Part shown: one piece after another, positions 1 to 21,234 of the stretch
Position numbering within the stretch: the first letter of the stretch is position 1
How the letters are laid out: the number at the start of each line of letters is the position of its first letter
IMG/VR virus record: IMGVR_UViG_2698536401_000006
Strand: one strand, 5' to 3'
DNA: 21,234 nt
Source of the DNA: a virus
Taxonomy: Duplodnaviria; Heunggongvirae; Uroviricota; Caudoviricetes
Made by a program: the position numbers and the translations under genes
The notes under the pieces: model-generated
What the model was told of the DNA's origin: nothing
What the model saw: only the letters and a program-made list of their open reading frames with translations
The model's database searches: none

Positions 1-11
1 AGGGGGCCAGT

Positions 12-32
12 CTACTTTTTGTTGACTTCCAT
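12..32 (-). pseudogene. Terminase small subunit Nu1 N-terminal remnant (MEVNKK then in-frame TAG)
   Basis: ATG GAA GTC AAC AAA AAG matches the lambda nu1 start, but codon 7 is TAG (lambda has CAG) and the downstream sequence diverges. Only 11 nt are visible before the window edge. Confidence 0.45.
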
Positions 33-260
33 TGTTCATTCCACGGACAAAAACAGAGAAAGGAAACGACAGAGGCCAAAAAGCTCGCTTTCAGCACCTG
101 TCGTTTCCTTTCTTTTCAGGGGGTATTTTAAATAAAAACATTAAGTTACGACGAAGAAGAACGGAAATGCCTTAAACCGGAAAATTTTCATAAATAGCGA
201 AAACCCGCGAGGTCGCCGCCCCGTAACCTGTCGGATCGCCGGAAAGGACCCGAAAAATGA
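33..260 (-). other. Lambda-type cos region: cosN 12-nt cohesive-end sequence GGGCGGCGACCT at 210-221 (minus orientation), cosB side toward 33, cosQ side 222-260
   Basis: The reverse complement of 1-260 is nearly identical to the remembered phage lambda right-end/left-end junction (...CGACAGGTTACG | GGGCGGCGACCTCGCGGGTTTTCGCTATTTATGAAAATTTTCCGGTTTAAGG...GTGGAATGAACAATGGAAGTCAAC). Confidence 0.8.
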
Positions 261-420
261 TAATAATTATCATCTACATATCACAACGTGCATCTACGCC
301 ATCAAACCACGTCAAATAATCAATTATGACGCAGGTATCGTATTAATTGATCTGCATCAACTTAACGTAAAAACAACTTCAGACAATACAAATCAGCGAC
401 ACTGAATACGGGGCAACCTC

Positions 421-654
421 ATGTCAACTAAGAACAGAACCCGCAGAACAACAACCCGCAACATCCGCTTTCCTAACCAAATGATTGAACAAATTAACAT
501 CGCTCTTGAGCAAAAAGGGTCTGGGAATTTCTCAGCCTGGGTCATTGAAGCCTGCCGCCGGAGACTGTGCTCAGAAAAAAGAGTTTCTTCTGAAGCAAAC
601 AAAGAAAAGAGTGACATTACTGAATTGCTCAGAAAACAGGTCAGACCAGATTGA
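421..654 (+). CDS. Small ribbon-helix-helix (CopG/Arc-like) DNA-binding protein, YnfO/YlcI-like
   Basis: 77 aa ORF. The segment IRFPNQMIEQINIALEQKG..NFSAWVIEACRRRL has the beta-strand/helix/helix pattern of RHH proteins. Weak RBS; start uncertain (alternative Met at 481). Confidence 0.5.
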   Translation: MSTKNRTRRTTTRNIRFPNQMIEQINIALEQKGSGNFSAWVIEACRRRLCSEKRVSSEANKEKSDITELLRKQVRPD

Positions 655-696
655 AGAAATTTAGATAATCGTGCAGACTACGCCCCCTCATATCAC

Positions 697-1122
697 ATGG
701 AAGGTTTATCTATGGATCAGGTAGTCATCTTTAAACAAATATTTGATAAAGTTCGAAACGATTTAAACTATCAATGGTTTTATTCTGAGCTAAAACGTCA
801 CAATGTCTCACATTACATTTACTATTTAGCCACAGAGAATGTTCATATTGTATTAAAAAATGATAATACAGTGTTATTAAAGGGCCTAAAAAACATTGTG
901 TCTGTCAAATTTTCAAAGGATAGGCATCTTATAGAAACGACCTCTAATAAGCTGAAATCCAGAGAGATCACATTTCAGGAATACAGAAGAAACCTTGCTA
1001 AAGCAGGAGTTTTTCGGTGGGTTACAAATATCCACGAACAAAAAAGATATTACTATACCTTTGATAATTCATTACTATTTACTGAAAGCATCCAGAAAAC
1101 TACACAGATCTTACCACGCTAA
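697..1122 (+). CDS. ydfO: YdfO-like protein (DUF1398 family), prophage accessory gene
   Basis: 141 aa ORF, placed between cos and gnsB as ydfO is in K-12 Qin as I recall it. Opposite strand to the late operon. Start may be the internal Met at 712. Confidence 0.55.
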
Positions 1123-1273
1123 ACCATAACGTCCGGCTTCTCTCACTCCTGAGCCGGACTGCATTGGTTTAATAAAAACCATCAACAATTGTGATTTAGA
1201 TATTCGGAACCATTCAAATATAACAAAACCCCGTAAAAACGAGGTTTATGGATAAATTTTATTATTGAATACA

Positions 1274-1447
1274 TCAGATTAAATTAATCTTGACATCATA
1301 GCTTTCAAGACCCGTCATTTTTTCCCGTGCGGTAAACTGAATACTGGTAACTTCTTTCCCGGTCTTTTTCTTAAGTTCAATAATTTTTTTTGTTATATAT
1401 TCAGAAATATCTGCTTCTGCTTTTGTTTTTAAGTTTTCAATATTCAT
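1274..1447 (-). CDS. gnsB: GnsB-like small protein (Gns family)
   Basis: 57 aa ORF found by manual translation (absent from the ORF track): MNIENLKTKAEADISEYITKKIIELKKKTGKEVTSIQFTAREKMTGLESYDVKINLI, resembling remembered GnsA/GnsB. SD AAGAGGAA upstream; TGA stop at 1274-1276. Confidence 0.75.
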   Translation of the reverse strand: MNIENLKTKAEADISEYITKKIIELKKKTGKEVTSIQFTAREKMTGLESYDVKINLI

Positions 1448-1618
1448 CATTTCCTCTTTTAGTCTGTTATGACTTTCCAGTTACACAGTAAGTCGATTAT
1501 ATGGTGCAAACGTGTAAAAGATAAGATGAAACATCGCAATAATCAACATACGATAGTCTAAATTTTACACAAACAGACAAAGAGAATTTTCCTGAATTAT
1601 CAATGCAATAGCATCAAA

Positions 1619-1849
1619 TCAACTCAAGAGCCTTATTGCTGCTTCCAGAATTTCTTCTGAAGTAACATGTCGATCCGCGGCTACATAAATGACTTTATGA
1701 TCTCCGGTCAGAGATGGAAACCCTGCGGCCATTACAGTAAGGTGTGTTTTTTCGCCATTTGGATATTCACGCATGATGGTGTTAACTCCAGTCATCGCTG
1801 GCACTACCACTGCTGGTTCAGAGTTAAAAAAAACTATGATTTTTTTCAT
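1619..1849 (-). CDS. Hypothetical small protein, YnfN-like by position
   Basis: ORF 1619-1891; the likely start is the internal ATG at 1849 (MKKIIVFF...). Sits between gnsB and cspI as ynfN does in K-12 Qin. No recognisable domain. Confidence 0.5.
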   Translation of the reverse strand: MKKIIVFFNSEPAVVVPAMTGVNTIMREYPNGEKTHLTVMAAGFPSLTGDHKVIYVAADRHVTSEEILEAAIRLLS

Positions 1850-2120
1850 GATGTTACCGTAGTATGTGAGTATCCATCGAATAGACACCAAGCAAAAAAG
1901 CTCCCGAAGGAGCCTTCATTTTCACTTTTTTAAATCCAACGACAGACGGCTGGCATTTAAGTATTGTGAAATATTATCAAATGTAATCATCATTGATTTA
2001 CAAAAGATACATTTTGCCCCGAAAGGATTCATGTCAGAAACATCAAAAGATGATGTTCTATACTGGGAACCATGACAACACGGGCATCTAAAGTGAATAT
2101 GGTTTGTAATATTGTCTACC

Positions 2121-2333
2121 TCAAAGCGCCACTACATGAACAGCGGCAGGACCTTTAGGTCCGTTCTCAATACCAAATTCAACTTCCTGATTCTCAGTTA
2201 ATGTTTTGAAATCGTTGCTCTGAATTGCTGAGAAATGGACAAACACATCTTTGCTGCCATCTTTCGGCGTGATGAAACCAAAACCTTTTTCAGGGTTAAA
2301 CCATTTCACTAAACCAGTCATTTTGTTAGACAT
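2121..2333 (-). CDS. cspI: Cold shock protein CspI (CspA family)
   Basis: 70 aa with the signature [37 protein letters not shown] (RNP1/RNP2 motifs KGFGFI and VFVHF). Confidence 0.9.
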
Positions 2334-2695
2334 AATTATTACCTTTTGAAGAAATTAGCCCTTGGGCAGAATGGTCCGAAAAAAAATATCAGAGAGAAAA
2401 ACCAACAAGGAAATCTCAAGAGGTACAAATAATAAAATTATAACAATGACTGCTTCAGATAAATTTGTAACAAACCAGAACACCATTAACGCATGATTAA
2501 CCACCCATAGCAAGGATTACTTTTGTAAAGAAAAACACAGCAATGAAAGAATAGCTTTATTTATTAATAAAACGTGTCATTCTGATTAAGACCTTTTATC
2601 TTACCCTTAAGATTTCAGGAATTTTGGCTCATGGAAGAGTCCTTTTTATTTAAATTTTACATTCCGCGATGTAAATGTTCCGATTTAATATTACC

Positions 2696-3719
<1,024 letters not shown>

Positions 3720-3723
<4 letters not shown>

Positions 3724-4031
3724 AGATATTTATGATGAGGACGCTCGTGCTTATTGGCAGGATTTTCAATCTTAAAGGAGTACTGATGCTGCAGATAAGA
3801 CTCAACTTTTTCTGACAATTTTTCTGCTACTTCCAGGAAGACTTGCCGGACGCTCCTTCTGGCTGCTGCCTCATAAAACTCCAGCGCAGCTCCTTCAACA
3901 CGGTCCATGGCGACATCCAGGTCAAAAATTTCACCGTCAAAGCGTTCTTTGTCCTGTAAGGCTACAGTTACCGTAACTTTATTCTCAAAATTACGGACTC
4001 CTTTCACAACCAGTTCATAGTCTTGAGTCAT
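3720..4031 (-). CDS. ydfR: YdfR-like protein encoded between holin and endolysin
   Basis: 103 aa ORF translationally coupled (ATGA overlap) to the endolysin. Same position and length as K-12 ydfR as I recall it. Confidence 0.6.
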
Positions 4032-4035
4032 TGGA

Positions 4036-4251
4036 TTACTCTCCTCTCGCAGCCTTACGCCTGTCTTCTTTAATCTTGAAATAAAGATTTGTCAGATACG
4101 TCAGCAGGCCAAAAACCAGGCTACCCAGCACACCGATTGCAGCCCACTGTGACGGAGTTACTTTATCGAGTAACTGCAATGCCCAGAAACCAGCATTACC
4201 CGCCGATGTGCCATAGGCAACACCTGTTGTTAACTTATCCATTGATTTCAT
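4036..4251 (-). CDS. essQ: Holin (EssQ/EssD type), dual-start motif MKSM
   Basis: 71 aa from the ATG at 4251 ([14 protein letters not shown]...) with TM segments. SD GGTGAGGA upstream. Met1/Met4 dual start as in holin/antiholin pairs. The ORF track extends to 4326, but that upstream stretch lacks an RBS. Confidence 0.8.
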
Positions 4252-4470
4252 ATCCTCACCCCGATGTACACGGATGGTGCAATATGTTTGAAAAGATCGG
4301 AGTCTACGGGGTAGTTTTGACAGCACACGTTGTTCTCAACGGCGCTAAAAAAACATACACATTAAAAATGTGGGTAATTATTTTGAAAGAAAGTCATATA
4401 TAAAATAATAATACGAGAAATGTTTTCATATTTAGTGTACTGTATACGGCCATTTATACAGGAAAAGCCT

Positions 4471-4641
4471 ATGTCAGAACGTAAAAACTCAAAATCACGC
4501 CGTAATTATCTCGTTAAATGTTCCTGCCCAAACTGCACCCAAGAGTCAGAACACAGTTTTTCAAGAGTACAAAAAGGTGCCCTTTTGATCTGCCCTCATT
4601 GCAACAAAGTATTCCAGACAAATCTTAAAGCTGTAGCCTGA
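4471..4641 (+). CDS. Small zinc-ribbon protein (CxxC...CxxC), YnfU-like
   Basis: 56 aa from the ATG at 4471 (MSERKNSKSRRNYLVKCSCPNCTQESEHSFSRVQKGALLICPHCNKVF...). Two CxxC pairs; AGGAAAAG upstream. Followed by the hairpin at 4701-4726. Confidence 0.45.
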   Translation: MSERKNSKSRRNYLVKCSCPNCTQESEHSFSRVQKGALLICPHCNKVFQTNLKAVA

Positions 4642-4700
4642 TTGATTTTATTAGTAACAAGTATTTTTTATATTTTAATAATATATTTAAAGCAGATAAT

Positions 4701-4726
4701 AAAAAACCCGCCTGAGCGGGTTTGAG
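4701..4726 (-). terminator. Rho-independent terminator (hairpin CCCGC-ctga-GCGGG), strongest on the minus strand downstream of cspB
   Basis: The minus strand reads CCCGCTCAGGCGGG followed by TTTTTTATT. The plus strand has a poly-A before and a short T tract after, so it may act bidirectionally. Confidence 0.7.
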
Positions 4727-5004
4727 ATTGTGGTGCTTTTTGTGGGAGTCATCCACTTACGCACTTTGTTTTGCCATGCCAGCAGTTAGCTTCTGCTGTA
4801 AAACTATTCATGCAGCAAACCTGCACTTCACCACAATGGTTAGCATACTTTTCCTGATTAAGATTTTGCCAAATATGCTAGCCATTGTTTCATGTATTGG
4901 ACCTCCTTACTTTTTATTAAAGAGATCCAATATTCACTACTCTGTCCGTATCTCTACTCAGGCATCAGCCTTCTTCGTTATCGTATACAGACGAGCGATG
5001 AATT

Positions 5005-5220
5005 TTAATCAGTAATGATGACATTTGCTGCTGCAGGACCTTTAGCACCACTCTCTATAGAGAAGGTAACCTTTTGACCTTCAAATAAGGTTCGATAATT
5101 ATCATTCTGAATCGCAGAAAAATGCACAAACACATCTTTACTACCATCAACAGGAGAAATAAAGCCGAAACCTTTATCAGCGTTAAACCATTTTACTAAA
5201 CCAGTCATTTTATTTGACAT
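5005..5220 (-). CDS. cspB: Cold shock protein CspB
   Basis: 71 aa: [67 protein letters not shown]..., CspA-family signature. Confidence 0.9.
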
Positions 5221-5520
5221 TCTACATTCCTTAACTTGAGCCTTTCGGCATAAATGGTTTGCATAACAGAAACGACTTCGTACTTAATTGGAGAGACTCA
5301 AAGAAGGAATAAGTGAATAACACCTGAAATGAGAACTGCTTTAGTAAACTACTTCGTATATCGTCTGTTCTTCAAACCGACGCAATCATTAACGCATAGT
5401 TGAACATATGAAGCAATGTTTATTTTAGACATCCAGCCATCTTCAACCCCATCAAAAAACTATAGCTTTCTTCAGGAACGTGTGTATAGTGCGCCAAGTT
5501 ATCAGTATTAAGGAATTTTT

Positions 5521-5733
5521 TTGTCCCGTAAAATGACAGGAATTGTCAAAACCTTTGACGGCAAAAGCGGCAAGGGTCTTATCACCCCATCCGATGGTCG
5601 TATCGATGTCCAGCTTCATGTTTCAGCGCTCAATCTCCGCGATGCAGAAGAAATTACCACCGGATTACGCGTGGAATTTTGCCGGATAAATGGTCTGCGT
5701 GGCCCTTCAGCTGCCAATGTTTACCTTTCATGA
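5521..5733 (+). CDS. cspF: Cold shock protein homolog CspF/CspH type
   Basis: 70 aa: [26 protein letters not shown]...[21 protein letters not shown]. The track start at 5521 is a TTG codon; an in-frame ATG lies at 5533. Confidence 0.8.
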
Positions 5734-5787
5734 GCTATATTAAAGCTTTAATTTCAGGCCCCATCGGATCACACATGGAGAGTTTTT

Positions 5788-5877
5788 ATGAATAACCCCG
5801 TCTGTCTTGATGACTGGTTGATTGGCTTTAAAAGCTTATGCTGTACTTTGGCCGTAATAGCTCTGCTAATAATATAA
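5788..5877 (+). CDS. Possible 29 aa hydrophobic small peptide
   Basis: Manual translation gives [29 protein letters not shown], with GGAGAG 6 nt upstream of the ATG. Below the ORF-track size cutoff; speculative. Confidence 0.3.
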
Positions 5878-6025
5878 TAAGCAGACTCATTGTGTTTAGG
5901 GACATTGTACTGGAAGAAAACATTTTAAACATCAGGCAAATAACCAAGTCACCAGCTAAATAATAAGTTAACAGACATGAGTCCCGGGATGAGATTCAAC
6001 ATTACCATTGCCCCATTTAAAGCAC

Positions 6026-6059
6026 AAAACCCGCTCATCAGCGGGTTTTCTACTTTTTC
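6026..6059. terminator. Bidirectional hairpin terminator (CCCGCT-catc-AGCGGG), candidate tR' for the late promoter
   Basis: A GC-rich stem flanked by T-runs on both strands (plus TTTTCTACTTTTTC, minus TTTTGTGCTTT), lying about 40-60 nt downstream of the pR'-like promoter on the minus strand. Confidence 0.65.
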
Positions 6060-6094
6060 TTAACGTCGGGTATACAAAGCCCATCGTTGAAAAA

Positions 6095-6123
6095 ATTTTA
6101 TCCATATTTTTTGAAAAATGCAA
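6095..6123 (-). promoter_or_regulatory. pR'-like sigma-70 late promoter just downstream of Q (TTGCAT-N17-TAAAAT)
   Basis: The minus strand reads TTGCATTTTTCAAAAAATATGGATAAAAT: -35 at 6123-6118, a 17-nt spacer, and -10 at 6100-6095. Position relative to the Q gene is as in lambdoid phages. Confidence 0.6.
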
Positions 6124-6154
6124 ACATCATGTCGCCATCTTCAGCAAAAATCAT

Positions 6155-6907
6155 TTATCTCGTCACCTTCCTCAATTGCGCTTCCGCGTATGCTTCTTCC
6201 TGCCAGCACTTTGTTACCAGTTTACCAATGACGTCCGCATACCCCTTATACCACTGATAATCGGTCAGGTCTGGTACCAGCTTCTGGACATGACGTCGTG
6301 CCAGCGTGGTCGGTAAACGACTAAACCGGTTTCCATTACAACGCCCACAAATCTTATATACCGGTACGCCATGAAACCGGGTTCTTTTTTCATCCAGAAC
6401 AATCCCTTTACCCTTACACCCTCTGCACGCTGTGCTGGCTTCGCCCTTACCATGGCAATGCTGACATAGTTCCTTCACCCATTCTTCCTTGATTACAGAT
6501 TCCCCGCGTCTGTAGTGTTTCACCACTTCGCGCAATACATTATAAAATCCCGTACCTGAACAATGCTCACAGCGAGCCTTACTTGCCGCAGACCTGGAGT
6601 AATCAGCAAAGGCAAAACTCACGAGGTAAGGAATAATCTGTAACCGGATTTCTTCACTCAATTTGTTCAATGTCGGGTTATCCAGTGCCATCGCGTAATT
6701 TAGCAGGCCTTCAATCGCAAACTGAGGGTCCTGAACACCAACTTTTGCCAGAAATAAGGCCAACCCAAGTGGTGCTTTCGACTGCACCATCCCCTGCGCT
6801 GCCATTACATCCGTAATTGTTAAACAACCGGTGCCTGTCGCTGGAGCGTCATCGCTCAATTTTGGAGATTTTGGGGAGTAATATTTTGGTAAGGCTTCAA
6901 GGTTCAT
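6155..6907 (-). CDS. quuQ: Late-gene antiterminator Q homolog
   Basis: 250 aa from the ATG at 6907 (MNLEALPKYYSPKSPKLSDDAPATG...), with Cys-rich zinc-binding motifs (CEHCSGTG, CQHCHGKG, CRGCKGKG, CGRCNG). The ORF track begins 30 nt upstream at 6937. Confidence 0.85.
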   Translation of the reverse strand: MNLEALPKYYSPKSPKLSDDAPATGTGCLTITDVMAAQGMVQSKAPLGLALFLAKVGVQDPQFAIEGLLNYAMALDNPTLNKLSEEIRLQIIPYLVSFAFADYSRSAASKARCEHCSGTGFYNVLREVVKHYRRGESVIKEEWVKELCQHCHGKGEASTACRGCKGKGIVLDEKRTRFHGVPVYKICGRCNGNRFSRLPTTLARRHVQKLVPDLTDYQWYKGYADVIGKLVTKCWQEEAYAEAQLRKVTR

Positions 6908-6920
6908 GCTCGTTCTCCAC

Positions 6921-8009
6921 TTACGCCAGTACGCCAATTGTCAGCGCGCGATCGATAAAACGAAATATCAGCTCCAGTTGGGAGCCATACTTATCTTCAA
7001 ATGCCACTGTATCCGTATGCAGCTCGTTGTGATGCTTTCTGCACAAAGGCAACACAAAGAGATCATGTGCTTTTGTTCCCATTCCGCCCTGCCCGTGACC
7101 AATCAGATGATGCGGATCGTCGGCTGGCATACCGCAGCAAGCACACGGCTGTGTCTTAACCCAACGTGTGTATTTCTCCTTAACCCAGCGGCGACGTTTA
7201 GGCAGCTTCATGAAAGATTCCGGAGACTCTGGATCAACGGTGATGCTTACCACCGTCTTTTCCTGTGGTGATTTTTGTTGCTGGTGGGCGTAAGGCAACG
7301 GTGCAAGATTTTTTGTGCGTTGTTTCAATATGCTGGTGGCGGTCTGCTCTCCCGGTACGATGTCGCTTTCGCGGTACACCGAGCAGATTTTTTCCGCTGG
7401 TAATCCCAGCGAACGACGCGATACAGCCTCAGGTAGTGCATCCACCACCTGATTGCAGACCGCCCACCAGGATAATTCAGCCAAAGATAATTCCCGCTCC
7501 TGCGTACCGCTTATTGCGTGACGGATGACGTCAATCACCCATGCTGTCAGATTTTGTTGAGCAAGCAGCTCCAGTGATTCCGATGTCTGGTCACGCAGTT
7601 GGTTGTCGCAGTGCCAGCACAACACCATTGCGCCGGTACCATAACGGTGAATGACTGTTTCAGTGTGATGGTAATCGCCATTAGGCCACTGGCAGGATGT
7701 AACATGACGTAATAGCCAGTCGGACAATGCGCCAACGCCGCCAGCAGCACGAATCACCCGTTCGTTACTAAAAAACGGCAGCAATGTTTTGTCTTCCGCC
7801 AGCGGCTGGCGAACGGCAGGAACGACTCCGGATGGCAGATTACGCATGCTTTTTGGTTCCGGTTCCACCAGCACTCGAGGATTATGAAATATCTGTATGG
7901 ATTCACGGCCCGGCTTAAGGACCACCAGCCCAAGCTCAGGCACCAGAACAGGTCTAAGTAATACCCGCACGTTACCTCCAGATCCGTTGCTGGAAAGTGC
8001 GGGACGCAC
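6921..8009 (-). CDS. ydfU: YdfU-like protein (DUF968 family) with a C-terminal HNH-like Cys/His motif
   Basis: 362 aa ORF directly upstream of Q. C-terminal CACCGMPADDPHHLIGHG...CRKHHNELH. Start uncertain: the ORF overlaps the upstream rem-like ORF by 38 nt, and an internal Met (MRNLPSG) exists. Confidence 0.65.
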   Translation of the reverse strand: MRPALSSNGSGGNVRVLLRPVLVPELGLVVLKPGRESIQIFHNPRVLVEPEPKSMRNLPSGVVPAVRQPLAEDKTLLPFFSNERVIRAAGGVGALSDWLLRHVTSCQWPNGDYHHTETVIHRYGTGAMVLCWHCDNQLRDQTSESLELLAQQNLTAWVIDVIRHAISGTQERELSLAELSWWAVCNQVVDALPEAVSRRSLGLPAEKICSVYRESDIVPGEQTATSILKQRTKNLAPLPYAHQQQKSPQEKTVVSITVDPESPESFMKLPKRRRWVKEKYTRWVKTQPCACCGMPADDPHHLIGHGQGGMGTKAHDLFVLPLCRKHHNELHTDTVAFEDKYGSQLELIFRFIDRALTIGVLA

Positions 8010-8250
8010 GTGGTGGGCGTTCGGAATAAGGCAGCCTGACAGAGATTATCCAGTGCCGATAGTCGAGACTGAGAGCTTTCTTAACCTCGAACCCGCGCCT
8101 GCGGTAAGAATGAATCAGCCATTCGGCCTGTTCTGCAGTGCATGGAGGGTGCTGGAACCATTCAGACTTGAATGCGTGAGAATACCGCCCGTGCGTGCAG
8201 GCAAGAACGGGCGAATTATCAGAATTGTAATATTTTGCGTTGCGTGCCAT
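7972..8250 (-). CDS. rem: Rem-like small protein (assigned by position)
   Basis: 92 aa ORF between the ydfU-like gene and hokD, where rem lies in K-12 Qin. Named from position only. Confidence 0.5.
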   Translation of the reverse strand: MARNAKYYNSDNSPVLACTHGRYSHAFKSEWFQHPPCTAEQAEWLIHSYRRRGFEVKKALSLDYRHWIISVRLPYSERPPRASRTFQQRIWR

Positions 8251-8316
8251 CGGTTTTCTCCGGTGGCACGGTGTTACTCAGCGGGAGTTCAGCCCCGCGC
8301 AAGATTGTAGATGAGT

Positions 8317-8568
8317 TTATTCTCCTGAAAAAGCAGAAAAGCCAGCTTTTATTCCGATCTCTTTCAATGCCTGTAATGAAGTGACAAACTCACCTTCGCG
8401 CAAGATAAATCCGTCCGTGACCCGAGCATCCACAAAATTAATTAACGCAGCCCCATTCTTTCGCAAACACATAATGCGGTAATGACTAACAAGATTTCCA
8501 TTTTCAACGCACACAGCATAGAGGCCATCTTCACAAAAAATTTTACGCAGTTCTTCGATGTTCATCAT
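8317..8568 (-). CDS. Hypothetical 83 aa protein, no recognisable family
   Basis: ORF with SD GGAAGGA 6 nt upstream of ATGATG, downstream of the relBE-hokD terminator. I do not recognise it. Confidence 0.5.
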   Translation of the reverse strand: MMNIEELRKIFCEDGLYAVCVENGNLVSHYRIMCLRKNGAALINFVDARVTDGFILREGEFVTSLQALKEIGIKAGFSAFSGE

Positions 8569-8685
8569 CAGAATCCTTCCGGATAATTAGCTCTCCCCTT
8601 TAAGGGACCATCCCTCTTATCCCTGCGCGCTACTTAAGTATTTTTGATTCTATTCCGGCACCGTCCAGAACTTCAAACGCGTTGA

Positions 8686-8714
8686 AAATAAAAACAAAAA
8701 CCCGCCGAAGCGGG
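8686..8714 (-). terminator. Rho-independent terminator of the relBE-hokD operon
   Basis: The minus strand reads CCCGCTTCGGCGGG followed by TTTTTGTTTTTATTT, about 70 nt downstream of the hokD stop. Confidence 0.75.
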
Positions 8715-8784
8715 TTAAGTGCGGGTGCGTTGAGGATGCCTGCCACATCAGAGGTGGCGAGGGATTTCTCCCCCGCCGGGTCTC

Positions 8785-8940
8785 TTACTCCTCAGGTTCG
8801 TAAGCTGTGAAGACAGCGACCTCCGTCTGGCCGGTTCGGATTCGTACCTCGCAGAGGTCTTTCCTCGTTACCAGTGCCGTCACTATGACGGTTAAACAGA
8901 TGACGATCAGGGCGATTAACATCGCCTTTTGCTGCTTCAT
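8785..8940 (-). CDS. hokD: Hok-family membrane toxin HokD (RelF)
   Basis: Manual translation gives MKQQKAMLIALIVICLTVIVTALVTRKDLCEVRIRTGQTEVAVFTAYEPEE (51 aa), matching remembered HokD. SD AGGAGAAG upstream. Absent from the ORF track because of its size. Confidence 0.85.
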   Translation of the reverse strand: MKQQKAMLIALIVICLTVIVTALVTRKDLCEVRIRTGQTEVAVFTAYEPEE

Positions 8941-9011
8941 AGCCTGCTTCTCCTGTCAACGCAAAGCAGAAGTGTCACCTTCGGTGCGAAACAGAGATGT
9001 CATGCTTTGGT

Positions 9012-9299
9012 TCAGAGAATGCGTTTGACCGCCTCGCTATATACTTCCGAGCGTTCTCTTTTCCCAACAGAAATCACGAAAACGACAACTTTCTCGTCTA
9101 TAACCTGGTATACAAGGCGATAGCCTGAAGACCGGAGCTTAATCTTGTAACAATCAGGCATACCACGGAGCTTGTTTGCTTCAATCCGGGGTGACTCAAG
9201 TACTTCAACCAGCTTCTTTTTCAACTGTTCACGTACCGTCGAGCCCAGCTTTCGCCATTCCTTTAGTGCCCGCTCGTCAAAATCCAGAAAATACGCCAT
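9012..9299 (-). CDS. relE: RelE mRNA interferase toxin
   Basis: 95 aa: MAYFLDFDERALKEWRKLGSTVREQLKKKLVEVLESPRIEANKLRGMPDCYKIKLRSSGYRLVYQVIDEKVVVFVISVGKRERSEVY..., matching remembered RelE. Start overlaps the relB stop (TGATG). Confidence 0.9.
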   Translation of the reverse strand: MAYFLDFDERALKEWRKLGSTVREQLKKKLVEVLESPRIEANKLRGMPDCYKIKLRSSGYRLVYQVIDEKVVVFVISVGKRERSEVYSEAVKRIL

Positions 9300-9538
9300 C
9301 AGAGTTCATCCAGCGTCACACGTACTGGCTTAGGATTACGAAGCCGTTCTTTCACTATCTCCACAAGTTCAGCATCTTCATCACTCAGGAGTGTCTGTTT
9401 GAACGGCAAGCGTTCATTGTCAGCGATATACTCGAGCATGAGACGAAGCGCTTCAGAAGGAGTTACACCCATTTTTTCAAGCGCGGCGTAAGAACGCGCT
9501 TTAAGTTCATCGTCAATACGCAGGTTAATGCTACCCAT
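9299..9538 (-). CDS. relB: RelB antitoxin
   Basis: 79 aa: MGSINLRIDDELKARSYAALEKMGVTPSEALRLMLEYIADNERLPFKQTLLSDEDAELVEIVKERLRNPKPVRVTLDEL. SD GAGG upstream. Confidence 0.9.
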   Translation of the reverse strand: MGSINLRIDDELKARSYAALEKMGVTPSEALRLMLEYIADNERLPFKQTLLSDEDAELVEIVKERLRNPKPVRVTLDEL

Positions 9539-9544
9539 GTCTTA

Positions 9545-9590
9545 CACCTCTTGTAATTACAAATGTCATTACAAGTATCGCACTACAACA
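9545..9590 (-). promoter_or_regulatory. relBE promoter/operator (relO) with TTGTAAT/ATTACAA hexad repeats
   Basis: TTGTAATTACAAATGTCATTACAAG sits immediately upstream of the relB start, with palindromic TTGTAATTACAA. Confidence 0.7.
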
Positions 9591-9868
9591 TGCTTAGGGC
9601 AAGTCACGAAGGAAGTCAGAAAGTAGTCGTAAGAACGGTGATCACTGTCCGCTTTGTGCCAGGAGCAGCCATTGCTAAGTCCATCCTGTATTGTGCAGGT
9701 CAGCTCGTTTTTAAAGAGTCCGGCCATCATCTTACTGGTACAGACACCATATACTTTGTGACGGTCAGGCTACATATGCACAACTCAACTTATTCATCTA
9801 TTTTTTGCTTTAGCATGTCAGTGTTGCTTTCTCGTCGGCGGGTGAGCGGTGACCTGACCTGTCGATAA
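9563..9868 (+). CDS. Doubtful ORF, YdfV-like by position and length
   Basis: 101 aa ORF in the relB-flxA gap with no RBS and no recognisable features. It overlaps the relO promoter region. Listed only because K-12 annotates a 101 aa ydfV here. Confidence 0.2.
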   Translation: MSLQVSHYNMLRASHEGSQKVVVRTVITVRFVPGAAIAKSILYCAGQLVFKESGHHLTGTDTIYFVTVRLHMHNSTYSSIFCFSMSVLLSRRRVSGDLTCR

Positions 9869-10020
9869 AGGAACGTAACACGTTTTATGCAACACCCGCA
9901 TGCGGCAGAAAATTATTGCCGAACGTTTACCCCTGTCAACAAGCTTTACTTTCTGAGGCGCGCCAGCCCGCGAGGAAAACAATCTGAACATCAAACAATT
10001 AATGACACAAGAAATACGAT

Positions 10021-10047
10021 TAAAGATTTTTTTGTGCATGCCGATAG
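10021..10047 (+). promoter_or_regulatory. Sigma-28 (FliA) class 3 flagellar promoter upstream of flxA
   Basis: TAAAGATT-N11-GCCGATAG compared with the consensus TAAAGTTT-N11-GCCGATAA; about 24 nt upstream of the flxA start. Confidence 0.75.
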
Positions 10048-10070
10048 TGCTTTTTTAAAAGGAGAAATCT

Positions 10071-10403
10071 ATGTCTGTCACAATTCAGGGAAATACCTCA
10101 ACCGTTATTTCAAACAACTCCGCCCCGGAAGGAACATCAGAAATAGCCAAAATCACAAGACAAATTCAGGTGCTGACTGAAAAGCTTGGGAAAATCTCAT
10201 CGGAAGAGGGGATGACGACACAGCAGAAAAAAGAAATGGCTGCATTGGTACAGAAGCAAATTGAAAGCCTCTGGGCTCAACTGGAGCAGTTGTTAAGGCA
10301 GCAGGCAGAGAAAAAGAATGAAGACGCGACAGTTCAGCCTGATAAAAAAGAAGAGAAAAAAGACGATACAAATACCGCTGGCACCATTGATATTTACGTC
10401 TAA
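10071..10403 (+). CDS. flxA: FlxA (FliA-regulated protein)
   Basis: 110 aa: MSVTIQGNTSTVISNNSAPEGTSEIAKITRQIQVLTEKLGKISSEEGMTTQQKKEMAALVQKQIESLWAQL... RBS AAGGAGA. Confidence 0.85.
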   Translation: MSVTIQGNTSTVISNNSAPEGTSEIAKITRQIQVLTEKLGKISSEEGMTTQQKKEMAALVQKQIESLWAQLEQLLRQQAEKKNEDATVQPDKKEEKKDDTNTAGTIDIYV

Positions 10404-10417
10404 GTGACAGCCGTATT

Positions 10418-10441
10418 GTGGCCCTCATCGGGCCACTTTTC
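10418..10441 (+). terminator. Rho-independent terminator of flxA
   Basis: Hairpin GTGGCCC-tcatc-GGGCCAC followed by TTTTCG. Confidence 0.6.
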
Positions 10442-10839
10442 GCCATCAGCCTTTTCTTTAAAGACATATTATCTTTGTATCATTTCTGATAGTTAACATT
10501 ACAAGATATAAGTAATGGACGCACTCCCAATTAGTCTATTTAAATCGCCACGAGTTTAACTGACAACCCATGATCAATTATGAATTGCAACTATTTCTGT
10601 AGTCACTTTTGTGGGGACAGTCCACAAAACTGCCAACTTCCGCTTCTTGCTCTTAGCGGACATTAGCATAGGCTATTTACCATAACGCCTCATTACGCGC
10701 ACCGCCCAGACTGACTCAGCGCGTTTCTGGCATATCCCCGGTAAAACAAGTAACAAACCACCCGAAAATGAACACCAGAAACGCGACTTAAGAATCTACC
10801 CTATGAATGGATATGCACTCAACCGAATCGATCTTGGTT

Positions 10840-12153
10840 TCAATCTTTTTTATCGGGATCAGGCTTCTTTTTAGGTAACTTCGGGGGCTTAACTTGCTGA
10901 TGACTTTGCGTTCGGCGCGTAAGCCAGGGATGGTCAGCTTTAGGTTTAACATAGTATTTTGAGCGTAAATCAATACGGGCATTATCCACTCGTTCATGGA
11001 CACTCTTTTCATCATCCAGTGGTATAGGCTCCGGGCCATCAACATACTTTTCCCAGCCCAGCGCTTTCCCGTCATACAGAACGTTAATTTCACCGTCAAA
11101 GTTCTCGCATACAGTAACAACCGAATGCCTAAGTCGATATCCCCGGCCCTCACTGCGTACCTGAAACGCACTGCTTTTGTACTGGAAAGTGAGATTTTTA
11201 GACAGAACGCGCTTCGCCTGTAGGCTGAAGATATAACCCAGTTCCTCTTCAGAATGGTGCACATCAAGATGAGCATTATCAGTAGTACGAGGCGACGTAG
11301 CGAACCGGTTGTTATAGGCTTCAATAAAGGTCGGCAACCATGCATTTGCTGTTTCAATATCACTGATATTCTGAAGCCGCATTTCTTTGACCAGCCTGTC
11401 CTGTAGTGTCTGATTGGCGCGCTCTACCCGCCCTTTTGCCTGCGGGCTGTTGGCATGGATTGGCTCGATGCCCAGTGTCTTTATCGCACGAGTGAACTGG
11501 GTCAGCTCACCTTCCCGCTCTGGGTTATTTACCCTGAATATACTGTGTCTATCAGAGTAGAGAGCGAGCGGTACGCCATGATCATTAAGGTAACCCCGGA
11601 GGGTTTCCATGTAAGCCCGGGTTGTTTCAGCAGGCACAAAACGCAACGCCATCAACGCACTGGTGGCATCATCAATGAAAACGATCAGTGTACATCTGGG
11701 GCCTCGATTTTCAAACCAGTCATGAGGTGAGCCATCAATCTGGATCAGTTCACCGTAAGATGGTCGTCGCATGCGGCGTTGATATATACGGGCAATTTTA
11801 CGACGGCGTTCACGCCATAACCCCTCTTCTATCATCCACTTTCTGAGAGTTTCAACGGATAAAGATAAACCGTGTATCTCGCGCAATTTTTCGCACGCAA
11901 ACGTAGGTCCAAAATCAGCGTAACGGCCTTTGAGGAGTGAAATTACTGTTGCTCTGAATTCAGTAGAAAAGGAATTATTAGGACGCTTTCCACGTCGGTG
12001 GGAAACCAGACCAGAAGGCCCTTCATTTCTATACCGTTGCACCAGACGTTTAACCTGCCGAATAGAAATGCCAATGCGTGCCGCAGCTTGTTCCTGAATA
12101 ATCTGAAGTCGGTGGAGTTCCTTATGACTCATCGTAACAGTCTCTTTGATCAT
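10840..12153 (-). CDS. DDE transposase with N-terminal HTH and rve (integrase-core) domain, IS481-like in architecture
   Basis: 437 aa with an N-terminal HTH region (ISIRQVKRLVQRY) and D/D/E-type core segments (IQIDGSPHDWF, LIVFIDDATS, LYSDRHSIF, ERANQTLQD). IS family is not established and IS ends were not identified. Confidence 0.75.
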   Translation of the reverse strand: MIKETVTMSHKELHRLQIIQEQAAARIGISIRQVKRLVQRYRNEGPSGLVSHRRGKRPNNSFSTEFRATVISLLKGRYADFGPTFACEKLREIHGLSLSVETLRKWMIEEGLWRERRRKIARIYQRRMRRPSYGELIQIDGSPHDWFENRGPRCTLIVFIDDATSALMALRFVPAETTRAYMETLRGYLNDHGVPLALYSDRHSIFRVNNPEREGELTQFTRAIKTLGIEPIHANSPQAKGRVERANQTLQDRLVKEMRLQNISDIETANAWLPTFIEAYNNRFATSPRTTDNAHLDVHHSEEELGYIFSLQAKRVLSKNLTFQYKSSAFQVRSEGRGYRLRHSVVTVCENFDGEINVLYDGKALGWEKYVDGPEPIPLDDEKSVHERVDNARIDLRSKYYVKPKADHPWLTRRTQSHQQVKPPKLPKKKPDPDKKD

Positions 12154-12370
12154 GAAAAATCCCCCAGAGAATTGTCTGGGGACATTTTAGAATGGTTCAA
12201 AGGGGACATTACAGCTTGGTGTTAACAATAGCCTGCTTCTCCGTGCCTTTCGGCACGTAAGAGGCTAACCTACATGTGTCTAGCATGAAATTGGCCTCAG
12301 ATTAATGTTAAGCGTCTTGCAGGACGCGTAATGTTAACTGGGGCTTTTCTCTATCTGCCGTTGGTGTCCA

Positions 12371-12402
12371 TGCCCGAGGCAGATAGCCTCAAGCACCCGC
12401 CG
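12371..12402 (+). repeat. Left copy of a 32 bp imperfect direct repeat flanking the low-GC cassette
   Basis: TGCCCGAGGCAGATAGCCTCAAGCACCCGCCG; 27 of 32 nt match the copy at 14390-14421, with an identical 14-nt core CCTCAAGCACCCGC. Confidence 0.6.
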
Positions 12403-12636
12403 TGATTCTACAAAAACATTACCCACCTTTCCAGCAATTCACAACAACTCCATGCAAATAGTAAGTAGAATAATAAGTTATTAGTATTAGCAATTTACTT
12501 AGTTTCTAATTTGTGCCAATGATTTTCATTTTTGCATGAAAAATACCTTAACATTTTATATTTACTTACTATTTGTAAGCCCCATCAGTTCTTTCTGATG
12601 GCGGCTGGTATTTCAGTTCCAGATATAGTATATGCT

Positions 12637-13665
12637 TTACGCCTTAATAGGGTTAATCACATTTCCGCTATCCGTACCATAGTATTTTTTTGTAGTCATG
12701 CCTTGTTTATAATAATCATTTAACAGTTTGAGAAAGTTTCTTCCTTGCCTCTCATCTTCTATGACTAATTTACCATGCTCATTGGTCTTAAACTCTTCGT
12801 TCTGAAACATTTTTAGCACATCATTCATAGCTTGAACATCATTCTTTTCCAGAACCGTATGGTTACCTTTCTCAGCGATATGAGTGAGAATTTTTCTCAG
12901 TGATGGCTTATGAAGAATAGCTTGTTCAATAACATCTAAACCTTCAATAAGATCAAGTTCTTTAATTGTATTTAATGTTTTTTGTGCAGCTTCTGTAAAC
13001 TCAACCTCCAAGCCTACAATAGCCTCAAAACTTTTCTTATGAAATACATAAAATTGATCTTTTATATAAATACAATCGATTTTGTCATCAAAATTGACTG
13101 CGCTGCCATCAAATGATCTTAACTCTTTATCTGTTTTATCAAACAAAGCGAATACGCGCTGAGTCATATTTTGTGGTTCATTTGTTGTGACTTTCCCCCT
13201 GCTGATTTTTCGGAAAGAATAAGTGACGTCAGCCCCCTTTTGGACTTTAATACAATAGGCCCACAAATCATTCTGAACCTCAGCCAGAGAGGTAAGTACA
13301 ACTGGTTTATCATTCTTTATATCGTTATTAATAACTTTTGAAAACGATATCGCGTTATTCATAGCATAGGCATAAATCTTATTATCAATATCATCATCAA
13401 TAACAGTATACTTTTTCATCACAATATCATCTTTCGAAGCATGAGAAATAATCTGGTTTGATAAAGTATACTTAAAAAATTTAGCAATATCTGGAGCGAT
13501 TGGAGCTTTAATGATTTTAAAATCGAATTTATCAACAACTCTTGCGGTTCTACTCATACCCGCTTTAAGATGTCTAGTAATGAAATACAACGATATTTTC
13601 GCCGCATCATCATCCTTAAGTTGCTCAGCATACTCTAATAATTCTTCAAGCTTTAACATTTTCAT
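12637..13665 (-). CDS. Hypothetical 342 aa soluble protein, second gene of the low-GC cassette (candidate defence effector/sensor)
   Basis: AT-rich ORF with Lys/Asn/Ile-biased codon usage unlike the surrounding prophage. Translationally coupled (ATGA overlap) to the upstream membrane protein gene. No motif I can name. Confidence 0.75.
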   Translation of the reverse strand: MKMLKLEELLEYAEQLKDDDAAKISLYFITRHLKAGMSRTARVVDKFDFKIIKAPIAPDIAKFFKYTLSNQIISHASKDDIVMKKYTVIDDDIDNKIYAYAMNNAISFSKVINNDIKNDKPVVLTSLAEVQNDLWAYCIKVQKGADVTYSFRKISRGKVTTNEPQNMTQRVFALFDKTDKELRSFDGSAVNFDDKIDCIYIKDQFYVFHKKSFEAIVGLEVEFTEAAQKTLNTIKELDLIEGLDVIEQAILHKPSLRKILTHIAEKGNHTVLEKNDVQAMNDVLKMFQNEEFKTNEHGKLVIEDERQGRNFLKLLNDYYKQGMTTKKYYGTDSGNVINPIKA

Positions 13666-14276
13666 TCCTTATGGGATTCAGCATAAAAAAGTTTTGGGCC
13701 CACGTCCTCAACATCAAGAAGATCATCTTCCTCCAAATACTTTGATTTAGTCAAAACCATACCAGTGCGTTTTTTGTCGCTTTCTAAATCCAAATATGTA
13801 ACTTGATATAAAGTATAATTAATACTTATTGTAGGATTTATAAGTATCATGCTTGAATTAATATATATTAAAGCCGTTACCGTTAACAATATTGCTATAG
13901 GTATAACATTAGTTAAAGTGGATAGATCCTGAAATACAAACGGAATTATATATGTAAAAAGATAGCTTATTGATTCATTGTTTTTATTTTCAATATCTAT
14001 AACTCTTACAGTTCTACCACTAGTGGCGCATCGACGTTTTATATTTTTTAAAAAAATTGTTAATCCTACAATACCAAATAATGATAATACACCAATGACA
14101 CTGACCGCGCCAAAGTATTTAAAGAAAATAGTTAATGATTCAACACTTATACCTTTCCAATTTAAATAGCTTCTATAAGTATACAATTGCACAAAACACA
14201 TGATAAAGAATAGGGGAAGGTATGACACTATAAATAGCGAAACTCTAGCACCTAAATGTAGTTTATTTACTCTCAT
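13662..14276 (-). CDS. 4-TM membrane protein, first gene of the low-GC cassette
   Basis: 204 aa with four hydrophobic segments (about 12-31, 48-74, 103-115, 123-146) and an acidic C-terminal tail. AT-rich. Its stop overlaps the start of the downstream gene. Confidence 0.7.
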   Translation of the reverse strand: MRVNKLHLGARVSLFIVSYLPLFFIMCFVQLYTYRSYLNWKGISVESLTIFFKYFGAVSVIGVLSLFGIVGLTIFLKNIKRRCATSGRTVRVIDIENKNNESISYLFTYIIPFVFQDLSTLTNVIPIAILLTVTALIYINSSMILINPTISINYTLYQVTYLDLESDKKRTGMVLTKSKYLEEDDLLDVEDVGPKLFYAESHKE

Positions 14277-14389
14277 AACTACCCCACAGCCTACACGTCT
14301 AGTATTTTATGTTATTTCGAATAATTATGCATCAGATTACCATCCTACAATTGTGCATAAAACGAGCATTTTGCTGATTTTTCTGCGGA

Positions 14390-14421
14390 TGCCTGAGACA
14401 GACAACCTCAAGCACCCGCAG
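14390..14421 (+). repeat. Right copy of the 32 bp imperfect direct repeat flanking the low-GC cassette
   Basis: TGCCTGAGACAGACAACCTCAAGCACCCGCAG; pairs with 12371-12402. Confidence 0.6.
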
Positions 14422-14484
14422 CAATTTTACTTAACTCCCGCTACCTCGCCAATATGAAATCAATAAGAAAGGTGCTCCATAAAA

Positions 14485-15171
14485 TCACTCCTTCTCTTCT
14501 TTATCGTAGTGGAGTTGACCAATTTTGATAAGAGGGCGTCCCTGAGATTTGCGGTGTAGATTGGTATCGCGCAGAGAATACACACAGCCACAATATTCCT
14601 GCTGATAGAATTTTTCGCGCTTGCTGATTTCAATCATGCGGGACGAGCCGCCCTGCTTGCGCCAGTTATAATCCCAGTACACCATGCCCGGATAATGCGC
14701 GACGGCTCGCCGCCCACAGTCGTTAACCTGCTGCATATTTTTCCAGCGTGAAATGCCCAGTGAACTGCTGATCACACTGAAACCATTTTCAGCAGCGTAC
14801 AGCGCTGTCCGCTCAAAACGCATGTCAAAACACATGGTACAACGGATCCCCCTCTCGGGCTCCCATTCCATTCCTTTGGCACGTTCAAACCAGTTGTCTG
14901 TGTCGTAATCAGCATCAATAAATGGCACGCCGTGTTGTTCAGCAAAGCGAATATTCTCATCCTTACGAATTAAATACTCTTTCTGAGGATGAATGTTCGG
15001 GTTGTAGAAAAAGATGGTATAGTCGATTCCCGAGGCCTGAAGCGCCTCCATCACTTCACCGGAACATGGAGCACAGCAAGAGTGCAGTAGTAGTTTGTTT
15101 GCCCCGTTTGGGAGCTCCAATTTAGGCCGTTTGAAATCAGCAATAGTCATAAATATTTTTATTGGGGTCAT
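14485..15171 (-). CDS. QueH-like protein (DUF208, epoxyqueuosine reductase family)
   Basis: 228 aa containing [14 protein letters not shown] near the N-terminus, the Cys motif I associate with QueH/DUF208, plus further conserved Cys (CTMC, CGC). Start could be the internal Met at 15150. Confidence 0.65.
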
Positions 15172-15347
15172 GAAAATAGCACAGAGTGTAGCATCAGGGC
15201 TATCGGGAATAGATGTCTAAATCTGGTAATATCTGCTTTTGACGCAAAGCAGACAACCACGCTAGCTCAATCCTGTGCCGTGAAAATGTCAATTCACATC
15301 TGAACTAATGCTCTTTAATCTAGTTACGTCTATAAATAACGAAAATT

Positions 15348-15746
15348 TCACTGATAAAATGCCAGTATGCGCTGCATAACTTCGCTCTTCCGGCACTCAC
15401 AGCAAATTATGTTTTGGTGCCTGTCATAACGACGTATTTCTCCGTCAGGTAATGACCAGATAAGGTCCGGATCAACCACAGATGTTTTCTTCACCTTTGC
15501 CCTCGAGAGTTTTTTGCGGGCGTTTTGCCAGTCCTTACGAGCCTGTTCAGACGGGAATAACCCGTAGCCAGAGTTATATACATCACCACTGGCAACCAGC
15601 TCTCTGGCGAGAACGCTCATCAGATATCTTGTCGCACCTGTCTTGGCTTCCAGTTGCCGTAACGTCTCGCGCCCACTCCGGCGTACTAGCTCAACAACCT
15701 GCCCCTTGATTTTTTCCCGCTCTTCTTGTGTAAAAACTTTTGCCAC
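15348..15746 (-). CDS. Hypothetical 132 aa early-region protein
   Basis: ORF immediately downstream of the O-like gene; no recognisable motifs (no Walker A). Function unknown. Confidence 0.5.
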   Translation of the reverse strand: MAKVFTQEEREKIKGQVVELVRRSGRETLRQLEAKTGATRYLMSVLARELVASGDVYNSGYGLFPSEQARKDWQNARKKLSRAKVKKTSVVDPDLIWSLPDGEIRRYDRHQNIICCECRKSEVMQRILAFYQ

Positions 15747-15786
15747 AAGTCCCCCTTAAAATTACCTCATGACCTGAAATCAAAAC

Positions 15787-16806
15787 TTATCCTCTGAAAC
15801 CAGGCGGAATTTCTGTATCCGGTTCAGAAATATGATTAACACAACGCTGTACAGGTGAACGCCCCAGGCGGATGACCAGTTCGTCCCATTTTTCGCGGAG
15901 CTTTGACGGGCTCATGATGTTTTTTACCCAGAATGGATCCCGCTGTACCCGACCAAACATTTCACAAATTTGTCTGTGGCTTCTGCCATCCAGCATCCGC
16001 ATTGTGCGCACATCATTGGCCCAGACAGTCCAGTTAGGCTCTTTTGGTCGCATGATCTCGCCATCATCACTGGCGGCCTGTTCGTAGAGACCCACGATCC
16101 GCCCCCATATCCACTGCGCACACGCCAGATCCTCCTGGCTACCCCACTGGCGTTTTTTCGCACTAAACACAACTGCGCCAGGGTGCCGGATTAAAAAATC
16201 CTGTTCAGCCGTCTGCGGGTCCGGTTGCGAAGCTTCCGGACGAAAAGTGTTTTTATTCTCTGTAGTAATCTCTGTTGTATTCTCTGTAGGATCATCGGGC
16301 CATTTTGACCCGATGACATTGGGTCGTTTTGAACCAATGGAGCGTTTCATTTTGACCTCTTCCATCGTGTCATTTTGACCTGATGGAGCGGCGCATTTTG
16401 AACCGATGGATTCGCTCAATTTGCCATCATCTAAAAGCTCGCTCCCATAGTTAATCGTGTAGAAATTGGTCATATCGCGCTTTGATTTATTGAGCTTTTC
16501 ACAACGCAAAAGCCCCAGCGTTTTCAGACTTGCAAACGCGCGCTTTAACGTTGACTCTGACCAGAATGGGAACTGTTCCAGCCATTGTTCCGTTGTGTTG
16601 TAAATCCAGCGAACACCATCACATTCCATGCCGGAATTGGTATCTCTCAACCAGTAATGCAACTGCTGCAACACAATGGCTTCATTTAAGCCAATCTTCA
16701 TCGCAAGCTGTGTGTTTATAACCAGTGGGCGTTCAGCAAAAAGAAGGCTCATAATTCCATCCAGCTTTTTGTTGGTATTGCTGTCGATACGCAAGTTTGA
16801 AAGCAA
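15787..16806 (-). CDS. Lambda O-like replication initiator with the origin embedded in its coding sequence
   Basis: 339 aa with an N-terminal winged-helix-like region. Five iterons in the middle of the gene give the peptide repeats SIGSK/VIGSK. Lies downstream of cro-like dicC. Start may be the internal Met at 16752. Confidence 0.7.
   Translation of the reverse strand: MLSNLRIDSNTNKKLDGIMSLLFAERPLVINTQLAMKIGLNEAIVLQQLHYWLRDTNSGMECDGVRWIYNTTEQWLEQFPFWSESTLKRAFASLKTLGLLRCEKLNKSKRDMTNFYTINYGSELLDDGKLSESIGSKCAAPSGQNDTMEEVKMKRSIGSKRPNVIGSKWPDDPTENTTEITTENKNTFRPEASQPDPQTAEQDFLIRHPGAVVFSAKKRQWGSQEDLACAQWIWGRIVGLYEQAASDDGEIMRPKEPNWTVWANDVRTMRMLDGRSHRQICEMFGRVQRDPFWVKNIMSPSKLREKWDELVIRLGRSPVQRCVNHISEPDTEIPPGFRG
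16295..16410. repeat. Replication origin iterons: five copies of about CATTTTGA(C/A)C(C/T)GATGG at 23-24 bp spacing
   Basis: Copies start near 16301, 16325, 16348, 16371 and 16394; the first is part of the palindrome TCATCGGG..CCCGATGA. An adjacent AT-rich tract with ACAGAGAATA repeats (16230-16290) lies on the downstream side, as in lambda ori. Confidence 0.75.
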
Positions 16807-17254
16807 TTGCTTTTTCTATAAGTTCGTCAGTTTCACGATCCACTACGGCAGGATCAGCAAAAAGCAGTCCGGACTCCACCACATCGCCATATTCTTTGTT
16901 TAACCCGGCGATCATGTACGTGATGCTTTTTCCGTCACTAATTTCACGATGCAACCTGAAATCATTAATCCGGATAGCCTCCATAATTGCAGGCACTAGC
17001 GCCGTGAACTTTTCACGCTTATCCCTGGTGTCGATAGCCTTCCAGCGTTCGAATATCTTCACTCGATTAACGCCAAGCGCTCGCTGATCAACCGCGCCAC
17101 CTTCATCTGTGACACGCTGAACATCGATGTTCGGGCGCTCTTTCAAAGCCCAGAATGCTTCAGTGATTAATATCGTCGCCTGCTCCTGTGTCATTCCTGG
17201 TCGACATATCCAGGCATCCAGAGCCTCACGAGCCTGTTCAGGAGTGATTTTCAT
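16733..17254 (-). CDS. Hypothetical 173 aa early protein adjacent to dicC (cII/YdaT position)
   Basis: ORF overlapping the dicC stop. Possible weak resemblance to YdaT-type proteins, but this is from uncertain memory only. Confidence 0.55.
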   Translation of the reverse strand: MKITPEQAREALDAWICRPGMTQEQATILITEAFWALKERPNIDVQRVTDEGGAVDQRALGVNRVKIFERWKAIDTRDKREKFTALVPAIMEAIRINDFRLHREISDGKSITYMIAGLNKEYGDVVESGLLFADPAVVDRETDELIEKAIAFKLAYRQQYQQKAGWNYEPSFC

Positions 17255-17465
17255 TGTTCAACCGCCCCGCCCGCTTCGTCTTACGATATTCGTCATAAAC
17301 CTTGGGATCATACAGAAGCTCGCCGCCAGATGCCTCCTGTAGACGCATCGCGCGACCTTCAGGAACCAGCTCTTGCCATTGAGAAACAGCAGATGGGTCA
17401 ACGCCAGCAGCTTTCGCTACTTTGGCTTTCGTACCGTAAAAATTAATTACGTCTGATTTAAACAT
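17238..17465 (-). CDS. dicC: Cro-like repressor DicC
   Basis: The C-terminal ...LVPEGRAMRLQEASGGELLYDPKVYDEYRKTKRAGRLNNENHS matches remembered DicC. Probable start is the ATG at 17465 (MFKSDVINFYG) with SD GGAGG; the ORF track extends to 17492. Confidence 0.8.
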   Translation of the reverse strand: MFKSDVINFYGTKAKVAKAAGVDPSAVSQWQELVPEGRAMRLQEASGGELLYDPKVYDEYRKTKRAGRLNNENHS

Positions 17466-17542
17466 CGCACCTCCAATATTGAGTTTTCTCAATGCTAATC
17501 ACTCAAGGAATCTCAAGTCAAGGGTTATTAAGATATCTAAAT
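17466..17542. promoter_or_regulatory. dicC/dicA divergent promoter-operator region with palindrome TTGAGTTTTCTCAA
   Basis: 77 bp between divergent cro-like and cI-like genes. Perfect palindrome at 17479-17492; the related motif recurs at 18016-18027 and, inverted, at 18052-18063. Confidence 0.65.
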
Positions 17543-17950
17543 ATGAACGAGAAAACTTTAGGTCAACGCATTAGAGAAAGACGTAAGCAGGTAGGCTTAA
17601 GTCAAAACGGTTTAAGCAAAGCTGCTGGCGTATCTGGCTCATCAATTTCATTATGGGAAAGTGACCATACAGCCCCGCGCGGGCAAAATTTGCATCGCCT
17701 CGCCGAGGTATTGCAATGTTCACCAACCTGGATACTGTTTGGCGACGAGGACAAAACACCAGCTCCCCCTGTTTCACTCGATAGTGCCTTAGACTTATCG
17801 GAAGATGAGTTAGAGATGCTGCGTTTGTATCGCGCACTTCCTAAATCAGAGCAACAAGCACAACTCAGCGAACTCCGCGCCCGCGTTGAGAATTTTAATC
17901 GCCTGTTCACCGAGCTATTAGAGGCTCGCAAACGCAACAAGCATCAATAA
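17543..17950 (+). CDS. dicA: cI-like HTH repressor DicA
   Basis: 135 aa from the ATG at 17543 (MNEKTLGQRIRERRKQVGLSQNGLSKAAGVSGSSISLWE...LQCSPTWILFGDEDK...), matching remembered DicA in length and motifs. The ORF track extends to 17492. Confidence 0.85.
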   Translation: MNEKTLGQRIRERRKQVGLSQNGLSKAAGVSGSSISLWESDHTAPRGQNLHRLAEVLQCSPTWILFGDEDKTPAPPVSLDSALDLSEDELEMLRLYRALPKSEQQAQLSELRARVENFNRLFTELLEARKRNKHQ

Positions 17951-18013
17951 TCATCCCTTCACAAAATTTTAAAGCCTTACATTTCAATGTATTGGCTTTA
18001 TCTTGCGCCAATA

Positions 18014-18066
18014 CTTGAGTTTTCTCATCAAAAAGCCTTGACGAAAAATAATGAGAAAACTAAATT
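18014..18066 (+). promoter_or_regulatory. PdicB-like promoter (TTGACG-N17-TAAATT) flanked by inverted DicA-operator motifs
   Basis: -35 TTGACG at 18038-18043 and -10 TAAATT at 18061-18066. Operator half-sites GAGTTTTCTCA (18016-18027) and TGAGAAAACTAA (18052-18063) bracket the promoter. Confidence 0.65.
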
Positions 18067-18142
18067 ACCTCCATCAACACACCGCACGGTGTTCTCAGCA
18101 AACAGTTCCGCTACCCCGGCGTTAAGGGGAAATGAGGTCAGC

Positions 18143-18295
18143 ATGGATACTATCGATCTTGGCAACAGCGAATCTCTGGTATGTGGCGTGTTCCCCAACC
18201 AGGACGGTACGTTCACCGCGATGACATATACCAAAAGCAAAACGTTTAAAACCGAATCTGGCGCGCGTTGCTGGTTAGCCAGAAACACTGACTGA
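18143..18295 (+). CDS. ydfA: YdfA-like small protein
   Basis: 50 aa from the ATG at 18143: MDTIDLGNSESLVCGVFPNQDGTFTAMTYTKSKTFKTESGARCWLARNTD, matching remembered YdfA. Confidence 0.75.
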   Translation: MDTIDLGNSESLVCGVFPNQDGTFTAMTYTKSKTFKTESGARCWLARNTD

Positions 18296-18672
18296 TGAGG
18301 CTGACGATGGAATTTAAAGATTTACCGTCTGATGTACAGAAAACAGCAGCTCATACATTGCATTCTGTGCTGCGAGAAATCGGGAAAGATATTGCAAGCG
18401 AGCCAGCAAAAGATCTGGCCCGGAAAATCAAGACCGCTTTCGTTGAGCTTTATAATGTTGGCACTGACTCTGAAACTGTCGAGACCAAGACCGTAAGTTC
18501 ACCAATATTCTCACTTGAGCCAGGCGTATTATCAGGTGAAATATGCACCGAGATTTCCAGCGAACTGCTTCCGGTAATACGAGAAGCAATTTGCCGTCGC
18601 GGTTTGGATGGAAGTTACGATCATGACGTCCTGCAAGTTCTCAGGACAATGGTGACTTCACTGGGGATTTGA
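18295..18672 (+). CDS. YdfB/YdfC-like protein as a single continuous 125 aa ORF
   Basis: Starts MRLTMEFKDLPSDVQK... overlapping the ydfA stop (TGATG). K-12 annotates two short genes (ydfB, ydfC) here, as I recall. Confidence 0.6.
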   Translation: MRLTMEFKDLPSDVQKTAAHTLHSVLREIGKDIASEPAKDLARKIKTAFVELYNVGTDSETVETKTVSSPIFSLEPGVLSGEICTEISSELLPVIREAICRRGLDGSYDHDVLQVLRTMVTSLGI

Positions 18673-18753
18673 TCCCTGCGTCCTCTAACCCGAGTTGTCA
18701 GGTTGACCATACGCTTAAGTGACAACCCCGCTGCAACGCCCTCTGTTATCAAT

Positions 18754-18811
18754 TTTCTGGTGACGTTTGGCGGTATCAGTTTTACTCCGTGACTGCTCTG
18801 CCGCCGTTTTT
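18754..18811 (+). ncRNA. dicF: DicF small regulatory RNA (ftsZ-targeting sRNA) with intrinsic terminator
   Basis: TTTCTGGTGACGTTTGGCGGTATCAGTTTTACTCCGTGACTGCTCTGCCGCCGTTTTT matches remembered DicF, including the terminal hairpin and U-run. Located between ydfB/C and dicB. Confidence 0.8.
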
Positions 18812-18980
18812 AAAGTGAATTTTGTGATGCGGTGAATGCGGCTAAGCGCACGCGGAACAGTTAAAACCAAAAACAGTGTTATGGGTAGATTCTCTGTATC
18901 CGGCGTTAATTGTTAACTGGTTAACGTCACCTGGAGGCACCAGGCACTGCATCACAAAATTCATTGTTGAGGACGCGATA

Positions 18981-19169
18981 ATGAAAACGTTATTACCAAA
19001 CGTTAATACGTCTGAAGGTTGTTTTGAAATTGGTGTCACTATCAGTAACCCTGTATTTACTGAAGATGCCATTAACAAGAGAAAACAAGAACGGGAGCTA
19101 TTAAATAAAATATGCATTGTTTCAATGCTGGCTCGTTTACGTCTGATGCCAAAAGGATGTGCACAATGA
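18981..19169 (+). CDS. dicB: Cell-division inhibitor DicB
   Basis: 62 aa from the ATG at 18981: MKTLLPNVNTSEGCFEIGVTISNPVFTEDAINKRKQERELLNKICIVSMLARLRLMPKGCAQ. Confidence 0.85.
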   Translation: MKTLLPNVNTSEGCFEIGVTISNPVFTEDAINKRKQERELLNKICIVSMLARLRLMPKGCAQ

Positions 19170-19357
19170 ATTCAGCATTTGCGCTTGTTCTGACAGTTTT
19201 TCTTGTTTCCGGAGAGCCAGTTGATATTGCAGTCAGTGTTCACAGGACAATGCAGGAGTGTATGACTGCAGCAACCGAACAGAAAATTCCCGGTAACTGT
19301 TACCCGGTCGATAAAGTTATTCACCAGGATAATATCGAAATCCCGGCAGGTCTTTAA
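19166..19357 (+). CDS. ydfD: YdfD-like small membrane (lysis-type) protein
   Basis: 63 aa from the ATG at 19166 (MNSAFALVLTVFLVSGEPVDIAVSVHRTMQECMTAATEQKIPGNCYPVDKVIHQDNIEIPAGL), with an N-terminal hydrophobic segment. ATGA overlap with dicB. Confidence 0.75.
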   Translation: MNSAFALVLTVFLVSGEPVDIAVSVHRTMQECMTAATEQKIPGNCYPVDKVIHQDNIEIPAGL

Positions 19358-19450
19358 AACAGTTCCGTAATAAATATCCGGTTTCATTCTTATATGCCAG
19401 CAATGGCAGGGATTTGTTCATCCTTAAATCTGTCATGAGGTTAAAACAAA

Positions 19451-21234
19451 ATGAGTAAAGTCTTTATTTGCGCCGCTATTCCTGACGAACTGGCAACAAG
19501 GGAAGAAGGCGCTGTGGCTGTAGCCACAGCCATTGAAGCTGGCGACGAACGCCGTGCTCGAGCAAAATTTCACTGGCAGTTCCTGGAACATTATCCGGCT
19601 GCTCAGGACTGCGCTTATAAATTTATTGTCTGCGAGGATAAACCTGGCATACCCCGCCCTGCCCTCGATTCATGGGATGCTGAATATATGCAGGAAAACC
19701 GCTGGGATGAGGAGTCTGCTTCTTTTGTCCCGGTTGAGACTGAATCCGATCCGATGAACGTCACTTTTGACAAGCTGGCCCCTGAAGTACAGAACGCTGT
19801 CATGGTTAAGTTCGACACATGTGAAAACATCACCGTTGATATGGTTATTAGCGCACAGGAATTGTTGCAGGAAGACATGGCAACATTCGACGGACATATC
19901 GTTGAAGCGTTGATGAAAATGCCAGAAGTTAACGCCATGTATCCGGAGCTTAAGTTGCACGCCATTGGGTGGGTTAAGCATAAATGTATTCCTGGTGCTA
20001 AATGGCCCGAAATTCAGGCAGAGATGCGCATCTGGAAAAAACGTCGCGAAGGTGAACGCAAGGAAACCGGAAAATACACGTCTGTTGTTGATCTCGCCCG
20101 CGCCAGAGCCAATCAACAGTACACTGAAAATTCAACAGGAAAAATCAGCCCGGTCATTGCTGCCATTCATCGCGAATACAAGCAGACATGGAAAACACTG
20201 GATGACGAACTGGCCTACGCTCTCTGGCCTGGTGATGTGGATGCCGGAAACATTGACGGCAGCATCCATCGCTGGGCAAAAAAAGAAGTTATCGACAACG
20301 ACCGCGAAGACTGGAAGCGTATCTCGGCATCAATGCGCAAACAGCCTGATGCCCTTCGCTACGACCGCCAGACTATTTTTGGCCTTGTCCGTGAGCGTCC
20401 GATCGACATTCACAAAGATCCCATAGCACTGAACAAATATATCTGCGAATACCTGACGACAAAGGGCGTGTTTGAGAGTGAAGAAACAGACCTGGGCACT
20501 GTTGATGTTCTCCAGTCATCAGAAACACAAACTGATGCAGTGGAAACTGAGGTATCTGATATCCCAAAAAATGAAACCGCGCCGGAAGCTGAACCATCTG
20601 TAGAGCGTGAGGGGCCGTTCTATTTCCTCTTCGCAGATAAGGACGGAGAAAAATACGGTCGCGCAAACAAACTTTCTGGTCTGGATAAGGCACTGGCTGC
20701 TGGCGCCACTGAAATCACAAAAGAAGAATATTTTGCCCGAAAAAATGGCACATACACGGGCTTACCGCAAAATGTAGATACCGCTGAAGATTCAGAACAA
20801 CCAGAGCCGATAAAAGTTACCGCTGACGAAGTAAACAAAATTATGCAGGCAGCCAATATCAGCCAGCCTGACGCCGATAAGTTGCTTGCTGCATCACGTG
20901 GTGAATTTGTTGAAGGGATTAGTGACCCGAATGATCCGAAATGGGTTAAGGGGATCCAGACCCGCGATTCTGTGAACCAGAACCAGCATGAATCGGAACG
21001 GAACTACCAAAAAGCGGAACAAAACAGCACAAATGCGTTACAAAACGAGCCAGAAACGAAACAGCCTGAACCAGTGGCGCAACAGGAAGTGGAAAAAGTC
21101 TGCACCGCCTGCGGTCAGACCGGCGGCGGCAACTGCCCTGATTGTGGCGCGGTGATGGGCGACGCAACATACCAAGAAACATTCGATGAAGAGTATCAGG
21201 TTGAAGTTCAGGAAGATGATCCGGAGGAAATGGA
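19451..21234 (+). CDS. recE: RecE-like exonuclease VIII, N-terminal and middle regions; partial, continues beyond the window
   Basis: Open frame from the ATG at 19451 (MSKVFICAAIPDELATREEG...) with no stop before the window end, so it is absent from the ORF track. The distal part (KLLAASRGEFVEGISDPNDPKWVKGIQTRDSVNQNQHESERNYQKAEQNS...CTACGQTGGGNCPDCGAVMGDATYQETF) matches remembered Rac RecE. Confidence 0.8.
   Translation, partial: MSKVFICAAIPDELATREEGAVAVATAIEAGDERRARAKFHWQFLEHYPAAQDCAYKFIVCEDKPGIPRPALDSWDAEYMQENRWDEESASFVPVETESDPMNVTFDKLAPEVQNAVMVKFDTCENITVDMVISAQELLQEDMATFDGHIVEALMKMPEVNAMYPELKLHAIGWVKHKCIPGAKWPEIQAEMRIWKKRREGERKETGKYTSVVDLARARANQQYTENSTGKISPVIAAIHREYKQTWKTLDDELAYALWPGDVDAGNIDGSIHRWAKKEVIDNDREDWKRISASMRKQPDALRYDRQTIFGLVRERPIDIHKDPIALNKYICEYLTTKGVFESEETDLGTVDVLQSSETQTDAVETEVSDIPKNETAPEAEPSVEREGPFYFLFADKDGEKYGRANKLSGLDKALAAGATEITKEEYFARKNGTYTGLPQNVDTAEDSEQPEPIKVTADEVNKIMQAANISQPDADKLLAASRGEFVEGISDPNDPKWVKGIQTRDSVNQNQHESERNYQKAEQNSTNALQNEPETKQPEPVAQQEVEKVCTACGQTGGGNCPDCGAVMGDATYQETFDEEYQVEVQEDDPEEM

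Follow-up and report, generated by a model that had tools for sequence, protein, structure and literature searches.

The question raised by this locus is why a lambda-type cos site should stand beside a nu1 gene, encoding the small terminase subunit (TerS), which reads only six codons (MEVNKK) before it meets a TAG stop. The window, by which is meant the whole 21,234 bp stretch of DNA that was analysed, represents a Qin-family lambdoid prophage, with positions 6-11024 showing 99.8% identity to K-12 Qin. The minus strand of its first 260 nucleotides carries the whole feature, namely cos followed by the nu1 start. In the initial annotation the stop and the divergent sequence beyond it were taken to mean that the packaging gene was inactivated or that the prophage was rearranged just past the left edge, possibly at the deletion boundary of its head and tail genes. 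The explanation preferred here, and considered very probable, is that nu1 of this Qin-like lambdoid prophage took up IS2 by simple insertion behind its nucleotide 18, with the target AAAAG duplicated and the left inverted repeat (IRL) of the element lying towards the gene start.

Organisation of the cos region

The lambda reference (NC_001416) was aligned with its right end joined to its left end, and the reverse complement of window 15-260 was found to match lambda 48,464-48,502 plus 1-208 at 240 of 247 positions (97.2%). This bears out the near-identity to lambda over about 230 bp that had been noted initially, with every subsite present, and the lambda homology runs on to window position 420 (395/407, 97.1%). 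The features of the region are as follows, in their order along the minus strand.

251..245, minus strand: cosQ, the packaging-termination element, GGGTCCT; 7/7 identical to lambda 48,473-48,479, which we take to be the lambda cosQ; spacing to cosN as in lambda
223..208, minus strand: cosN, 16 bp; 16/16 identical to lambda
221..210, minus strand: 12-nt cohesive end GGGCGGCGACCT; 12/12 identical to lambda
172..157, minus strand: cosB R3 (lambda bp 50-65), the TerS-binding site of critical importance; 15/16, the sole change being bp 54 G to A (window 168)
114..156, minus strand: I1 region between R3 and R2 (lambda 66-108), putative IHF site, placed by position only
98..113, plus strand: cosB R2 16-mer, inverted (lambda 109-124); exact match to lambda
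57..72, minus strand: cosB R1, TerS-binding 16-mer CTGTCGTTTCCTTTCT (lambda 151-166); exact match to lambda
15..32, minus strand: start of nu1 (TerS), codons 1-6 MEVNKK; same as lambda nu1 nt 1-18, K-12 nohA and strain A1
15..19, minus strand: AAAAG target site, left copy of the 5-bp duplication (nu1 nt 14-18), which recurs at the IS2 right end on contig LOOE01000024.1
1..14, minus strand: IS2 IRL, outer 14 nt, TAGACTGGCCCCCT; 14/14 identical to the insC-proximal end of K-12 IS2A

A complete and intact lambda-type cos thus occupies window 57-251 on the minus strand, and the insertion falls entirely downstream of it. The sequence of this cos holds a cohesive end within cosN, a cosQ and a complex cosB (R3-I1-R2-R1), with R2 facing the other way from R3 and R1, in keeping with what the cos family demands. 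By the published definitions, cosN extends the 12-bp cohesive end by 2 bp in each direction and one and the same 16-mer is present in R2 and R1 (PMC9026076), R3 spans lambda bp 50-65, where bp 55-63 make the contacts and bp 56, 58 and 59 are critical, R2 is inverted and cosQ is a conserved 7-bp element (PMC9026076; PMC4669245). The single change in R3, at bp 54, falls outside the contact segment, and the three critical base pairs are kept. This change is also present in K-12 Qin, as are both substitutions in the I1 region (41/43 against lambda; 73 A to G and 102 T to C) and the loss of one nucleotide between R2 and R1 (lambda bp 138).

Just upstream of cos, four substitutions are found within window 292-297, where the minus strand reads GTAGAT and lambda, K-12 Qin and A1 read CTCCAC. 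The same GTAGAT is carried by a further relative, L021. This looks like a small patch of recombination or mutation rather than scattered drift.

The break in nu1 and the two ends of IS2

On the minus strand the nu1 ATG lies at 32..30, the codons for MEVNKK occupy 32..15 and the TAG lies at 14..12, so that the gene start was correctly read in the initial annotation. The TAG, however, is formed by the opening three bases of the IS2 IRL. The divergence described beyond it is real, but it extends over merely 14 bases before the window ends, and these are an exact IS2 terminus. This terminal 14-mer occurs once in the window and, with one mismatch permitted, in none of 100 shuffles. This end carries the unusual TA terminal dinucleotide that typifies the IS2 IRL, and the right repeat (IRR) ends in CA-3' (PMC3299598). 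The IRL, which is the orfA side of the element, faces the nu1 start, and orfA (insC) would run in the direction of nu1. The minus strand of the window finishes with AACAAAAAG / TAGACTGGCCCCCT, or in a longer form with GTCAACAAAAAG / TAGACTGGCCCCCT, the slash marking the junction. Relatives read AAAAAG / CAGCTGGCTGAC at this point, where the window has AAAAAG / TAGACTGGCCCCCT as its last bases, and uninterrupted nu1 across the insertion point is AAAAAGCAGCTGG.

A sequencing error at the TAG, for which a check had been proposed, or a simple nonsense mutation in a continuous nu1 would also produce a stop here, as a lone C to T change would convert CAG (Gln7) to TAG, and the alignment of nu1 by BLAST does reach window base 6. 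This alignment is stretched past the junction because TAGACTGGC and CAGCTGGC are alike by chance (TAG-ACTGGC against CAG-CTGGC). The bases from the TAG to the end of the window match the IS2 left end at all 14 positions and fit nu1 only with a gap and mismatches, and a reciprocal IS2 end with a target duplication is present on LOOE01000024.1. The stop is accordingly attributed to IS2 rather than to an error or a point mutation, either of which now has a negligible probability.

The window is the whole of draft contig LOOE01000046.1 (GCA_001575375.1, 21,234 bp) and therefore its end is a repeat-induced assembly break, 14 nt into IS2; the partner contig likewise stops 17 nt into the element, which is the usual behaviour of an assembler at a multi-copy repeat. 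It had been suggested that the sequence left of the window be inspected; the record itself ends there, but the partner contig supplies the remainder of nu1 behind IS2. Insertion of IS2 makes a 5-bp target duplication, and it was predicted beforehand that a simple insertion with such a duplication would leave the chimeric sequence YRGKSKK / QLADIF on a partner contig. This was then found. The 182-aa chimera, YRGKSKKQLADIF..., has a single occurrence among approximately 15 billion proteins, KXP98660.1, which is annotated as 'partial' and whose gene sits at the extreme end of LOOE01000024.1 (61,044 bp) in the same assembly. In the same collection, neither the edge products beginning SKK, KSKK, GKSKK and RGKSKK nor the 189-aa GTG fusion discussed below were found. 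Sequences beginning KQLADIF and KKQLADIF were present, but these are native nu1 sequence and were set aside as uninformative.

Contig LOOE01000024.1 starts with the final 17 nt of IS2, ATATAGGGGCAAATCCA (nt 1-17), followed by AAAAG (nt 18-22) and CAGCTGGCTGAC; after the AAAAG it reads CAGCTGGCTGACATTTTCGG..., which is nu1 from codon 7. AAAAG therefore abuts both ends of IS2, while it is present as a single copy in the uninterrupted relatives, and the two flanks together restore nu1 exactly as it stands in the uninterrupted L021. Hallmarks of IS2 are thus present here: an IRL with its TA, an IRR ending in CA-3' and a 5-bp direct duplication. The element itself is known by 14 plus 17 terminal nucleotides, and a full-length IS2 of 1,331 bp is assumed, whose body would encode orfA and orfB (insC and insD) with a programmed frameshift.

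It should be noted that the junction lies where a contig of a short-read draft terminates, and it was encountered in no other genome collection searched. A chimeric 600-nt query (window cos/nu1 plus K-12 IS2) detected the IS2-nu1 junction in 0 of 5,426 complete E. coli genomes, and the exact 42-nt junction gave no match in GTDB representative genomes or in JGI metagenome contigs. Among ten YnfO contexts retrieved, none contained the junction sequence and nine had a full-length Nu1 gene called. A literature search on the assembly accession GCA_001575375.1 found no mention of it. The position at a contig end and the absence from the complete E. coli genomes, the GTDB representatives and the JGI contigs would suit an assembly chimera with no biological counterpart. 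A chimera would not, however, give reciprocal junctions on two independent contig ends with a precise 5-bp duplication, and such an origin is hardly credible.

Beyond the junction, LOOE01000024.1 carries nu1 codons 7-181 and then A, W, B, C, D, E, FI, FII, Z, U, V, G, T and H in an unbroken block, with gene sizes equal to those of lambda (A 641, W 68, B 533, C 439, D 110 and E 341 aa). Its identity to lambda across nu1-A-W is 98.1%, and its nt 16-6847 (6,832 nt) are 100% identical to L021 (Logan ERR3653668), in which nu1 is intact. An intact gene of the Phage_Nu1/TerS-lambda family (PF07471) is not found in the prophage, as the coding sequence is split with all of its domains still encoded; codons 7-181 behind IS2 do give a PF07471 match and are the same in sequence as Nu1 of L021.

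This block also bears on the idea of a rearranged prophage, in which recombination between this IS2 and another copy would have caused an inversion, a separation of the cos side from the nu1-head-tail side or a deletion of the structural genes next to cos. The window terminates within IS2, so the adjacency of the two junctions is not directly visible in the draft assembly, and recombination between IS2 copies would keep both junction sequences as they are. There is a precedent for such decay within the Qin family, as K-12 Qin has an IS2 fragment in ydfE and has lost its head and tail genes. An alignment to K-12 nohA had been recommended; a deletion boundary of the kind envisaged does exist in K-12, but at nohA codon ~176 and not at codon 7. 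In the present assembly, by contrast, the structural genes are intact and abut the IS2 right end, which excludes the deletion version outright and removes the ground for placing a head-tail deletion boundary or a rearrangement just past the left edge. The matching AAAAG and the exact restoration of nu1 are the signature of a primary insertion, to which a secondary rearrangement would add an extra, unsupported event; inversion or separation of the two sides is thus thought improbable.

Relatives and other contents of the prophage

The prophage of strain A1 is 99.87% identical to the window over its entire length, with 28 differing positions, and its nohA is intact. Two further relatives, L018 and L021, also have an intact nu1 followed by head genes, as does A1, and the cos region of L021 is the same as that of the window. 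As all three relatives are uninterrupted, we infer that the insertion of IS2 is recent and strain-specific.

IS elements have also struck elsewhere in this prophage family. The ydfE/exo gene of K-12 Qin is cut short by an IS2 fragment (IS2E) exactly at the point where homology to the window stops (window 20217, corresponding to NC_000913 1,650,843). The exonuclease gene continues uninterrupted in the window past 20217, and IS2E represents an independent IS2 strike. In E. coli Stbl4 (NZ_CP081009.1, nt 6670-6800) the nohA frame breaks after ...GCGAGTATCCGTAC and joins a partial IS3-family transposase annotation followed by unrelated genes, which is an independent disruption of the nu1 5' end in a Qin prophage.

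The lysozyme allele of the window is missing from 12 reference loci. Two draft assemblies with the same rare allele (GCA_011926305.1 and GCA_012178585.1) break at positions equivalent to window ~401 and ~523, respectively; both points lie close to ynfO, a short way upstream of the lambda-like DNA next to cos. The breaks suggest that these two genomes have more than one copy of the cos region and may harbour several lambdoid prophages.

A block at window 11025-16974 is missing from K-12 Qin. Within the window, the Kiwa anti-phage pair is encoded on the minus strand by KwaB (12637-13665) and KwaA (204 aa, 13662-14276), with matches to Pfam PF28043 and PF16162, and is adjoined by an ISNCY-type transposase ORF of 437 aa (10840-12153, minus strand). 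The kwaA gene is intact in the window; in A1 a single A is missing at window 14050 and kwaA is not annotated. Between the transposase and kwaB lies a match to the Rfam sok antitoxin RNA (12227-12398, minus strand; 104 bits against a gathering score of 59), which is distant from the annotated hokD (~8785-8940) and may mark a second hok/sok-type module. The DicF sRNA (18755-18806, plus strand) and two cspA-type thermoregulator leaders (2094-2479 and 4989-5381, both minus strand), located upstream of cspI and cspB, are as expected for a Qin-family prophage. At its right end (window 21234) the contig stops within the exonuclease gene, where no IS terminus is present, and A1 is collinear to the last base; this break may be due to a repeat common to another lambdoid prophage.

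Predicted effect on packaging and comparison with known systems

The view that nu1 is inactivated holds in so far as the gene is disrupted at codon 7 by IS2, while the loss of TerS function itself is a prediction. The native nu1 ORF now ends after six codons at the TAG of the IRL, and residues 7-181 would be left without the start codon and ribosome-binding site, now some 1.3 kb away, so that no normal TerS would be expected. The N-terminal domain of TerS is a winged helix-turn-helix (HTH), with its recognition helix at residues 17-24 and its wing at 31-39, which binds the R sites (PMC9026076). TerS bound to the R sites anchors the large subunit (TerL) for accurate nicking of cosN, and in its absence the prophage would be expected neither to cut nor to package its own DNA. 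From the sequence, it is likely that TerS has been lost and that the result is a packaging-defective prophage with a usable cos. Passive prophages can be packaged by a helper terminase through their cos (PMC4669245). With its lambda-type R3 contacts kept, the present element should therefore still be open to packaging in trans when another lambdoid phage supplies a terminase of lambda specificity. An intact cos of this specificity has in effect been left in the chromosome, where co-resident or superinfecting lambdoid phages could use it.

Late transcription in such phages is Q-antiterminated, and for this reason expression of A and the later genes probably survives IS2. The same read-through enters into the view that the insertion is not null. 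Read in the nu1 frame, the right end of IS2 is TAA GTG ATA ACA GAT GTC TGG AAA TAT AGG GGC AAA TCC A, then AAAAG, and the GTG, at IS2 nt 1295, is preceded at 4 nt by a GGG run that weakly resembles a Shine-Dalgarno sequence. A fusion starting from this GTG would be 189 aa long (MITDVWKYRGKSKK-Q7...G181), would restore two lysines before Gln7 and would keep the entire winged-HTH, oligomerisation and TerL-binding domains. Such a fusion, translated after Q-antiterminated read-through of IS2, might act as a working TerS and preserve packaging; alternatively, the prophage might survive as a passenger that has only its cos to offer and depends on other lambdoid phages for its mobilisation. Together these outcomes are given a low probability, and a functional MITDVWKYRGKSKK-Nu1 fusion is unlikely. 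A packaging-defective prophage without normal TerS is still preferred.

Two further candidates were considered and discarded. The idea that the IS2 right end forms a hybrid promoter directed outwards was rejected, as the flank AAAAGCAGCTGG, read by eye, has no plausible -10 hexamer 16-18 bp from the TGGAAA of the IRR. A Nu1 protein annotated as 'protein convertase' (P0015) was considered as a second TerS in the same genome, but it belongs to a sister assembly, GCA_001575285.1, and has no bearing on complementation here.

For annotation purposes, a single IS2 can serve to link LOOE01000046.1 with LOOE01000024.1. The prophage linked in this way is an almost complete Qin/lambda-like phage whose one identifiable lesion lies in TerS, unlike the cryptic remnant that is K-12 Qin. 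The main value of the result is one of correction: what looked like a stop at a contig edge is the end of a mobile element, and the genes that seemed to be missing lie on another contig. It is a further example of IS-mediated domestication of a prophage, a known kind of event in a known gene beside a known site, and no long-standing question hangs on the insertion of IS2 into nu1.

Compared with phage lambda, the order and orientation of cosQ, cosN, R3, the I1 region, R2, R1 and the nu1 start are the same. In lambda, however, nu1 is unbroken, whereas here IS2 follows nucleotide 18, R3 has its change at bp 54, bp 138 is deleted and the whole resides in the chromosome as a Qin-family prophage. 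K-12 Qin shares the gene order from nohA/cos through ynfO, ydfO, gnsB, ynfN, cspI, rzpQ and rrrQ onwards, and lacks an insert of approximately 6 kb that is present in the window (the ISNCY-type transposase, Kiwa and others). Its nohA (b1548) keeps the start and residues 1-~176 but is truncated at the 3' end, with the head-tail genes deleted and stfQ next, whereas in the present prophage IS2 strikes the 5' end of nu1 and the head-tail genes are retained. The IS2A copy in K-12 yaiX has the same termini as the present one, which matches it at 14/14 positions of the IRL and 17/17 of the IRR. IS2A is flanked on both sides by ATTAC and the present copy by AAAAG; the latter occupies a new target site, occupied in none of the 5,426 complete E. 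coli genomes, and, unlike IS2A, is known by its two ends alone. Finally, the helper-packaged passive prophages of the Feiss laboratory system and the Gram-negative PICIs resemble this prophage in having a functional-looking cos without a TerS of their own, which only a helper terminase could package (PMC4669245; PMC9026076). The analogy is one of mechanism only, as the present case represents an accidental IS strike and not an evolved form of hijacking.

Follow-up and report, generated by a model that had tools for sequence, protein, structure and literature searches.

The presence of a Q-type antitermination gene ahead of a promoter-like sequence, a hairpin, and the lysis genes of a lambdoid prophage raises the question of whether the short segment behind Q is a working late gene switch of the lambda PR'-tR' kind or only resembles one. 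The window analyzed here, a stretch of 21,234 nucleotides from a Caudoviricetes virus (IMG/VR record IMGVR_UViG_2698536401_000006), contains such an arrangement, and an earlier interpretation made without database searches (the sequence-only reading) had likened it to the lambda unit. The Qin cryptic prophage of E. coli K-12 MG1655 aligns to window positions 6-11024 with 99.8% identity. The prophage itself corresponds to 1827-11024, where a constant offset applies (MG1655 coordinate = window + 1636334), and positions 3210-6940 show zero differences from MG1655, with a promoter-terminator region 100% identical to that of K-12. The K-12 annotation gives, in the order of the late transcript, ydfU, ydfT, ynfS (+), cspF (+), cspB (-), ynfU (+), essQ, ydfR, rrrQ, and rzpQ, and the lysis genes among these (essQ, holin; ydfR; rrrQ, lysozyme; rzpQ) occupy 4251-2696 on the minus strand, downstream of the hairpin and on the same strand. 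Of 5426 complete E. coli genomes, 1602 (~30%) contain at least 80% of the 2.7-kb stretch from ynfU to ydfT. The region is AT-rich, and the K-12 record labels ydfT a 'putative antitermination protein Q'. No promoter, terminator, or RNA feature is annotated in that record between ydfT and cspF, and literature on ydfT, quuQ, and cspF yielded no relevant account of a Qin late promoter.

The segment 6123-6022 on the minus strand is very probably the Q-utilization cassette of a Qin-type lambdoid prophage, in which the late promoter PR', with a candidate Q-binding element between its hexamers, is followed by a sigma70-dependent pause element and the terminator tR' (Table 1). The Qin unit shares its descent with the lambda/P22 PR'-tR' cassette rather than only resembling it, and the switch is real and probably active.

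Table 1. Elements of the Qin late control region and of the genes that follow it (window positions)
Feature	Position	Strand	Basis
ydfT, Q antiterminator of the Q-lambda family with enlarged zinc-finger arm	6155-6907	-	PF03589, E = 3.6e-54
PR' -35 hexamer TTGCAT	6118-6123	-	In register with TTGACT of lambda and P22; kept in 88/89 related loci
17-nt spacer TTTTCAAAAAATATGGA, candidate Q-binding element	6101-6117	-	11/17 positions identical to the lambda spacer in the same register
PR' -10 hexamer TAAAAT	6095-6100	-	Sequence; TAAGAT or TAGGAT in relatives
Predicted start A 6088 and sigma-dependent pause element AACGAT(GGG)	6080-6088	-	Identical to lambda +1 to +9
Predicted 67-nt PR'-tR' RNA	6022-6088 (MG1655 1642356-1642422)	-	5' hairpin 6088-6062, A-rich linker 6061-6050, terminator
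tR' hairpin	6026-6049	both, by sequence	Core stem 6049-6040/6035-6026; folds on both strands
ynfS, small gene antisense to the late transcript	5788-5877	+	K-12 annotation via offset 1636334
cspF, antisense to the late transcript	5521-5733	+	Cold-shock domain PF00313, E = 5.6e-22; K-12 annotation
cspB with its own thermoregulator 5'UTR	4989-5381 (CDS 5005-5220)	-	Rfam RF01766, 158.8 bits; cold-shock domain, E = 9.8e-32
cspB mRNA 3' stem-loop without U-tract	4890-4952	-	15-bp stem, z = -4.32
Second bidirectional hairpin	4704-4723	both	Minus-strand terminator call; z = -4.86; plus-strand Term-seq 3' end at 4726
ynfU, zinc-ribbon gene antisense to the late transcript	4471-4641	+	PF23499 YnfU, E = 3.5e-31; K-12 annotation
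essQ, holin, first lysis gene	4036-4251	-	PF04971, E = 4.4e-34; presumed target of Q-dependent read-through

By definition, a Q cassette begins with a Q gene, behind which come PR', a sigma-dependent pause element, a terminator, and the late genes, and the lambda Q protein has been assigned to PF03589 (PMC9388147). A Q gene of this family, ydfT, stands immediately upstream of the Qin unit, and its stop codon (6157-6155, minus strand) lies 32 nt ahead of the -35 hexamer. YdfT is 33% identical to Q-lambda over the full length of the latter (E = 2e-40), matches the Q-lambda structure PDB 7UBM (E = 4.6e-36), and also matches DnaJ_CXXCXGXG (E = 1.3e-8). Compared with Q-lambda, it carries a 48-aa insertion containing extra CXXCXGXG motifs, which the alignment places inside the zinc-ribbon arm (Q-lambda residues 114-152). 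Since the arm of Q-lambda contacts the Q-binding element and its tip contacts the repositioned sigma region 4 (PMC9388147), the details of loading may differ between YdfT and the lambda protein. The Q protein of phage PhiR42_1 is 100% identical to YdfT. A scan of IMG/VR with the Q protein returned only relatives at least 94% identical, and the diversity described below was drawn from tblastn searches against phage records.

Behind ydfT, the minus strand reads TTGCAT-N17-TAAAAT-N6-AACGATGGG, with a 6-nt discriminator between TAAAAT and AACGATGGG. The AACGAT at +1 to +6 equals the pause element of lambda and P22 at the sequence level, and transcription is inferred to start at A 6088 by homology with both phages. 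In lambda, the Q-binding element sits between the -35 and -10 elements. The corresponding Qin spacer varies in 5 of its 17 columns among relatives, and the lambda element has been located at PR' (PMC9388147). The exact AACGATGGG occurs once in the whole window, on which ground a second PR'-like site near essQ was rejected. Judged by consensus, PR' appears only moderate, with three of six matches to TTGACA at -35 and five of six at -10, and a promoter scanner lists the site only as TTTGCA-N18-TAAAAT (9/12). The region holds 10 promoter-like sites against 6.2 +/- 2.6 in shuffles, a density no higher than expected, so that the consensus match alone does not go beyond chance. The minus-strand sigma-70 promoter of the sequence-only reading is therefore present with its hexamers and 17-nt spacing, but the description of it as strong does not hold. 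Comparative and experimental evidence lifts the site above chance, namely the register shared with lambda and P22, the pattern in 85 of 89 related loci, the fold of the RNA, and a 3' end mapped in vivo. No usable start-site data for 6088 were found in the SMRT-Cappable-seq, Rend-seq annotation, Cappable-seq, APERO, and RNET-seq publications.

The unit of 171 nt is present in 35 phage records, including SfV, mEp460, Ayreon, 2H10, Tritos, PhiR42_1, Salmonella phages, and 15 Stx2c-converting phages, and most matches end at query position 135, which is window 6026 and the last base of the hairpin. To avoid selection for the pattern, a second set of loci (n = 89) was anchored on the last 100 nt of Q alone. 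In this set, TTG[CT]AT-N-TA[AG][AG]AT-N-AACGATGGG is kept in 85 loci, those of SfV, mEp460, and the Stx2c/Stx2k phages among them, a count that is partly inherited and does not represent independent events since the relatives are close (Q at least 86% identical in nucleotides). The four exceptions are two AATGAT, one GACGAT, and one degenerate copy in phage HannyBb. Pairwise identities were taken from loci selected by a pattern in which the -35, the -10, and AACGATGGG are fixed, and the values for these three elements are therefore given by the selection itself. In this set, less variation is seen from the promoter to +17 than in the adjoining Q coding sequence (~0.88 pairwise identity) or in the RNA body, which is the least conserved part of the unit (~0.75 for +18 to +27). 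The terminator stems vary among relatives (CCCGCTGATGAGCGGG, CCCGCCGCTGAGCGGG, CCTCGCTTCGGCGGGG, and CCCGCCTCCGAGTGGG) while pairing is kept, and three pairs are altered on both sides in a compensatory manner. Distant relatives with Q proteins 33-42% identical (Evi, YeP1, a Klebsiella phage, and SI5) have starts resembling -10/N5-6/(T)AACGATGGG followed by a terminator, and the records of SfV and Ayreon annotate one at the homologous position.

Counted from A 6088, the tR' hairpin begins at +40, and it is followed on the minus strand by the tail TTTTGTGC. Term-seq of uninduced MG1655 lists a minus-strand 3' end at 1642356 (window 6022), between the flanks ...AAAACCCGCTGATGAGCGGGTTTTGTGC and TTTAAATGGG, and classifies it as 'orphan' (Adams et al., 2021, PMC7815308, Supplementary file 1). 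This end falls at +67 and 8 nt past the stem, as expected for intrinsic termination, and the two entries shown for it have scores of 103591 and 55368, compared with 64702 and 47630 at the rem terminator. The combination of hairpin, U-run, and a 3' end in uninduced cells is that of an intrinsic terminator working without Q, and the sequence-only reading was right to place a hairpin terminator shortly behind the promoter. The predicted 67-nt RNA folds with a minimum free energy of -26.2 kcal/mol (z = -5.55), and none of 200 shuffles is as good. Some leakage through tR' is suggested by another minus-strand 3' end, at window 5854. The hairpin 5862-5886 beside this end was rejected as a second terminator because it folds no better than shuffles (z = -0.77).

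The source of the RNA ending at 6022 has to be considered together with the transcription that enters from upstream. The same Term-seq table places the 3' end of the rem terminator at window 8238, so that little transcription from beyond it continues into ydfU-ydfT. An origin of the 6022 end at PR' is thereby favored without being proven, as the end could instead derive from the ydfU-ydfT mRNA, finishing 133 nt past the Q stop codon. In the strictest form of that alternative, the hairpin is only a convergent terminator between the ydfU-ydfT mRNA and cspF-ynfS, and the promoter-like hexamers are inactive, as their chance-level density would allow. A terminator scan indeed calls the hairpin on the plus strand, where it has a good T-run (tail CTACTTTTTC), whereas the minus-strand U-tract is interrupted (UUUUGUGC). 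The plus-strand fold is equally good (z = -5.65), which makes the hairpin bidirectional by sequence. The earlier view of it as a terminator of the late strand is borne out by the minus-strand 3' end but needs this correction. The A-rich tract that provides the plus-strand U-run occurs only in the cspF-carrying haplotype, a co-occurrence that fits a dual-use terminator but may be mere linkage. A purely convergent role is nevertheless very unlikely, since the -35/N17/-10/N6/AACGATGGG arrangement is common to lambda and P22, where it is the characterized late promoter and qut site, and since phages without a convergent gene are among the 85 of 89 loci that keep the pattern. Moreover, the Term-seq end at the hairpin is on the minus strand alone, and incoming transcription already ends at rem. 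No plus-strand 3' end is listed at the hairpin in Term-seq of uninduced MG1655, where cspF may be too weakly expressed.

The 67-nt RNA could also act in trans as a regulatory sRNA in lysogens, besides being a by-product of the switch, like StxS. In lysogens of Stx phages, an antiterminated late promoter gives rise to StxS constitutively; the RNA is processed to a length of 74 nt, associates with Hfq, and acts on targets that have been proven, and PR' RNAs have been proposed as a source of sRNAs (PMC7547250). In line with such a role, the Qin 3' end is abundant in uninduced K-12, and the RNA folds into two stable hairpins joined by an unpaired A-rich linker (AAGAAAAAGUAGAAAA) and is rich in U at its 3' end, but the body of the RNA is the least conserved part of the unit and its 3' U-run is short and interrupted, and we consider the role unlikely. 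No Rfam family reaches threshold for this RNA (best 21 bits against gathering scores of at least 37), and matches to isrK, isrJ, and leader peptides at 14-21 bits were dismissed as generic terminator matches. HnrS, a 66-nt EHEC prophage sRNA (PMC13502914), was considered on account of its size and rejected by position, since its copy in Sakai Sp9 (EcOnc12, 1779522-1779569, minus strand) has the Rz gene, rather than a Q gene, in front of it and is encoded on the opposite strand. A wider proposal sees in this RNA, which a cryptic prophage would supply constitutively in K-12 and which ~30% of complete E. coli genomes encode, a regulatory sRNA that has escaped annotation, with the A-rich linker serving as a chaperone-binding or seed region, and holds that late transcription is in addition an antisense switch which shuts off cspF, ynfS, and ynfU and boosts cspB at lysis; we regard it as quite unlikely. 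A feedback has a still smaller chance, in which CspB, a cold-induced RNA chaperone of the CspA family encoded directly downstream of tR', melts the terminator and allows Q-independent read-through in the cold. Some CspA-family proteins do act as antiterminators, as reviewed in PMC9765468, but overproduced CspB and CspF left termination unchanged in the SgrS terminator assay of the same publication, and most relatives with the same PR'-tR' unit carry no csp genes, so that this feedback appears extremely improbable.

The genes between tR' and the holin were correctly identified by the sequence-only reading as cspF on the plus strand, cspB, and a zinc-ribbon ORF, and the ORF and the holin can now be named ynfU and essQ. 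The antisense orientation of cspF to the late transcript stands as well, but cspF is not alone in it, as ynfS and ynfU also lie on the plus strand. Similarly, cspB is on the late strand with the lysis genes as had been stated, to which it has to be added that the gene has its own promoter, 5'UTR, and 3' ends. Term-seq places the latter at 5300 and at 4890-4892, the strongest 3' end of the region. The hairpin at 4704-4723 is both the terminator of ynfU on the plus strand and an obstacle on the late strand.

The content of this interval differs among phages with the same unit. For example, an ORF and a DNA methylase gene follow tR' in SfV and Ayreon, regulators, three tRNAs, and stx2k follow it in phiSTEC1575, and one small ORF precedes the holin in 118970_sal3 and SKA5. 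The deposited phage genomes PhiR42_1 and 2H10 carry the cspF/cspB block with an identical layout from Q to the holin. The whole 2-kb block is found in six phage records only; other phages share the holin alone, from ~4277 downward, and in phages with a related holin, the sequence ahead of that gene has nothing in common with Qin. Because similarity ends at the hairpin and resumes at ~4277, the variable slot can be set at roughly 4280-6025, and the cold-shock block (1.75 kb) is cargo in this slot. It has the properties of a moron, being absent in relatives and equipped with its own control elements, namely the thermoregulator 5'UTR and 3' ends of cspB and the terminator of ynfU. From the geometry it follows that late read-through would produce antisense RNA of cspF, ynfS, and ynfU and would place cspB on the lysis mRNA, an inference supported by the layout shared with PhiR42_1, with its 100% identical Q, and 2H10.

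For the Q-utilization cassette, the following course of events can be proposed. Without Q, host RNA polymerase would start at A 6088, the predicted 5' end, and would pause early when sigma70 re-binds the -10-like AACGAT, as its identity with the lambda element implies. The polymerase would then terminate at the tR' hairpin and release the 67-nt RNA, the 3' end of which corresponds to the one mapped in vivo. Once YdfT is made, it should attach to the spacer and be loaded onto the paused polymerase, which would thereby become resistant to termination. The modified polymerase would cross tR', the cspB 3' stem-loop, and the hairpin 4723-4704 to reach essQ-ydfR-rrrQ-rzpQ, running head-on against cspF-ynfS and ynfU on its way, and the tR' hairpin probably also stops the convergent cspF-ynfS transcript.

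Much of this is already known in kind, since the unit is an ordinary late gene switch of the lambda/P22 type with a known type of cargo slot, and the current understanding of Q antitermination is unchanged by it. The new part is modest and consists of the K-12 annotation, the link to the orphan Term-seq end, and the attribution to an enlarged-arm Q subtype that controls stx2c and stx2k elsewhere. An 'orphan' RNA 3' end in K-12 thereby receives a testable annotation with a promoter, a start, a pause element, a terminator, and a 67-nt RNA. In addition, the slot behind tR' emerges as a hot spot for cargo, including a methylase, toxin genes with tRNAs, and cold-shock genes.

Comparison with phage lambda supports the likeness to its pR'/tR' unit that the sequence-only reading had noticed, in the Q-lambda family membership of ydfT, the identical spacing, and the common first transcribed bases. 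Lambda Q is followed by TTGACT-N17-TAAATT-TGACTC-AACGATGGG, so that the -35/N17/-10/N6 spacing is the same in Qin, the bases from +1 to +9 are identical including the sigma-dependent pause element, the Q proteins are homologous, and the Q-binding element should occupy the corresponding position. Lambda departs from Qin in its spacer sequence, its -35-like element, and the arm of its Q protein. The terminated PR' RNA of lambda is 194 nt, compared with the 67 nt predicted in Qin, and in place of the Qin cargo, lambda has nothing but an unproven ORF between tR' and its holin gene S.

In P22, the Q-family gene 23 is followed by TTGACT-N17-TAAATT-TGACTC-AACGATGG, and the first eight transcribed bases are common to Qin. 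In the P22 record, P late and a qut-like site are annotated over these bases, and the first A of AACGAT is marked as the 5' nucleotide of the late RNA. For the qut-like site that had been proposed as something to look for over the Qin promoter, the stretch in register with the one annotated in P22 is a candidate. The P22 terminator t late ends ~59 nt after the start, compared with 67 nt in Qin, and both are short units with the lysis genes downstream; the holin of P22 follows ~300 bp on without cargo, whereas Qin has the 1.75-kb block. The gp23 protein has 207 residues and a single zinc ribbon, while YdfT, of the same family, has 250 and the extra CXXCXGXG module. The P22 spacer, its presumed Q-binding element, differs from that of Qin at 5 of 17 positions, and where lambda and P22 have the -35-like TTGACT adjoining the pause element, Qin has TTTTTC. 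Owing to TTTTTC, the spacer differences, and the insertion in YdfT, the pause position and the loading geometry are not readable from lambda.

The predicted Qin RNA resembles StxS (PMC7547250) in being a short, constitutive PR'-tR' transcript of lysogens ended at tR' with cargo between tR' and the lysis genes, but differs from it in having no RNA similarity and no shared Rfam family. Further counterparts are SfV, mEp460, Ayreon, 2H10, and the Stx2c/Stx2k phages, which have the same Q subtype (90-100% amino acid identity) and the same PR'-tR' unit (80-100% nucleotide identity), with variation in the cargo behind tR' and in the linker of the short RNA. The same Q/PR'/tR' type stands upstream of stx2c and stx2k in these toxin-converting phages, and Qin of K-12 can therefore serve as a safe model for site recognition by the enlarged-arm Q subtype.

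Two copies of the PR'-tR' unit (the late promoter with its pause element and terminator hairpin) are present in phage HannyBb (L008 1311-1460 and 2948-3170), where the copy directly after the antiterminator gene Q is degenerate (ATTGTA..CAAAGA..AATGATGAG) and an intact second copy, resembling that of Qin, lies 1.7 kb further downstream. Ahead of the intact copy stand the final 57 nt of a Q gene, and after it comes the csp block (the cspF/cspB cargo) at 98.5% identity, which suggests that the cargo travelled along with its own PR'-tR' by recombination inside Q. Two places in PhiR63_1 likewise match the PR'-tR' unit. Phage Tritos (OV696610.1, 40459-40468) keeps PR'-tR' and the csp block without the part equivalent to window 5724-5990, including ynfS, and its tR' adjoins the end of cspF.

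Within the first 25-27 nt of the predicted PR' RNA, AACG of the pause element pairs with a downstream CGUU, so that this 5' segment folds as a hairpin. The same 5' pairing is found in lambda (L002), P22 (L093), Evi (L097), and SfV. In YeP1 (L099) AAGGAU is paired with UUCUUA, both sides having changed. Sequestering of the pause-element RNA in a stem at the 5' terminus may be a feature of the family. Two loci otherwise identical to Qin (L058 and L064) carry the pause element AATGAT instead of AACGAT (+3 of the PR' RNA), which is nearer to the -10 consensus. The 51-codon ORF spanning this unit, labelled a hypothetical protein in PhiR42_1 (L006 3038-3193), is most likely a spurious call.

In published Term-seq data from uninduced MG1655, a minus-strand 3' end antisense to ynfS is located at 5854, 168 nt past tR' (one of two entries shown), and it implies some read-through of tR' in the absence of induction. 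The hairpin adjoining 5854 folds no better than its shuffles. The strongest 3' end of the region is on the minus strand at 4890-4892 (scores 604404 and 1233565), about 115 nt past the cspB stop and directly after a 15-bp stem that lacks a U-tract, and it may represent a processed or exonuclease-protected end of the cspB mRNA. The canonical terminator 170 nt further (4723-4704) has a plus-strand Term-seq end only, for ynfU.

Features of the window discussed in the text
Feature	Position	Strand	Remark
cspA-type thermoregulator, second	2094-2479	-	112.8 bits
cspI	2121-2333		
Stem-loop at the strongest 3' end	4890-4952	-	
51-codon TTG ORF	5968-6123	-	begins in the -35 hexamer, spans pause element and terminator
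Hairpin of the PR' RNA	6062-6088	-	
ydfT	6155-6907	-	
ydfU	6921-7970	-	directly precedes Q; product is a DUF968 protein
437-aa ORF	10840-12153		
sok antitoxin RNA	12227-12398	-	Rfam match, 104 bits

Because cspI, preceded by the second thermoregulator, is also found just past the lysis cassette, the late region contains three csp genes, two of which have the same orientation as the late transcript. In addition, since 11025-18690, with the 437-aa ORF, several ORFs of 200-340 aa, and sok, is mostly missing from K-12 Qin, where short pieces alone match, the prophage in the window is more complete than the K-12 copy.

The C-terminus of YdfU weakly resembles an HNH nuclease (PF16784, E 6.5e-6), and ydfU accompanies the Qin-type Q subtype in every relative examined. 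YdfT, the Q antiterminator itself, differs from lambda Q by a 48-residue insertion (residues about 125-172) in the zinc-ribbon "arm", which gives it four CXXC(XGXG) motifs and a match to the DnaJ central domain (E 1.3e-8). Long relatives, of 254-273 residues, likewise occur in phages of Salmonella, Klebsiella, Erwinia, and Yersinia. Because the arm of lambda Q touches DNA and sigma region 4 (PMC9388147), this long-arm subfamily may load in a mode different from that of lambda Q.

Follow-up and report, generated by a model that had tools for sequence, protein, structure and literature searches.

The closest described system is that of the Qin prophage in Escherichia coli K-12 MG1655, whose gene rem (b1561) was recovered in a search for an antirepressor of DicA, a 135-aa, CI-like, non-cleavable repressor (Ragunathan et al. 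2023, J Bacteriol 205:e00129-23, PMC10448788). The search started from GfoA of Gifsy-1 and FsoA of Fels-1, both linked to Rem transitively by PSI-BLAST. Expression of rem from Ptet raised an in-locus dicBp-lacZ fusion 165-fold, that is, ectopic Rem derepresses the DicA-controlled promoter dicBp, and derepression followed also when rem carried its native RBS and when Plac drove it. The same study reports that rem expression leads to filamentation and growth arrest, both of which are lost in Δqin and in ΔdicB ΔdicF strains, and that deletion of rem leaves spontaneous, urea-induced and heat-induced dicBp induction, as well as DicF accumulation, unchanged (PMC10448788). A preprint (PMC11430063) describes Rem as lifting DicA repression of both dicC and dicB "through an unknown mechanism", and a 2024 y-ome survey still counts rem among the uncharacterized Qin genes.

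For the Gifsy antirepressors, Lemire et al. 2011 (PLoS Genet 7:e1002149) describe purification in complex with the cognate repressors and dissociation of these repressors from DNA, and they credit GfoA and GfhA each with the inactivation of two heteroimmune repressors. [quoted passage not shown] Gifsy-1 also carries the IsrK-orf45-anrP arrangement, in which the anrP mRNA is transcribed yet translationally silent until an RNA signal (Hershko-Shalev et al. 2016).

Here we characterize an ORF of 83 codons plus stop, starting with ATG, in a stretch of 21,234 nt of caudoviricete DNA (IMG/VR record IMGVR_UViG_2698536401_000006), to the whole of which we refer as the window. The ORF and its immediate surroundings comprise the following features:

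8317-8568, minus strand: rem coding sequence (ORF list; 100% identity to WP_000980994.1; PHROG 340; PF27490; dN/dS).
8574-8580, minus strand: Shine-Dalgarno sequence GGAAGGA, 5 nt ahead of the ATG at 8568-8566 (sequence).
7972-8250, minus strand: 92-aa ORF on the other side of rem, an unnamed hypothetical protein (PHROG 1212).
8689-8716, minus strand: intrinsic terminator of relBE-hokD, stem AACCCGC-UUCG-GCGGGUU followed by a U tract (terminator scan).

The translation is 100% identical to that of MG1655 rem, annotated in RefSeq as "protein Rem" (WP_000980994.1), and positions 7900-9600 of the window match E. coli K-12 MG1655, along with many further strains, at 100% identity. The ORF is therefore a known gene, and since its function as an antirepressor of DicA has already been published, the assignment is no discovery. 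The original prediction had the coordinates and the translation exactly right (the strand is minus), and the good Shine-Dalgarno sequence it reported is present as GGAAGGA; a GGA-bearing Shine-Dalgarno sequence is retained in all six of the divergent loci compared. Its description of the ORF as unassigned does not stand, as the same ORF is already rem in the RefSeq annotation of MG1655; the listing of rem as uncharacterized in the y-ome survey may be why it looked so. The ORF had further been placed between rem and the relBE-hokD terminator. The terminator does lie on one side, and what lies between is rem itself; the name had probably been given to the neighbouring 92-aa ORF, for which we found no match in Pfam. 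Likewise, the absence of a recognisable motif holds for our local copy of Pfam, in which Rem has no match at E<=0.1, and fails in that a family PF27490, named "Rem", exists, precomputed matches to which are carried by all listed homologues of the protein.

The homology search proposed with the prediction thus returned the identity with Rem, the family PF27490 and 138 homologous clusters at 90% identity, from E. coli, Shigella and E. albertii; the comparison of related prophages, also proposed there, showed that functional phages (mEp460_ev081, PhiR42_1, HannyBb and the PPompW group) carry an undamaged rem and that the gene is under purifying selection. Synonymous differences between divergent copies amount to 0.4-0.7, and dN/dS lies at 0.11-0.41 (Nei-Gojobori; 19 comparable pairs), which marks rem as a real gene under purifying selection. 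The rem leader, described below, is present in 3051 of 5426 complete E. coli genomes. These figures bear on the notion that the ORF is a chance frame, or a decayed and functionless pseudogene of a cryptic prophage. Qin is defective, deletion of rem had no phenotype in the conditions tried (PMC10448788), and the gene's uncharacterized status in the y-ome survey points the same way; against this stand the dN/dS values, the intact copies in functional phages, core residues that are invariant as far as other genera, a confident structural model and a strong published gain-of-function phenotype. Conservation and published activity have already refuted this reading, to which we attach a negligible probability.

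In gene order, rem occupies the nin region, between the replication genes and Q and upstream of DUF968/irsA genes. It starts about 120 nt downstream of the relB-relE-hokD terminator, which insulates it from upstream transcription and is conserved in hok-bearing loci. We surveyed 99 rem loci, the denominators differing per feature: hok lies at most 600 nt upstream of rem in 89 of 96, relE adjoins it in 48 of 95, and the 92-aa ORF follows it in 90 of 99. The original prediction had drawn from this neighbourhood a candidate role as an accessory or regulatory gene. The regulatory half agrees with the reported relief of DicA repression at dicBp and dicCp (PMC10448788, PMC11430063). Were the ORF an accessory or regulatory part of the adjoining relBE-hokD toxin-antitoxin cluster, the nearly constant presence of hok directly upstream would find a ready explanation, as would the label "Antitoxin Rem" in the PhiR42_1 record and a weak NCBIfam match of Rem to the SocB toxin. 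However, relE is adjacent in only about half of the loci, and four loci (L098-L101) have neither hok nor relBE and retain rem, its leader, the 92-aa ORF, DUF968 and Q, so that the toxin-antitoxin neighbourhood is incidental; the phages mEp460_ev081 and PPompW also carry rem without relBE. A strong terminator stands between hokD and rem, PADLOC has no match for Rem, and the toxicity of Rem disappears in ΔdicB ΔdicF strains, in which relBE-hokD is still there (PMC10448788). We regard membership of Rem in the toxin-antitoxin cluster as very improbable, and the accessory half of the predicted role is not supported, given the relE count and a published phenotype that depends on dicB and dicF. The SocB match (NF047746) spanned 47 residues and scored 14.9 bits where the cut-off is 210; it was rejected as noise. 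As a separate observation, six rem-bearing loci from other E. coli strains (L098-L103, at about 8100-11500 in each) carry genes for ADP-ribosylating toxins downstream of Q, of LT-II type and pertussis-like (Enterotoxin_a, Pertussis_S1, LT-IIB).

The family to which Rem belongs is small, with only 54 members recovered when 1.84 billion representatives were searched exhaustively with a profile; the match of Rem to PHROG 340 (E=4e-21) leads to a group without assigned function. Escherichia and Shigella have a long form of 83-87 aa; Citrobacter, Pluralibacter, Buttiauxella and Klebsiella have short or intermediate forms of 56-99 aa, in most of which the N-terminal ~35 residues are missing. Common to all is a core LxYxxxGxxxxGFxL(R)xxEFVTSLxxLxExxxxAG, to which Rem conforms, and in an alignment of 37 sequences that includes other genera L42, F54, L56, the run E60-F61-V62-T63-S64 and G76 are invariant. 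With this alignment AF2 gave a model of Rem at pLDDT 83.9, replacing a poor one (pLDDT 55.8) obtained with 19 sequences. The model predicts a helix at residues 4-10, beta-hairpins at 16-32 and 41-55, the EFVTS segment and a helix at 65-74. It had no structural match in PDB or BFVD, and as the fold resembles nothing solved, the structure adds nothing on mechanism. The best sequence match to a solved structure, the ethanolamine ammonia-lyase light chain, had an E-value of 0.7 and was rejected.

The family probably reaches one of the antirepressors from which the published search had started. In Fels-1, ORF STM0898.2n is retrieved by Rem profiles (hmmsearch E=4e-6) and aligns with the Rem family over a 46-column core (hhalign probability 93.9%, E=1.6e-7). 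It is located between STM0896 and STM0897 in the left operon, the mapped position of fsoA, and solely from this map position we infer it to be FsoA. No similarity was detectable by hhalign (probability 0.2%) between Rem and the biochemically characterised GftA, taken as the GUG-initiated ORF of the dinI-irsA interval in LT2 Gifsy-1.

The short relatives differ from E. coli rem in their control. All four of their loci examined (L086-L089: two from Citrobacter and one each from Pluralibacter and Buttiauxella) have a CTGT-N8-ACAG LexA-box motif within 400 nt upstream, and in both of those that were read the box is perfect. In the Citrobacter locus L086 (9599-10183) a terminator is followed by the LexA box TACTGTATAAAAACACAGTA, a dinI homologue and then the Rem-like gene; in the Pluralibacter locus L087 (9960-10180) the box TACTGTACAAAAAAACAGTA stands immediately ahead of the Rem-like gene. 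The layout of L086, terminator-LexA box-dinI-antirepressor, is that of the Gifsy-type SOS module; in E. coli, the Rem type has lost this module. Between hokD and rem in the window we found no LexA box (CTG-N10-CAG), and among loci of the Rem type CTGT-N8-ACAG was seen only in L082, inside the hok leader. With no box at its promoter, rem stands apart from the LexA-controlled antirepressors GfoA/GftA, 186 Tum and N15 AntC. Because FsoA is not LexA-controlled either, a member of the Rem family outside the SOS response has a precedent.

About 9 kb from rem, the window contains the presumed target of Rem and associated genes:

17543-17950, plus strand: dicA, encoding the presumed target of Rem, a CI-type repressor of 135 aa that is HTH-only and non-cleavable (Pfam, HTH_3 only).
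17238-17468, minus strand: dicC, encoding a P22 Cro-type regulator (Pfam P22_Cro, E=3e-16; gene order compared with annotated phages).
18755-18806, plus strand: DicF sRNA (above the Rfam gathering threshold).

Pfam detected no peptidase domain in the window DicA. dicC heads the rightward early operon, which runs on the same strand as rem, and an HTH-only 135-aa repressor of the DicA family is found upstream of rem, on the opposite strand, in 49 of the 61 loci with at least 9 kb of upstream sequence. The window also shows operator-like palindromes, with ATTGAGTTTTCTCAAT at 17478-17493 and related copies near 18014-18028 and 18050-18065; a search of the rem leader for an operator-like sequence of the ATTGAGTTTTCTCAAT type found no counterpart.

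Compared with K-12 Qin, the window has an identical Rem and a 100% identical ydfU-relB flank around it, whereas its DicA (dicA compared with L001, 7701-8108) is only 56% identical to K-12 DicA, the allele on which Rem was tested, and 100% identical to that of mEp460_ev081. By its sequence, the window prophage is a mosaic that combines the K-12 rem flank with dicA of the mEp460_ev081 type. Unlike the K-12 Qin remnant it still has replication genes, and it contains Kiwa, QueH and an IS. The anti-phage pair Kiwa lies in the early region, at 12637-14276 on the minus strand. Further features of the prophage are:

13662-14276, minus strand: KwaA (PADLOC, E=1e-101).
12637-13665, minus strand: KwaB (PADLOC, E=3e-159).
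14485-15171, minus strand: homologue of the epoxyqueuosine reductase QueH, beside the Kiwa genes (Pfam, E=2e-65).
10840-12153, minus strand: IS transposase with HTH and rve domains, inserted beside the second sok match.
12227-12398, minus strand: second match to the sok antitoxin RNA (Rfam RF01794, 104 bits).
2094-2479 and 4989-5381, minus strand: two cspA-type thermoregulator leaders of prophage cold-shock genes (above Rfam gathering thresholds).

The position of the second sok match beside the IS implies a second hok/sok locus, possibly disrupted.

We consider it highly probable that this ORF, rem, encodes a small trans-acting antirepressor of lambdoid prophages that inactivates the short, non-cleavable DicA, and we infer both direct binding and a transcription unit of its own. 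Rem, once made, would inactivate DicA, and loss of DicA activity would derepress two early promoters, the leftward dicBp (ydfABC-dicF-dicB) and the rightward dicCp; the dicBp step has been demonstrated for K-12 Rem, an identical protein (PMC10448788). [quoted passage not shown]

That Rem probably binds DicA directly is suggested by analogy with GfoA/GftA, which bind GfoR/GtgR, and the distribution of DicA alleles points to where the contact might lie. Rem proteins of at least 98% identity are paired with at least four classes of DicA allele, and a Rem of only ~51% identity is paired with K-12-type DicA. The alleles found with the same Rem are 56-63% identical to one another and diverge mostly in the HTH, whereas a linker CSPTWxxFGDEDK and a C-terminal LPxSEQ...RARVxNFNxLF are common to all. 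Since one and the same Rem accompanies diverse alleles that share linker and C-terminus, Rem would recognise these shared parts: the putative contact is with the linker CSPTWxxFGDEDK and the helix at the C-terminus rather than with the variable HTH. Such recognition of a shared surface would parallel that of GfoA and GfhA, each of which acts on two heteroimmune repressors (Lemire 2011).

Pairing of one Rem with such divergent alleles could also have a generic explanation, in which Rem derepresses indirectly, by delivering DicA to a host protease, by titrating a co-factor, or via DicC or the operators, and forms no stoichiometric complex with DicA. The published data on Rem consist of reporters and phenotypes only, the mechanism being called unknown (PMC11430063), and the predicted fold of Rem matches no known repressor-binding protein, both of which are compatible with an indirect route. 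Against it speak the invariant linker and C-terminal segments of DicA, which could form a common binding surface, the match of the Rem family core to the ORF at the fsoA position of Fels-1, and the behaviour of the related Gifsy antirepressors, which were purified as repressor complexes and dissociate the repressors from DNA (Lemire 2011). On this evidence we consider an indirect route distinctly unlikely, and direct inactivation of DicA remains the preferred reading.

With regard to its own expression, rem is probably an independent transcription unit, with a sigma-70-type promoter behind the hokD terminator, a leader of ~70 nt and a structured 3' end:

8647-8676, minus strand: candidate sigma-70-like promoter, TTGAAG-18 nt-TAGAAT (consensus scan; conservation in six loci).
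8608-8630, minus strand: purine-rich 23-nt leader block GCGCGCAGGGATAAGAGGGATGG, with two AGGGA motifs (alignment of six loci).
8595-8607, minus strand: small CCC-loop-GGG leader hairpin with a loop that varies between loci (alignments and RNAalifold; weak support).
8228-8316, minus strand: 3' UTR of 89 nt with two stable hairpins (fold and Term-seq 3' end).

The promoter candidate matches the consensus at 9 of 12 positions, in a scan that returned 3 sites where 1.5 were expected and is thus insignificant by itself. All six divergent loci nevertheless retain a -10 of TAGAAT or TAAAAT together with a -35 of the form TTGAnn, and the DNA upstream of the -10 is only 17-47% identical among them. 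The ROSE supplement has no entry for a rem transcription start. Within the leader, the block GCGCGCAGGGATAAGAGGGATGG is 83-100% identical across six loci whose Rem proteins are 50-100% identical and which differ by 0.4-0.7 at synonymous sites; it occurs once in the window and is predicted to be unpaired. The leader as a whole showed little sign of conserved structure, with an RNAalifold consensus of -4.5 kcal/mol, a single-sequence z-score of 0.44 and essentially no covariation. The GGA motifs of the block invite the idea of CsrA binding to GCGCGCAGGGATAAGAGGGATGG, which we regard as unsupported speculation; no CLIP peak at rem appears among the rows listed in the part of the Potts 2017 supplementary tables consulted.

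The 3' UTR is a different matter. It folds at -28.7 kcal/mol (z = -3.48), none of 200 shuffled sequences being equally stable, and its second hairpin takes in both the RBS and the ATG of the 92-aa ORF. Term-seq data include a curated "orphan" RNA 3' end at MG1655 1644572 on the minus strand, with 64,702 and 47,630 reads in two conditions (PMC7815308, supplementary file 1), which maps to window position 8228, 89 nt past the rem stop and 22 nt inside the 92-aa ORF. Its read abundance is similar to that at the processed 3' end of hokD; in the same data the processed hok mRNA ends at window position 8738. An abundant 3' end behind two stable hairpins points to rem being a separate transcription unit that is expressed. 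An RNA that ends past rem accumulates in ordinary cultures, in which Rem is phenotypically silent, and this is compatible with post-transcriptional control without demonstrating it; that rem, unlike its short relatives, is not LexA-controlled also leaves room for control after transcription.

We therefore put forward, as a tentative and rather doubtful proposal, that rem has exchanged the LexA/SOS input for another: its own unit would be transcribed in ordinary growth, from the conserved sigma-70-type promoter to the structured 3' end, and stay translationally silent, and an RNA-binding protein or sRNA acting at the unpaired, GGA-rich 23-nt block GCGCGCAGGGATAAGAGGGATGG would control the synthesis of Rem. 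If this were true, the sensor missing so far would be the leader block, and it would time the switching on of DicB/DicF, or of the lytic cycle, in prophages of the DicA type, which over half of the complete E. coli genomes contain. Three leads on the mechanism and signal of Rem emerge from the analysis, namely LexA boxes that the short relatives have and rem lacks, a conserved leader, and DicA alleles that vary independently of Rem.

The layout and silence of rem have a likeness in IsrK-orf45-anrP of Gifsy-1. Both arrangements have an antirepressor gene near Q, rem being upstream of Q, with a terminator-ended RNA ahead of it, and the abundant RNA 3' end and phenotypic silence of Rem recall the silent anrP mRNA. 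Unlike that system, rem yielded neither a leader ORF nor a complementary sRNA in our searches, and AnrP is of an unrelated family and far larger than Rem (~180 aa as estimated from transcript coordinates). An Rfam match to IsrK over the hokD 3' UTR and terminator (8695-8776, minus strand) scored 25.1 bits against a gathering threshold of 50; we ascribe it to generic hairpins and keep the comparison as an analogy only. Antirepressors of the P22 Ant type are a further remove away: Pfam gave no match of Rem to ANT, KilAC or Bro-N domains at E<=0.1, and 83 aa leaves no room for them.

Rem also compares with FsoA and the Gifsy proteins (Lemire 2011). FsoA and Rem are both small trans-acting antirepressors of a short repressor of the Gifsy/DicA type, both without LexA control and both encoded in an early operon. 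They differ in that FsoA is encoded in the leftward operon and targets the repressor of another prophage (GtgR of Gifsy-2), whereas rem lies in the nin region and has its target in its own phage; Fels-1 itself has a cleavable repressor, unlike the DicA-type phage of Rem. Relative to the ORF at the fsoA position, Rem has an additional N-terminal helix and beta-hairpin of ~35 aa. GfoA, GfhA and GftA (of Gifsy-1, -3 and -2) are, like Rem, small proteins whose genes follow a terminator in the nin region and whose repressor partners are non-cleavable proteins of 135-136 aa; in the LexA-controlled Gifsy operons the order is dinI-antirepressor-irsA, whereas rem has neither LexA box nor dinI, and in Rac-type loci rem lies directly upstream of irsA, as do the Gifsy antirepressor genes. 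As an 83-aa protein encoded outside the immunity region, in a prophage with a short, HTH-only repressor, Rem fits the setting of the Gifsy/Fels antirepressors.

Follow-up and report, generated by a model that had tools for sequence, protein, structure and literature searches.

Members of the IS1202 family of insertion sequences (ISs) carry an extra binding site by each end (Harmer 2023). The members with long target site duplications (TSDs), which include the ISTde1 subgroup (Siguier et al.) as well as ISCARN53 and ISShha1 (Harmer et al.), have TGT…ACA termini, imperfect inverted repeats (IRs) of 22–28 bp that are conserved as a block near position 20, and TSDs of 15–17 bp. The transposases of the ISTde1 subgroup are also marked by an indel of 5–10 aa between D2 and E. 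The listed long-TSD members are simple ISs of 1.3–1.7 kb for which no target preference has been reported. ISEsa1 of Cronobacter sakazakii, assigned by ISfinder to the ISNCY/IS1202 group, is listed at 1609 bp with terminal IRs matching at 15 of 22 positions and with no TSD or target found; in the transposase tree, ISEsa1 and ISCARN112 form a separate 'no TSD' subgroup apart from the ISTde1 subgroup (Harmer 2023). The transporter ISs of the family (tISKpn21, tISKpn65, tISRel10 and ISShal2) carry passengers within a single IR pair, between the transposase gene and one IR, in their case one hypothetical ORF, and belong mostly to the subgroup that targets dif and makes 5-bp TSDs. Tn7 and the dif/pdif-targeting ISAjo2/ISAba32 subgroup share a DDE transposase modelled as TnsB-like (Harmer et al.), TGT/ACA termini and repeated binding sites. 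Their insertions keep a constant distance to a conserved site found on mobile replicons, namely attTn7 or a Xer site, and make a 5-bp TSD.

Here we analysed a 21,234-nucleotide stretch of Caudoviricetes DNA, hereafter the window, which contains a transposase ORF next to a disrupted hok locus. We conclude, with a probability of about 0.92, that this ORF is the engine of a 3274-bp transposon of the ISEsa1 type in the IS1202 family, which occupies positions 8954–12227 and landed in the translation-initiation region of hokD. Its boundaries, IRs, TSD and empty site, together with independent insertions, variable cargo and the recurrence of hok as the target, were all observed and are described below. 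Like ISEsa1, this type of element occurs in enterobacterial hosts, and the 439-aa protein of ISEsa1 corresponds to the 446-aa protein of other copies read from its second Met. By the catalogue description of ISEsa1, on the other hand, the element differs in its length (3274 bp here and 3301–12,843 bp elsewhere), its distal right IR (IRR), its 15-bp TSD, its cargo and its recurrent hok target, and the published delimitation of ISEsa1 looks incomplete. It shares the termini, the form of the IRs and the duplication length of the long-TSD members, but it is not a simple IS. It resembles the transporter ISs in the position of its passengers, but these comprise a toxin-antitoxin pair plus a segment of exchangeable content, 1 to 10.5 kb long. 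With Tn7 and the ISAjo2/ISAba32 subgroup it has in common the type of DDE transposase, the TGT/ACA termini, the repeats at the ends and a constant spacing between insertion and a conserved site, but this site is a hok start and the TSD is 15 bp long.

Transposase and ends of the element

The preliminary description of this DNA had reported a 437-aa HTH plus rve-type DDE transposase, and profile searches agreed with this identification. The ORF (10840–12153, minus strand) matched the NCBIfam model NF033594 'ISNCY family transposase' over profile positions 7–365 of 368 with 456 bits against a cutoff of 250 (E=7e-137), and Pfam placed HTH_32, HTH_29 and HTH_28 at its N terminus together with a weak rve_3 match. 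A PDB sequence search with the transposase returned one marginal integrase match (E=0.0098). D140, D161, D162, D201, E244 and Q251 were invariant in an alignment of nine sequences with 36–63% identity, giving the signature of the IS1202 family, that is, a DDE triad, two extra Asp residues between D1 and D2, and Gln at E+7. Compared with the 446-aa copies, including a Shigella copy at the same locus, the window allele is nine residues shorter (QESINRHIT, after residue 19) by an in-frame deletion. Two DNA variants of the transposase module were found, which are ~98% and ~90% identical to the window copy. Elements count as the same IS from a nucleotide identity of ~95% with the ISfinder reference. 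PGAP names the 446-aa homologues on plasmids and chromosomes 'IS1202-like element ISEsa1 family transposase', and annotates the 437-aa ORF as a pseudogene plus ydfW.

The left IR (IRL), located on the transposase 5' side (12202–12227, minus strand; TGTTAACACCAAGCTGTAATGTCCCC), starts with TGTTAACACC… at 12227 and has a 5'-TGT terminus. Its outer edge is the exact start of homology across ~20 independent contexts. A second subterminal repeat at 12178–12196 on the minus strand, in which the GGGGACA core lies, is a presumed binding site of the transposase; it is 79% identical to 12202–12220 with a spacing of 24 bp (direct-repeat family D3). The true right end was found directly past the relE stop (IRR, 8954–9003, minus strand) and consists of an outer site, GGTGACACTTCTGCTTTGCGTTGACA (8979–8954), with an ACA-3' terminus, and an inner site, ATGACATCTCTG (9003–8992). 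It ends …TTTGCGTTGACA at 8954, which is also given as …GCGTTGACA. When the 26-nt left end was used as a query, the IRR gave the top score in the 21-kb window on both strands, matching the IRL at 19/26 positions (16/22 in the shorter comparison) with runners-up at 17. In addition, the terminal 18 nt of the IRR are identical in an element from Scandinavium and match the IS termini of Rhabdochlamydiaceae at 16/18 positions, and the terminus TTCTGCTTTGCGTTGACA is kept in relatives from Scandinavium, Rhabdochlamydiaceae, Castellaniella and Elusimicrobia. Thus, the element has the ends of the IS1202 family, with TGT…ACA at the outer edges, imperfect terminal IRs and an extra internal repeat by each end (12178–12196 and 8992–9003).

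These ends account for several earlier observations. No matching terminal IRs had been noticed between 10470 and 12230, and this holds within that interval, where the end of the conserved transposase module at ~10638 matches the left end at 6/26 positions, but not beyond it, where the partner lies at 8954–8979. A search for IRs within 10400–12500 likewise returned short matches only. The GGGGACA motifs do lie in direct rather than inverted orientation (plus strand, 10612–10618, 12178–12184 and 12202–12208; families D3 and D11). The suggestion of a family with unusual ends was partly right, in that the imperfect TGT…ACA ends of the IS1202 family have doubled subterminal sites of which GGGGACA is the core. 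The alternative suggestion of a degenerate IS is not supported for the ends, which are both intact and flanked by a perfect TSD of 15 bp, although the transposase allele does have a 9-aa in-frame deletion. A 12-nt perfect pair, AGTTAACATTAC (10491–10502 and 12328–12339), coincides with no boundary defined by comparison and probably arose by chance.

Exactly outside TGT… and …ACA are two perfectly matching copies of the 15-mer GGAGAAGCAGGCTAT. One copy (12228–12242, minus strand) adjoins the left end and comprises the hok Shine-Dalgarno sequence and the first two bases of the ATG; the other (8939–8953, minus strand) directly abuts the IRR and overlaps the hokD start codon. They are the only exact copies in the window, both on the minus strand, and two matches were obtained in 0/100 shuffles. 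Read along the minus strand, the element is arranged as IRL, transposase gene, a conserved tail of ~200 bp, cargo (flxA and ydfV), relB-relE and IRR. The stretch from the transposase gene to the IRR holds all passenger genes (flxA, ydfV, relB and relE), and one TSD lies outside both IRs, as in a unit transposon or transporter IS; the element is a single unit with one IR pair and not a composite of two IS copies. Duplications of the long class (15–17 bp) were found repeatedly, with 15 bp in the window and at loci L004, L085, L086 and L036, 16 bp at a second hok locus, and 15–16 bp in 19 copies of simple relatives.

The element separates hokD from its leader

The right-hand TSD copy leads into hokD (8785–8940, minus strand), which encodes a 51-aa Hok/Gef toxin (Pfam HOK_GEF, E=1e-23) and is the target half severed from its leader. 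The other half, beside the IRL, is the hok mRNA leader/sok antitoxin region (12227–12398, minus strand), detected as Rfam RF01794 'sok' with 104 bits against a gathering score of 59 (E=1e-23); the match covers model positions 1–157, and the terminal AUG of the model falls on the junction. As the preliminary description had proposed, an empty site was sought, and one was found in E. coli strain 746. In this strain the KwaB-like low-GC cassette, the sok/hok leader and hokD are contiguous, with no element and one copy of the 15-mer. RF01794 scores 115.7 bits there and ends at the hokD ATG, so that the sok/hok-leader RNA lies directly 5' of the Hok/Gef ORF. The uninterrupted leader–hokD junction was present in 4036 of 5426 complete E. 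coli genomes; in occupied E. coli genomes the match begins only at the first base of the TSD.

The same target was used repeatedly. Among 19 distinct left-end contexts, 12 consist of a hok leader that stops at AT or ATG, and full-length Rfam sok matches end no more than 1 nt from the IRL in the window and at six other loci. The duplication has its 5' edge at GGAG, which closely follows a short conserved hairpin in the 3' direction. This hok preference could partly reflect selection or the sampling of plasmids and prophages. Mobile elements interrupting hok/sok loci are not without precedent, as insertions of IS150 and IS186 in chromosomal hok loci of E. coli K-12 were reportedly described by Pedersen and Gerdes in 1999, but those are simple ISs of other families at other positions, with no toxin-antitoxin cargo and no duplication of the Shine-Dalgarno/start region. 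What we take to be an IS150-like end occurs in two different hok leaders, at the same position in each. Literature searches on the origin of hokD/relF returned nothing on a transposon origin, and no paper dealing with IS1202 and hok together was found.

Cargo and conserved segments

The cargo includes a type II toxin-antitoxin pair, relB (9299–9538, minus strand; Pfam RelB, E=1e-32) and relE (9012–9299, minus strand; Pfam ParE_toxin, E=2e-13), which is transcribed toward the right end and hokD. The order relE then IRR is also found at L004, L015, L020, L045, L076, L085 and L086. On the plus strand are ydfV (9563–9868), which encodes 101 aa with no Pfam family and straddles the boundary of the conserved relBE module, and flxA (10071–10403; Pfam FlxA, E=2e-14). 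The variable cargo segment (9666–10635) contains flxA, the 3' two-thirds of ydfV and the GGGGACA motif at 10612–10618. A comparison of the window with the 12.8-kb plasmid element left only 12227–10635 and 9665–8954 as common parts, and in the plasmid elements ~10.5 kb with ncr and chr genes replaces the segment 9666–10635. Besides the transposase gene the element contains the ORFs flxA, ydfV, relB and relE, and no tnsA/C/D/E-like genes were found in it; it thus differs from Tn7-like elements, in which tnsA/tnsC and target-selector genes lie beside the tnsB-like gene.

Between the variable segment and the transposase ORF lies a conserved non-coding tail of the transposase module (10636–10839, minus strand), which is kept even in relatives that are just ~70% identical overall. 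It holds a hairpin whose arms, CGCGTTTCTGG and CCAGAAACGCG (10720–10730 and 10775–10785), are the 11-bp inverted repeat already noticed in the preliminary description, 100% complementary and located 54 bp past the ORF stop. The tail ends with …GCTAAGAGCAAGAAGCGGA. Sequences part ways after GCGGA(C) in at least eight contexts, with variable cargo starting beyond, and this places the inner boundary of the transposase module near …GCTAAGAGCGAGA/GCGGAC. The motif GAAAAGCGGACATT… opens the terminal IRR site of the Rhabdochlamydiaceae IS. Judging from the sequence, the tail end …GCTAAGAGCAAGAAGCGGA appears to be a relic of an ancestral, decayed right end.

Independent copies and relatives

Copies delimited by the same ends were found in other replicons. 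A 3301-bp copy occupies a plasmid hok of E. roggenkampii (TSD GGAGAAGAAGGCCAT), and 12,843-bp copies occupy hok loci in E. cloacae (CP032294.1; TSD GGAGAAGAAGGCCAT) and Phytobacter (NZ_AP018757.1; TSD GGAGAAGTCAGCTAT). The 12,843-bp version, found on Enterobacter and Phytobacter plasmids, carries nickel/chromate resistance. The plasmid copies of 3.3 kb and 12.8 kb sit in the same hok site and have the same TSD, and a single insertion whose cargo was exchanged afterwards, instead of two insertions, may account for both. In E. coli, a second hok in a prophage is occupied, with a 16-bp TSD, TGGAGGGGCTATGATG. A 4275-bp copy in Scandinavium is inserted at a non-hok site with a 15-bp TSD, CATTAAGCTGCAAAT. 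Relatives free of cargo, comprising ten Hahella copies of 1449 bp and nine Rhabdochlamydiaceae copies of 1466 bp, all have TGT…ACA termini and TSDs of 15–16 bp. No IRR or TSD was found within 4.4 kb downstream for L005–L012, L016–L023, L033, L037 and L038, several of which have hok-leader left flanks; at L085 and L086, an IRR and a TSD were present once longer downstream sequence was searched. Outside hok, one copy of 3301 bp has a flanking repeat of only 6 bp.

Alternative explanations

The literature listing for ISEsa1 (1609 bp, TSD undetected; Harmer 2023) and the precise homology break at ~10638 (…GCGGAC) in many contexts would be explained by a stand-alone ISEsa1 of 1.6 kb (~10638–12227) with very weak IRs and no TSD, flxA and relBE being mere prophage neighbours. 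The divergence of plasmid and genome copies at ~10638 had indeed suggested an IS end there, but the empty site and the distal IRR with its TSD speak against it. We consider such an element very unlikely, because the ~10638 end matches the IRL only at chance level, the 1.6-kb segment lacks a flanking TSD in every locus examined, the empty site lacks the entire block 8954–12227, the larger unit is found again on plasmids, where the 15-bp TSDs are different, and simple relatives of the transposase themselves make TSDs of 15–16 bp. When a chimeric empty-site query joining the immediate flanks of the 1.6-kb segment was searched, zero genomes had these flanks contiguous, a clue that this segment is not the mobile unit; inspection by eye found no hok coding sequence straight after it. 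The unit that moves and is absent from empty sites measures 3274–12,843 bp, rather than being a ~1.6-kb segment with its own IRs. The preliminary description had also suggested that the transposase belongs to a larger composite element including the low-GC KwaB-like cassette to its right, and the cassette does adjoin the ORF, with a sharp drop in GC at ~12400–14400. The element did prove to be larger, but it extends leftward (flxA, ydfV and relBE), is not composite and excludes the cassette. In strain 746 the cassette stands beside the sok/hok leader and hokD without transposase, flxA or relBE, the IRL (12227) and TSD (12228–12242) are on its near side, and no second IS copy or matching end of the kind that bounds a composite transposon was found beyond it. 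The preliminary description had named as refuting evidence a match to a known IS whose IRs are defined and whose TSD leaves the cassette out, and this is what was observed. We assign a cassette-inclusive element virtually no probability.

The hok leaders are 75–97% homologous, which makes recombination between them possible, and flanks were found swapped between two copies in one genome. Homologous recombination between diverged hok loci, with no transposition of a 3.3-kb unit, is nevertheless a highly improbable source of the 15-bp repeat and of the ends in common. In each verified locus both copies of the TSD have the same sequence, which differs from locus to locus (GCAGGCTAT, GAAGGCCAT and GTCAGCTAT), as transposition predicts; a family-typical IRR, not a hok leader, lies immediately inside the second repeat; and an insertion with a 15-bp TSD exists outside hok. 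A further possibility is compatible with the transposon and concerns present-day activity only, namely that the window copy is an immobile fossil with intact ends and a crippled transposase, kept only for its cargo. We regard this as more likely than not. The 9-aa in-frame deletion falls in the N-terminal helix of the HTH region, and neither the nine relatives that were compared nor the Shigella copy at the same locus has it; the window copy is probably crippled. The deleted length, 3274 bp, is found in about half of the hokD copies among IMG/VR prophage contigs, and K-12 has lost the IRL and most of the transposase gene. On the other hand, the ORF is otherwise intact with conserved catalytic residues, the window copy has perfect ends and a perfect TSD, and a full-length transposase elsewhere in the cell could work in trans.

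Proposed mechanism

A course of events consistent with the transposon can be outlined. The transposase would bind two repeats of ~24 bp per end, the putative cores being TGTCCCC on the left and TGTCACC/TGTCATG on the right, and cleavage at the TGT/ACA termini would be followed by joining of the ends to target cuts with a stagger of 15–16 bp. The preferred target would be the Shine-Dalgarno/start region of hok, which the transposition machinery may recognize. In hokD of a Qin-like prophage, the insertion duplicated GGAGAAGCAGGCTAT, from the Shine-Dalgarno sequence through the 'AT' of the ATG. It thereby left the sok/hok leader beside the IRL and placed the coding sequence of hokD behind relE. 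The relBE pair probably stabilises the element by acting as an addiction module, and its read-through would account for the classical relB-relE-hokD (relF) arrangement.

Significance and the K-12 remnant

The insertions suggest a target preference for the site where translation of a type I toxin begins. This toxin gene is common in plasmids and prophages, and the element brings a type II toxin-antitoxin pair of its own to it. With the correct right end, the 'no TSD, no target' anomaly of ISEsa1/ISCARN112 gives way, as the ISEsa1 type then has 15–16-bp duplications like its simple relatives. We lean towards a broader view in which ISEsa1-type elements are toxin-antitoxin transposons that seek hok starts and have a cargo bay, the catalogued ISEsa1 being only their transposase module. 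On this broader view the 10.5-kb nickel/chromate block would have moved between hok loci on plasmids of clinical Enterobacteriaceae, and relBE-ydfV-flxA-'ydfW/intK' of K-12 would be a stranded right half splitting hokD from its sok/mok control. On plasmids of Enterobacter, Klebsiella and Phytobacter, current annotation shows the 12.8-kb nickel/chromate-resistance transposon just as an isolated 'ISEsa1 family transposase'.

The MG1655 genome is colinear with window positions 6666–11024 and then jumps to 16975. The colinearity break at 11024 indicates that ydfW is the C terminus of the transposase. The half comprising IRR, relBE, ydfV and flxA is retained in K-12, which offers an origin for its relB-relE directly upstream of a leaderless hokD as well as an identity for ydfW/'intK'. 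The PGAP call of a truncated pseudogene plus ydfW for the intact ORF in the window could be corrected on the same basis.

Extent of the transposon

The transposase ORF of this Qin-like lambdoid prophage of E. coli belongs to a known family, and the real element is a cargo-carrying transposon that is inserted at the start of hokD and flanked by a 15-bp target-site duplication (TSD). The gene order is nohA … hokD relE relB ydfV flxA, transposase, KwaB-like cassette and queH, and positions 10400-12500 are 100% identical to strain A1. The 437-aa ORF (10840-12153, minus strand), which the preliminary description had read as an HTH plus rve-type transposase, proved real by ORF call, Pfam and NCBIfam: Pfam placed HTH domains at the N-terminus and matched rve_3 weakly, and NF033594 ('ISNCY family transposase') matched with E=7e-137 over the entire profile. 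In PGAP annotation the gene is either an 'IS1202-like element ISEsa1 family transposase' or is split into a truncated pseudogene and 'ydfW', the latter being the final 49 codons of the ORF.

We compared about 25 enterobacterial loci encoding transposases 70-99% identical to that of the window. [quoted passage not shown] The ~10638 boundary matched the left end at 6/26 positions, and a duplication around the 1.6-kb block was absent at every locus compared. This segment, with neither right end nor duplication, agrees with the published entry for ISEsa1, which is catalogued as 1609 bp with a TIR of 15/22, 'no TSD detected' and target not found (Harmer et al. 2023, PMC10132070). The 1.6-kb block was rejected as the mobile unit; its joined immediate flanks, a chimeric query, were contiguous in no genome.

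The joined-flank query also returned genomes in which the leader passes directly into a hok gene. To the right of 12227 lies the hok mRNA leader/sok region (Rfam RF01794, 104 bits, full model), and the last AUG of the model coincides with the 12227 junction. The locus in E. coli 746 reads queH, 204-aa protein, KwaB-like cassette, sok/hok leader, hokD and rem, and it lacks transposase, flxA, ydfV and relBE. The aligned leaders of the window and strain 746 share the 3' end …GGAGAAGCAGGCTAT, after which strain 746 continues with G AAG CAG… (hokD) and the window with TGTTAACACC…. The same 15 bases are found again in the window just before the hokD ATG, preceded by …CACTTCTGCTTTGCGTTGACA, and the window has exactly two copies of this 15-mer (8939-8953 and 12228-12242). 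Of 5426 complete E. coli genomes, 4036 have an uninterrupted leader-hokD junction, and in genomes with an occupied site the match begins only at the first base of the duplicated 15-mer. The empty-site comparison proposed in the preliminary description thus defines both boundaries and target duplication.

The terminal inverted repeat that had been reported missing is indeed lacking at the 1.6-kb segment, but its partner was found farther off: the right end …GGTGACACTTCTGCTTTGCGTTGACA (8979-8954), as reverse complement, shares 16/22 and 19/26 positions with the left end and is its single best match within the whole window. The left end starts with 5'-TGT and the right end finishes with ACA-3', and an inner right-end repeat, ATGACATCTCTG, mirrors the doubled repeat of the left end. 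The terminal 18 nt of the right end are identical in a Scandinavium element of only ~70% overall identity, and match at 15-16/18 positions at the termini of simple IS relatives in Rhabdochlamydiaceae, Castellaniella, Elusimicrobia and others. Such simple relatives exist in many copies and their limits are unambiguous: those in Hahella (10 copies, 1449 bp) and Rhabdochlamydiaceae (9 copies, 1466 bp) have TGT…ACA ends, each copy with a differing 15-16-bp TSD. The right-end match and the ends and TSDs of these relatives therefore delimit the element to window 8954-12227 (3274 bp).

The three GGGGACA motifs all have the same orientation, as had been noted. Those at 12178 and 12202 each form the core of one of the left-end repeats, with inverted partners on the plus strand at 8973-8979 (TGTCACC) and 8996-9002 (TGTCATG); that at 10612 falls within the first 30 bp of the variable cargo segment, a stretch homologous to, though diverged from, its counterpart in other variants. 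The 11-bp inverted repeat at 10720-10785 is likewise present. Its arms, GCGTTTCTG…CAGAAACGC, lie in a 200-bp non-coding tail 3' of the transposase stop (10636-10839) and are kept even in relatives of 70% identity; in relatives ~70% identical overall, the tail is conserved at least as well as the coding region. No Rfam family matched the tail. A perfect 12-nt inverted repeat, AGTTAACATTAC/GTAATGTTAACT (10491-10502 and 12328-12339), brackets the transposase module; it coincides with no boundary defined by comparison and is probably fortuitous, since chance alone would give ~0.1 such pairs in 2.1 kb.

The larger element suspected in the preliminary description thus exists, reaching to 8954, but not as a composite with the low-GC cassette, which stands at the same place in strain 746 without the transposon. 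The cassette (12637-14276, GC 27-34%) encodes a 342-aa KwaB-like protein together with a membrane protein of 204 aa and is probably a Kiwa-type anti-phage pair.

The element shows every defining feature of the IS1202 family that was tested and, by the length of its TSD, falls in the 15-17-bp group. It does not fit ISEsa1 as catalogued, a TSD-less unit of 1.6 kb. Since accessory tns genes are absent, the element is not Tn7-like. Two family surveys report neither TSD nor target for ISEsa1 and list passenger genes in other members only. In the literature searched, no study ties IS1202-family elements to hok, though an earlier description may exist elsewhere, as in ISfinder or TnCentral.

Independent insertions and exchange of cargo

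Insertions with their own TSDs were found in a hok of an E. roggenkampii plasmid (3301 bp, GGAGAAGAAGGCCAT), a hok of E. cloacae plasmid CP032294.1 (12,843 bp, GGAGAAGAAGGCCAT), a different hok on Phytobacter plasmid NZ_AP018757.1 (12,843 bp, GGAGAAGTCAGCTAT), a non-hok site in Scandinavium (4275 bp, CATTAAGCTGCAAAT) and a second hok of an E. coli prophage (16-bp TSD TGGAGGGGCTATGATG). Sequence comparison of these independent insertions proves the larger unit to be mobile. Among IMG/VR prophage contigs, the hokD insertion comes in two size classes, 3274 bp in 14 contigs and 3299-3303 bp in 16, and its TSD is the same throughout.

In the 12,843-bp version, ncrYCBA, chrBA and other genes replace flxA and the 3' part of ydfV, and the relBE-IRR module is the same. 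The window element and the 12.8-kb element have in common only the transposase module (12227-10635) and relBE with the right end (9665-8954); judged by this alignment, the segment between the two modules is an exchangeable bay. In Scandinavium hiltneri, the 4275-bp relative has as its cargo (L036, 4568-7020) genes for a GrpB-family protein, for a hexapeptide-repeat transferase and for a TacA-like antitoxin/GNAT (TacT-like) pair, and this toxin-antitoxin pair adjoins the right end as relBE does in the window. The module end …GAGAAGCGGAC is similar to the first bases of the terminal right-end site of the family (e.g., Rhabdochlamydiaceae …GAAAAGCGGACATTTCTATTTTGCGTTGACA), a likeness suggesting that the cargo lies within an ancestral, now decayed right end.

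L146 and L179, both contigs of IMG genome 2534681836, show two copies, one at hokD and one at the second hok (MMPQRTF…). The two copies have exchanged flanks, which points to recombination between them with inversion. A 3301-bp copy at a non-hok site (IMG/VR UViG_2912051188_000002; IRL at 1345, IRR end at 4645) is flanked by a mere 6-bp direct repeat (CGCCTT), not 15 bp. In Leclercia sp. EMC7 (L020, 2880-2930), only 10 bp (GAAGGCTATG) separate the relE-IRR end from the IRL of another element that is 78% identical, placing two related transposons head-to-tail at one hok start.

State of the window and K-12 copies

The IS1202 catalytic signature is intact in the window allele (D140, D161, D162, D201, E244 and, at E+7, Q251). 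This allele is without nine amino acids (QESINRHIT) of an N-terminal helix, kept by all relatives compared, including a 446-aa copy that Shigella has at this locus, and is probably impaired.

In K-12 MG1655, colinearity with the window spans 6666-11024 and resumes at 16975, the two sides of a 5.95-kb deletion (window 11025-16974; junction L087 4359/4358). The deletion took the IRL, 376 transposase codons, the sok/hok leader, the KwaB-like cassette and queH. K-12 keeps the IRR, relBE, ydfV, flxA and the last 61 transposase codons; this 3' remnant (10840-11024, ydfW included) now adjoins window 16975, at the position of K-12 ydfX. Such a remnant explains the relB-relE-hokD order and a hokD that has no leader of its own. 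Pedersen and Gerdes (in 1999) are said to have described hokD as lacking regulatory elements.

Probable target preference at hok leaders

hok leaders make up 12 of 19 distinct left-end contexts, and in these the junction comes after AT or after the full ATG of hok; a single one of them is reversed in orientation and uses the identical 15 bp. Rfam sok matches stop ≤1 nt from the IRL in the window and six other loci. In verified cases, the TSD starts at the hok Shine-Dalgarno GGAG, directly 3' of a short conserved hairpin, TGCCGAAAGGCA. No shared target was evident among the simple relatives in Hahella and Rhabdochlamydiaceae.

In two different hok leaders (L006 and L014, both ~2830-2860), another element end, …TGTCCAACTTTTTGGGGTCAGTACAA, which we take to be IS150-like, abuts the same position, just 5' of CCCGAGGCC. 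IS150, IS3 or IS200C lies inside this region in some E. coli genomes. In Kluyvera (L016, 2837-2950, minus strand), Rfam isrO (RF01397) scores 58.8 bits (gathering score 42) across the flank/IRL junction of an ISEsa1-type element, which suggests that the isrO family may overlap a transposon end.

Follow-up and report, generated by a model that had tools for sequence, protein, structure and literature searches.

The structured non-coding region at positions 12154-12420 of the window (the whole 21,234-nucleotide stretch of viral DNA analyzed here, an E. coli Qin-like prophage) is two known things abutting: the toxin gene hokD contributes its RNA control region, and a mobile element its left end. 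We consider it very likely that the hokD/sokD regulatory half came to be joined to an ISEsa1-like left end when a cargo-carrying IS transposed into hokD. For the window, this means that the structures belong to a hok mRNA leader with its Sok antisense RNA and to an IS end; they are neither a new RNA nor an att site. Nothing about the region itself is unusual; what deserves interest is the relBE-carrying element that targets hok. Annotation came from the RefSeq sequence of strain A1, which is identical to the window, and a tRNA/tmRNA scan of the region found none. The first-pass annotation had listed repeats and hairpins for 12154-12420, all of which are present where it placed them, and had proposed a transposon end, an att-like site or a structured RNA belonging to the neighboring cassette.

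The right part carries the hokD leader and Sok region

The right part, 12228-12411, is the promoter-proximal regulatory half of a prophage hokD/sokD locus, with the -10 of hok, the mRNA leader and its fold, and the gene for the Sok antisense RNA. The features are:

12228..12398, minus strand: hokD mRNA 5' leader, which starts at +1 (GGGUGCUUGAGG) and extends past the ribosome-binding site to the second base of the AUG; severed from the Hok ORF
12405..12433, minus strand: promoter-like site of the hok leader (-35 TGGAAA, 17-nt spacer, -10 TAGAAT; 9/12 matches in a consensus scan)
12278..12352, plus strand: predicted Sok antisense RNA, with a single-stranded 5' part, a long hairpin (12293-12345), then UUUUCUCU
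12243-12248 and 12266-12271, plus strand: candidate Sok promoter (GTGCCT, 17 nt, TAACCT)
12209..12286, minus strand: mok/hok frame remnant, with 19 native codons followed by 6 codons and a stop within the IS end

The Rfam search proposed in the first-pass annotation returned a full-length match to RF01794 ("sok") on the minus strand at 12398..12227, covering model positions 1-157 with a score of 104.1 bits (E = 5e-23; gathering score, 59 bits). By megablast, homology with hok loci spans exactly 12228-12411, and the leader is 97% identical to that of the intact hokD locus of strain HZ13. The folding and covariance analysis across homologues that was proposed along with it gave a strong fold on the minus strand at 12228-12398 (-64.5 kcal/mol, z = -4.56), unequaled by any of 200 shuffles. 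When 23 consensus pairs were compared in 8 divergent leaders, the main helices were kept and compensatory changes had altered both sides of five pairs, all of them in two elements, the hairpin at the 5' end and the small one preceding the ribosome-binding site. The motifs confirmed in this stretch are nested hairpins (AGCCT 12230-12234, GTGCC 12243-12247, tttc, GGCAC 12252-12256, AGGCT 12262-12266), a hairpin (GCGTC 12312-12316, ttgcag, GACGC 12323-12327) with TAATGTTAA on either side at 12303-12311 and 12329-12337, and an inverted repeat (TATCTGCC 12352-12359, GGCAGATA 12378-12385; repeat I5). The claim of dense structure stands for 12228-12398, on fold z score, Rfam match and covariation; in 12154-12227 the overall fold is no better than shuffles (z = -0.50).

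The plus strand of the Sok region reads as a 5' tail, a long hairpin and a U-run, and its fold at 12266-12350 (-32.8 kcal/mol, z = -5.10) was also unequaled in 200 shuffles. On this strand only, the two copies of TAATGTTAA listed as direct repeats base-pair with each other via G-U wobbles. A simple consensus promoter scan called no plus-strand promoter, so the assignment of the Sok promoter rests on analogy; the predicted Sok ends and promoter at 12243-12352 presumably lie where the plasmid R1 Sok would place them. The promoter-like site of the hok leader is directed towards the IS and the transposase gene, and homology with other hok loci takes in its -10 only, ending at 12411.

The earlier reading that the region has no convincing ORF is right: the sole remnant is 25 codons of the mok/hok frame (12286-12209, minus strand). 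The intact 70-codon frame of HZ13 translates as MLDTCRLASYVPKGKEKQA-MKQQKAM..., compared with MLDTCRLASYVPKGTEKQAIVNTKL* in the window. There is no Hok-family ORF at the leader's AUG, where the IS inverted repeat comes next (AUU GUU AAC...). Since hokD starts 3.27 kb further on, the window leader is a fragment of a toxin–antitoxin locus rather than a complete system. It resembles hok/sok type I loci (RF01794) in its 5' hairpin, its central long hairpin (whose opposite strand is the Sok terminator), its GAGGC/GCCUC helix, the small hairpin before the ribosome-binding site and the mok-type upstream frame. It differs from them in ending two bases into the AUG, where it joins the IS end with no toxin ORF; the toxin and a candidate fold-back element lie 3.3 kb off, on another transcript:

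8785..8940, minus strand: hokD coding sequence from the annotation (translation MKQQKAMLIALIV...), the toxin once under the orphan leader
8723..8735, minus strand: candidate fold-back element CCUCAACGCACCC, read in the sequence downstream of hokD

In HZ13 and in prophage L093, hokD is contiguous with the leader. Read from 8735 to 8723, CCUCAACGCACCC is complementary to the leader 5' end at 12387-12398, with one 1-nt bulge, and an ungapped pattern search for the element matched the two leader copies only. Its fold-back role is one that we take over from the model of the R1 hok mRNA.

The left part is the end of an ISEsa1-like element

The left part, 12154-12227, is an ISEsa1-like end with an inverted repeat, two sub-terminal repeats of the transposase-binding type and a hairpin:

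12202..12227, minus strand: left terminal inverted repeat (IRL), TGTTAACACCAAGCTGTAATGTCCCC, which holds the outer GGGGACATT repeat; kept in 60+ loci
12161..12186, minus strand: inner sub-terminal repeat (GGGGACATT, 12178-12186) with the hairpin CCCCAGA(caattc)TCTGGGG and a U-run, directly before the transposase AUG
10840..12153, minus strand: ISEsa1-like (IS1202 family / ISNCY) DDE transposase of 437 aa (NCBIfam NF033594)

The two direct GGGGACATT motifs (12178-12186 and 12202-12210, spacing 24; repeat family D6) and the near-palindrome TCCCCCAGAGAATTGTCTGGGGA at 12160-12182 had both been listed, and the hairpin and repeats of 12154-12227 are conserved features of the IS family. Homologous IS copies of other species and genera begin exactly at 12227. 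The proposal of a transposon end is borne out for 12154-12227 and not for the rest; simple alignment to a known IS terminus, which the first-pass annotation had named as the finding that would count against its reading, holds for the left 74 bp only. A terminator-like sequence was called on the minus strand at 12182..12161. In the predicted fold, the hairpin would take the likely ribosome-binding site of the transposase, GGGGGA, into pairing; it would either hide that site or stop transcripts entering from outside. Of 24 distinct left ends of the family, most fold into an equivalent hairpin, in which the TGTCCCC repeat pairs with the purine run preceding the start codon.

The transposase scores 456.4 bits against NF033594 (cut-off 250) and is 98% identical to a RefSeq 'IS1202-like element ISEsa1 family transposase'. 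Compared with the transposase of a plasmid unit (L086), 437/446 residues are identical, with a single 9-aa in-frame gap. The 9 missing residues fall in the N-terminal DNA-binding region, and the copy in the window may therefore be immobile. We considered a truncation of the IS near 11024-11110, given that RefSeq calls the gene 'incomplete, missing C-terminus' and K-12 homology breaks at 11024; this is ruled out by the 437-aa ORF, which is the intact plasmid transposase minus 9 aa. Two annotations can be corrected accordingly: 'YdfW' is the transposase C-terminus, and the 'incomplete' transposase is essentially full length.

A 3274-bp unit with a 15-bp duplication separates the leader from hokD

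The element extends well beyond the transposase gene:

8954..12227, minus strand: whole transposable unit of 3274 bp, in the order IRL - transposase - flxA - ydfV - relB - relE - IRR
8954..9005, minus strand: right terminal inverted repeat (IRR), ending ...CTTTGCGTTGACA, with two sub-terminal GACA(T/C) repeats, directly after relE
9299-9538 and 9012-9299, minus strand: the relBE cargo beside the IRR, relB and relE respectively (RefSeq annotation of the identical strain A1 sequence)
12228..12242, no strand assigned: target-site duplication copy A, GGAGAAGCAGGCTAT on the hok strand, an exact 15-nt repeat flanking the unit
8939..8953, no strand assigned: target-site duplication copy B, which gives hokD its ribosome-binding site and the 'AT' of its start codon

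The IRR is an imperfect complement of the IRL, ending ...GTTGACA, with GACA(T/C) blocks at both ends. Its alignment with IRRs from multi-copy relatives, among them those of Hahella and Rhabdochlamydiaceae, shows no variation in the terminal TTG.G.TGACA or in either GACA motif. The pair fits the IS1202-family pattern of imperfect repeats that start 5'-TGT and have a second conserved block around position 20. We also tried a right end at ~10640, the point up to which IS copies of other genera are homologous; this was ruled out, as neither an inverted repeat nor a duplication occurs at that point. Judged from the alignments, ~10640 is the start of a variable cargo region and the real IRR is 8954-9005. 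The RelB and RelE proteins of the window also occur in two plasmid units (L086 and L087).

Since the 15-bp duplication GGAGAAGCAGGCTAT flanks the unit, the unit sits between the hokD ribosome-binding site and its AUG. The matching empty site is found in HZ13, where QueH, leader and hokD follow one another uninterrupted, and positions 6001-6016 of HZ13 align both to window 12228-12243 and to window 8939-8954. The unit is likewise absent from this site in the IMG/VR prophages L089 and L093-L096, which bear Kiwa and are otherwise 99.3-99.7% identical. Duplications of 15 bp were found in the window, in a Shigella locus (L019) and in plasmid unit L086, and duplications of 15-16 bp in more than 20 copies of relatives. 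None was found in L006-L018, loci that end before the right end; longer plasmid stretches showed them.

In the history that we propose, a cargo-carrying 'transporter' IS (flxA, ydfV, relBE; 8954-12227) would have landed between the ribosome-binding site and AUG of hok, in a 15-bp stretch that was duplicated by the transposition. The comparison shows two consequences: the leader, the Sok region and the mok start are orphaned upstream of the IS, and hokD, with a regenerated ribosome-binding site, lies directly behind relBE. We infer that Sok no longer controls hokD and that the gene is now transcribed from the relBE promoter, which is the relBEF arrangement of E. coli K-12. Sok is presumably still made from the orphan, along with a short leader transcript reaching into the IS end, and there is no longer a toxin in cis to regulate.

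A different reading is that the orphan is no relic, either because its Sok acts in trans on paralogous prophage hok mRNAs or because the hok promoter and leader were co-opted to drive or regulate the transposase. The orphan is kept at 98.9-100% identity in 671 genomes, E. coli genomes hold other hok leaders up to about 95-97% identical to it, transcription from the leader heads for the transposase gene, and of about 13 insertions associated with hok, 12 are oriented with the IRL towards the leader. High identity, however, is what recent shared ancestry among E. coli strains predicts anyway, and the fragment has been lost in K-12-type strains without known consequence. Moreover, the IS hairpin or terminator should block incoming transcripts, and the orientation bias may reflect oriented target recognition, as in the dif-targeting subgroup of the family (10.1101/2022.12.17.520857). 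We regard a function of this kind as unlikely, and prefer to see the orphan as what the insertion left behind.

The element recurs at the same position in different hok loci

The unit is found outside this prophage. A copy on the Enterobacter plasmid NZ_CP096189 is 98.5% identical over 3.39 kb and is flanked by a duplication of its own, GGAGAAGAAGGCCAT, at the start of a plasmid hok gene, that is, at the same position in a different hok gene. NZ_CP024882 carries a 4600-bp variant with other cargo plus relBE in the same target, and in L007 the same target is hit in the opposite orientation. A full Rfam sok match ending at the IRL was seen in seven loci. IS copies that are 100% identical over 1200 nt adjoin four hok leaders only 51-70% alike, which indicates target-specific insertion. 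As these comparisons show, the IS lineage repeatedly picks the same position in different hok loci. The preference is not absolute: about 9 of some 22 distinct enterobacterial left flanks are not obviously hok.

The surroundings of the hok target include a AGCCTCTTA box, a GCC-GAAA-GGC hairpin and the ribosome-binding site.

These junctions might instead go back to one old insertion, spread by homologous recombination through the hok flanks, or they might be the survivors of insertions lost elsewhere; neither involves any choice of target. Conserved stretches common to hok loci could support such recombination, many plasmid copies lie in related IncF backbones, and selection may favor insertions that silence a toxin. 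Indeed, the many plasmid copies may stem from few insertion events, and plasmid counts do not equal independent events. What argues against this explanation is that each complete unit has, on either side, the 15-mer native to its recipient (prophage, GGAGAAGCAGGCTAT; plasmid, GGAGAAGAAGGCCAT), an arrangement that recombination outside the duplication cannot produce. In addition, the junctions vary by 0-1 nt and one is inverted, the identical IS copies meet their dissimilar leaders right up to the junction, and distant relatives of the IS transpose ordinarily, with 15-16 bp duplications. Spread without target choice is therefore quite improbable in our judgment, and repeated insertion at one position is the reading that we keep.

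The Kiwa cassette and its flanking repeat

The cassette to the right of the region is a defence operon flanked by a second piece of hok sequence:

12637..14276, minus strand: Kiwa defence operon, with kwaA at 13662-14276 and kwaB at 12637-13665 (PADLOC, NCBIfam)
14389..14430, minus strand: second, truncated hok copy upstream of kwaA, consisting of the promoter -10 and the first 29 nt of the hok mRNA

PADLOC identified KwaB (2.8e-159) and KwaA (1.3e-101), encoded by overlapping genes on the minus strand; the RefSeq record lacks kwaA and should be corrected. The flanking repeat described in the first-pass annotation is present, with 12370-12411 and 14389-14430 being 81% identical (repeat D1). 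On its right side the homology continues, as window 14389-14482 is 88% identical to HZ13 6143-6236. We asked whether the repeat might be a target duplication of the cassette; this was ruled out, the copies being 81% identical and each separately homologous to hok 5' ends.

The suggestion of an att-like site, in which the structured stretch or its flanking repeat would mobilize the Kiwa cassette, has some observations on its side. The Kiwa genes stand between the two copies of the 42-nt direct repeat, L095 and L099 show a mosaic boundary immediately upstream of the second copy, at about 14437, and the cassette is missing at the same place in HZ13 and ATCC 8739. The copies, however, are diverged hok promoters with mRNA 5' ends, and at their level of identity they are neither a fresh duplication nor a core site. 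No integrase or recombinase was found in or beside the cassette or the region by annotation, PADLOC or NCBIfam. The repeat does not cover most of the structure (12228-12369), which the Rfam model accounts for, and the contexts of related Kiwa operons (L097, L098) are unrelated and contain no hok fragments. Exchange by homology among lambdoid phages, at hok sequences that they conserve, suffices to explain the observations. We consider an att site very improbable, and the repeat is read here as two diverged hok 5' ends; the repeat that does record a mobility event is the 15-bp target duplication of the IS.

The remaining proposal, a structured RNA of the cassette, was correct in kind for 12228-12398, which matches RF01794, and wrong as to ownership, for this is the detached regulatory half of hokD. 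A regulatory RNA of the Kiwa operon, controlling it, could be imagined from the position of the stretch on the same strand, about 225 bp downstream of kwaB, and from its strong structure. Yet in prophages without Kiwa a leader 97% identical stands directly before hokD; the leader is present in about 780 E. coli genomes, only 156 of which have the cassette; and a hairpin-terminator-like sequence lies between kwaB and the leader. Such a role for the RNA is scarcely credible, and we assign the leader to hokD.

Comparison with known IS-disrupted hok loci and IS1202-family elements

Pedersen and Gerdes reportedly described in 1999 that hokA, hokC/gef and hokE of K-12 have IS150 or IS186 downstream of the reading frame. 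The hok locus in the window is similar in that an IS abolishes normal hok mRNA regulation. In contrast to those loci, the IS lies on the upstream side, precisely where the ribosome-binding site would meet the AUG; it is of a different family, brings a type II toxin–antitoxin system with it and is found again at this position in many hok loci. Insertion of IS186 downstream of gef is described in PMC3562002.

The inverted repeats of the IS1202 family start with TGT, and one subgroup makes repeats of 15-17 bp (10.1101/2022.12.17.520857). The unit in the window shares the transposase family and the TGT-starting inverted repeats, and its 15-bp duplication fits that subgroup, for which 15-16 bp is typical. 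ISEsa1 itself is listed from ISfinder as 1609 bp with no duplication found (PMC10132070, Table 7). In elements of the window type, by comparison, the left module is conserved for about 1.6 kb from the IRL, and the right end with its duplication is found beyond 1.7-3 kb of cargo; the catalogued right end of ISEsa1 is thus probably not the real one.

Elements of the ISAba32 / ISAjo2 subgroup, which also belong to the IS1202 family, insert at a distance of 5 bp from XerC/D (dif, pdif) sites (PMC10132070; 10.1101/2022.12.17.520857). As in our case, their insertions are oriented and keep a set distance from a DNA site that is conserved and structured; the difference is that the target here is the hok translation-initiation region, not dif, and that the duplication is 15 bp, not 5-6 bp. 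These two sources report no targeting by other IS1202 subgroups. Transporter IS (tIS: ISKpn21, ISKpn65, ISRel10) also have passenger genes between the transposase gene and the IRR (PMC10132070). The cargo of window-type elements differs from theirs in being variable (flxA-ydfV, or cytochrome b with a CDF transporter) and in always ending with relBE at the IRR. Our literature search for hok together with ISNCY, IS1202 or ISEsa1 found neither hok targeting nor relBE as IS cargo described.

The relBEF operon of the K-12 Qin prophage has the same RelB, RelE and HokD proteins and the same relE-hokD spacer, with the IRR and the duplicated 15-mer. It differs in that K-12-type strains keep the window only up to 11024, and they therefore lack the left part of the IS and the orphan leader, which reveal the origin of the operon. 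A passage in PMC6379469, citing Ramisetty and Santhosh 2016, mentions integration of relBE into an ancestral 70-codon hokD frame, and co-transcription of relBEF is cited in a passage of PMC5120126.

Implications

Taken together, the comparisons make it probable that ISEsa1-type elements are relBE-ended cargo transposons that choose the 15 bp from ribosome-binding site to start codon in hok genes, at a fixed position and mostly in one orientation. Each such insertion would strip a toxin of its leader and RNA antitoxin and put it behind a type II toxin–antitoxin system; by the same reasoning, this is probably the origin of relBEF and of the orphan leaders seen in about one in seven E. coli genomes. 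The boundaries of ISEsa1 as catalogued are indicated to be misplaced, which would explain the absence of a target duplication from its catalogue entry. The IS1202 family would gain a second case of site-selective insertion, after the dif-targeting subgroup that has been proposed as a tool for directed insertion. With its filled and empty sites, the proposed insertion would supply a mechanism for a textbook oddity, namely that hokD (relF) lacks a sok gene and comes third in the relBE operon. One addiction module would thereby be carried by a transposon into another, in prophages and in large conjugative plasmids of Klebsiella, Enterobacter and Citrobacter.

An orphaned hok leader adjoins an insertion sequence end

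The window matches a Qin-like lambdoid prophage in E. coli strain A1 with 100% identity. The structured region at 12154-12420 had been read in the first-pass annotation as a possible transposon end, att-like site or structured RNA of the neighboring cassette. An Rfam search of the whole window, one of the checks proposed there, showed that minus-strand positions 12398..12227 match RF01794 ("sok antitoxin") over the full length of the model, at 104.1 bits (gathering score 59; E = 5e-23). Despite its name, this model represents the hok mRNA sense; it runs from GGGUGCUUGAGG through the ribosome-binding site to an AUG, which in intact loci is the start of the Hok ORF. The remaining Rfam matches in the window are two cspA thermoregulators and DicF. 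These are Qin-typical content: two cspA-type thermoregulator leaders of cspB/cspF-like prophage genes and the DicF sRNA (2094-2479, 4989-5381, 18755-18806).

When 5,426 complete E. coli genomes are compared by megablast, the stretch homologous to hok loci is exactly 12228-12411. Leftward of 12228 lies the end of an insertion sequence (IS): homologous copies in Klebsiella, Citrobacter, Enterobacter, Kluyvera, Hahella and others all start at window position 12227 with TGTTAACACCAAGCTGTAATGTCCCC. The transposon-end reading thus holds for 12154-12227 but not for 12228-12411, which is hok leader and Sok region. This IS-leader junction is common to between 671 and 781 E. coli genomes. The motifs listed in the first-pass annotation are all present where it placed them.

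Components of the structured region
12154-12227: IS left end, with the left terminal inverted repeat (IRL), two GGGGACATT sub-terminal repeats and a hairpin/U-run directly preceding the transposase AUG
12228-12411: orphaned hok leader, Sok region and hok -10
TATCTGCC/GGCAGATA motif pair: 5' hairpin of the RF01794 model
GCGTC hairpin with TAATGTTAA arms: central long hairpin, with a 16-nt insertion relative to the model
AGCCT/AGGCT: GAGGC...GCCUC helix of the model
GTGCC-tttc-GGCAC: small hairpin preceding the ribosome-binding site in the model

The dense structure noticed at first reading is real and non-random. Both the hok leader on the minus strand (z = -4.56) and the plus strand at 12266-12350 (z = -5.10) fold far better than shuffled controls, and the helices are kept in eight divergent hok leaders, with compensatory changes at five pairs. 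The 74-nt IS left end, taken as a whole, folds no better than chance. The two TAATGTTAA "direct repeats" pair on the plus strand through G-U wobbles, which become C-A mismatches on the opposite strand; in the predicted fold, this hairpin, followed by UUUUCUCU, fits the terminator hairpin of antisense Sok RNA.

The IS inserted at the start codon of hokD

Strain HZ13 carries the same prophage region without interruption, in the order QueH - leader - hokD - rem. The stretch from 12228 onward is a structured RNA locus, as had been suggested, but its owner is hokD and not the cassette. BLAST aligns window 8001-8954 with HZ13 5063-6016 and window 12228-12411 with HZ13 6001-6184, so that sixteen HZ13 bases are present twice in the window and 8955-12227 is extra. 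An exact 15-mer, GGAGAAGCAGGCTAT, lies on both sides of the extra DNA and takes in the hok ribosome-binding site, the spacer and the first two bases ("AU") of the start codon. Empty sites are found in five IMG/VR prophages (L089, L093-L096): between 16000 and 12228, a stretch that includes the Kiwa cassette, they share 99.3-99.7% identity with the window, and from 12228 they run straight into intact hokD. The upstream frame is joined to hokD in HZ13 as a single ORF of 70 codons, of which the window retains the first 19; these run on to a stop within the IS end. This remnant matches a remark in a passage of PMC6379469 (citing Ramisetty and Santhosh 2016) that an ancestral 70-codon hokD was shortened by relBE integration.

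The ORF at 10840-12153 encodes an ISNCY/IS1202-family transposase (NF033594, 456 bits), whose relatives RefSeq names "IS1202-like element ISEsa1 family transposase". Compared with the plasmid transposase, it differs only by an in-frame deletion of 9 aa (SINRHITQE) close to the N-terminus. RefSeq's label "incomplete, missing C-terminus" is an artefact, because the K-12 'protein YdfW' (10840-10989) corresponds to the final 49 codons of this ISEsa1-like transposase; apart from the deletion, the ORF is full length. Most of 24 distinct family left ends have a hairpin joining the inner TGTCCCC repeat to the purine run before the start codon, which would shield the transposase gene from outside transcription.

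The transposable unit carries relBE

Homology to the IS copies of other genera ends near window 10640, beyond which the sequence varies from locus to locus; neither an inverted repeat nor a duplication is found near this point. We defined the family ends from multi-copy relatives (Hahella, Rhabdochlamydiaceae and several MAGs), which are 1.45-1.6 kb long, make 15-16-bp target duplications, and have an IRL of the form TGTTAGCCC...TAATGTCCCC and a right terminal inverted repeat (IRR) of the form ...GGGGACATT...TTG(C/G)GTTGACA. The genome of Hahella sp. SMD15-11, a good reference for these ends, has at least 10 copies of a 1449-bp relative, two of them in tandem with overlapping 16-bp target duplications (L026 2929-5860). 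In the window, the 15-mer is adjoined by a family-type IRR whose two GACA(T/C) blocks are spaced 25 nt apart (24 nt at the IRL), so that the transposable unit spans 8954-12227.

The transposable unit and a plasmid variant
8954-9005: family-type IRR, directly after relE and adjoining the 15-mer
8954-12227 (3274 bp): transposable unit, IRL - transposase - flxA - ydfV - relB - relE - IRR
L087 5601-7296: cargo of the NZ_CP024882 variant, starting at the equivalent of window ~10640

Two plasmids confirm, at the level of sequence, that the whole relBE-carrying unit moves. NZ_CP096189 (Enterobacter roggenkampii, IncF) has all of it (98.5% identity across 3.39 kb), with a mok fragment on one side, a plasmid-type hok gene on the other, and that hok locus's own 15-mer, GGAGAAGAAGGCCAT, flanking it. 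In NZ_CP024882 (Citrobacter freundii), the same hok target is occupied by a variant of 4600 bp, with cytochrome b and a CDF cation transporter in place of flxA-ydfV; relBE still adjoins the IRR. ISEsa1 is catalogued at 1609 bp with no detectable target duplication (PMC10132070). Since this length corresponds to no more than the conserved left module, the right end given for ISEsa1 is probably wrong.

Independent insertions point to hok as the preferred target

About 13 of about 22 distinct left flanks of enterobacterial IS copies are the ribosome-binding-site-to-AUG stretch of a hok leader, and at seven enterobacterial loci the full Rfam sok match stops at the first IRL base. The junction is present in at least 423 of the 619 PLSDB plasmids bearing the IS left end, many of which will share ancestry. 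Further evidence that the insertions are independent comes from four IS copies (L008, L011, L014, L017) that are 100% identical over 1200 nt, while the leaders they adjoin are mutually only 51-70% identical. The IS-hok junctions differ by a base; at L014 the insertion falls downstream of the AUG but at about the usual distance (~15-16 nt) from where the ribosome-binding-site motif begins, and at L007 the IS occupies the same target in opposite orientation. In Leclercia sp. EMC7 (L023 2840-3010), the IRR of a relBE unit is followed directly, at the hok ATG, by another IS of the family (70% identical), in the order relE-IRR-GAAGGCTATG-IRL. Nested or tandem hits are thus possible, because target duplication regenerates the target. 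L082 likewise has a second family IS in this position. Spread of the unit by homologous recombination is unlikely, because each complete unit has the recipient's own 15-mer on both sides. We conclude that this IS lineage selects the hok translation-initiation region.

The obvious precedent is the ISAba32 subgroup of the same IS1202 family, which targets dif; no targeting is reported for the other subgroups (PMC10132070; 10.1101/2022.12.17.520857). In the literature searched, we found no mention of hok targeting by such IS and no description of a relBE-carrying, hok-targeting IS1202-family element.

In Kluyvera sp. (L015 2837-2950), where the IS flank is not hok, an Rfam isrO match on the opposite strand (58.8 bits; the gathering score is 42) extends across the IRL junction. 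In Klebsiella pneumoniae plasmids, the same plasmid hok leader is also broken at other positions by ISKpn28-type (IS481 family) elements. Related IS may in general accumulate in hok leaders.

The Kiwa cassette lies within the hok/sok locus

The two genes at 12637-14276 encode KwaB and KwaA of the Kiwa defence system (kwaA, 13662-14276, minus strand; PADLOC KwaA, 1.3e-101); the strain A1 RefSeq record annotates the KwaB-like gene but not kwaA. The cassette is common to 156 E. coli genomes. Its flanking repeat (12370-12411; 14389-14430) is not an att-like site: it is a pair of diverged sequences, each holding the hok -10 and the initial 29 nt of the mRNA. The second copy, with 52 nt upstream, is 88% identical to the corresponding part of HZ13, and a phage mosaic boundary lies at ~14437. 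Kiwa is thus inside the hok/sok locus, between duplicated hok 5' ends and behind a truncated hok promoter. With its retained -10 (GTAAAAT) and 29 nt of hok mRNA, the upstream hok copy may act as promoter for Kiwa. Because Kiwa also exists with intact hokD, its placement is older than, or independent of, the IS insertion.

Consequences for hokD and the orphan leader

In the window, the leader, Sok region and mok start are detached from hokD, which lies 71 bp behind relE and whose ribosome-binding site has been regenerated. hokD would have lost Sok control and be transcribed together with relBE; a passage of PMC5120126 cites co-transcription of the relBEF operon. Downstream of hokD, just before a terminator, CCUCAACGCACCC (8723-8735, minus strand) is complementary, with one bulge, to the orphan leader's 5' end. 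It probably served as fold-back element in the ancestral hokD mRNA, and its partner now belongs to another transcript.

The orphan is probably still a source of Sok and of a short leader transcript, the latter from a TGGAAA-17-TAGAAT promoter. This transcript would enter the IS end and there be stopped or masked by the IS hairpin. The orphan leader and Sok would have no cis function left; in trans, they may act on paralogous hok mRNAs or on expression of the transposase. K-12-type strains retain the window up to 11024 only, and the origin of relBEF is not visible there because the left part of the IS and the orphan leader have been lost.

As a sequence feature, the region is made up of known kinds; its context reveals a relBE-carrying, hok-targeting element of the IS1202 family.

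Follow-up and report, generated by a model that had tools for sequence, protein, structure and literature searches.

Within the 21,234-nucleotide window, the whole stretch of DNA analysed here, an AT-rich cassette very probably represents a complete kwaA-kwaB operon, a Kiwa anti-phage system that forms a moron of a lambdoid, Qin-like E. coli prophage. The membership of both proteins in the Kiwa families and the intactness of both open reading frames were observed directly. By homology, this Kiwa subtype would confer a defence phenotype; no experiment on its phenotype was found in the literature. An earlier sequence-only reading of the window had pointed out a resemblance to Kiwa, with a four-helix KwaA-like membrane protein and a DUF4868 protein of the KwaB type. 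This resemblance was borne out by PADLOC, by Pfam, by both folds and by the conservation of the gene pair elsewhere.

Two intact, coupled ORFs were found on the minus strand, in agreement with the sequence-only reading. The gene kwaA (13662..14276, minus strand) encodes an integral membrane protein of 204 amino acids that has four helices followed by a C-terminal beta domain; kwaB (12637..13659, minus strand) encodes a DUF4868/KwaB protein of 340 amino acids counted from its likely start at 13659. A longer kwaB ORF of 342 amino acids, the length proposed before, is obtained from the first ATG at 13665 (12637..13665, minus strand); with this start both ORFs have an ATGA in common and overlap by 4 nt. 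The second ATG at 13659 is spaced more favourably from its Shine-Dalgarno sequence (AAGGA-6 nt-ATG). RefSeq and almost all homologues start there too, with a gap of 2 nt between the two genes. The 342-residue ORF thus exists, but the start at 13659 and a product of 340 residues are more likely. Whichever start applies, kwaA and kwaB are tightly coupled. Both ORFs are of full length when compared with the family profiles and contain no frameshift. A scan for intrinsic terminators 3' of kwaB gave none; the sequence contains a 7-bp hairpin at 12582-12601 without a T tract. No tRNA or tmRNA integration targets were found within the window.

The cassette is of foreign, AT-rich origin. The calculated GC content is 0.319 between positions 12412 and 14388 and 0.449 in the rest of the window, so that the low-GC block noticed in the sequence-only reading was confirmed by computation (32% versus 45%). 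GC3 values are 0.22 for kwaA and 0.29 for kwaB compared with 0.44-0.52 for neighbouring genes. The bias towards lysine, asparagine and isoleucine also held: these residues make up 21.6% of the kwaA product and 26.9% of the kwaB product, versus 15-18% in five of six neighbouring genes and 23.6% in the sixth, flxA.

KwaA was matched by the PADLOC profile PDLC00212 with an E-value of 1.3e-101, residues 1-203 of 204 being aligned to profile positions 2-204 of 205, and more weakly by 11 further KwaA profiles. A search of the local Pfam library returned just a sub-threshold LrgA match. The Pfam assignment PF28043, which the gene tables name KwaA, comes from precomputed annotations alone, where it is recorded for an identical protein (P0121). 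Hydropathy analysis revealed three strong segments (residues 12-30, 58-76 and 121-139) and a weaker one near 101-118, and the AlphaFold model (pLDDT 82) exhibited helices at 8-33, 45-86, 103-113 and 121-140. Four transmembrane helices, as predicted earlier, are therefore present in the model. The tail had been described as acidic, and the last 40 residues indeed contain 11 D/E versus 7 K/R; AlphaFold, however, turns the C-terminal tail into a beta-strand domain and not into a loose extension. In a Foldseek search the top matches of the model were KwaA only (9mrx_A, E 4e-10, TM scores 0.78/0.81), with no other significant PDB entry. Likewise, the subfamily KwaA profile searched against the PDB gave a significant matched stretch (2.1e-7) with Kiwa chains only.

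For KwaB, the PADLOC profile PDLC00223 matched with an E-value of 2.8e-159 over profile positions 1-338 of 339, and seven further KwaB profiles matched more weakly. Residues 132-319 correspond to Pfam PF16162 (DUF4868/KwaB) with 60.7 bits, well above the gathering cut-off of 26.3. The AlphaFold model (pLDDT 84) yielded only KwaB as top Foldseek matches (9mrx_D, E 2.2e-14, TM scores 0.63/0.67 over the whole length) and no other significant PDB entry. Searching the subfamily KwaB profile against the PDB gave an independently significant stretch (1.4e-9) for Kiwa chains alone; three designed helical-repeat chains in the same list were without any significant stretch. The profile searches and the structure predictions that had been suggested as checks, the latter for each protein alone, thus both led to KwaA and KwaB.

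The cassette is flanked by imperfect direct repeats (12371-12402 and 14390-14421) which are identical at 27 of 32 positions, exactly as had been claimed. They extend to 42 nt with 81% identity (12370-12411 and 14389-14430), and a degenerate 31-mer of the repeat occurs at these two sites only (0 expected from 100 shuffles). Their earlier interpretation as generic cassette ends had to be replaced, as an Rfam match and alignments identified them as duplicated pieces of a hok/sok leader. Judged from the sequence, they represent the initial 42 nt of the leader of hok mRNA, from the -10 region to the first hairpin loop. The hok/sok regulatory region (12227..12398, minus strand) matches Rfam RF01794, the hok leader with mok and the Sok target, with 104 bits versus a gathering score of 59 over model positions 1-157. 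It starts inside the left repeat and ends exactly at the hok start codon, at which an ISNCY element interrupts it.

The left repeat (12370..12411, minus strand) is the start of the resident hok mRNA leader and follows a cassette-borne -10-like variant, TAGAAT CACG; in IMG/VR the promoter variant TAGAATCACG was found only 3' of Kiwa. Together with the next 170 nt it provides the full match to the hok leader/Sok model, but, unlike in an intact hok/sok locus, this leader is severed from the hokD ORF by the ISNCY element. The right repeat (14389..14430, minus strand) has two parts. One is the native hok promoter's -10 region (14430..14420); the other, the core with the first hairpin arm and loop in diverged form (14419..14389), lies inside the inserted segment. 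The copy ends with ...CTCAGGCAT, 112 nt upstream of kwaA. In IMG/VR contigs, the stub variant TTGTCTGTCTCAGGCAT was seen only together with Kiwa. Direct alignment showed that the right repeat copies the promoter -10 region and the first hairpin arm; searched alone against the Rfam sok/hok model it gave no match at E-values up to 1. In contrast to a hok/sok locus, this copy covers only 42 nt, and neither mok nor a Sok target nor hok follows it.

In many genomes QueH is located directly beside hokD. A synthetic query representing this empty site matched NCTC9022 in a single piece with 98.5% identity, and at least 80% of it was covered by 797 genomes. Comparison of the same position across genomes, as proposed in the sequence-only reading, thereby defined the insertion. 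In the alignment the sequence of the empty site follows the left copy as far as the core and continues beyond it as the right copy; the junctions of the 2,019 inserted bases are at the shared core CCTCAAGCACCCGC. The inserted segment (12401..14419, 2,019 bp) contains kwaAB, its non-coding flanks and one repeat equivalent and is absent from the empty site. Both the insertion boundaries and the empty site were directly observed. The direction of the event, insertion or a deletion yielding the empty site, is not proven from the junctions alone.

A consensus scan revealed two promoter candidates in relevant positions, while the total number of consensus matches in the region was not above chance. 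The sigma-70-like promoter TTGGCG-17-TAAAAT (14424..14452, minus strand) is the resident hok promoter and also precedes the intact hok leaders of the empty sites. The promoter-like sequence TGGAAA-17-TAGAAT (12405..12433, minus strand), a pattern match only, is located at the 3' end of the inserted segment and faces the hok leader remnant. We infer from this arrangement that the resident hok promoter is now placed to read into kwaA-kwaB.

Regarding the route of recombination, the position of the junctions within the shared 14-nt core is what would be expected if the resident hok leader had recombined, in a single crossover, with a molecule bearing a related leader. A crossover within hok leaders would also leave the resident hok promoter facing kwaAB and the cassette-borne promoter-like copy facing the hok remnant. 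The cassette-type promoter and the stub were never found contiguous, as they would be in a donor hok locus (the "circular junction"); both halves occurred in the 156 Kiwa carriers only and were always apart. The stub was also absent from a collection of one genome per species. It is conceivable, though rather doubtful, that the start of the hok leader (core GCGGGTGCTTGAGG and hairpin) serves as a recombination site for cassettes entering Qin-like prophages, a circle or fragment of 2 kb with a related leader being integrated by one crossover. If so, the toxin promoter would pass to the incoming defence operon and hok would gain a second promoter. The hokD leader would then be a small insertion hotspot, counting the ISNCY element 170 nt further on.

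The same cassette is present in 156 of 5,426 complete E. coli genomes, in which the KwaB gene is labelled by RefSeq. Its closest relatives are found in Klebsiella, Aeromonas, Vibrio and Shewanella. Among relatives with 80-84% identity, kwaB again comes directly after kwaA, in unrelated contexts and in other genera, including positions beside MazEF and DarTG in Klebsiella and another E. coli island. No conserved non-coding ends or repeats were found around the Klebsiella relatives and those in the other E. coli island. Consequently, the repeats are not part of a mobile Kiwa cassette as such. Megablast searches of the phage collection INPHARED and the plasmid collection PLSDB with the cassette gave no match, and no paper linking Kiwa to Qin was found in the literature. 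Like other prophage morons and defence hotspots, the cassette is a foreign, AT-rich, self-contained defence operon flanked by conserved prophage genes, and both occupied and empty alleles exist in the population. Unlike these, its junctions lie in duplicated RNA-leader sequence and not in an intergenic slot bounded by promoter and terminator. It also differs from defence hotspots in that Kiwa was the sole cargo at the exact junction in the material examined.

Genes that are Kiwa by descent could nevertheless be inert, carried silently or already decaying in a cryptic prophage. Prophages of the Qin type are defective and in flux, the whole region was deleted from K-12, IS150 and IS3 insertions are located inside the matched 2.3-kb stretch in some carriers, and the neighbouring hok is already disrupted. 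Against this, both ORFs have kept their full length and reading frame, cassette identity is at least 99.8% among the matches listed (30 of the 156 carriers) in many hosts, and a good promoter-like site, as a pattern match, is located upstream. Subfamily-invariant residues are also kept, though this follows from the construction of the alignments. Inert cargo is hence improbable, and we favour an intact Kiwa operon.

The Kiwa system of E. coli O55:H7 RM12579 (KwaA P0DW45, KwaB P0DW46), for which PMC11785009 cites Doron et al. 2018, has the same operon order of kwaA then kwaB, and structures of it are available (PDB 9mrx, 9mrg, 9mrr, 9mtn and 9nyu). The system described here shares with it a KwaA with four membrane helices and a C-terminal beta domain, a DUF4868-type KwaB, folds of both proteins that superpose over the whole length, and a location on mobile DNA. 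It differs in that sequence identity to the solved proteins is 16-24% and that its KwaB is about 25 residues longer.

In published work, inner-membrane KwaA tetramers anchor KwaB dimers at the membrane; this KwaA4/KwaB2 membrane supercomplex was established for the O55 proteins only (PMC11785009). The system is triggered when the membrane is disturbed by phage attachment, DNA injection or conjugation. KwaB then binds the incoming DNA via its DUF4868 domain and stalls replication, so that late transcription is blocked, and DNA mimics such as lambda Gam can inhibit the system (PMC11785009). Protection against phages or conjugation was shown for six other Kiwa operons (O55:H7, ECOR8, ECOR12, ECOR49, D9 and Ralstonia); Kiwa ranks among the most abundant systems known and is reported from 1,713 E. 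coli genomes (PMC11785009). By homology, the KwaA encoded here would form inner-membrane tetramers tethering KwaB dimers, and its KwaB would bind incoming DNA after a membrane disturbance and stall replication. The residues of O55 KwaB that contact DNA are R142, R167, K187, R233, N134 and D169 (PMC11785009). In a HMMER alignment, where the strong divergence of the sequences allowed three of these six to be placed, D169 corresponds to D193, which is invariant in the subfamily, and K187 to K211. R167 is not conserved and corresponds to N191 here; thus, not all DNA-contact residues are conserved.

The sequence-only reading had framed the pair more generally as typical of abortive-infection or defence systems. 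In an abortive-infection module the membrane protein would be the effector and would kill the cell through membrane damage. Numerous two-protein modules with one membrane and one soluble component act in this way, and the cassette is embedded in a hok locus, Hok itself being a membrane-damaging toxin. This framing does not agree with the published work on Kiwa, which assigns sensing to KwaA and DNA binding and the replication block to KwaB and reports neither a killing role of KwaA nor a nuclease activity (PMC11785009). Since both folds predicted here match the published KwaA and KwaB, a membrane-damaging effector is improbable, and the Kiwa mechanism is preferred.

The DDE transposase noticed next to the cassette is indeed present (ORF 10840-12153, minus strand; NF033594, 456 bits), but it belongs to a separate element which excludes Kiwa. 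This ISNCY (IS1202-like) element of 3,274 bp (8954..12227) carries relE, relB, ydfV and flxA. Its terminal inverted repeats of 28 nt (8954-8981 and 12200-12227) are identical at 21 of 28 positions and score 28 versus a shuffle maximum of 20. In hokD it is flanked by a perfect 15-bp target duplication, ATAGCCTGCTTCTCC (8939-8953 and 12228-12242), and the corresponding hokD sites of 112 bp are uninterrupted in many genomes. The element ends 174 bp short of the cassette. Kiwa was considered as its cargo and rejected, as the cassette starts at 12401, outside the terminal inverted repeats.

The Kiwa repeats might in principle also be a target-site duplication made by this transposase, with Kiwa as transposon cargo. 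The enzyme is encoded 250 bp away, and the element does make a long (15-bp) duplication. However, it ends at 12227 with its own duplication, and the Kiwa segment 12401-14419 therefore lies outside of it. Moreover, identity between the Kiwa repeats is just 81%, compared with 97-98.5% between the flanks and empty sites; the cassette is not bounded by inverted repeats, and the relatives elsewhere lack the direct repeats. Transposon cargo is thus very improbable, and the repeats are taken as duplicated hok leader.

With respect to classification, the cassette is a diverged Kiwa subtype which is already represented in PADLOC. The "Kiwa variant" suggested by the sequence-only reading was correct as to divergence but was not new. 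It belongs to the PADLOC subfamily PDLC00212/PDLC00223, to which both proteins match end to end and whose members occur in Klebsiella, Aeromonas, Vibrio, Shewanella, Edwardsiella and other genera. No difference from this subfamily was seen at the protein level; what sets the E. coli copy apart is only its site, a hok leader within a Qin-like prophage. The NCBIfam equivalog models gave 81.1 bits for KwaA (NF041622, trusted cut-off 100) and 58.3 bits for KwaB (NF041623, trusted cut-off 200). Both models are of the strict same-function kind and centre on the O55:H7 type, and the missed cut-offs consequently indicate a diverged subtype and not a position outside the Kiwa family.

The further suggestion of an undescribed two-gene defence system, which merely mimics the Kiwa layout of a small membrane protein and a cytosolic partner, could draw on these missed cut-offs, on the weak single-sequence similarity to the solved Kiwa proteins (E about 1e-6) and on RefSeq, where KwaA is named "hypothetical protein" or left uncalled, but is rejected as next to impossible given full-length matches to subtype-specific PADLOC profiles for both proteins, a Pfam KwaB match above the cut-off, PF28043 recorded for a protein identical to KwaA, and whole-length folds that match KwaA and KwaB only.

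The cassette is an already described Kiwa system, labelled by RefSeq and covered by PADLOC, and as such an ordinary finding with no new defence biology, although the defence operon was recognisable from raw sequence by a first-stage reader. The kwaB product is RefSeq WP_000915483.1, "Kiwa anti-phage protein KwaB-like domain-containing protein". As the NCBI pipeline does not name KwaA as such, annotation counts which require both genes miss this subtype. With its low identity to the solved proteins, the subtype would usefully serve as a second reference for structure and phenotype, and the phages that it senses or blocks might differ from those of the studied type.

The sequence-only reading had also equated this position with that of intK/ydfX of the Qin prophage in K-12. 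In K-12 MG1655, ydfW is directly followed by ydfX because the region corresponding to positions 11025-16974 of the window is missing (a 5.95-kb deletion), in agreement with this placement. The relBE/hokD/flxA arrangement of K-12 is accounted for by insertion of the ISNCY element into hokD and the subsequent deletion.

The two open reading frames recognized in the sequence-only reading were both found on the minus strand of the AT-rich cassette, namely kwaA at 13662–14276 (204 aa) and kwaB at 12637–13665 (342 aa from the first ATG). This first ATG overlaps the stop codon of kwaA (ATGA). An ATG located two codons downstream (13659) shows superior Shine-Dalgarno spacing and is the start used by RefSeq and in nearly all homologues (340 aa, 2 nt after kwaA). 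Profile searches revealed full-length matches of the 342 aa protein to the PADLOC KwaB profile PDLC00223 (E = 2.8e-159) and of the 204 aa protein to the KwaA profile PDLC00212 (E = 1.3e-101); many further PADLOC KwaB and KwaA profiles matched more weakly. Pfam PF16162 (DUF4868/KwaB) scored 60.7 bits versus a cut-off of 26.3. An identical KwaA in the protein collection carries Pfam PF28043, a family named KwaA in the gene tables of relatives, and for the identical KwaB the NCBI name is "Kiwa anti-phage protein KwaB-like". Single-sequence searches of the PDB returned only 9mrx, 9mtn, 9nyu and 9o0i for KwaB and only 9mrg, 9mrr, 9mrx and 9o0i for KwaA (E ~1e-6 each), and subfamily profiles raised the significance to 1.4e-9 and 2.1e-7, respectively.

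AlphaFold models of KwaB (48 homologues, pLDDT 84) and KwaA (44 homologues, pLDDT 82) were compared with the PDB using Foldseek. The KwaB model matched KwaB entries only (E = 2e-14, TM 0.63/0.67, 16% identity) and the KwaA model KwaA entries only (E = 4e-10, TM 0.78/0.81, 22% identity); for both, the next-best entries had E > 0.1. The KwaA model consists of four helices and a C-terminal beta domain, in agreement with the published KwaA, which possesses four transmembrane helices and a C-terminal beta-barrel touching KwaB (PMC11785009). Thus, the resemblance to Kiwa proposed from the sequence is supported by the PADLOC, Pfam and Foldseek matches. The cassette encodes a Kiwa system; its subtype is diverged and already represented in defence databases. 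Both proteins missed the NCBIfam equivalog cut-offs (KwaA 81 versus 100, KwaB 58 versus 200). Consequently, PGAP labels KwaB merely "KwaB-like domain-containing", KwaA is uncalled or a "hypothetical protein", and annotation-based surveys undercount this subtype. In strain A1 (NZ_CP029328; comparison locus L001, region 13460–14285) kwaA is unannotated; in other carriers it is a "hypothetical protein". Since the system is known, annotated in RefSeq and covered by PADLOC, it is an ordinary finding for defence biology; the diverged subtype and the KwaA annotation gap are worth keeping.

In the studied Kiwa systems, KwaA tetramers in the inner membrane hold KwaB dimers in a fence-like supercomplex, which is triggered when the membrane is disturbed where a phage adsorbs or injects its DNA or where conjugation takes place (PMC11785009). 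KwaB then binds entering DNA non-specifically via DUF4868 without cutting it, so that replication forks stall and late transcription fails (PMC11785009). Lambda Gam binds and inhibits KwaB, with weaker inhibition when RecBCD is present (PMC11785009). For the present subtype, what is established is limited to the folds, the gene architecture and D193, an aspartate at a DNA-contact position; the other steps are inferred by homology. A prophage-borne Kiwa would shield the lysogen, and hence also the prophage, from superinfection.

The composition of the cassette is clearly foreign. Its GC content is 0.319 versus 0.449 in the remaining window, and the GC3 values of its genes (0.22 and 0.29) lie below those of the neighbours (0.44–0.52), with elevated Lys, Asn and Ile, as expected from the separate origin that had been suggested. 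Relatives of both proteins with 60–87% identity occur in Klebsiella, Aeromonas, Vibrio, Shewanella, Edwardsiella, Photobacterium, Pseudoalteromonas and other genera, a distribution that fits the low GC content. In every readable contig kwaB directly follows kwaA. The Klebsiella pair is flanked by MazEF and DarTG, and an 80%-identity variant in other E. coli lies near hlyE beside a large integrase-like gene. Across these settings homology ends at kwaA and kwaB, and no hok-like repeats were detected around the Klebsiella and other E. coli relatives. The closest relative of the cassette outside E. coli (84% KwaB identity; Klebsiella sp., CP141644) belongs to a small defence island (2108–9023 of locus L004), where a MazEF pair lies on one side and DarT, DarG and a UvrD-like helicase lie on the other. 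The exact cassette was present in 156 of 5,426 complete E. coli genomes, always chromosomal and with both junctions constant; at the megablast level it had no match in phage and plasmid collections.

The window is a Qin-like lambdoid prophage of E. coli, and strain A1 is 100% identical to it over 12200–14500. The RefSeq gene order in this strain is ynfO, cspI, lysis genes, cspB and cspF, ydfT (Q), ydfU, rem, hokD, relE, relB, ydfV, flxA, ydfW, ISNCY transposase, KwaB-like, QueH, DUF977, O-like protein, YdaT, Cro/CI, dicB and integrase. An Rfam scan detected two cspA-type thermoregulators upstream of cspI and cspB (2094–2479 and 4989–5381) and DicF (18755–18806), all above the gathering scores and expected for Qin, as well as one hok/sok element.

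The direct repeats bracketing the cassette match at 27 of 32 positions (12371–12402 and 14390–14421), as originally noted, and can be extended to 42 nt at 81% identity (12370–12411 and 14389–14430); shuffled sequence gave no comparable pair. The left repeat, written on the coding (minus) strand, is GTAGAATCACGGCGGGTGCTTGAGGCTATCTGCCTCGGGCAT. The hok/sok match (RF01794, 104 bits) begins at its GGGTGCTTGAGG and extends over 157 model positions as far as the hok start codon. Because this match begins inside the left repeat, the repeat comprises the hok promoter -10 region and, from the hok mRNA, the first hairpin arm and loop. A synthetic empty-site query, in which a single repeat was placed between QueH and the hok leader, matched NCTC9022 in a single piece (98.5%). 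In 797 genomes at least 80% of this query was covered, and hokD directly follows QueH there. In the alignment the empty site agrees with the left copy as far as the core CCTCAAGCACCCGC and with the right copy beyond it. Therefore, the extra DNA comprises 12401–14419 (2,019 bp) and both repeats are hybrids.

On the minus strand the resident promoter (TTGGCG-17-TAAAAT) is followed by the core, a diverged leader stub ending in CTCAGGCAT, a 112-nt spacer, kwaA, kwaB and an AT-rich stretch of 225 nt. The latter finishes with a second promoter-like copy (TGGAAA-17-TAGAAT), after which come the core once more and the resident hok leader. Such an arrangement is what one crossover within the core would leave if the resident hok leader had recombined with a molecule that bore a related leader beside kwaAB. 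Identical junctions would also be expected if the empty site had arisen by deletion between the repeats. Natural alleles, compared in 28 prophage contigs of IMG/VR whose leader is uninterrupted, differ at the same positions of the hairpin (CTATCTG[C/T]CTC[A/G][A/G]GCAT), and among IMG/VR contigs the cassette stub (TTGTCTGTCTCAGGCAT) and the TAGAATCACG promoter variant occurred only alongside Kiwa. No donor hok locus was found in complete E. coli genomes or in a one-genome-per-species collection. A transposition footprint was rejected, as the repeats are 81% identical versus 97–98.5% for the flanks to empty sites. Transcription of kwaAB from the putatively captured hok promoter is plausible. 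Insertion within a hok leader, with probable promoter capture, deserves to be recorded.

Kiwa lies outside the element of the neighbouring transposase, which therefore does not account for the cassette. With 456 bits to NF033594, the 437 aa protein is a transposase of the ISNCY family; in some genomes PGAP annotates it as IS1202-like ISEsa1 family. Its element (8954–12227, 3,274 bp) has relE, relB, ydfV and flxA as passenger genes. The 28-nt terminal inverted repeats agree at 21 positions (score 28 versus 20 for the best of 500 shuffles). The element is flanked by a perfect 15-bp target duplication, ATAGCCTGCTTCTCC, at 8939–8953 and 12228–12242, which spans the hokD ribosome-binding site through the AT of the start codon. 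In many genomes the uninterrupted hokD site gives a 112-bp two-piece match (54 + 73 - 15), as expected if the duplicated stretch is present once. The element splits the hok/sok regulatory half (12227–12398) from the hokD ORF (~8785–8940).

K-12 MG1655 matches the window at 6666–11024 and resumes at 16975. Therefore, K-12 carries a 5,950-bp deletion (11025–16974) that took out the hok leader, Kiwa, QueH, DUF977 and the O-like gene, along with most of the transposase and part of ydaT. The "genes" ydfW and ydfX of K-12 are the remnants flanking this deletion. The ISNCY insertion between ribosome-binding site and start codon would explain why hokD (relF) of K-12 stands behind relBE without the sok/mok leader, which makes the element worth keeping as well.

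The gene for QueH (epoxyqueuosine reductase; 14485–15171, minus strand) lies in the early region of the prophage, with the replication genes on one side and hok on the other, and is kept in Qin-like prophages both with and without Kiwa. In FDAARGOS_144 (NZ_CP014111; ~3240–3615 of locus L003) a different insert of ~376 bp lies between the QueH stop codon and the hok promoter. This insert, which contains no annotated gene, was seen in several genomes, a few tens of bases off the Kiwa junction.

Follow-up and report, generated by a model that had tools for sequence, protein, structure and literature searches.

The window analysed here comprises 21,234 nucleotides of the IMG/VR virus record IMGVR_UViG_2698536401_000006 and is a Qin/Rac-type lambdoid prophage. 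Four Rfam matches above the gathering threshold mark it as Qin-type: the DicF small RNA (18755-18806, plus strand), the sok antitoxin RNA, which is paired with hokD (12227-12398, minus strand), and two cspA-type thermoregulator leaders (4989-5381 and 2094-2479, minus strand). Along the strand that encodes the queH gene studied here, the order is Cro, YdaT/cII-like, O-like replication, DUF977, queH, KwaA/KwaB, an insertion sequence (IS), hokD/sok, DUF968 and antiterminator Q. The first-pass annotation had placed the gene in a nin-like location between the replication genes and a defence-like cassette, and this placement holds, with the Cro, YdaT/cII-like, O-like and DUF977 genes upstream and KwaA/KwaB downstream. 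The DUF977 gene itself (15348..15746, minus strand) matches PF06163 at 8e-29 and phrog_142, labelled 'Ren-like exclusion protein'. A copy of queH that is 100% identical to the one in the window resides in a prophage of strain W2-5, integrated beside rspB. In the annotation of the corresponding region of that prophage, from the integrase through the head genes, Que, Dpd and Tgt genes are all missing, and the related phage HannyBb, whose complete genome measures 45 kb, likewise has no annotated DpdA/Tgt, FolE or QueC/D/E gene. The earlier remark that no partner Que or Dpd genes are visible in the window thus extends to the annotation of these two elements.

The open reading frame first reported at 14485-15171 is real and covers the full length of PF02677, with two corrections concerning its strand and its start. 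The gene lies on the minus strand, and the plus-strand translation of the same interval is riddled with stop codons. Read from the first ATG (15171), the frame encodes 228 amino acids, and the cysteine motif singled out in the first-pass annotation corresponds to residues 27-37 of this version. Alignment of the upstream regions of 10 diverse alleles showed that the first ATG is variable, being replaced by ATT in a Rac-type allele, whereas the second ATG (15150) and its surrounding context are invariant. Homology to chromosomal queH orthologues also starts at about the second ATG, and the PGAP call for the gene is 221 amino acids long. Because of these four observations, the likely queH coding sequence is 14485-15150 on the minus strand, that is, 221 amino acids plus stop, whose identity is supported by the Pfam, PDB and fold matches described below. 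A Shine-Dalgarno sequence is absent at both candidate starts (15171 and 15150). Residue numbers given below refer to the 228-amino acid version.

The protein gave a strong, full-length match to the Pfam profile PF02677 (QueH, formerly DUF208), with E=1.9e-65 and 220.6 bits against a cut-off of 23.5 bits, spanning profile positions 1-174 of 175. By the measure of these sequence scores, the match is not due to chance. A PDB sequence search retrieved Thermotoga maritima QueH at E=5e-22. PGAP names the product 'epoxyqueuosine reductase QueH'; a search of the protein against NCBIfam profiles returned no family at E<=0.01, so that the PGAP name presumably derives from a non-HMM rule. Given the Pfam, PDB and fold results, this null result carries no weight against membership in the QueH family. 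To place individual residues, we used a family alignment of 65 members, made up of the phage protein, T. maritima QueH and 63 full-coverage representatives taken from 1.84 billion cluster representatives. Six cysteines are invariant in 65/65 members, and all of them are present in the phage protein (C32, C33, C111, C114, C194 and C196), as are the other residues that are invariant throughout the alignment (N59, E65, R69, E106, R110, K144, Q191 and G195). The phage QueH satisfies the conserved metal-ligand cysteine pattern CCxPC/D ... CxxC ... CGC, of which the N-terminal metal-binding motif CCAPC (C32-C33-A-P-C36) is encoded at 15064..15078 on the minus strand. Neither of the two outcomes that the first-pass annotation had named as refuting it, a missing DUF208 match or missing Fe-S-ligating cysteines on alignment, was obtained. 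The phage enzyme differs from T. maritima QueH at position 36, the equivalent of D13: it carries the Cys found in the majority of the family (61/65), whereas Asp occupies this position in 4/65 members, T. maritima included. For T. maritima QueH the PDB also contains the mutants C9S and D13N, and our assignment of ligands to metal is based on conservation and on the titles of these mutant entries.

The predicted structure agreed with these results. An AlphaFold model of the phage QueH (pLDDT 76.6, pTM 0.78) had as its five best PDB matches T. maritima QueH structures only, at target-normalised TM-scores of 0.82-0.84 and an rmsd of 2.8 A. These T. maritima matches include 7lc5/7lc7, the queuosine complex and the C9S and D13N mutants. 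The next PDB matches were TtuA-type alpha-hydrolases, with TM-scores of at most 0.39. Compared with T. maritima QueH (7lc5, 7lc7, 9deu), the phage protein thus has the same fold and retains every invariant residue. Family membership, ligands and fold together confirm that the gene is a full-length, intact-ligand member of the QueH family.

The same family is already represented in phage protein collections under a truncated form. PHROGs phrog_3217, listed with 'unknown function', is QueH starting at the internal Met41 (14485-15051, residues 41-228), and several metagenomic gene calls likewise begin at residue 41. Met41 is preceded by the Shine-Dalgarno-like sequence GGTGA, and a start at this codon removes the CCAPC motif. 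The residue-41 start amounts to a systematic annotation error by which QueH escapes surveys of phages, and the lack of the metal-binding motif in the PHROGs profile is probably the reason why phage QueH has been overlooked.

Gaps of 197 nt upstream (counted to the conserved start) and 208 nt downstream separate queH from its neighbours. As a host-derived gene inside a phage genome with intergenic gaps on both sides, queH is a candidate prophage moron, or auxiliary gene. Upstream of the gene, the invariant TGATGCTACACT block (15185..15196, minus strand) contains a candidate extended -10 element (TG-n-TACACT), and the TGATGCTACAC sequence (15196-15186) is invariant in 10 aligned alleles. Homology between alleles starts right at the TGATGCTACAC block in GPEC657 and about 30 nt further upstream in allele L047 and in the Shigella copy. 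The TGATGCTACAC block is accordingly described here as a candidate extended -10 promoter, which would be compatible with autonomous, moron-like transcription; queH may be expressed from this element of its own. A generic scan for sigma-70 promoters and terminators gave counts equal to those of shuffled sequence, called nothing in the queH upstream gap and yielded no terminator. Rfam searches, run at the gathering threshold over the whole window and at E<=1 over 14150-15450, found no riboswitch or other RNA element near queH. A hairpin in the upstream gap (about 15252-15227) was rejected as a conserved element, given its z of -1.5 and two non-compensating stem changes in O104:H4-type alleles. 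Downstream of the queH stop lies a 16-bp near-perfect hairpin (14383..14421, minus strand; fold of 14350-14484, -40.7 kcal/mol, z = -2.5). It has no U-run on the queH strand and a partial one on the opposite strand, and it is kept in HannyBb, a phage that does not carry Kiwa.

We then compared the surroundings of queH across prophages. Among 80 IMG/VR queH loci, the repressor, Cro, O and Q modules are often unrelated, and a DUF977 homologue is found upstream of queH in 79 of them, usually starting 579-580 bp before the queH start. The DUF977-queH order is also kept in genomes sampled across the identity range, namely O104:H4 FWSEC0009, GPEC657 (a Rac-type prophage) and GF4, and a lambdoid prophage was the location of every queH copy examined. 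The downstream side behaves differently. In 63 loci of E. coli lambdoid prophages, the interval from queH to the DUF968/HNH gene is a variable defence and moron hotspot, which corresponds to 10840-14276 in the window and, in other loci, to 7856-9871 (L073), 8547-10563 (L036), 9246-10980 (L058), 9600-9899 (L025) and 9223-9615 (L052). This slot is minimal in 28/63 loci, where it measures about 800 bp and holds no ORF of 90 amino acids or more, a small hokD being annotated here in O104:H4. An NgoMIV-type type II restriction enzyme with a C5 methyltransferase fills it in 14 loci, an unassigned 130-amino acid lipoprotein in about 7, Kiwa in 6, RmrT/RmrA in 3 and a ParE toxin in 1, the remainder being IS elements and other one-off variants.

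In the window, the slot next to queH is occupied by a Kiwa system on the minus strand (12637..14276), with kwaA at 13662-14276 and kwaB at 12637-13665, recognised by PADLOC at 336.6 bits for KwaA and 527.7 bits for KwaB. Since Kiwa occupies so few of the slots, and other cargo or none is found elsewhere, it is a neighbour without a functional tie to queH. No PADLOC model matches the QueH protein itself, and queH stays constant while the cargo varies; QueH as part of Kiwa or of another defence system was rejected on these grounds. In short, queH is a conserved flank of a defence hotspot and not a Kiwa component. The Kiwa cassette differs in composition from its surroundings, with a GC content of 0.318 against about 0.49 in the phage backbone. 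Where the cassette encodes Asn, Asp, His or Tyr, NAU is chosen over NAC in 86% of cases, compared with 55-59% elsewhere, and these are the codons read by tRNAs that carry queuosine at position 34 (Q34); AT-richness alone could account for this excess. Downstream of Kiwa, an IS transposase of 437 amino acids (HTH plus rve-type integrase core, 10840-12153) is missing from the otherwise identical W2-5 prophage and is found in the IMG/VR loci L010, L017 and L020.

The position of queH raises the question of whether its fold has been recruited to another purpose, either 7-deazaguanine modification of phage DNA or an anti-phage or counter-defence function within the hotspot. Such a recruitment would fit a gene that adjoins Kiwa and a hotspot with restriction-modification, RmrTA and ParE cargo, and it would have a parallel in the co-option of QueC-family proteins for defence in QatABCD (PMC13639016). 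However, the prophage protein is 80-91% identical to the chromosomal, housekeeping QueH of Enterobacterales (Enterobacter, Kluyvera, Erwinia, Providencia, Proteus, Serratia and others) and keeps all invariant residues of the family. The constancy of queH beside changing defence cargo, the PADLOC result and the solitary, housekeeping nature of the chromosomal orthologues speak against recruitment as well, and neither the prophage region nor the complete HannyBb genome has an annotated DpdA/Tgt or preQ0-synthesis gene, which excludes a 7-deazaguanine DNA pathway as far as annotation allows. We consider recruitment extremely improbable. Of the two functions that the first-pass annotation had offered, modification of host tRNA queuosine is therefore the one that is supported, whereas participation in a 7-deazaguanine pathway is not.

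The distribution of queH was determined in bacterial and viral sequence collections. The gene is present in 995/5,426 complete E. coli genomes (18%). It occupies 1,017 places there, of which only 3 are not chromosomal, and it was also found in E. albertii and Shigella flexneri. The isolated Escherichia phage HannyBb carries queH at 94.6% nucleotide identity, annotated as 'hypothetical protein'. When 2.9 million IMG/VR contigs were scanned with a pattern for the whole family, 215 QueH-encoding stretches were recovered. Only 4 of the 80 best-ranked IMG/VR loci fell outside the E. coli lineage, and about 211/215 stretches appear to be part of it. The presence of QueH in further phage lineages was considered and rejected, at least two of the four non-E. 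coli matches being host flank (outside the integrase or beside SDR/AraC genes). Among 50,697 phage records (INPHARED), HannyBb was the only convincing isolated phage with queH, and most other QueH matches in that collection were dismissed as unannotated faecal fragments or oversized 'phage' records. Two records named 'Acinetobacter phage MD-2021a' (H23 and H24; CAKLQH020000001.1 and CAKLQF020000001.1; 328-379 kb) carry an Enterobacterales-type QueH at 78.5% identity, and their size and content suggest that they are not clean phage genomes.

Regarding the origin of the gene, the nearest non-phage relatives are the QueH proteins of Enterobacter, Kluyvera and Scandinavium (86-91% amino acid identity), followed by those of Erwinia, Pantoea, Serratia, Rahnella, Providencia, Proteus and Photorhabdus (78-86%). 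Chromosomal queH occurs in housekeeping contexts, for instance beside tmcA in Providencia and beside purL in Erwinia, and its contexts inside Enterobacteriaceae are non-syntenic and accessory-looking. In Enterobacter hormaechei B56, the closest non-Escherichia copy (91%; locus L090, 4283-4885) directly follows a 200-amino acid fragment of a phage integrase and is itself followed by LysR and acetolactate decarboxylase genes, a context which suggests that queH is mobile within Enterobacteriaceae on further elements. Between the phage gene and its chromosomal relatives, homology ends at the ends of the coding sequence and synonymous sites are saturated. These two features indicate an old capture whose donor cannot be named, and they led us to reject a recent capture from a named donor. 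An ancestral lambdoid phage would thus have taken queH long ago from a chromosomal Enterobacterales queH, and the gene would now belong, as conserved accessory content, to the early-right region, in which replication genes are followed by DUF977, queH, the defence hotspot and Q.

Whether a captured gene of this kind does anything for its carrier is a fair question, as queH could be a neutral hitch-hiker in a successful prophage module, of no benefit to phage or host. Its catalytic redundancy with a universal queG (see below) and its absence from 82% of E. coli genomes would agree with neutrality, as would the fact that we know of no phenotype that distinguishes epoxyqueuosine (oQ) from queuosine (Q) in E. 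coli. Sequence evolution argues otherwise. The 228-amino acid frame is intact in 82/82 phage-context copies, which amount to 8 protein variants only, and dN/dS is 0.09 between the window and HannyBb alleles, which differ by 5.4% in DNA. The gene has also been kept across prophages whose surrounding modules were exchanged, and the saturation of synonymous sites against all chromosomal relatives makes the capture an old one. The gene is under purifying selection within the phage lineage; neutral hitch-hiking is contradicted by these selection data, and we judge it to be very unlikely.

The first-pass annotation had also stated that E. coli chromosomes normally use QueG, and this was borne out in full. 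Using K-12 queG as query (>=95% identity, >=80% coverage), we detected queG in 5,426/5,426 complete E. coli genomes. The queH gene, in contrast, occurs in the 995 genomes mentioned above and in prophages only, so every queH-positive strain has both reductases; the prophage enzyme coexists with QueG in every host genome, which sets it apart from known QueH. The two enzymes are predicted to share both their reaction and their four tRNA substrates, and they belong to unrelated families with different folds and different cofactors, since QueG (YjeS) depends on cobalamin and a [4Fe-4S] cluster. De novo synthesis of cobalamin is impossible for E. coli. The cobalamin dependence of QueG is documented (PMC4646009), and the same article cites Frey et al. 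1988 for the demonstration that the final queuosine step of E. coli is cobalamin-dependent. QueH, for its part, has been described as iron-dependent.

With QueG already present in every E. coli, the prophage adds no new reaction. According to the mechanism that we propose, QueH, as an iron-sulfur, cobalamin-independent enzyme, would turn oQ into Q at the wobble base (position 34) of the tRNAs for Asp, Asn, His and Tyr. The contribution of the prophage would then be an additional isozyme whose cofactor requirement differs, and it is this difference that would allow a lysogen or an infected cell to finish Q34 under conditions that limit QueG, such as a short supply of B12, making Q34 completion independent of cobalamin. 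A precedent exists in S. aureus, where QueG and QueH are interpreted as redundant isozymes that use distinct cofactors (PMC13443448), and some streptococci also encode both (PMC12632869). In our literature search, we found no experiment on the prophage QueH protein. Considering the intact ligands, the fold and the conservation of the gene, we think it likely that prophage queH encodes a catalytically competent, cobalamin-independent QueH that provides a second oQ-to-Q route beside QueG. We infer its activity on E. coli tRNA, its B12 independence in the host, the timing of its expression and its selective benefit.

A different view of the same enzyme is that it serves the phage rather than the lysogen. 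QueH would be made on infection or induction and would shift host tRNA from oQ to Q, either reprogramming translation or blunting or triggering a tRNA-directed host response. That queH belongs to the early-right operon and shares its strand with cro, O and DUF977 is what would be expected of such a gene, and its vicinity to the defence hotspot, with the strong NAU preference of the neighbouring AT-rich Kiwa genes at Q-decoded codons, could be read in the same way. A 2026 preprint on Shewanella phage infection, in which queG expression and the Q/oQ ratio rise and the oQ-to-Q conversion is called a key regulatory step, provides a rationale for a phage-controlled reductase (bioRxiv 10.64898/2026.03.05.709803). 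The codon content of the phage does not follow this expectation: the NAU fraction is 0.57 in phage late genes and 0.55-0.57 in early genes, against 0.59 in the host sample. Phage backbone genes are therefore no richer in NAU than the host, and a codon-usage rationale for the phage backbone was rejected. Kiwa, moreover, lies beside queH at only 6/63 loci, and to our knowledge no decoding difference between oQ and Q has been described, which also weighs against this view. Taken as a whole, the use of QueH as an active instrument of the phage, in any of these variants, seems unlikely to us. Somewhat less doubtful, while still speculative, is the broader proposal that temperate phages manipulate tRNA modification in their hosts, and that the lambdoid lineage carries its own oQ-to-Q reductase so that the prophage or infecting phage sets Q34 status independently of host B12. 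If that were true, the fitness of phage or lysogen would change measurably, and so would translation, for instance that of horizontally acquired genes rich in AT and NAU, like those of the neighbouring defence cassettes. In about 18% of E. coli, pathogens such as O104:H4 among them, queuosine status would then depend on the prophage and vary from strain to strain.

The second oQ-to-Q route that we favour can be set against three known systems. Known QueH enzymes are encoded at chromosomal housekeeping loci, whereas this one sits in a temperate phage. S. aureus, S. pyogenes and S. suis resemble queH-positive E. coli in that both non-orthologous reductases share a cell; in those organisms, however, both genes are chromosomal, whereas in E. 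coli the second enzyme arrives by lysogeny and the trait therefore varies between strains. Phage 7-deazaguanine clusters, in which DpdA occurs with FolE/QueD/QueE/QueC (Hutinet et al. 2019), have in common with our case that genes of the queuosine/7-deazaguanine pathway are phage-borne. In those clusters preQ0/G+-type bases are put into DNA via DpdA, while the prophage queH stands alone and encodes a Q-specific enzyme predicted to act at the tRNA level. The survey that described them reported no QueA, QueG or QueH homologues in the viruses analysed (PMC6884629), and our own literature search found no description of a phage-borne QueH. The enzyme family is thus known and the gene is already named by PGAP, and its phage niche is undescribed in the literature that we found.

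The enzymology itself is not new. If the enzyme is active, the prophage gene would clearly exemplify an enzyme for a Q-specific tRNA step that is encoded by a phage, of a kind absent from the dedicated viral 7-deazaguanine survey. Queuosine biology has E. coli as its reference organism, and this species has been assumed to rely on the cobalamin-requiring QueG for the final step. With an active QueH, about one strain in five would have acquired a B12-independent bypass through lysogeny, and strains would differ in their oQ/Q status when B12 is limiting.

Follow-up and report, generated by a model that had tools for sequence, protein, structure and literature searches.

A lambda-type replication module without a P gene in a Qin-like Escherichia coli prophage, and the DnaT-like tail of its initiator

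Phages lambda and 434 replicate from an O-ori-P module in which the origin lies inside the initiator gene and a loader gene, P, is present. Phage replication modules that lack a loader were reportedly classified by Weigel and Seitz in 2006 as 'initiator-solo', and in RepA_N-type plasmid replicons the iterons are likewise located within the rep gene. The lambda/434 origin has been defined experimentally (PMC7466680). The E. coli replication-restart adaptor DnaT ends in a flexible tail of 20 residues (PMC5778457), and the mechanism by which DnaT recruits DnaB/DnaC was stated to be unknown in a 2026 paper on the structure of the preprimosome (PMC13377028). Here we analyze a window of 21,234 nucleotides (the whole stretch of DNA examined) from a Qin-like, lambdoid E. 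coli prophage measuring 35 kb as a whole. Its initiator gene combines the lambda-type origin layout with a terminal segment resembling that of DnaT.

Genomic context and architecture of the initiator

The gene order around the initiator is that of a lambda-type cro/cII early operon. A divergently transcribed DicA-like repressor is followed by a Cro/DicC-like regulator, with which the rightward early operon begins, then by a YdaT/CII-like gene upstream of the initiator, and by the initiator itself, whose CDS shares 20 nt with the end of the gene before it:

17543..17950, plus strand: DicA-like repressor, divergently transcribed (NCBIfam DicA, E 1.2e-71; RefSeq bounds)
17238..17465, minus strand: Cro/DicC-like regulator (NCBIfam DicC, E 4e-49; Pfam P22_Cro; RefSeq bounds)
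16733..17254, minus strand: YdaT/CII-like gene (Pfam YdaT_toxin, E 7.5e-6; PHROG 163 CII-like, E 3e-40)
15787..16752, minus strand: O-like replication initiator CDS, 321 aa from the ATG at 16752

An ISNCY transposase remnant and moron genes are found just downstream of the module in the prophage copy. The preliminary description had assigned the initiator an ORF of 339 aa. This is real as a mechanical maximum, the open frame reaching upstream to a TTG at 16806, but the likely CDS is the shorter one, whose bounds (15787..16752) are identical in the RefSeq CDS WP_000054487.1 and in the CDS of phage HannyBb. A search of the protein against PHROG profiles returned PHROG 391, 'replication initiation O-like' (E 3.5e-92), and a Pfam profile search matched no family. 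The initiator has 4266 homologs; among the matches listed, all are labelled 'hypothetical'. Other assignments were rejected: two PHROG names, 'DnaD-like helicase loader' and 'primosomal protein', come from partial matches that cover the C-domain or the tail alone, and the top phmmer match in the PDB, the glycosyl hydrolase YteR (E 0.003), is a chance local match. An IMG/VR search showed that dozens of contigs carry an intact ORF of 100% identity. The first such search gave relatives of 96-100% identity alone and was uninformative for conservation; conservation was instead sampled with three scans, keyed to the tail pattern, to P and, across genomes, to the C-domain.

Our analyses strongly support a mosaic initiator, composed of a winged-helix N-domain, a linker that is encoded by the origin DNA and is disordered in the AF2 model, a lambda-O-type C-domain, and a DnaT-like tail of about 20 residues:

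16429..16752, minus strand: N-terminal domain, aa 1-108, predicted winged-helix origin-binding domain (AF2 model, Foldseek)
15865..16206, minus strand: C-terminal helical domain, aa 183-296 (homology to the lambda/434/phi80 O C-domain)
15790..15852, minus strand: DnaT-like C-terminal tail, aa 301-321, VQRCVNHISEPDTEIPPGFRG (phmmer, NCBIfam; predicted disordered)

The AF2 model has a low mean pLDDT over the whole protein (55.6) and was therefore used for domain boundaries, disorder and the fold class of the N-domain only. Residues 10-105 (pLDDT ~64-84) adopt a winged-helix-like order of helices and strands, for which Foldseek retrieved staphylococcal plasmid initiator N-domains as the best PDB matches (4PQL, 4PT7 and 5KBJ; probability 1.0, TM 0.54), a weak likeness with E values of 0.018-0.19 and a model pLDDT of ~70-84. 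The same domain is 43-46% identical to the N-termini of Staphylococcus phage initiators. Neither Pfam Phage_rep_O, the lambda O N-domain, nor Pfam RepA_N was matched in the initiator, and alignments with lambda-type O proteins were restricted to residues 147/170-315; judged by these searches, the N-domain is not of the lambda O type. The C-domain is 32% identical to that of 434 O (blastp, E 5e-27) and 36% identical to lambda-type O genes (tblastn, E 5e-17; lambda, 933W and phi80 O, ~1e-17). It is helical in the AF2 model (pLDDT 56-77), and a Foldseek search of the PDB with this domain gave no informative match.

The tail was recognized by its likeness to host DnaT. In a phmmer search of the PDB, three DnaT entries (2RU8, 6AEP and 9ZBT) aligned at their C-terminus with the 21 terminal residues alone, and the NCBIfam DnaT profile NF002770 scored 16.2 bits against a cut-off of 201, with profile positions 160-179 of 179 alone covered. 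Fourteen of the 17 residues of VNxxSEPDxxIPPGFRG are identical between the tail and E. coli DnaT, and the segment is disordered in the AF2 model (pLDDT ~30). The DnaT three-helix-bundle domain was not matched in the initiator by phmmer against the PDB DnaT chains; the domain that precedes the tail is lambda-O-like. We accordingly rejected an identification of the initiator as DnaT ('Primosomal protein I' in RAST-style labels on phage homologs), a label that derives from the tail alone.

The putative origin inside the initiator gene

Repeat finding, Tandem Repeats Finder (TRF; period 23, 3.7 copies) and a consensus scan alike placed an iteron array at 16293-16431, flanked by an AT-rich tract:

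16293..16431, no strand assigned: iteron array of ~23 bp units, five good and one degenerate (repeats, TRF, consensus scan)
16241..16292, no strand assigned: AT-rich tract, putative DNA-unwinding element, containing 2.8 copies of TCTCTGTAGTAA

The five good units occupy 16293-16315, 16317-16339, 16340-16362, 16363-16385 and 16386-16408, and the degenerate sixth 16409-16431, at spacings of 24, 23, 23, 23 and 23. On the gene strand the units have the consensus CATCRGKTCAAAATG; dyad symmetry is seen in the best copies (CATCGGGTC AAAAT GGCCCGATG, gene strand). With up to three mismatches allowed, CATTTTGACCYGATG has seven matches in the entire window, against 1.29 expected per 21 kb window, and five of the seven fall inside 116 bp. 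In gene orientation the AT-rich tract directly follows the last iteron, an arrangement shared with lambda/434, and TRF detected a period-12 repeat in it. GC content is 32% at 16240-16289, and the AT-richest 40-mer of the CDS begins at 16242 (72.5% AT versus 51.6% for the gene); the equivalent position in phage 434 is occupied by a stretch of 72% AT. The positions of the arrays also correspond, with gene nt 322-460 here and gene nt 349-433 in phage 434. The preliminary description had reported five iterons at 23-24 bp spacing inside the ORF, an AT-rich tract beside them and SIGSK peptide repeats, and had read these as the lambda O/ori arrangement. All of this was borne out: the arrangement agrees with the PHROG 391 match, with the homology of the C-domain, and with the placement of iterons and AT-rich tract as in the 434 origin.

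The SIGSK/VIGSK repeats visible in the protein could also mean that the DNA repeats are mere repetitive peptide or low-complexity coding sequence and that the origin lies elsewhere. The peptide repeat, however, is present only where the reading frame recurs. Successive iteron units are read in frames 0, 2, 1, 0, 2 and 2, their 23-nt period is not a multiple of 3, and since three frames are used, the repeat exists at the level of DNA. Moreover, conservation of the repeat DNA extends to places where the peptide is different. Homologous genes of 68% identity (class J, mEp460_4F5) retain the iteron core and spacing, and initiators of other N-domain classes carry different iterons of their own at the equivalent mid-gene site. 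The layout also equals that of the experimentally defined lambda/434 origin (PMC7466680). We consider the peptide explanation extremely improbable. A DnaA-box scan of the window returned three boxes versus 2.9 expected, none of them in the origin and the nearest in the downstream DUF977 gene, and thus gave no evidence that the putative origin would depend on DnaA.

The absent loader gene and the C-terminal tail

The gene that follows the initiator encodes a protein of 132 aa:

15348..15746, minus strand: DUF977/LygF/Ren-like gene, 132 aa (Pfam DUF977, E 8e-29; PHROG 142 'Ren-like', E 4e-44)

This protein had been described as free of ATPase motifs and followed by a QueH-like gene, with no helicase loader downstream, and our searches agree. 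It contains no Walker A motif (Walker-A matches elsewhere in the window are chance occurrences in lysis or transposase ORFs), and the gene after it is QueH (E 1.9e-65). Compared with the loader families, it matched neither lambda P (PF06992) nor DnaC/IstB (PF01695), but DUF977 and 'Ren-like' alone; nothing significant was found among PDB sequences (best E 0.24). Its C-terminus is 55% identical to the C-terminus of 434 Ren (E 7e-6), and in relatives that bear P or DnaC, the DUF977 gene lies after the loader gene. The 132-aa gene is by these matches a Ren-position gene, not a predicted helicase loader. Because the next gene is Ren-like, lambda P is the sole gene absent from the O-P-ren order. 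Searches by tblastn with P and DnaC-like queries detected no lambda-P or DnaC-like homolog, remnants included, in the window or the 35 kb prophage, and no helicase or primase gene was found in the module or the prophage.

The module had been called either non-canonical or partly degraded. It is non-canonical with respect to lambda and Rac, but the second term is not supported. A degraded lambda- or Rac-type module, with its P or DnaC gene deleted and replication lost, would be in keeping with the defective state of the Qin prophage of K-12 and with the transposase remnant and moron genes just downstream. Against this, phage HannyBb is 96% identical in DNA, and its deposited complete genome contains no loader, helicase, primase or other replication gene. 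The 40-bp O/DUF977 junction recurs in HannyBb and mEp460_ev081, the O-LygF succession recurs in PhiR42_1, and SfIV and mEp460_4F5 have a similar loader-less order, with no loader in the examined regions of SfIV and mEp460. Furthermore, the intact initiator ORF recurs unchanged in many contigs, as described above, and the P or DnaC remnant that a deletion might leave was not found. Degradation is therefore very improbable, and the comparisons strongly support the prediction of an intact lambda-type, P-less replication module. Loader-less modules whose initiators end in the DnaT-like tail (hereafter GFRG tail) occur widely and are conserved.

Across an unbiased, species-level set of initiators that share the C-domain, the type of tail was associated with the presence of P. 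A lambda-P gene came next in 33 of the 38 loci whose initiator has a tryptophan-rich tail (W-tail), but in none of the 14 with a GFRG tail (Fisher p 6.6e-9, a value that overstates independence because the loci are phylogenetically related). Among 80 IMG/VR loci with a GFRG tail, none had P and 19 had a DnaC-like gene. Conversely, when loci were selected for one P family, all 33 initiators ended in a W-tail. Five W-tail loci had no detectable P; one of them (L267) is truly a GFRG-like variant that the tail regular expression had misfiled. Two N-domain families only were seen with both tail types. A sister locus (L209), whose initiator is 75% identical in protein and departs from this one in the tail alone, has a W-tail, P and DUF977, and its nucleotide similarity to the window stops at 15863, the boundary between C-domain and tail. 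The GFRG tail is also portable, occurring with at least 10 N-domain classes and three kinds of preceding domain; the prophage initiators L146, L159 and L091 carry the DnaT three-helix bundle. Across these loci, tail type predicts whether a P loader gene follows, and the C-terminus of lambda-O-type initiators seemingly behaves as an exchangeable adaptor. Our literature search of open-access papers found no description of phage initiators with a DnaT tail or of the exclusion of this tail from P-bearing modules.

We assign a probability of roughly 55% to the reading, drawn from sequence comparison, that this is an intact lambda-type module in which the DnaT-type tail would couple the initiator to host helicase loading in place of P. 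In this mechanism, dimers of the N-domain would bind the iterons and form an O-some, which would strain and open the AT-rich tract. The extreme C-terminal tail would be the adaptor that decides the route of DnaB delivery. A W-tail would dock the phage P protein; a DnaT-type tail would dock the host component that normally partners DnaT, with DnaB-DnaC or PriA/PriB as candidates. DnaB would then be loaded at the opened origin without P, by host DnaC or, in phages that have one, by a DnaC paralog of their own. The proposal is tentative as a general rule, in which lambdoid initiators would carry one of two or more interchangeable tails with these docking partners, and the DnaT-type one would be a portable adaptor for helicase loading and would make P unnecessary.

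Alternatively, the P-less module may be functional with loading independent of the tail: the C-domain, or the O-some together with transcription or DnaA, would recruit DnaB-DnaC directly, and the tail would serve otherwise, such as in self-oligomerisation, contact with single-stranded DNA or control of turnover. P and DnaC are likewise both missing from many loci whose initiator pairs this C-domain with another C-terminus (23 'other/none' loci), which implies that further loader-free solutions exist. Older work tied the C-terminal region of DnaT to oligomerisation (PMC5778457). The GFRG tail also precedes phage DnaC-like loaders (class F/G) and is therefore not simply a loader substitute. On the other hand, an adaptor function linked to the loading route is indicated by the following: GFRG tail and P strictly exclude each other, the breakpoint coincides with the C-domain/tail boundary, and the tail is portable across unrelated preceding domains. 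There is also no cluster of DnaA boxes at the origin. We regard tail-independent loading as doubtful.

The module is ordinary for the lambdoid loader-less type, which occurs commonly in E. coli prophages and also in phages that have been sequenced. One of the two initiator tail types is a copy of the host DnaT tail. Phage initiators offer natural domain swaps that could make the recruitment of DnaB/DnaC by DnaT testable, and the outcome would also correct misleading names ('Primosomal protein I', 'hypothetical protein') given to thousands of prophage genes. If the adaptor reading is true, the host dnaT-dnaC operon would have its relatives, or its source, in prophage pairs such as that of L091, where a DnaC-like gene comes after an initiator consisting of DUF1376, the DnaT C-terminal domain and the tail.

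Comparison with known systems

As in lambda/434 O-ori-P, the initiator of the module comes after cro and cII within the rightward early operon. The linker between its two domains is encoded mid-gene by dyad-symmetric iterons and then an AT-rich tract, the C-domains share homology at 32-36% identity, and a Ren-like gene is present downstream. The module differs in the family of the N-domain, in the sequence of the iterons and in their number (5-6 here versus four in lambda/434), in the absence of P, and in the C-terminus, a DnaT-type tail instead of the ...TDWIYGVDL of lambda.

The YdaU-YdaV modules of Rac and the IMG/VR class F/G modules have the same cro/dicC-ydaT-initiator context with DUF977 downstream, and class F initiators possess the same C-domain and an identical tail. 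Between initiator and DUF977, however, these modules encode an IstB/DnaC-like AAA+ loader (PF01695, E 7e-19) and DUF1627, both absent here. YdaU of Rac-SA53 lacks the tail, although it possesses the three-helix domain of DnaT. Among plasmid initiators, the RepA_N type (pSK41 and pTZ2162 RepA; 4PQL, 4PT7, 5KBJ) provides the closest structural matches through its winged-helix N-domains, although the likeness is weak (Foldseek E 0.018 with a medium-confidence model) and the C-terminal parts are unrelated. E. coli DnaT matches the initiator in its last ~20 residues, and both act upstream of DnaB loading; the N-domain, acidic linker and three-helix bundle of DnaT are missing from the initiator, which is origin-specific, whereas DnaT is fork-specific.

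Also closely comparable are the initiator-solo modules of SfIV (gp41), mEp460 and HannyBb, where, as here, a single initiator with an internal origin is accompanied by neither loader nor helicase. The C-domain and tail in SfIV, mEp460_4F5 and HannyBb are the same as in the initiator of the window. The module in the window is one more member of this loader-less type, from which it differs in nothing essential.

Prophage setting and architecture of the origin

A Qin-like lambdoid prophage of E. coli makes up the window. Over 3.1 kb around the initiator gene, its sequence matches the strain A1 chromosome at 100% identity; there the prophage adjoins rspB/ynfA and extends from integrase to terminase. 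At least 80% of the 3.1-kb stretch is present in 232 of 5426 complete E. coli genomes.

Genes around the initiator (coordinates, strand, product)
17543-17950, plus: DicA-like repressor, divergent from the minus-strand operon
17238-17465, minus: DicC/Cro
16733-17254, minus: YdaT/CII-like protein
15787-16752, minus: O-like initiator ORF
15348-15746, minus: DUF977 gene
14485-15150, minus: QueH, after DUF977 in gene order, with the Kiwa defence pair next

The initiator had been described as a 339-aa ORF; its frame stands, but the most likely start is the ATG at 16752, which yields 321 aa and is the same in RefSeq and in HannyBb, a near-identical phage deposited as a complete genome. The YdaT-like and initiator genes overlap by 20 nt (16733-16752), so that a frameshift would fuse both; 448-aa YdaT-like/initiator fusions occur in a few genomes (P0002-P0004; Pfam YdaT_toxin; 97-98% identity). 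QueH, an epoxyqueuosine reductase (Pfam E = 1.9e-65), is a moron gene with the Ren-like gene on one side and Kiwa on the other, and it also lies 3' of DUF977 in several IMG/VR relatives (228-aa ORF with the start MTPIKIFM). The Kiwa anti-phage pair (12638-14276), within the prophage and downstream of the replication module, comprises KwaB (12638-13660; Pfam KwaB E = 2.4e-16) and a KwaA-like ORF (13662-14276; NCBIfam KwaA E = 8e-23, under the curated cut-off) that has no CDS in the strain A1 RefSeq record. Inserted between ydfW and the Kiwa genes, a 437-aa ORF (10840-12153) matches a RefSeq-annotated incomplete ISNCY-family transposase pseudogene.

The iteron repeats are genuine and not a product of chance. 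The window contains seven matches to the consensus (up to 3 mismatches), five of them within 116 bp, against 1.29 expected across the whole window; TRF detected a period-23 array, and a repeat search gave spacings of 24/23/23/23. The five iterons at 23-24 bp intervals of the preliminary description are confirmed. Five good iterons lie at 16293-16408 and a degenerate sixth at 16409-16431, the best of them having dyad symmetry centred on TCAAAAT and a shape similar to that of the lambda/434 iteron ATCCCTCAAAACGAGGGA. As 23 cannot be divided by 3, translation passes through the units in frames 0, 2, 1, 0, 2 and 2, and SIGSK/VIGSK is confined to units where the reading frame recurs; selection therefore acts on the DNA rather than the peptide. 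The AT-rich tract noted beside the iterons was also recovered: the AT-richest 40-mer of the CDS starts at 16242, directly after the last iteron when read along the gene, and is 72.5% AT versus 51.6% gene-wide. The annotated origin of phage 434 has four iterons at gene nt 349-433, followed by a 72% AT stretch; the iterons of the present initiator gene span gene nt 322-460.

The repeats are conserved: in the 68%-identical relatives (IMG/VR class J and phage mEp460_4F5), the iteron core TCCATCGGGTCAAAATG is kept together with its 23/46/24 spacing and the TACAGAGAATACAACAGAG segment, which is AT-rich. Where the initiator has another N-domain, repeats of a different sequence occupy the corresponding place in the middle of the gene: six copies of GTCAAAATCTGAC spaced 15 bp apart in SfIV-type genes, four of GAAGCCGATTC in one further N-domain class and four of GTGCAGGAGATTCAC in another. 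Since each N-domain class has its own repeats, the iterons co-vary with the N-domain, as a binding site would with its reader. Origin units are gained and lost naturally in alignment A1, where the homolog P0018 lacks 31 aa of the array (about four iteron units) and the AT-rich tract of P0100 and P0119 is longer by one TTEN unit. The junction after this tract is alike in the window (16236-16250, ACTTTTCGTCCGG), in 434 (locus L208, about 2570-2581, ATTATTCGTCAGAG) and in SfIV-type genes (CTTCTCGTCCGGA), which suggests that AT tract and C-domain form one recombination module, apart from the N-domain and iterons.

A mosaic initiator in a loader-less module

An HMM search for replication domains matched the initiator to PHROG 391 ('replication initiation O-like', E = 3.5e-92) and to no Pfam family. 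The protein is a four-part mosaic. Its N-domain (residues about 10-105) is winged-helix-like in the AF2 model (pLDDT about 64-84); in the PDB its fold comes closest, though weakly (E = 0.018, TM 0.54), to the N-domains of initiators from staphylococcal plasmids (4PQL, 4PT7, 5KBJ). In sequence it shows 43-46% identity to the N-termini of Staphylococcus phage initiators and no relationship to the N-domain of lambda O. The linker (residues 109-177), whose coding DNA holds the iterons and AT tract, is predicted to be disordered (AF2, pLDDT about 25). The helical C-domain (residues 183-296) is homologous to the O C-domain of lambda, 434, 933W and phi80 (32-36% identity, pairwise E = 5e-27). The tail (residues 301-321, VQRCVNHISEPDTEIPPGFRG), disordered in the AF2 model, aligns with the extreme C-terminus of DnaT and with no other part of it; the initiator is not a DnaT family member (16 bits versus a cut-off of 201). 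The 434-like origin layout, the PHROG 391 match and the C-domain homology support the earlier reading of a lambda-style origin and initiator.

As first described, the 132-aa protein encoded next lacks ATPase motifs: it has no Walker motif, nor any significant PDB sequence match. It belongs to Pfam DUF977 (E = 8e-29) and to the PHROG 'Ren-like exclusion protein' (E = 4e-44), and its C-terminus NIICCECRKSEVMQRILAFY shares 55% identity with the end of 434 Ren (E = 7e-6). In loader-bearing relatives DUF977 is placed after the loader (initiator, lambda-P, DUF977 in the sister locus L209; initiator, DnaC-like, DUF1627, DUF977 in class F), and it is therefore a Ren-position gene. Judged by gene order, P is the sole gene missing relative to the lambda O-P-ren arrangement. 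The Rac-SA53 module has lygF at its end and, by tblastn, no P or DnaC-like homolog.

The absence of a downstream helicase loader was upheld, the next gene being DUF977 and tblastn with lambda P, L209 P and a DnaC-like query finding none in the window, the 35-kb prophage, HannyBb, the mEp460 loci or the SfIV locus. We reject the suggestion that the module is partly degraded, because the module recurs in HannyBb (a bird faeces isolate; 96% DNA identity) and in mEp460_ev081, down to an identical 40-bp O/DUF977 junction. PhiR42_1 has the O-LygF gene order of the window, and in mEp460_4F5, SfIV and Klebsiella phage Kp4886-3 the genes that come after a related initiator are PerC, Dam or RusA, again without a loader. 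The whole HannyBb genome (45,272 bp) has one replication gene only.

Tail type and the loader gene

We scanned IMG/VR with a DNA pattern for [EQ]IP[PA]GFRG-stop, which yielded at least 80 loci. Among the matches listed, this GFRG tail is found on at least 10 N-terminal classes, preceded by a lambda-O C-domain, a full DnaT three-helix bundle or a third type of domain; a lambda-P homolog is present in none of 80 loci, an IstB/DnaC-like AAA+ gene lies just downstream in 19, and the remainder have Dam, PerC, DUF977, RusA, RuvC or KilA-N genes. The L209 initiator P0034 shares with the window protein 75% identity and the cro-ydaT context. It ends in ...GDWNSADGWEDVL, and downstream of its gene come first a Pfam Phage_lambda_P gene, then DUF977. 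The two loci share 80% nucleotide similarity from cro to window 15863 (residue about 296, the C-domain end) and none thereafter. Among viral loci selected for the P0034-associated P family, the initiator ends in [HD]WN[ST]xE[GA]W..L, a tryptophan-rich W-tail, in 33 of 33, spanning seven N-domain families, and in GFRG in none; lambda/434 O ends in ...TDWIYGVDL.

Because these two samples had been selected on tail or on P, a third was anchored on the shared C-domain only (one genome per species; 80 loci from Enterobacterales and Oxalobacteraceae). P lay directly downstream in 33 of 38 W-tail loci and in none of 14 loci with a GFRG-type tail, two of which had a DnaC-like gene and 12 no loader (Fisher p = 6.6e-9 for P presence, among loci related to one another). 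One of the five W-tail loci without P, L267, in fact has a GFRG-like variant that the tail regular expression assigned to the wrong class. A further 28 loci had other C-termini, and most of these lacked P and DnaC; spot checks of unclassified downstream genes (ParB-HTH, DUF1627, MT-A70, RdgC) revealed no hidden loader. Both tail types were seen in two N-domain families only.

Four IMG/VR loci (L091, L133, L146, L159) encode prophage initiators in which the DnaT C-terminal three-helix bundle plus tail is fused to DUF1376-like or other N-domains; L091 also has a DnaC-like homolog, a pairing that resembles the host dnaT-dnaC operon. The Rac-type YdaU of Rac-SA53 (L084, 5673-6743, annotated 'primosomal protein I') has a DnaT-like three-helix segment and, without a GFRG tail, ends in ...EALDCTDWRDD. 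Lambda/434 P (L208, 2995-3696) and the DnaC/IstB-like loaders of class F (L117), although unrelated, both start with the hexapeptide MKNIAA, which may serve each of them as an initiator-contact motif or else mark a conserved recombination or translational-coupling junction. Longer initiators of 363-394 aa from Sodalis, Edwardsiella and Proteus (L274-L285) combine a lambda-O-type C-domain with different C-termini (...IWKQATEMSQEVQ and ...GGKAA), and neither P nor a DnaC-like gene follows them; these may be further loader-free solutions, uncharacterised so far.

Proposed mechanism and relation to known modules

Sequence comparison establishes the anatomy of the origin, the mosaic of domains, the lack of a phage loader, the identity of the tail with that of DnaT and the mutual exclusion of this tail and P. 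In lambda, it is through its C-terminal part that O selects P as a partner, and P brings DnaB. O dimers hold the iterons via the N-domain and build the O-some, which destabilises the AT tract (PMC7466680). We propose that the extreme C-terminal tail chooses the delivery route: the W-tail would pair with P, and the DnaT-type tail would engage a host factor that normally works with DnaT, leading host DnaC to load DnaB, a role that a phage DnaC paralog may take over in classes F and G. Descriptions of the DnaT tail go no further than a highly flexible segment of 20 residues (PMC5778457). The report of the 2026 preprimosome structures, which leaves DnaB/DnaC recruitment as still unexplained, points to a genetic interaction of dnaT with dnaC and to their common operon (PMC13377028). 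The literature searched gave no account of adaptor-like C-terminal tails or of a DnaT tail in many unrelated prophage initiators, and both thus appear undescribed there. The module gives inexpensive experimental access to helicase loading without P and to the function of the DnaT tail.

The element is common and of a kind already known. Weigel and Seitz reportedly catalogued such loader-less modules as 'initiator-solo' in 2006; a paper that cites them confirms their IL/ILH nomenclature only. The module is best filed as a further member of the loader-less lambdoid replication modules, its design identical to that of already sequenced phages. Its working mode would be that of lambda O/ori, from which it departs in two features, the N-domain family and the P partner.

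Follow-up and report, generated by a model that had tools for sequence, protein, structure and literature searches.

In the Qin prophage of Escherichia coli K-12, the regulators DicA and DicC form a bistable pair resembling CI and Cro (PMC10448788), and lambda-like operators lie between dicA and dicC and at the dicB promoter, dicBp, according to the account of Bejar et al. (1988) relayed in PMC10448788. DicA binds one of these sites, Oc (TTGTTAGTCATAACTAACAA), in a sequence-specific manner in vivo, where it represses dicC and activates dicA (Yun et al. 2012, PMC3441716), whereas Om and Oa alone are not bound by DicA in vivo in K-12 (PMC3441716). The promoter dicBp is strongly repressed by DicA, and this repression is relieved by the antirepressor Rem (PMC10448788); in the Reg-Seq study the DicA site at dicB is listed as a low-evidence site of unknown location (PMC7567609). 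DicA has been placed in the family of short, Gifsy-type repressors (GfoR/GtgR) that are inactivated by antirepressors (PMC3121763).

Two further lambdoid systems are relevant for comparison. The operators of phage P22 follow the pattern TTAAG-N4-CTTAA, with the consensus ATTTAAGATATCTTAAAT (PMC5175364; PDB 2R1J). In the P22 repressor C2, Val33 is packed on the methyl groups of TTAA, with Gln37 close to the bases (PMC5175364), and binding is tightest when the non-contacted centre of the operator is an A-tract (KD of 4.3 nM, compared with 14.4 and 57.6 nM; PMC4267663). The prophage CP-933P of E. coli O157:H7 (PaaR2/YdaS), cryptic and lambdoid like K-12 Qin, has a divergent repressor and Cro-like YdaS pair together with ydaT; its repressor gene is leaderless, and footprinting has located repeats both at PR/PRM and at a promoter resembling PL (PMC8630535). 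Repressor and Cro use the same operators in lambda, P22 and CP-933P (PMC10448788, PMC8630535). In the literature searched, neither the motif string examined below nor its operator sequence was described, and for phage HannyBb, which carries an identical repressor, nothing relevant was found.

The stretch of DNA analysed here (the window; 21,234 nucleotides, IMGVR_UViG_2698536401_000006) comes from an E. coli other than K-12 and is the prophage at its Qin site. The sequence matches that of E. coli strain A1 at 100% identity; in A1 the prophage retains head and tail genes that are interrupted by IS elements, and it ends at an integrase beside rspB. The prophage site and the gene order (ydaT-like, cro-like, repressor, ydfA, DicF, dicB) are those of K-12 Qin, and rem is also present, encoding a Rem identical to that of K-12. 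The genes and larger elements of the immunity region are as follows.

16733-17254, minus strand: YdaT-family gene.
17238-17465, minus strand: Cro-like regulator in the dicC position (75 aa; Pfam P22_Cro, E 3e-16; annotated as a Cro/CI family regulator).
About 17359-18086 (about 730 bp), no strand: variant, predicted heteroimmune, immunity cassette relative to K-12 Qin, delimited by sliding identity comparison.
17543-17950, plus strand: repressor in the dicA position (135 aa; Pfam HTH_3, E 2e-15).
17970-18000, plus strand: terminator-like hairpin after the repressor gene (-11.3 kcal/mol, z -3.5).
18143-19357, plus strand: controlled operon, comprising ydfA (DUF1391), an unnamed ORF, the DicF sRNA, dicB and ydfD.
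18143-18295, plus strand: ydfA/DUF1391.
18755-18806, plus strand: DicF sRNA (Rfam).
18981-19169, plus strand: dicB.

The repressor is composed of an N-terminal helix-turn-helix (HTH) part homologous to the DNA-binding domain of P22 C2, with which residues 1-72 are colinear and ungapped (1adr/2r1j, E ~1e-15), and a DicA-type C-terminal part. It equals K-12 DicA in length (135 aa) and resembles it in the C-terminal part, with an overall identity of 57%, and differs from it in the recognition helix, which reads SGSSISLW in the window and SHVSVSQW in K-12. The names DicA and dicC are therefore used here only to denote position, because the repressor is a predicted heteroimmune homologue. No Pfam match to a peptidase or self-cleaving protease domain was found in it; Gifsy-type repressors are likewise short and free of RecA-dependent cleavage, and their operator sequences are unrelated to those of the window. 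By inspection, the repressor ATG is not preceded by a Shine-Dalgarno sequence. Phage HannyBb, deposited as a complete genome, carries the identical repressor beside the same regulatory DNA. The CP-933P repressor, of low similarity, belongs to another family, and that system further differs in its consensus (GTTTAGTAA), its four evenly spaced repeats and its linked toxin-antitoxin pair.

The divergence from K-12 is confined to a cassette, within which identity falls to 23-75%, compared with mostly 93-100% directly outside it. Its one end falls within the cro-like gene, beyond the segment that encodes the HTH, and its other end immediately after the -10 element of the dicB-side promoter, so that it encloses the two HTH regions together with all copies of the motif described below. 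The N-terminal HTH half of the Cro-like protein thus falls inside the cassette and covaries with the allele. An alignment to K-12 with a 1.1-kb query recovers the flanks only, 34% of the query. The same variant module is present, at a threshold of at least 80% coverage, in 797 of 5,426 complete E. coli genomes (about 15%). As judged from these comparisons, the module in the window is of an immunity specificity other than that of K-12 DicA.

A consensus promoter scan of positions 17200-18400 yielded two promoter-like sites and no others; each is overlapped by copies of one motif, a 13-mer that recurs at the two promoters at different positions relative to the -35 and -10 elements. The promoters, the predicted and candidate operators and one further partial copy are listed below.

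17478-17493, no strand: O1, predicted strongest operator (ATTGAGTTTTCTCAAT; core TTGAGTTTTCTCAA, 17479-17492).
17492-17521, minus strand: promoter-like site of the cro/dicC-like gene (PR analogue), with -35 TTGACT at 17521-17516, an 18-bp spacer and -10 TAGCAT at 17497-17492.
17503-17516, no strand: O2, weaker candidate operator (TCAAGGAATCTCAA), 24 bp from O1.
17528-17541, no strand: O3, candidate operator (TTAAGATATCTAAA), 25 bp from O2.
17549-17557, minus strand: fourth copy of the 9-mer AGTTTTCTC, inside repressor codons 3-5.
18015-18028, plus strand: OLa, predicted operator (TTGAGTTTTCTCAT), with one mismatch to the O1 14-mer and 536 bp to its right.
18038-18066, plus strand: promoter-like site of the ydfA-DicF-dicB operon (dicBp or PL analogue), with TTGACG at 18038-18043, N17 and TAAATT at 18061-18066.
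18051-18064, minus strand: OLb, predicted operator (TTTAGTTTTCTCAT, which is ATGAGAAAACTAAA on the plus strand), with two mismatches to the O1 14-mer.

O1 lies in the 77-bp spacer between the divergent cro-like and repressor genes, where an earlier note on this DNA had placed a 14-bp palindrome. The element is present at that place, and its symmetry is imperfect: the 5-bp arms TTGAG and CTCAA, which extend to 6 bp (ATTGAG/CTCAAT) when the flanking bases are included, enclose a non-symmetric TTTT centre. The note had further called the motif DicA-operator-like, a description that holds for its position and fails for its sequence, which is unlike K-12 Oc: the O1 16-mer set against second-promoter regions of K-12 type, and the converse comparison, gave best matches with 6-7 mismatches of 16; the K-12 operator reads GTTAGTCATAACTAAC in place of TTGAG-TTTT-CTCAA. 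O1 shares the last base of the -10 element of the cro/dicC-side promoter and spans its start region. The distance from the centre of O1 to the conserved GTCAA of the -35 region is 31 bp, compared with 32 bp in K-12, and the GTCAAG block of this promoter is kept in all alleles and in P22.

The second promoter was also found by the consensus scan, in agreement with the TTGACG-N17-TAAATT promoter that the note had proposed upstream of ydfA-dicF-dicB. The inverted, related half-sites said to bracket it are indeed inverted copies flanking the -35 element, but they are full-length 14-bp sites, one on each side. OLa lies upstream of the -35 element and is conserved while its flanks diverge. OLb, 572 bp to the right of O1, spans the promoter spacer and four nucleotides of the -10 element, and its outer half is CTAAA rather than CTCAA, which fits a double duty as part of the hexamer TAAATT; this block is common to several otherwise different alleles. 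O1, OLa and OLb all have the TTTT centre.

The arrangement at the second promoter is closely paralleled in the described systems. The early-left promoter of P22 (TTGACC ... TAAATT) is homologous to that of the window, and the surrounding PL region is visibly homologous (...TTAAGTTTTCTTCAAAAATACACTTGACC...TTAAGAAGTATTAAATTT), with OLa in the position of OL2 and OLb in that of OL1. The start-to-start distance between OLa and OLb is 36 bp, compared with 35 bp between OL2 and OL1 in P22, 35 bp between the two sites around the -35 element of K-12 dicBp, to which OLa and OLb correspond in position, and 34-36 bp in the ten modules measured besides that of the window. A spacing of 36 bp amounts to about 3.4 helical turns and gives no obvious advantage to cooperative binding side by side. 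A third site resembling OL3 of P22 was sought about 19 bp upstream of OLa, where nothing operator-like was present, and no counterpart of OL3 was found in the window. The inverted repeat TATTGGC-N10-GCCAATA (17991-18014) was considered for this role and rejected, as it is lost in a 90%-identical variant. A middle site between OLa and OLb was likewise discarded, the 22-bp gap containing the -35 element alone.

Two weaker sites in the dicC-dicA spacer, O2 and O3, were missed by the earlier note. O2 sits between the -35 and -10 elements of the cro-side promoter and differs from O1 at two of ten half-site positions, with a GAAT centre. O3 stops two bases short of the repressor ATG and consists of the half-sites TTAAG and TTTAG around an ATAT centre; it matches the P22 consensus core at 13 of 14 positions. 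O1, O2 and O3 follow one another in steps of 24 and 25 bp, centre to centre, and are the positional equivalents of Oc, Om and Oa in K-12. P22 likewise has three sites between its divergent genes, with OR3 placed against the c2 ATG as O3 is against that of the repressor, and in the P22 record the 5' end of the PRM transcript lies 4 nt before the c2 ATG, in keeping with the missing Shine-Dalgarno sequence before the repressor ATG of the window. Together, O1, O2 and O3 are a candidate array of the OR1-OR2-OR3 type, in which O2 and O3 are the weaker matches. By analogy with K-12, O2 and O3 may not be repressor sites on their own, because DicA in vivo bound Oc and not Om or Oa. Conservation of O2 is only moderate, and that of O3 could instead stem from the repressor promoter and translation start.

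The predicted operators share with those of P22 their geometry, two 5-bp half-sites around a 4-bp A/T-rich centre. They differ from them at the third half-site position, which is G in the window (TTGAG) and A in P22 (TTAAG), and O1, OLa and OLb have two to three mismatches to the ten half-site positions of the P22 core, O3 alone being close to it (one mismatch of ten).

Three matches to the O1 14-mer with at most two mismatches occur in the 21-kb window, where 0.38 are expected, and none of 100 shuffles reached three. The 9-mer AGTTTTCTC occurs four times (0.26 expected). The prophage-wide scan proposed by the note was extended to the window and 20 kb on each side in E. coli A1 (about 61 kb), and gave no other match at up to two mismatches, near rem or elsewhere. 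A three-mismatch match at 12991 and a match to a degenerate pattern at 13462 are within chance expectation. The copy of the 9-mer in the repressor gene was rejected as an operator, being only 10/14 identical to O1 and absent from the Buttiauxella homologues; it is probably a chance or lineage-specific occurrence.

The note had also said that a lack of conservation in related prophages would count against its reading, and the sites are in fact conserved. The sample comprised 86 same-allele loci (from IMG/VR, E. coli genomes and metagenome-assembled genomes, MAGs) and two homologues from Buttiauxella, with repressors 74-76% identical to that of the window. Operator columns vary less than other intergenic columns in both spacers: 4 of 42 compared with 22 of 36 in the cro-repressor spacer (18 haplotypes; Fisher 2e-6), and 8 of 28 compared with 75 of 96 after the repressor gene (35 haplotypes; Fisher 4e-6), these P values being indicative only, because the haplotypes are related by descent and independence is overstated. 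O1 is invariant across the 18 haplotypes except for its outermost T, O3 is invariant in all 18 with Buttiauxella included, and O2 varies at 3 of 14 columns, in Buttiauxella only. Substitutions accumulate as far as the edges of O1, OLa and OLb. In Buttiauxella, ATTGAGTTTTCTCAAT is found at both promoters, though the surrounding spacers are essentially unalignable, and TTAAGATATCTAAA again stands against the repressor ATG. The cross-genus sample is small, since the scan of genome contigs yielded 13 loci, three of which are E. coli-like contigs binned into unrelated MAGs.

Comparison across alleles links the sites to the regulators encoded beside them. Thirteen DicA-type modules, from E. coli, Citrobacter, Buttiauxella, Yersinia, Rosenbergiella, Symbiopectobacterium and a Stenotrophomonas phage, all carry a near-palindrome 31-34 bp from the conserved GTCAA block, and the eleven in which the second promoter was measured, as well as P22, have two related sites 34-36 bp apart around its -35 element. 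The sequence of the site changes with the recognition helix of the repressor, as follows.

Helix SGSSISLW or SDSSISLW (window, Buttiauxella): TTGAG-TTTT-CTCAA.
Helix SHVSVSQW (K-12 type): GTTAGTCATAACTAAC.
Helix AHVTISQW or SHVTISQW (other modules): GTTAGATTTTTCTAAC.

When the 16-mer at the O1 position of each module is compared with the second promoter, there are 0-3 mismatches of 16 within a type and 4-8 between types, and the mismatch matrix of the 13 modules is block-structured. The HTH of the Cro-like protein changes in step (GVDPSAVSQW in the window and Buttiauxella, GIRLASLYSW in K-12), so the covariation ties the sites to the regulator pair and not to one protein.

This raises the alternative that the sites are used mainly or only by the Cro-like protein in the dicC position. 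The switching of its HTH with the allele would be accounted for, as would the observation that DicA does not bind Om and Oa in K-12 (PMC3441716). The reading is nonetheless improbable. Operators are common to repressor and Cro in the three systems cited above, DicA of K-12 acts as a repressor at dicBp (PMC10448788) and binds Oc, whose position corresponds to that of O1 (PMC3441716), and the 5+4+5 geometry of the sites fits the DNA-binding domain of P22 C2, a homologue of this repressor.

Very unlikely is a second alternative, in which the repeats reflect conserved promoter architecture (an A-tract or UP-like element, the context of the -10 hexamer) or sites for Fis, IHF or H-NS. The sites are A/T-rich and contain an A-tract, OLb overlaps the TAAATT shared by several alleles, and the discussion in PMC10448788 includes reports that nucleoid proteins silence Qin. 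A host factor would, however, give no need for the site sequence to switch with a phage recognition helix while its position is kept, and neither it nor promoter architecture explains the same 13-mer at two promoters with different placement relative to -35 and -10.

The inverted copies at the second promoter could also be read as a nucleic acid structure, since 18012-18028 and 18051-18067 form a 17-nt inverted repeat that is 88% complementary, with a predicted RNA fold of -11.2 kcal/mol (z -3.2), and might act as an attenuator, a read-through terminator or a cruciform. Any two near-palindromic operators are complementary by construction, however, no U-tract follows, the separate terminator-like hairpin lies upstream at 17970-18000 (where the consensus terminator scan made no call), and the copy at 17479-17492 is left unexplained, so that we give this reading hardly any weight. 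Equally hard to credit is a chance repeat or a duplication relic without present function, for although short A/T-rich repeats are common and the fourth 9-mer copy, in a coding region, looks like chance, the shuffles never matched the observed count, the sites are kept across genera while their flanks diverge, and the identical module is found in phage HannyBb, a complete genome of which has been deposited.

The sites, their positions relative to the promoters, their conservation footprint and their covariation with the recognition helix make it very probable that the repeats are operators of the adjacent 135-aa repressor, probably shared with the Cro-like protein. The note's proposal of repressor sites at both promoters is thereby upheld in substance, with the repressor being a predicted heteroimmune protein only 57% identical to DicA. 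On sequence comparison the arrangement is that of a standard lambdoid/P22 immunity region, with a site sequence that differs from that of K-12.

The mode of regulation can be modelled on homology with K-12 DicA and P22 C2, from which binding, dimer stoichiometry, order of occupancy and mode of induction are taken. A repressor dimer would bind a 14-16-bp site through two 5-bp half-sites (TTGAG and CTCAA) separated by a 4-bp A/T tract. The analogy predicts high affinity for O1, OLa and OLb and weaker binding at O2 and O3. Occupation of O1 would block the cro-side promoter, and occupation of OLb together with OLa would exclude RNA polymerase from the promoter of ydfA-DicF-dicB, so that DicF and DicB, which inhibit division, and YdfD, a lysis protein, would remain silent. 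O2 and O3 may be filled cooperatively or at high repressor concentration, or may be preferred by the Cro-like protein, which would use the same sites in the opposite order of preference, O3 first, and so shut off the repressor gene. As Pfam gave no match to a self-cleaving protease domain in the repressor, derepression would be expected to proceed through an antirepressor (Rem) and not through RecA-mediated cleavage.

Two more far-reaching interpretations are tentative, and we consider it doubtful that either will hold: that the locus is a natural specificity swap in the P22 C2 fold, or that one unchanged Rem controls heteroimmune DicA alleles. The DNA-facing residues are G32, S33 and L37 in the window repressor and N32, V33 and Q37 in P22; under a swap, the changes N32G, V33S and Q37L may have occurred together with that at half-site position 3 (A to G). 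Likewise, residues 44, 46 and 48 are A44, R46 and Q48 in the window repressor and E44, N46 and E48 in P22 (residue roles: PMC5175364, PMC4267663). This second set of substitutions, at the central minor groove, may go with the conversion of the 4-bp centre, uncontacted in P22, into a TTTT that hardly varies. Should Arg46 read the narrowed groove of the A-tract directly, the non-contacted centre of a P22-type operator would here be a contacted specificity element. With regard to Rem, the identical antirepressor could possibly act through the conserved C-terminal half of the DicA alleles.

The predicted operators are probably what keeps dicF, dicB and ydfD off, and with them the inhibition of cell division, the alteration of phage receptors and cell lysis. 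Cross-repression between K-12 DicA and the repressor of the window is unlikely. As the variant module is the one present in the 797 genomes, the K-12 DicA operator is therefore unsuitable for predicting regulation in them. For K-12 itself, the allele series predicts where DicA would bind at dicBp.

In the identity comparison with K-12 Qin, the mosaic borders of the stretch 17359–18086 are sharp: identity to K-12 is 23–75% within it and mostly 93–100% directly outside. The low-identity stretch coincides exactly with the cro helix-turn-helix region, the spacer, the gene for the repressor and the promoter on the dicB side, and high identity resumes just past the −10 element of that promoter. The prophage also carries an insertion that is not in the K-12 layout; it separates the replication genes from the part of Qin that resembles K-12. 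The features of the insertion, and two leaders associated with prophage cold-shock genes, are as follows.

11111–12154, minus strand: ISNCY transposase remnant, in the insertion
12227–12398, minus strand: sok-like antisense RNA (Rfam, 104 bits), in the insertion
12638–13660, minus strand: KwaB-like gene (Kiwa defence), in the insertion
14485–15150, minus strand: QueH gene, in the insertion
2094–2479 and 4989–5381, both minus strand: two cspA-type thermoregulator leaders, upstream of cspI and cspB

In the phage HannyBb record (L003, 2950–3408), the repressor is begun at an upstream ATG, as a protein of 152 residues whose gene overlaps the candidate operator O1. The upstream ATG of the window lies at 17492, and the RefSeq start at 17543 yields 135 residues; alignments with P22 C2 and K-12 DicA lend support to the 135-residue form. 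Because no Shine–Dalgarno sequence precedes the start at 17543, the repressor mRNA may be leaderless. Two further features, one just past the end of the gene and one inside it, are listed here.

17970–18000, plus strand: hairpin AAAGCCU...GGCUUU followed by AUCUU, directly past the repressor stop codon
17549–17557, minus strand: fourth exact copy of AGTTTTCTC, in repressor codons 3–5

The hairpin, which a simple terminator scan missed, is probably the terminator of the repressor gene. A distance of 19 bp separates the fourth AGTTTTCTC copy from the centre of the candidate operator O3 (17528–17541) in the spacer, and this copy is absent from the Buttiauxella homologues. Of the 14 positions of O3 itself, 13 agree with the consensus core of the P22 operator, TTAAGATATCTTAA. 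O3 is nearer to that core than to O1 of its own module and is unchanged across genera in the haplotype comparison; promoter or translation-start constraints, or the Cro-like protein, may preserve its sequence. On the dicB side, in regions equivalent to 18015–18066 of the window from IMG/VR loci among L012–L091, rare haplotypes carry single changes within the operators or the −10 element (TTGAGCTTTCTCAT, TTGAGTTTTATCAT, TTGAGTTTTCTCAC, ATGATAAAACTAAA and ATGAGAAAACCAAATC), which could be operator-constitutive or decay mutations.

Modules of the DicA type also occur in records assigned to other bacteria. Stenotrophomonas phage vB_SmeS_BUCT709 (L005; recorded host Stenotrophomonas) has a module of the DicA/DicC type whose operators are arranged as in the window, with sites of the GTTAGATTTTTCTAAC type and a repressor 51% identical to that of the window. 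E. coli-type DicA modules on contigs of metagenome-assembled genomes labelled Bacillota, Veillonella parvula and Collinsella (L092, L093 and L097), two with a repressor 100% identical to that of the window and one of K-12 type, are probably mis-binned E. coli prophage DNA.

The antirepressor gene has the following position.

8318–8569, minus strand: rem, antirepressor gene (product WP_000980994.1)

This same RefSeq protein is the Rem product in both the window and K-12, and its presumed target in the window, the repressor, is only 57% identical to K-12 DicA. The action of Gifsy antirepressors extends to heteroimmune repressors (PMC3121763). By analogy with them, Rem may target the conserved C-terminal half of the repressor; or else Rem and the repressor would be a mismatched pair in this strain.

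Follow-up and report, generated by a model that had tools for sequence, protein, structure and literature searches.

A recE-like gene of a Qin-type prophage with a predicted DEDDh exonuclease domain of the T4 DexA family

RecE (ExoVIII), encoded in the Rac prophage of E. coli K-12 (b1350), is a 5'-3' exonuclease with a PD-(D/E)XK catalytic domain, and its gene is directly followed by recT. In full-length RecE, the long scaffold region improves linear-linear recombination. Rv2179c of Mycobacterium tuberculosis, the founder of the Pfam family PF16473, has been described as an exoribonuclease; it is small, encoded on the chromosome and not fused to other domains. T4 DexA has been characterised biochemically as a 3'-5' DNA exonuclease, and EcD, a DexA homolog, cleaves 5hmC DNA, leaves unmodified dsDNA uncut and confers protection against T4 (PMC12153337). 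In a survey of the prophages of E. coli O157 Sakai, the systems of seven prophages were called 'ExoVIII-type' (PMC2669165). For the Qin prophage of K-12, transcription of dicB together with ydfD and ydfE is reported to start from a promoter ahead of dicB, and DicA to repress the genes that this promoter serves (bioRxiv 10.1101/2024.09.21.614188).

The window analysed here is a stretch of 21,234 nucleotides of viral DNA (IMG/VR record IMGVR_UViG_2698536401_000006) that ends inside a gene for which the initial annotation had claimed an open frame of at least 594 codons. No stop codon was found between the ATG at 19451 and the window end, and the chance of such a run in random codons, estimated as (61/64)^594, is about 4e-13. 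The ATG is preceded, at a distance of 11 nt, by a Shine-Dalgarno-like GAGG. This part of the window is identical to positions 12152-13935 of L001; the two prophages differ by indels further upstream. The full gene has 2472 nt and encodes WP_085004590.1; the window holds its 5' 72%, and the other 229 codons, and with them the DEDDh domain, lie beyond the window end. FDAARGOS_1277 matched the last 1935 nt of the window at 100% and strain A1 matched the whole window at 99.9%, with an ORF of 823 codons in both. None of the genomes searched matched the window over its full length at 100%. The sequence that follows the window in its true source is therefore taken from these 99.9-100% genomes, from which we infer that the gene is intact beyond codon 594, in line with the earlier statement that it is uninterrupted. 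The features of the gene and its surroundings are listed in the table.

Table. Features of the exonuclease gene and of the operon upstream of it, in window coordinates
Feature	Position	Strand	Basis
DicA-like HTH repressor gene, head of the early-left operon	17543..17950	+	PF01381 HTH_3, E=2e-15
DicF small RNA	18755..18806	+	Rfam RF00039, 72.5 bits vs gathering score 48
dicB, cell-division inhibitor	18981..19169	+	PF05358, E=1e-39
ydfD, lysis protein (DUF1482), directly 5' of the exonuclease gene	19166..19357	+	PF07358, E=4e-26
Prophage 'exonuclease' gene, 5' part	19451..21234	+	first 1784 nt, codons 1-594 of 823; stop-free frame
N-terminal scaffold, aa 1-260	19451..20230	+	Pfam YdfE_N / YdfE_C, PF27430/PF27432
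K-12 lesion position	20217..20218	+	K-12 Qin matches the gene up to nt 767 (window 20217)
Helical domain, aa 261-344	20231..20482	+	~25% identity to RecE 278-360 (weak); AF2 pLDDT ~88-91
Acidic disordered linker, aa 345-387	20483..20611	+	pLDDT < 50
Small beta-hairpin/helix domain, aa 388-432	20612..20746	+	pLDDT ~90
Start of the block closely common to Rac recE	20875..21234	+	gene nt 1425-1867, aa 476-622; 78% nt identity
Four-cysteine motif C551-x2-C554-x7-C562-x2-C565, putative zinc ribbon	21101..21145	+	kept in RecE as C517..C531

Residues 1-256 of the product agreed at every position with the translation of the K-12 ydfE pseudogene b1577 (256/256), and residues 262-625 aligned with Rac RecE 278-591 at 39% identity (BLASTP, E=9e-62). 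The assignments made earlier from the window alone, of the N-terminal part to ydfE and of the distal part to the middle region of RecE with its cysteine motif, thus both held, the latter for aa 476-594, which lie within the window. Close likeness to RecE is restricted to about 150 residues; the strongly similar part, which corresponds to recE nt 1365-1765 and extends 83 nt beyond the window end, reaches ~85-90% identity to RecE in parts of aa 481-600. Both marks of the RecE middle region (RecE ~456-591), the CxxC...CxxC motif and an acidic tail, are present. The motif, CTACGQTGGGNCPDCG at aa 551-566, differs from its RecE counterpart CNACGQTGGDNCPDCG by two substitutions and may bind a metal, the model confidence at this site being only ~60. 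The model of aa 1-260 contains two confident domains, an alpha+beta domain (aa 1-100) and a helical domain (aa 105-205), and no informative fold relative was found for the N-terminal and middle modules. The YdfE_N and YdfE_C assignments come from precomputed annotations only, a Pfam profile search of the 594-aa window product having given no match; the same product was the query in the search against representative proteins.

Outside this region the resemblance to RecE ends. No similarity to RecE 595-866 was detected by BLASTP or phmmer, and the prophage protein did not match the RecE catalytic domain PF12684 (PD-(D/E)XK; RecE ~564/606-866), which was recognised in all three positive controls (P0249, P0260 and P0345). 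The RecE N-terminal domain PF06630 ('Exonuc_VIII'), present in relatives such as P0257 and P0345, was not matched either. The NCBIfam RecE equivalog model NF007259 scored 282.7 bits against a cut-off of 1269, over model positions 271-602 of 877 only.

The nuclease domain expected downstream was found, but it is not of the RecE type. In the identical genome L001, a DEDDh nuclease domain occupies aa 636-823, just past the window end, and aa 642-813 match PF16473 (Rv2179c-like) over model positions 2-177 of 177 (E=2.3e-67; 226.5 bits against a gathering cut-off of 27). The best PDB match by sequence was T4 DexA (8kel, E=1.6e-6), the sole solved-structure relative that could be detected in this way. 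The catalytic set D646, E648, D746, H796 and D801 aligns with DexA D7, E9, D119, H186 and D191, and none of these residues varies among six diverged DEDDh-headed relatives. By its sequence, the C-terminal domain thus belongs to the Rv2179c / T4 DexA family of DEDDh exonucleases and is not the PD-(D/E)XK domain of RecE. The protein is labelled "exonuclease" or "3'-5' exonuclease" by PGAP, and the match to PHROG 2082 extends over its entire length (positions 1-822).

The gene order is that of a Qin-type prophage, with a DicA-like repressor gene, a ydfA-like gene, DicF, dicB, ydfD, the exonuclease gene, xis and int, and the prophage is integrated beside rspB, as is K-12 Qin. Seven loci, which occupy three attachment sites, keep the order dicB-ydfD-exonuclease-xis-int. 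No promoter-like site was found on the plus strand within the 93 nt that precede 19451, and a promoter and terminator scan of 17300-19700 gave nothing above chance. By analogy with K-12, the gene may be co-transcribed with its upstream neighbours and subject to DicA-type repression in the strain of the window. The window prophage also carries a Kiwa-like pair, relBE and hok/sok, as well as IS debris in the form of an ISNCY remnant.

Downstream of the exonuclease gene, xis begins 72 nt past the stop codon and is followed by int. Neither recT nor another annealase gene follows in any of the seven contexts, one of which is the complete phage genome HannyBb, and the ORFs of the window, as annotated or scanned, included no RecT/Erf/Bet-like gene (SSAP). 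These results bear directly on the proposal of the initial annotation that the prophage keeps a functional RecET module, in which the gene would be an intact RecE ortholog acting as a 5'-3' dsDNA exonuclease together with a downstream RecT. The RecE-like middle, the partial match to the RecE model and an operon position equal to that of recE in Rac all point in this direction, as do the naming of such systems in published prophage surveys (PMC2669165) and the existence elsewhere of a YdfE scaffold combined with a PDDEXK head and RecT. The proposal fails at the C-terminus, where the RecE nuclease is replaced by a DEDDh domain, at the low score with the equivalog model, at the lack of PF06630 and at the place of recT, which is taken by xis. 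For the matching genomes it is refuted, and we consider that it has next to no chance of applying to the window.

In K-12 Qin, ydfE is truncated at the IS2 remnant IS2E, in agreement with the earlier statement of an IS2 cut leaving a ydfE fragment. Identity between K-12 and the intact locus ends at gene nt 767 and picks up again at int nt 122; therefore 2184 bp have been swapped for the 706-bp IS2E, with the loss of codons 257-823, xis and the first 121 nt of int. In the K-12-type genomes of the survey, query nt 1-767 were covered and then IS2 followed. The K-12 truncation is an IS2-associated deletion and an exception among the copies of the gene. A copy covering at least 80% of the gene was found in 3537 of 5426 complete E. 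coli genomes (~65%), and an intact copy is therefore unremarkable; a single genome has as many as 10 matching places. The gene is a very common and already annotated E. coli prophage gene.

Stop-free ORFs of 823 codons are kept at 99.5%, 92.5% and 86.9% nt identity, the 99.5% copy being that of HannyBb, a phage genome deposited as complete. In the modelled folded domains dN/dS was 0.09-0.19 (0.18-0.19 for aa 261-344 and 0.10-0.16 for the wider segment aa 388-470), whereas in the predicted disordered linker (aa 345-387) it was ~0.86 (0.85-0.87), i.e. near neutral. Purifying selection on the folded domains, together with the invariant catalytic residues, indicates that the protein is probably functional. 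The opposite view, that a former recombination gene is decaying without function inside a defective prophage, could draw on the defective state of K-12 Qin, whose copy is a pseudogene, and on the ISNCY remnant in the prophage of the window. It is highly improbable in view of the same dN/dS values and catalytic residues, of full-length ORFs that persist over up to 13% nt divergence, of the copy in a complete phage genome and of the number of genomes with near full-length copies.

The gene encodes a mosaic prophage protein, in which a YdfE-type scaffold (aa 1-260), small domains up to about aa 432 and a block of ~150 aa like the non-catalytic middle of RecE, with the four-cysteine motif and acidic disordered linkers, precede a DexA-like DEDDh domain. 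We consider it reasonably probable that this protein is a 3'-5' exonuclease that acts early in the lytic cycle and needs no annealase of its own. In the dicA-ydfA-dicF-dicB-ydfD early-left operon of its Qin-type lambdoid prophage, the gene comes last, just ahead of xis-int, and, as judged from this synteny, would be expressed only once a DicA-type repressor is lifted, i.e. during early lytic development. From family membership, its activity is expected to be that of a Mg2+-dependent 3'-to-5' exonuclease, most likely on DNA as for DexA, and its role may be the trimming of DNA 3' ends; family and gene order are the basis of what is proposed for substrate (DNA or RNA), polarity and timing. The N-terminal scaffold and the cysteine motif may serve for tethering or oligomerisation, as is supposed for the equivalent region of full-length RecE, and tethering is a conjecture, since the fold searches gave nothing informative for either the N-terminal or the middle modules. 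The gene holds the genome position of lambda exo/bet and Rac recE/recT, but its product would work without a dedicated annealase and therefore could not be a two-component recombinase of the RecET or Red type. What benefit a temperate phage draws from a 3'-5' exonuclease without an annealase is not obvious.

Family membership also admits an RNA substrate. PF16473 is named after an exoribonuclease, and a 3'-5' exoribonuclease acting during prophage induction could turn over small RNAs or transcripts of host or phage, or it could destroy immune signals made of nucleotides. This seems rather improbable, as DexA, the one structure within reach of sequence comparison, acts on DNA, the scaffold is common to RecE, a DNA enzyme, and to a relative paired with RecT, and the surrounding part of the operon is devoted to DNA recombination and excision.

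Another function to be weighed is defence. EcD provides the precedent of a DexA homolog in an anti-phage nuclease, termed 'HREX', that digests incoming 5hmC DNA of T-even phages and spares host DNA, and the strain A1 ortholog of the exonuclease, WP_240776490.1, is included in a published table of Escherichia DexA homologues (PMC12153337). The same prophage carries the defence and toxin cargo mentioned above, and dicB of the same operon is reported to be protective against phage (bioRxiv 10.1101/708461). EcD, or a near-identical variant of it, was recovered with the forward primer given in the paper, as a 189-aa protein with A78, W132 and E145 as published; a scan with the reverse primer gave one chance match only. 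Standalone homologs of ~180 aa starting with MIDLET were considered as EcD and rejected, being internal-start or partial versions of the Qin gene. The Qin domain is 39.5% identical to the recovered variant and differs from it at all three signature positions, with D718 for Ala, Y766 for Trp and K779/A780 for Asp/Glu. The DexA tetramerisation residue D90, replaced by Ala in EcD, is retained as D718 in the Qin domain and in all six relatives. The 5hmC contacts W152 and D169 of DexA, to which W132 and E145 of EcD correspond, align with Y766 and K779/A780, the D169-equivalent position being less certain because the alignment is gapped there; Y766 and K779 vary among the relatives. In addition, the gene lies inside a repressor-controlled early operon without a promoter-like site of its own, and the 640-aa RecE-like scaffold is unaccounted for by the HREX model. 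A role of this kind is therefore unlikely, and the mosaic early-lytic exonuclease described above remains the preferred reading.

The N-terminal scaffold was seen with three C-terminal heads, namely PDDEXK, DexA-like DEDDh and a third head of ~280 aa. In P0249, which has the PDDEXK head, the next gene belongs to the RecT family by Pfam profile (E=2e-36), and its BLASTP comparison with K-12 RecT was insignificant. Among the loci examined, the DEDDh-headed version never occurred with an annealase. The third head showed no recognisable family or fold. Its motif TSINxEYMxMRATExFGPxGxGWG was presumed to mark a Rad52/Sak-type annealase, an assignment that was dropped after a negative profile search against PDB sequences; with a confident AF2 model of this head, a Foldseek search of the PDB returned no Rad52, Redbeta, Sak or Erf, the best hit having E 0.13 and the folds being unrelated. 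As a tentative proposal, prophages may reuse the YdfE/RecE-type N-terminal region as a scaffold for interchangeable DNA-processing heads, of which the DEDDh version would have a distinct early-lytic task, for example annealase-independent end processing or the countering of host defences that recognise DNA by its 3' ends. If so, this version, present in most E. coli genomes, would have been filed for two decades as an 'ExoVIII-type recombination function', and a comparison of the three head types on one scaffold might offer a way into the role of the scaffold.

The main value of the analysis lies in a correction: a "recE-like" ORF beside xis and int in an E. coli prophage is not the same as a RecET module. 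This bears on the mining of prophages for recombineering enzymes and on judging whether a prophage owns a recombination system. The 'ExoVIII-type' naming in Sakai rests on the RecET assumption, the Sakai genes being known here by the survey's naming alone. The gene is among the commonest E. coli prophage genes, with a clear catalytic domain and a putative function.

Compared with the described systems, the prophage protein (823 aa) resembles Rac RecE (866 aa) in its position in a lambdoid early-left operon, in a long non-catalytic N-terminal part and in the block of ~150 aa (aa 476-622; RecE 456-588) with CxxC-x7-CxxC and an acidic tail, aa 262-475 being more weakly similar. It differs in its catalytic head, predicted as DEDDh 3'-5' (PF16473) against PD-(D/E)XK 5'-3' (PF12684) in RecE, in its first ~260 aa, which are of the YdfE type and not PF06630, and in having xis instead of recT directly after it. 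K-12 YdfE is a 5' fragment of the same prophage gene. With T4 DexA (PDB 8kel/8ken) the prophage domain shares the DEDDh fold family and five of five catalytic residues at an alignment-dependent identity of 24-34%, but it is fused to a scaffold of 635 aa in a temperate phage and lacks the extra loops and the 5hmC-contact residues of DexA, which is a standalone protein of 227 aa from a virulent phage with hmC DNA. With Rv2179c it shares the Pfam family and a full-length domain match, whereas the prophage protein is a fusion inside a prophage recombination and excision operon. EcD (HAK9828821.1; PMC12153337) is likewise an E. coli-borne exonuclease of the DexA family, but a standalone one, in contrast to the Qin fusion, which has D718, Y766 and K779 in place of the residues that define EcD (A78, W132 and E145).

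The frame opening at ATG 19451, preceded by a Shine-Dalgarno-like GAGG 11 nt upstream, contains no stop in the 594 codons up to the window end, a length with a chance probability of ~4e-13 by simple arithmetic. The initial annotation had described it as an uninterrupted gene of at least 594 codons, and matching genomes bear this out. E. coli FDAARGOS_1277 matches the final 1935 nt of the window at 100% identity, and strain A1 matches the whole window as a single collinear piece (99.9% identity). In both strains the gene has 2472 nt (823 codons) and carries the annotation 'exonuclease'; an excisionase gene lies 72 nt downstream, and beyond it are the integrase gene and chromosomal rspB, next to which Qin is attached in K-12. 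The window part of the product is identical to RefSeq WP_085004590.1.

As also claimed initially, the N-terminus matches K-12 ydfE, residues 1-256 being identical to the translated pseudogene. This pseudogene (b1577) adjoins an IS2E remnant, beyond which lie two more pseudogenes, insD7 and intQ. Alignment of K-12 with the intact locus showed that identity extends as far as gene nt 767 (window 20217), restarting at int nt 122, with a 706-bp IS2E in place of 2184 bp. The view that IS2 cut the K-12 gene was thus essentially right, but the lesion is an IS2-associated deletion and not a simple insertion. Among the matches listed, such a truncation (query nt 1-767, then IS2) is seen in strains of K-12-like or laboratory type. 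Of 5426 complete E. coli genomes, 3537 have one or more places that match over at least 80% of the gene length (median 2, maximum 10 places per genome); where there are six or seven such places, full-length copies of ~94% identity are present. The intact gene is the rule in E. coli and no discovery; it is a common and annotated prophage gene with a predicted exonuclease function. A survey of O157 Sakai reported seven prophages with an 'ExoVIII-type' recombination system in place of lambda Red (PMC2669165). That label makes the same assumption as the initial annotation, the Sakai genes being known here from the survey description alone.

The full protein aligns at residues 262-625 with residues 278-591 of Rac RecE (39% identity, E=9e-62), and high similarity is confined to a short block (gene nt 1425-1867, residues 476-622, versus recE nt 1365-1765; 78% nucleotide identity). 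The four-cysteine motif quoted initially, CTACGQTGGGNCPDCG (residues 551-566; CNACGQTGGDNCPDCG in RecE), lies inside this block, and the proposed likeness to the RecE middle region, motif included, therefore holds. RecE 595-866 showed no similarity to the protein by BLASTP or phmmer, Pfam gave no match to the RecE nuclease family, and the NCBIfam RecE equivalog model (cut-off 1269 bits) scored 283 bits, aligned at model positions 271-602 only. The C-terminal 180 residues, just past the window, gave a full-length match to PF16473 (Rv2179c-like 3'-5' exoribonuclease domain, E=2.3e-67) besides a weak RNase_T match, and PHROG 2082 ('exonuclease', 823 positions) matches the protein end to end. The sole solved structure related by sequence is T4 DexA (8kel, E=1.6e-6), a characterised 3'-5' DNA exonuclease (PMC12153337). 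Its alignment reveals a complete DEDDh catalytic set, D646, E648, D746, H796 and D801, corresponding to DexA D7, E9, D119, H186 and D191; all five residues are invariant across six diverged relatives. Judged by sequence, the protein is a mosaic in which a YdfE-type N-terminus and a RecE-like middle are joined to a predicted DexA-like 3'-5' exonuclease head. The head of RecE is a 5'-3' exonuclease, so that the predicted polarity here is opposite.

Downstream extension, suggested initially for finding the nuclease domain and recT, thus yielded a nuclease domain, but of the DEDDh type (PF16473), and xis and int instead of recT. The order dicB-ydfD-gene-xis-int, with xis and int directly after the gene, was found in seven of seven contexts: FDAARGOS_1277, strain A1, the complete phage genome HannyBb (protein 99.5% identical), phage vB_EcoS-813R8, O104:H4 2009EL-2050 (prophage at ompW), strain FEA3 (prophage at potC) and strain EC31 (protein with a different N-terminus). 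No RecT/Erf/Bet-type annealase was detected among the annotated genes or scanned ORFs of the window. A functional RecET-type module therefore finds no support: the gene is intact, yet it is no RecE, and the initial interpretation is only partly supported.

Comparison of the 594-aa window product with 1.84 billion representatives gave 239 relatives at E<=0.001, indicating a narrow family. In 52 long relatives, analysed with local phmmer and Pfam, N-termini are YdfE-type or Rac-type (PF06630), and heads are DEDDh in 6, PDDEXK (PF12684) in 12 and neither in 34, many of the latter with 260-430 unassigned C-terminal residues. Precomputed annotations give the N-terminal families as YdfE_N and YdfE_C (PF27430/PF27432). 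The relative P0249 combines these with a PDDEXK head, and its stop codon overlaps the start codon of the RecT-family gene that comes next (PF03837, E=2e-36); the architecture imagined initially thus exists, at another locus. RecT adjoins the sole PDDEXK-headed relative examined and none of seven DEDDh loci. PF06630, named 'Exonuc_VIII' ('Enterobacterial exodeoxyribonuclease VIII'), describes a non-catalytic part of RecE, its N-terminal ~200 residues, and also occurs on DEDDh-headed proteins, e.g. the relative P0257; a match is thus no sign of a RecE-type nuclease.

A third head of ~280 aa (P0252 class; L009, 5001-7226) is carried on the same YdfE scaffold; in it a long coiled coil comes after a conserved motif, TSINxEYMxMRATExFGPxGxGWG. 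It matched no Pfam family and no fold in the PDB; a Rad52-like annealase, likewise without a PDB match, is unsupported. On L009 a Sipho_Gp157 gene and then an integrase gene follow. This head is also fused in Pectobacterium phage ZF40 (2744-3586), and Pseudomonas F116-like and Vibrio phages show matches over 59-80% of its length, annotated 'exonuclease' or 'hypothetical'.

Constitutive defence of the lysogen might be envisaged as a role: EcD, an E. coli DexA homolog, cuts 5hmC DNA only and protects against T4 (Kang et al., PMC12153337), and WP_240776490.1, the strain A1 ortholog of our protein, is among the Escherichia homologues in Table S3 of that paper. EcD or a near-identical variant, recovered via the published primers, is a standalone protein of 189 aa with A78, W132 and E145 as described. 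The C-terminal domain of the Qin protein, however, shares only 39.5% identity with it, the residues at these positions being D718, Y766 and K779/A780; by the published criteria it thus has no 5hmC-recognition pair and has kept the tetramerisation Asp, the alignment being gapped around D169 and this single position less certain. In K-12, dicB, ydfD and ydfE are reported to be transcribed together from a promoter ahead of dicB, and DicA represses the genes so transcribed (bioRxiv 10.1101/2024.09.21.614188). In the window dicB, with DicF ahead of it as in K-12 Qin, precedes the exonuclease gene, and a promoter scan found no promoter-like site before the gene itself. Together with the missing EcD signature, this control does not favour constitutive defence. 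A standalone 189-aa DexA-like gene with A78, W132 and E145, matching the EcD primers save one base at the 3' end, was found on six contigs (L015, L020, L030, L031, L033, L036). All six were assigned to viruses, an indication that EcD itself is carried by prophages or phages.

Other cargo of the prophage includes a Kiwa-like defence pair with no counterpart at this place in K-12 Qin, a QueH-like gene, unusual for its position and absent from K-12 Qin, a second hok/sok-type locus besides hokD, and two thermoregulator leaders preceding the cold-shock genes cspB and cspI. The replication and immunity genes from 15348 onwards are missing from K-12 Qin, which keeps only dicC/dicA, ydfX and ydfW; this prophage is thus less decayed.

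Features of the prophage in the window
Feature	Coordinates	Strand	Remarks
cspA-type thermoregulator 5' leader	2094-2479	-	RF01766, 112.8 bits
cspA-type thermoregulator 5' leader	4989-5381	-	RF01766, 158.8 bits
hokD	8784-8939		
Truncated ISNCY-family transposase gene	11109-12152	-	adjoins sok RNA
sok antitoxin RNA	12227-12398	-	Rfam RF01794, 104 bits
Kiwa-like pair	12637-14276	-	
KwaB-like protein	12637-13665	-	342 aa, PF16162, E=2e-16, after the 204-aa ORF
KwaA-position ORF	13662-14276	-	204 aa, no Pfam match
QueH-like epoxyqueuosine reductase gene	14485-15171	-	in replication/immunity region
O-like replication gene, YdaT-family gene, DUF977 gene, Cro/CI-type pair	15348-17950		retained
DicF small RNA	18755-18806	+	Rfam RF00039, 72.5 bits

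The protein would most likely be a Mg2+-dependent 3'-5' exonuclease, produced early after derepression, that trims 3' DNA ends, and its scaffold and four-cysteine motif may serve for tethering or oligomerisation. In RecE the corresponding part enhances linear-linear recombination (PMC11611040). Compared with Rac RecE, the middle region is alike, whereas the heads belong to different families, that of the Qin protein being DexA-like; and where Rac carries recT directly after recE, xis and int are found here.
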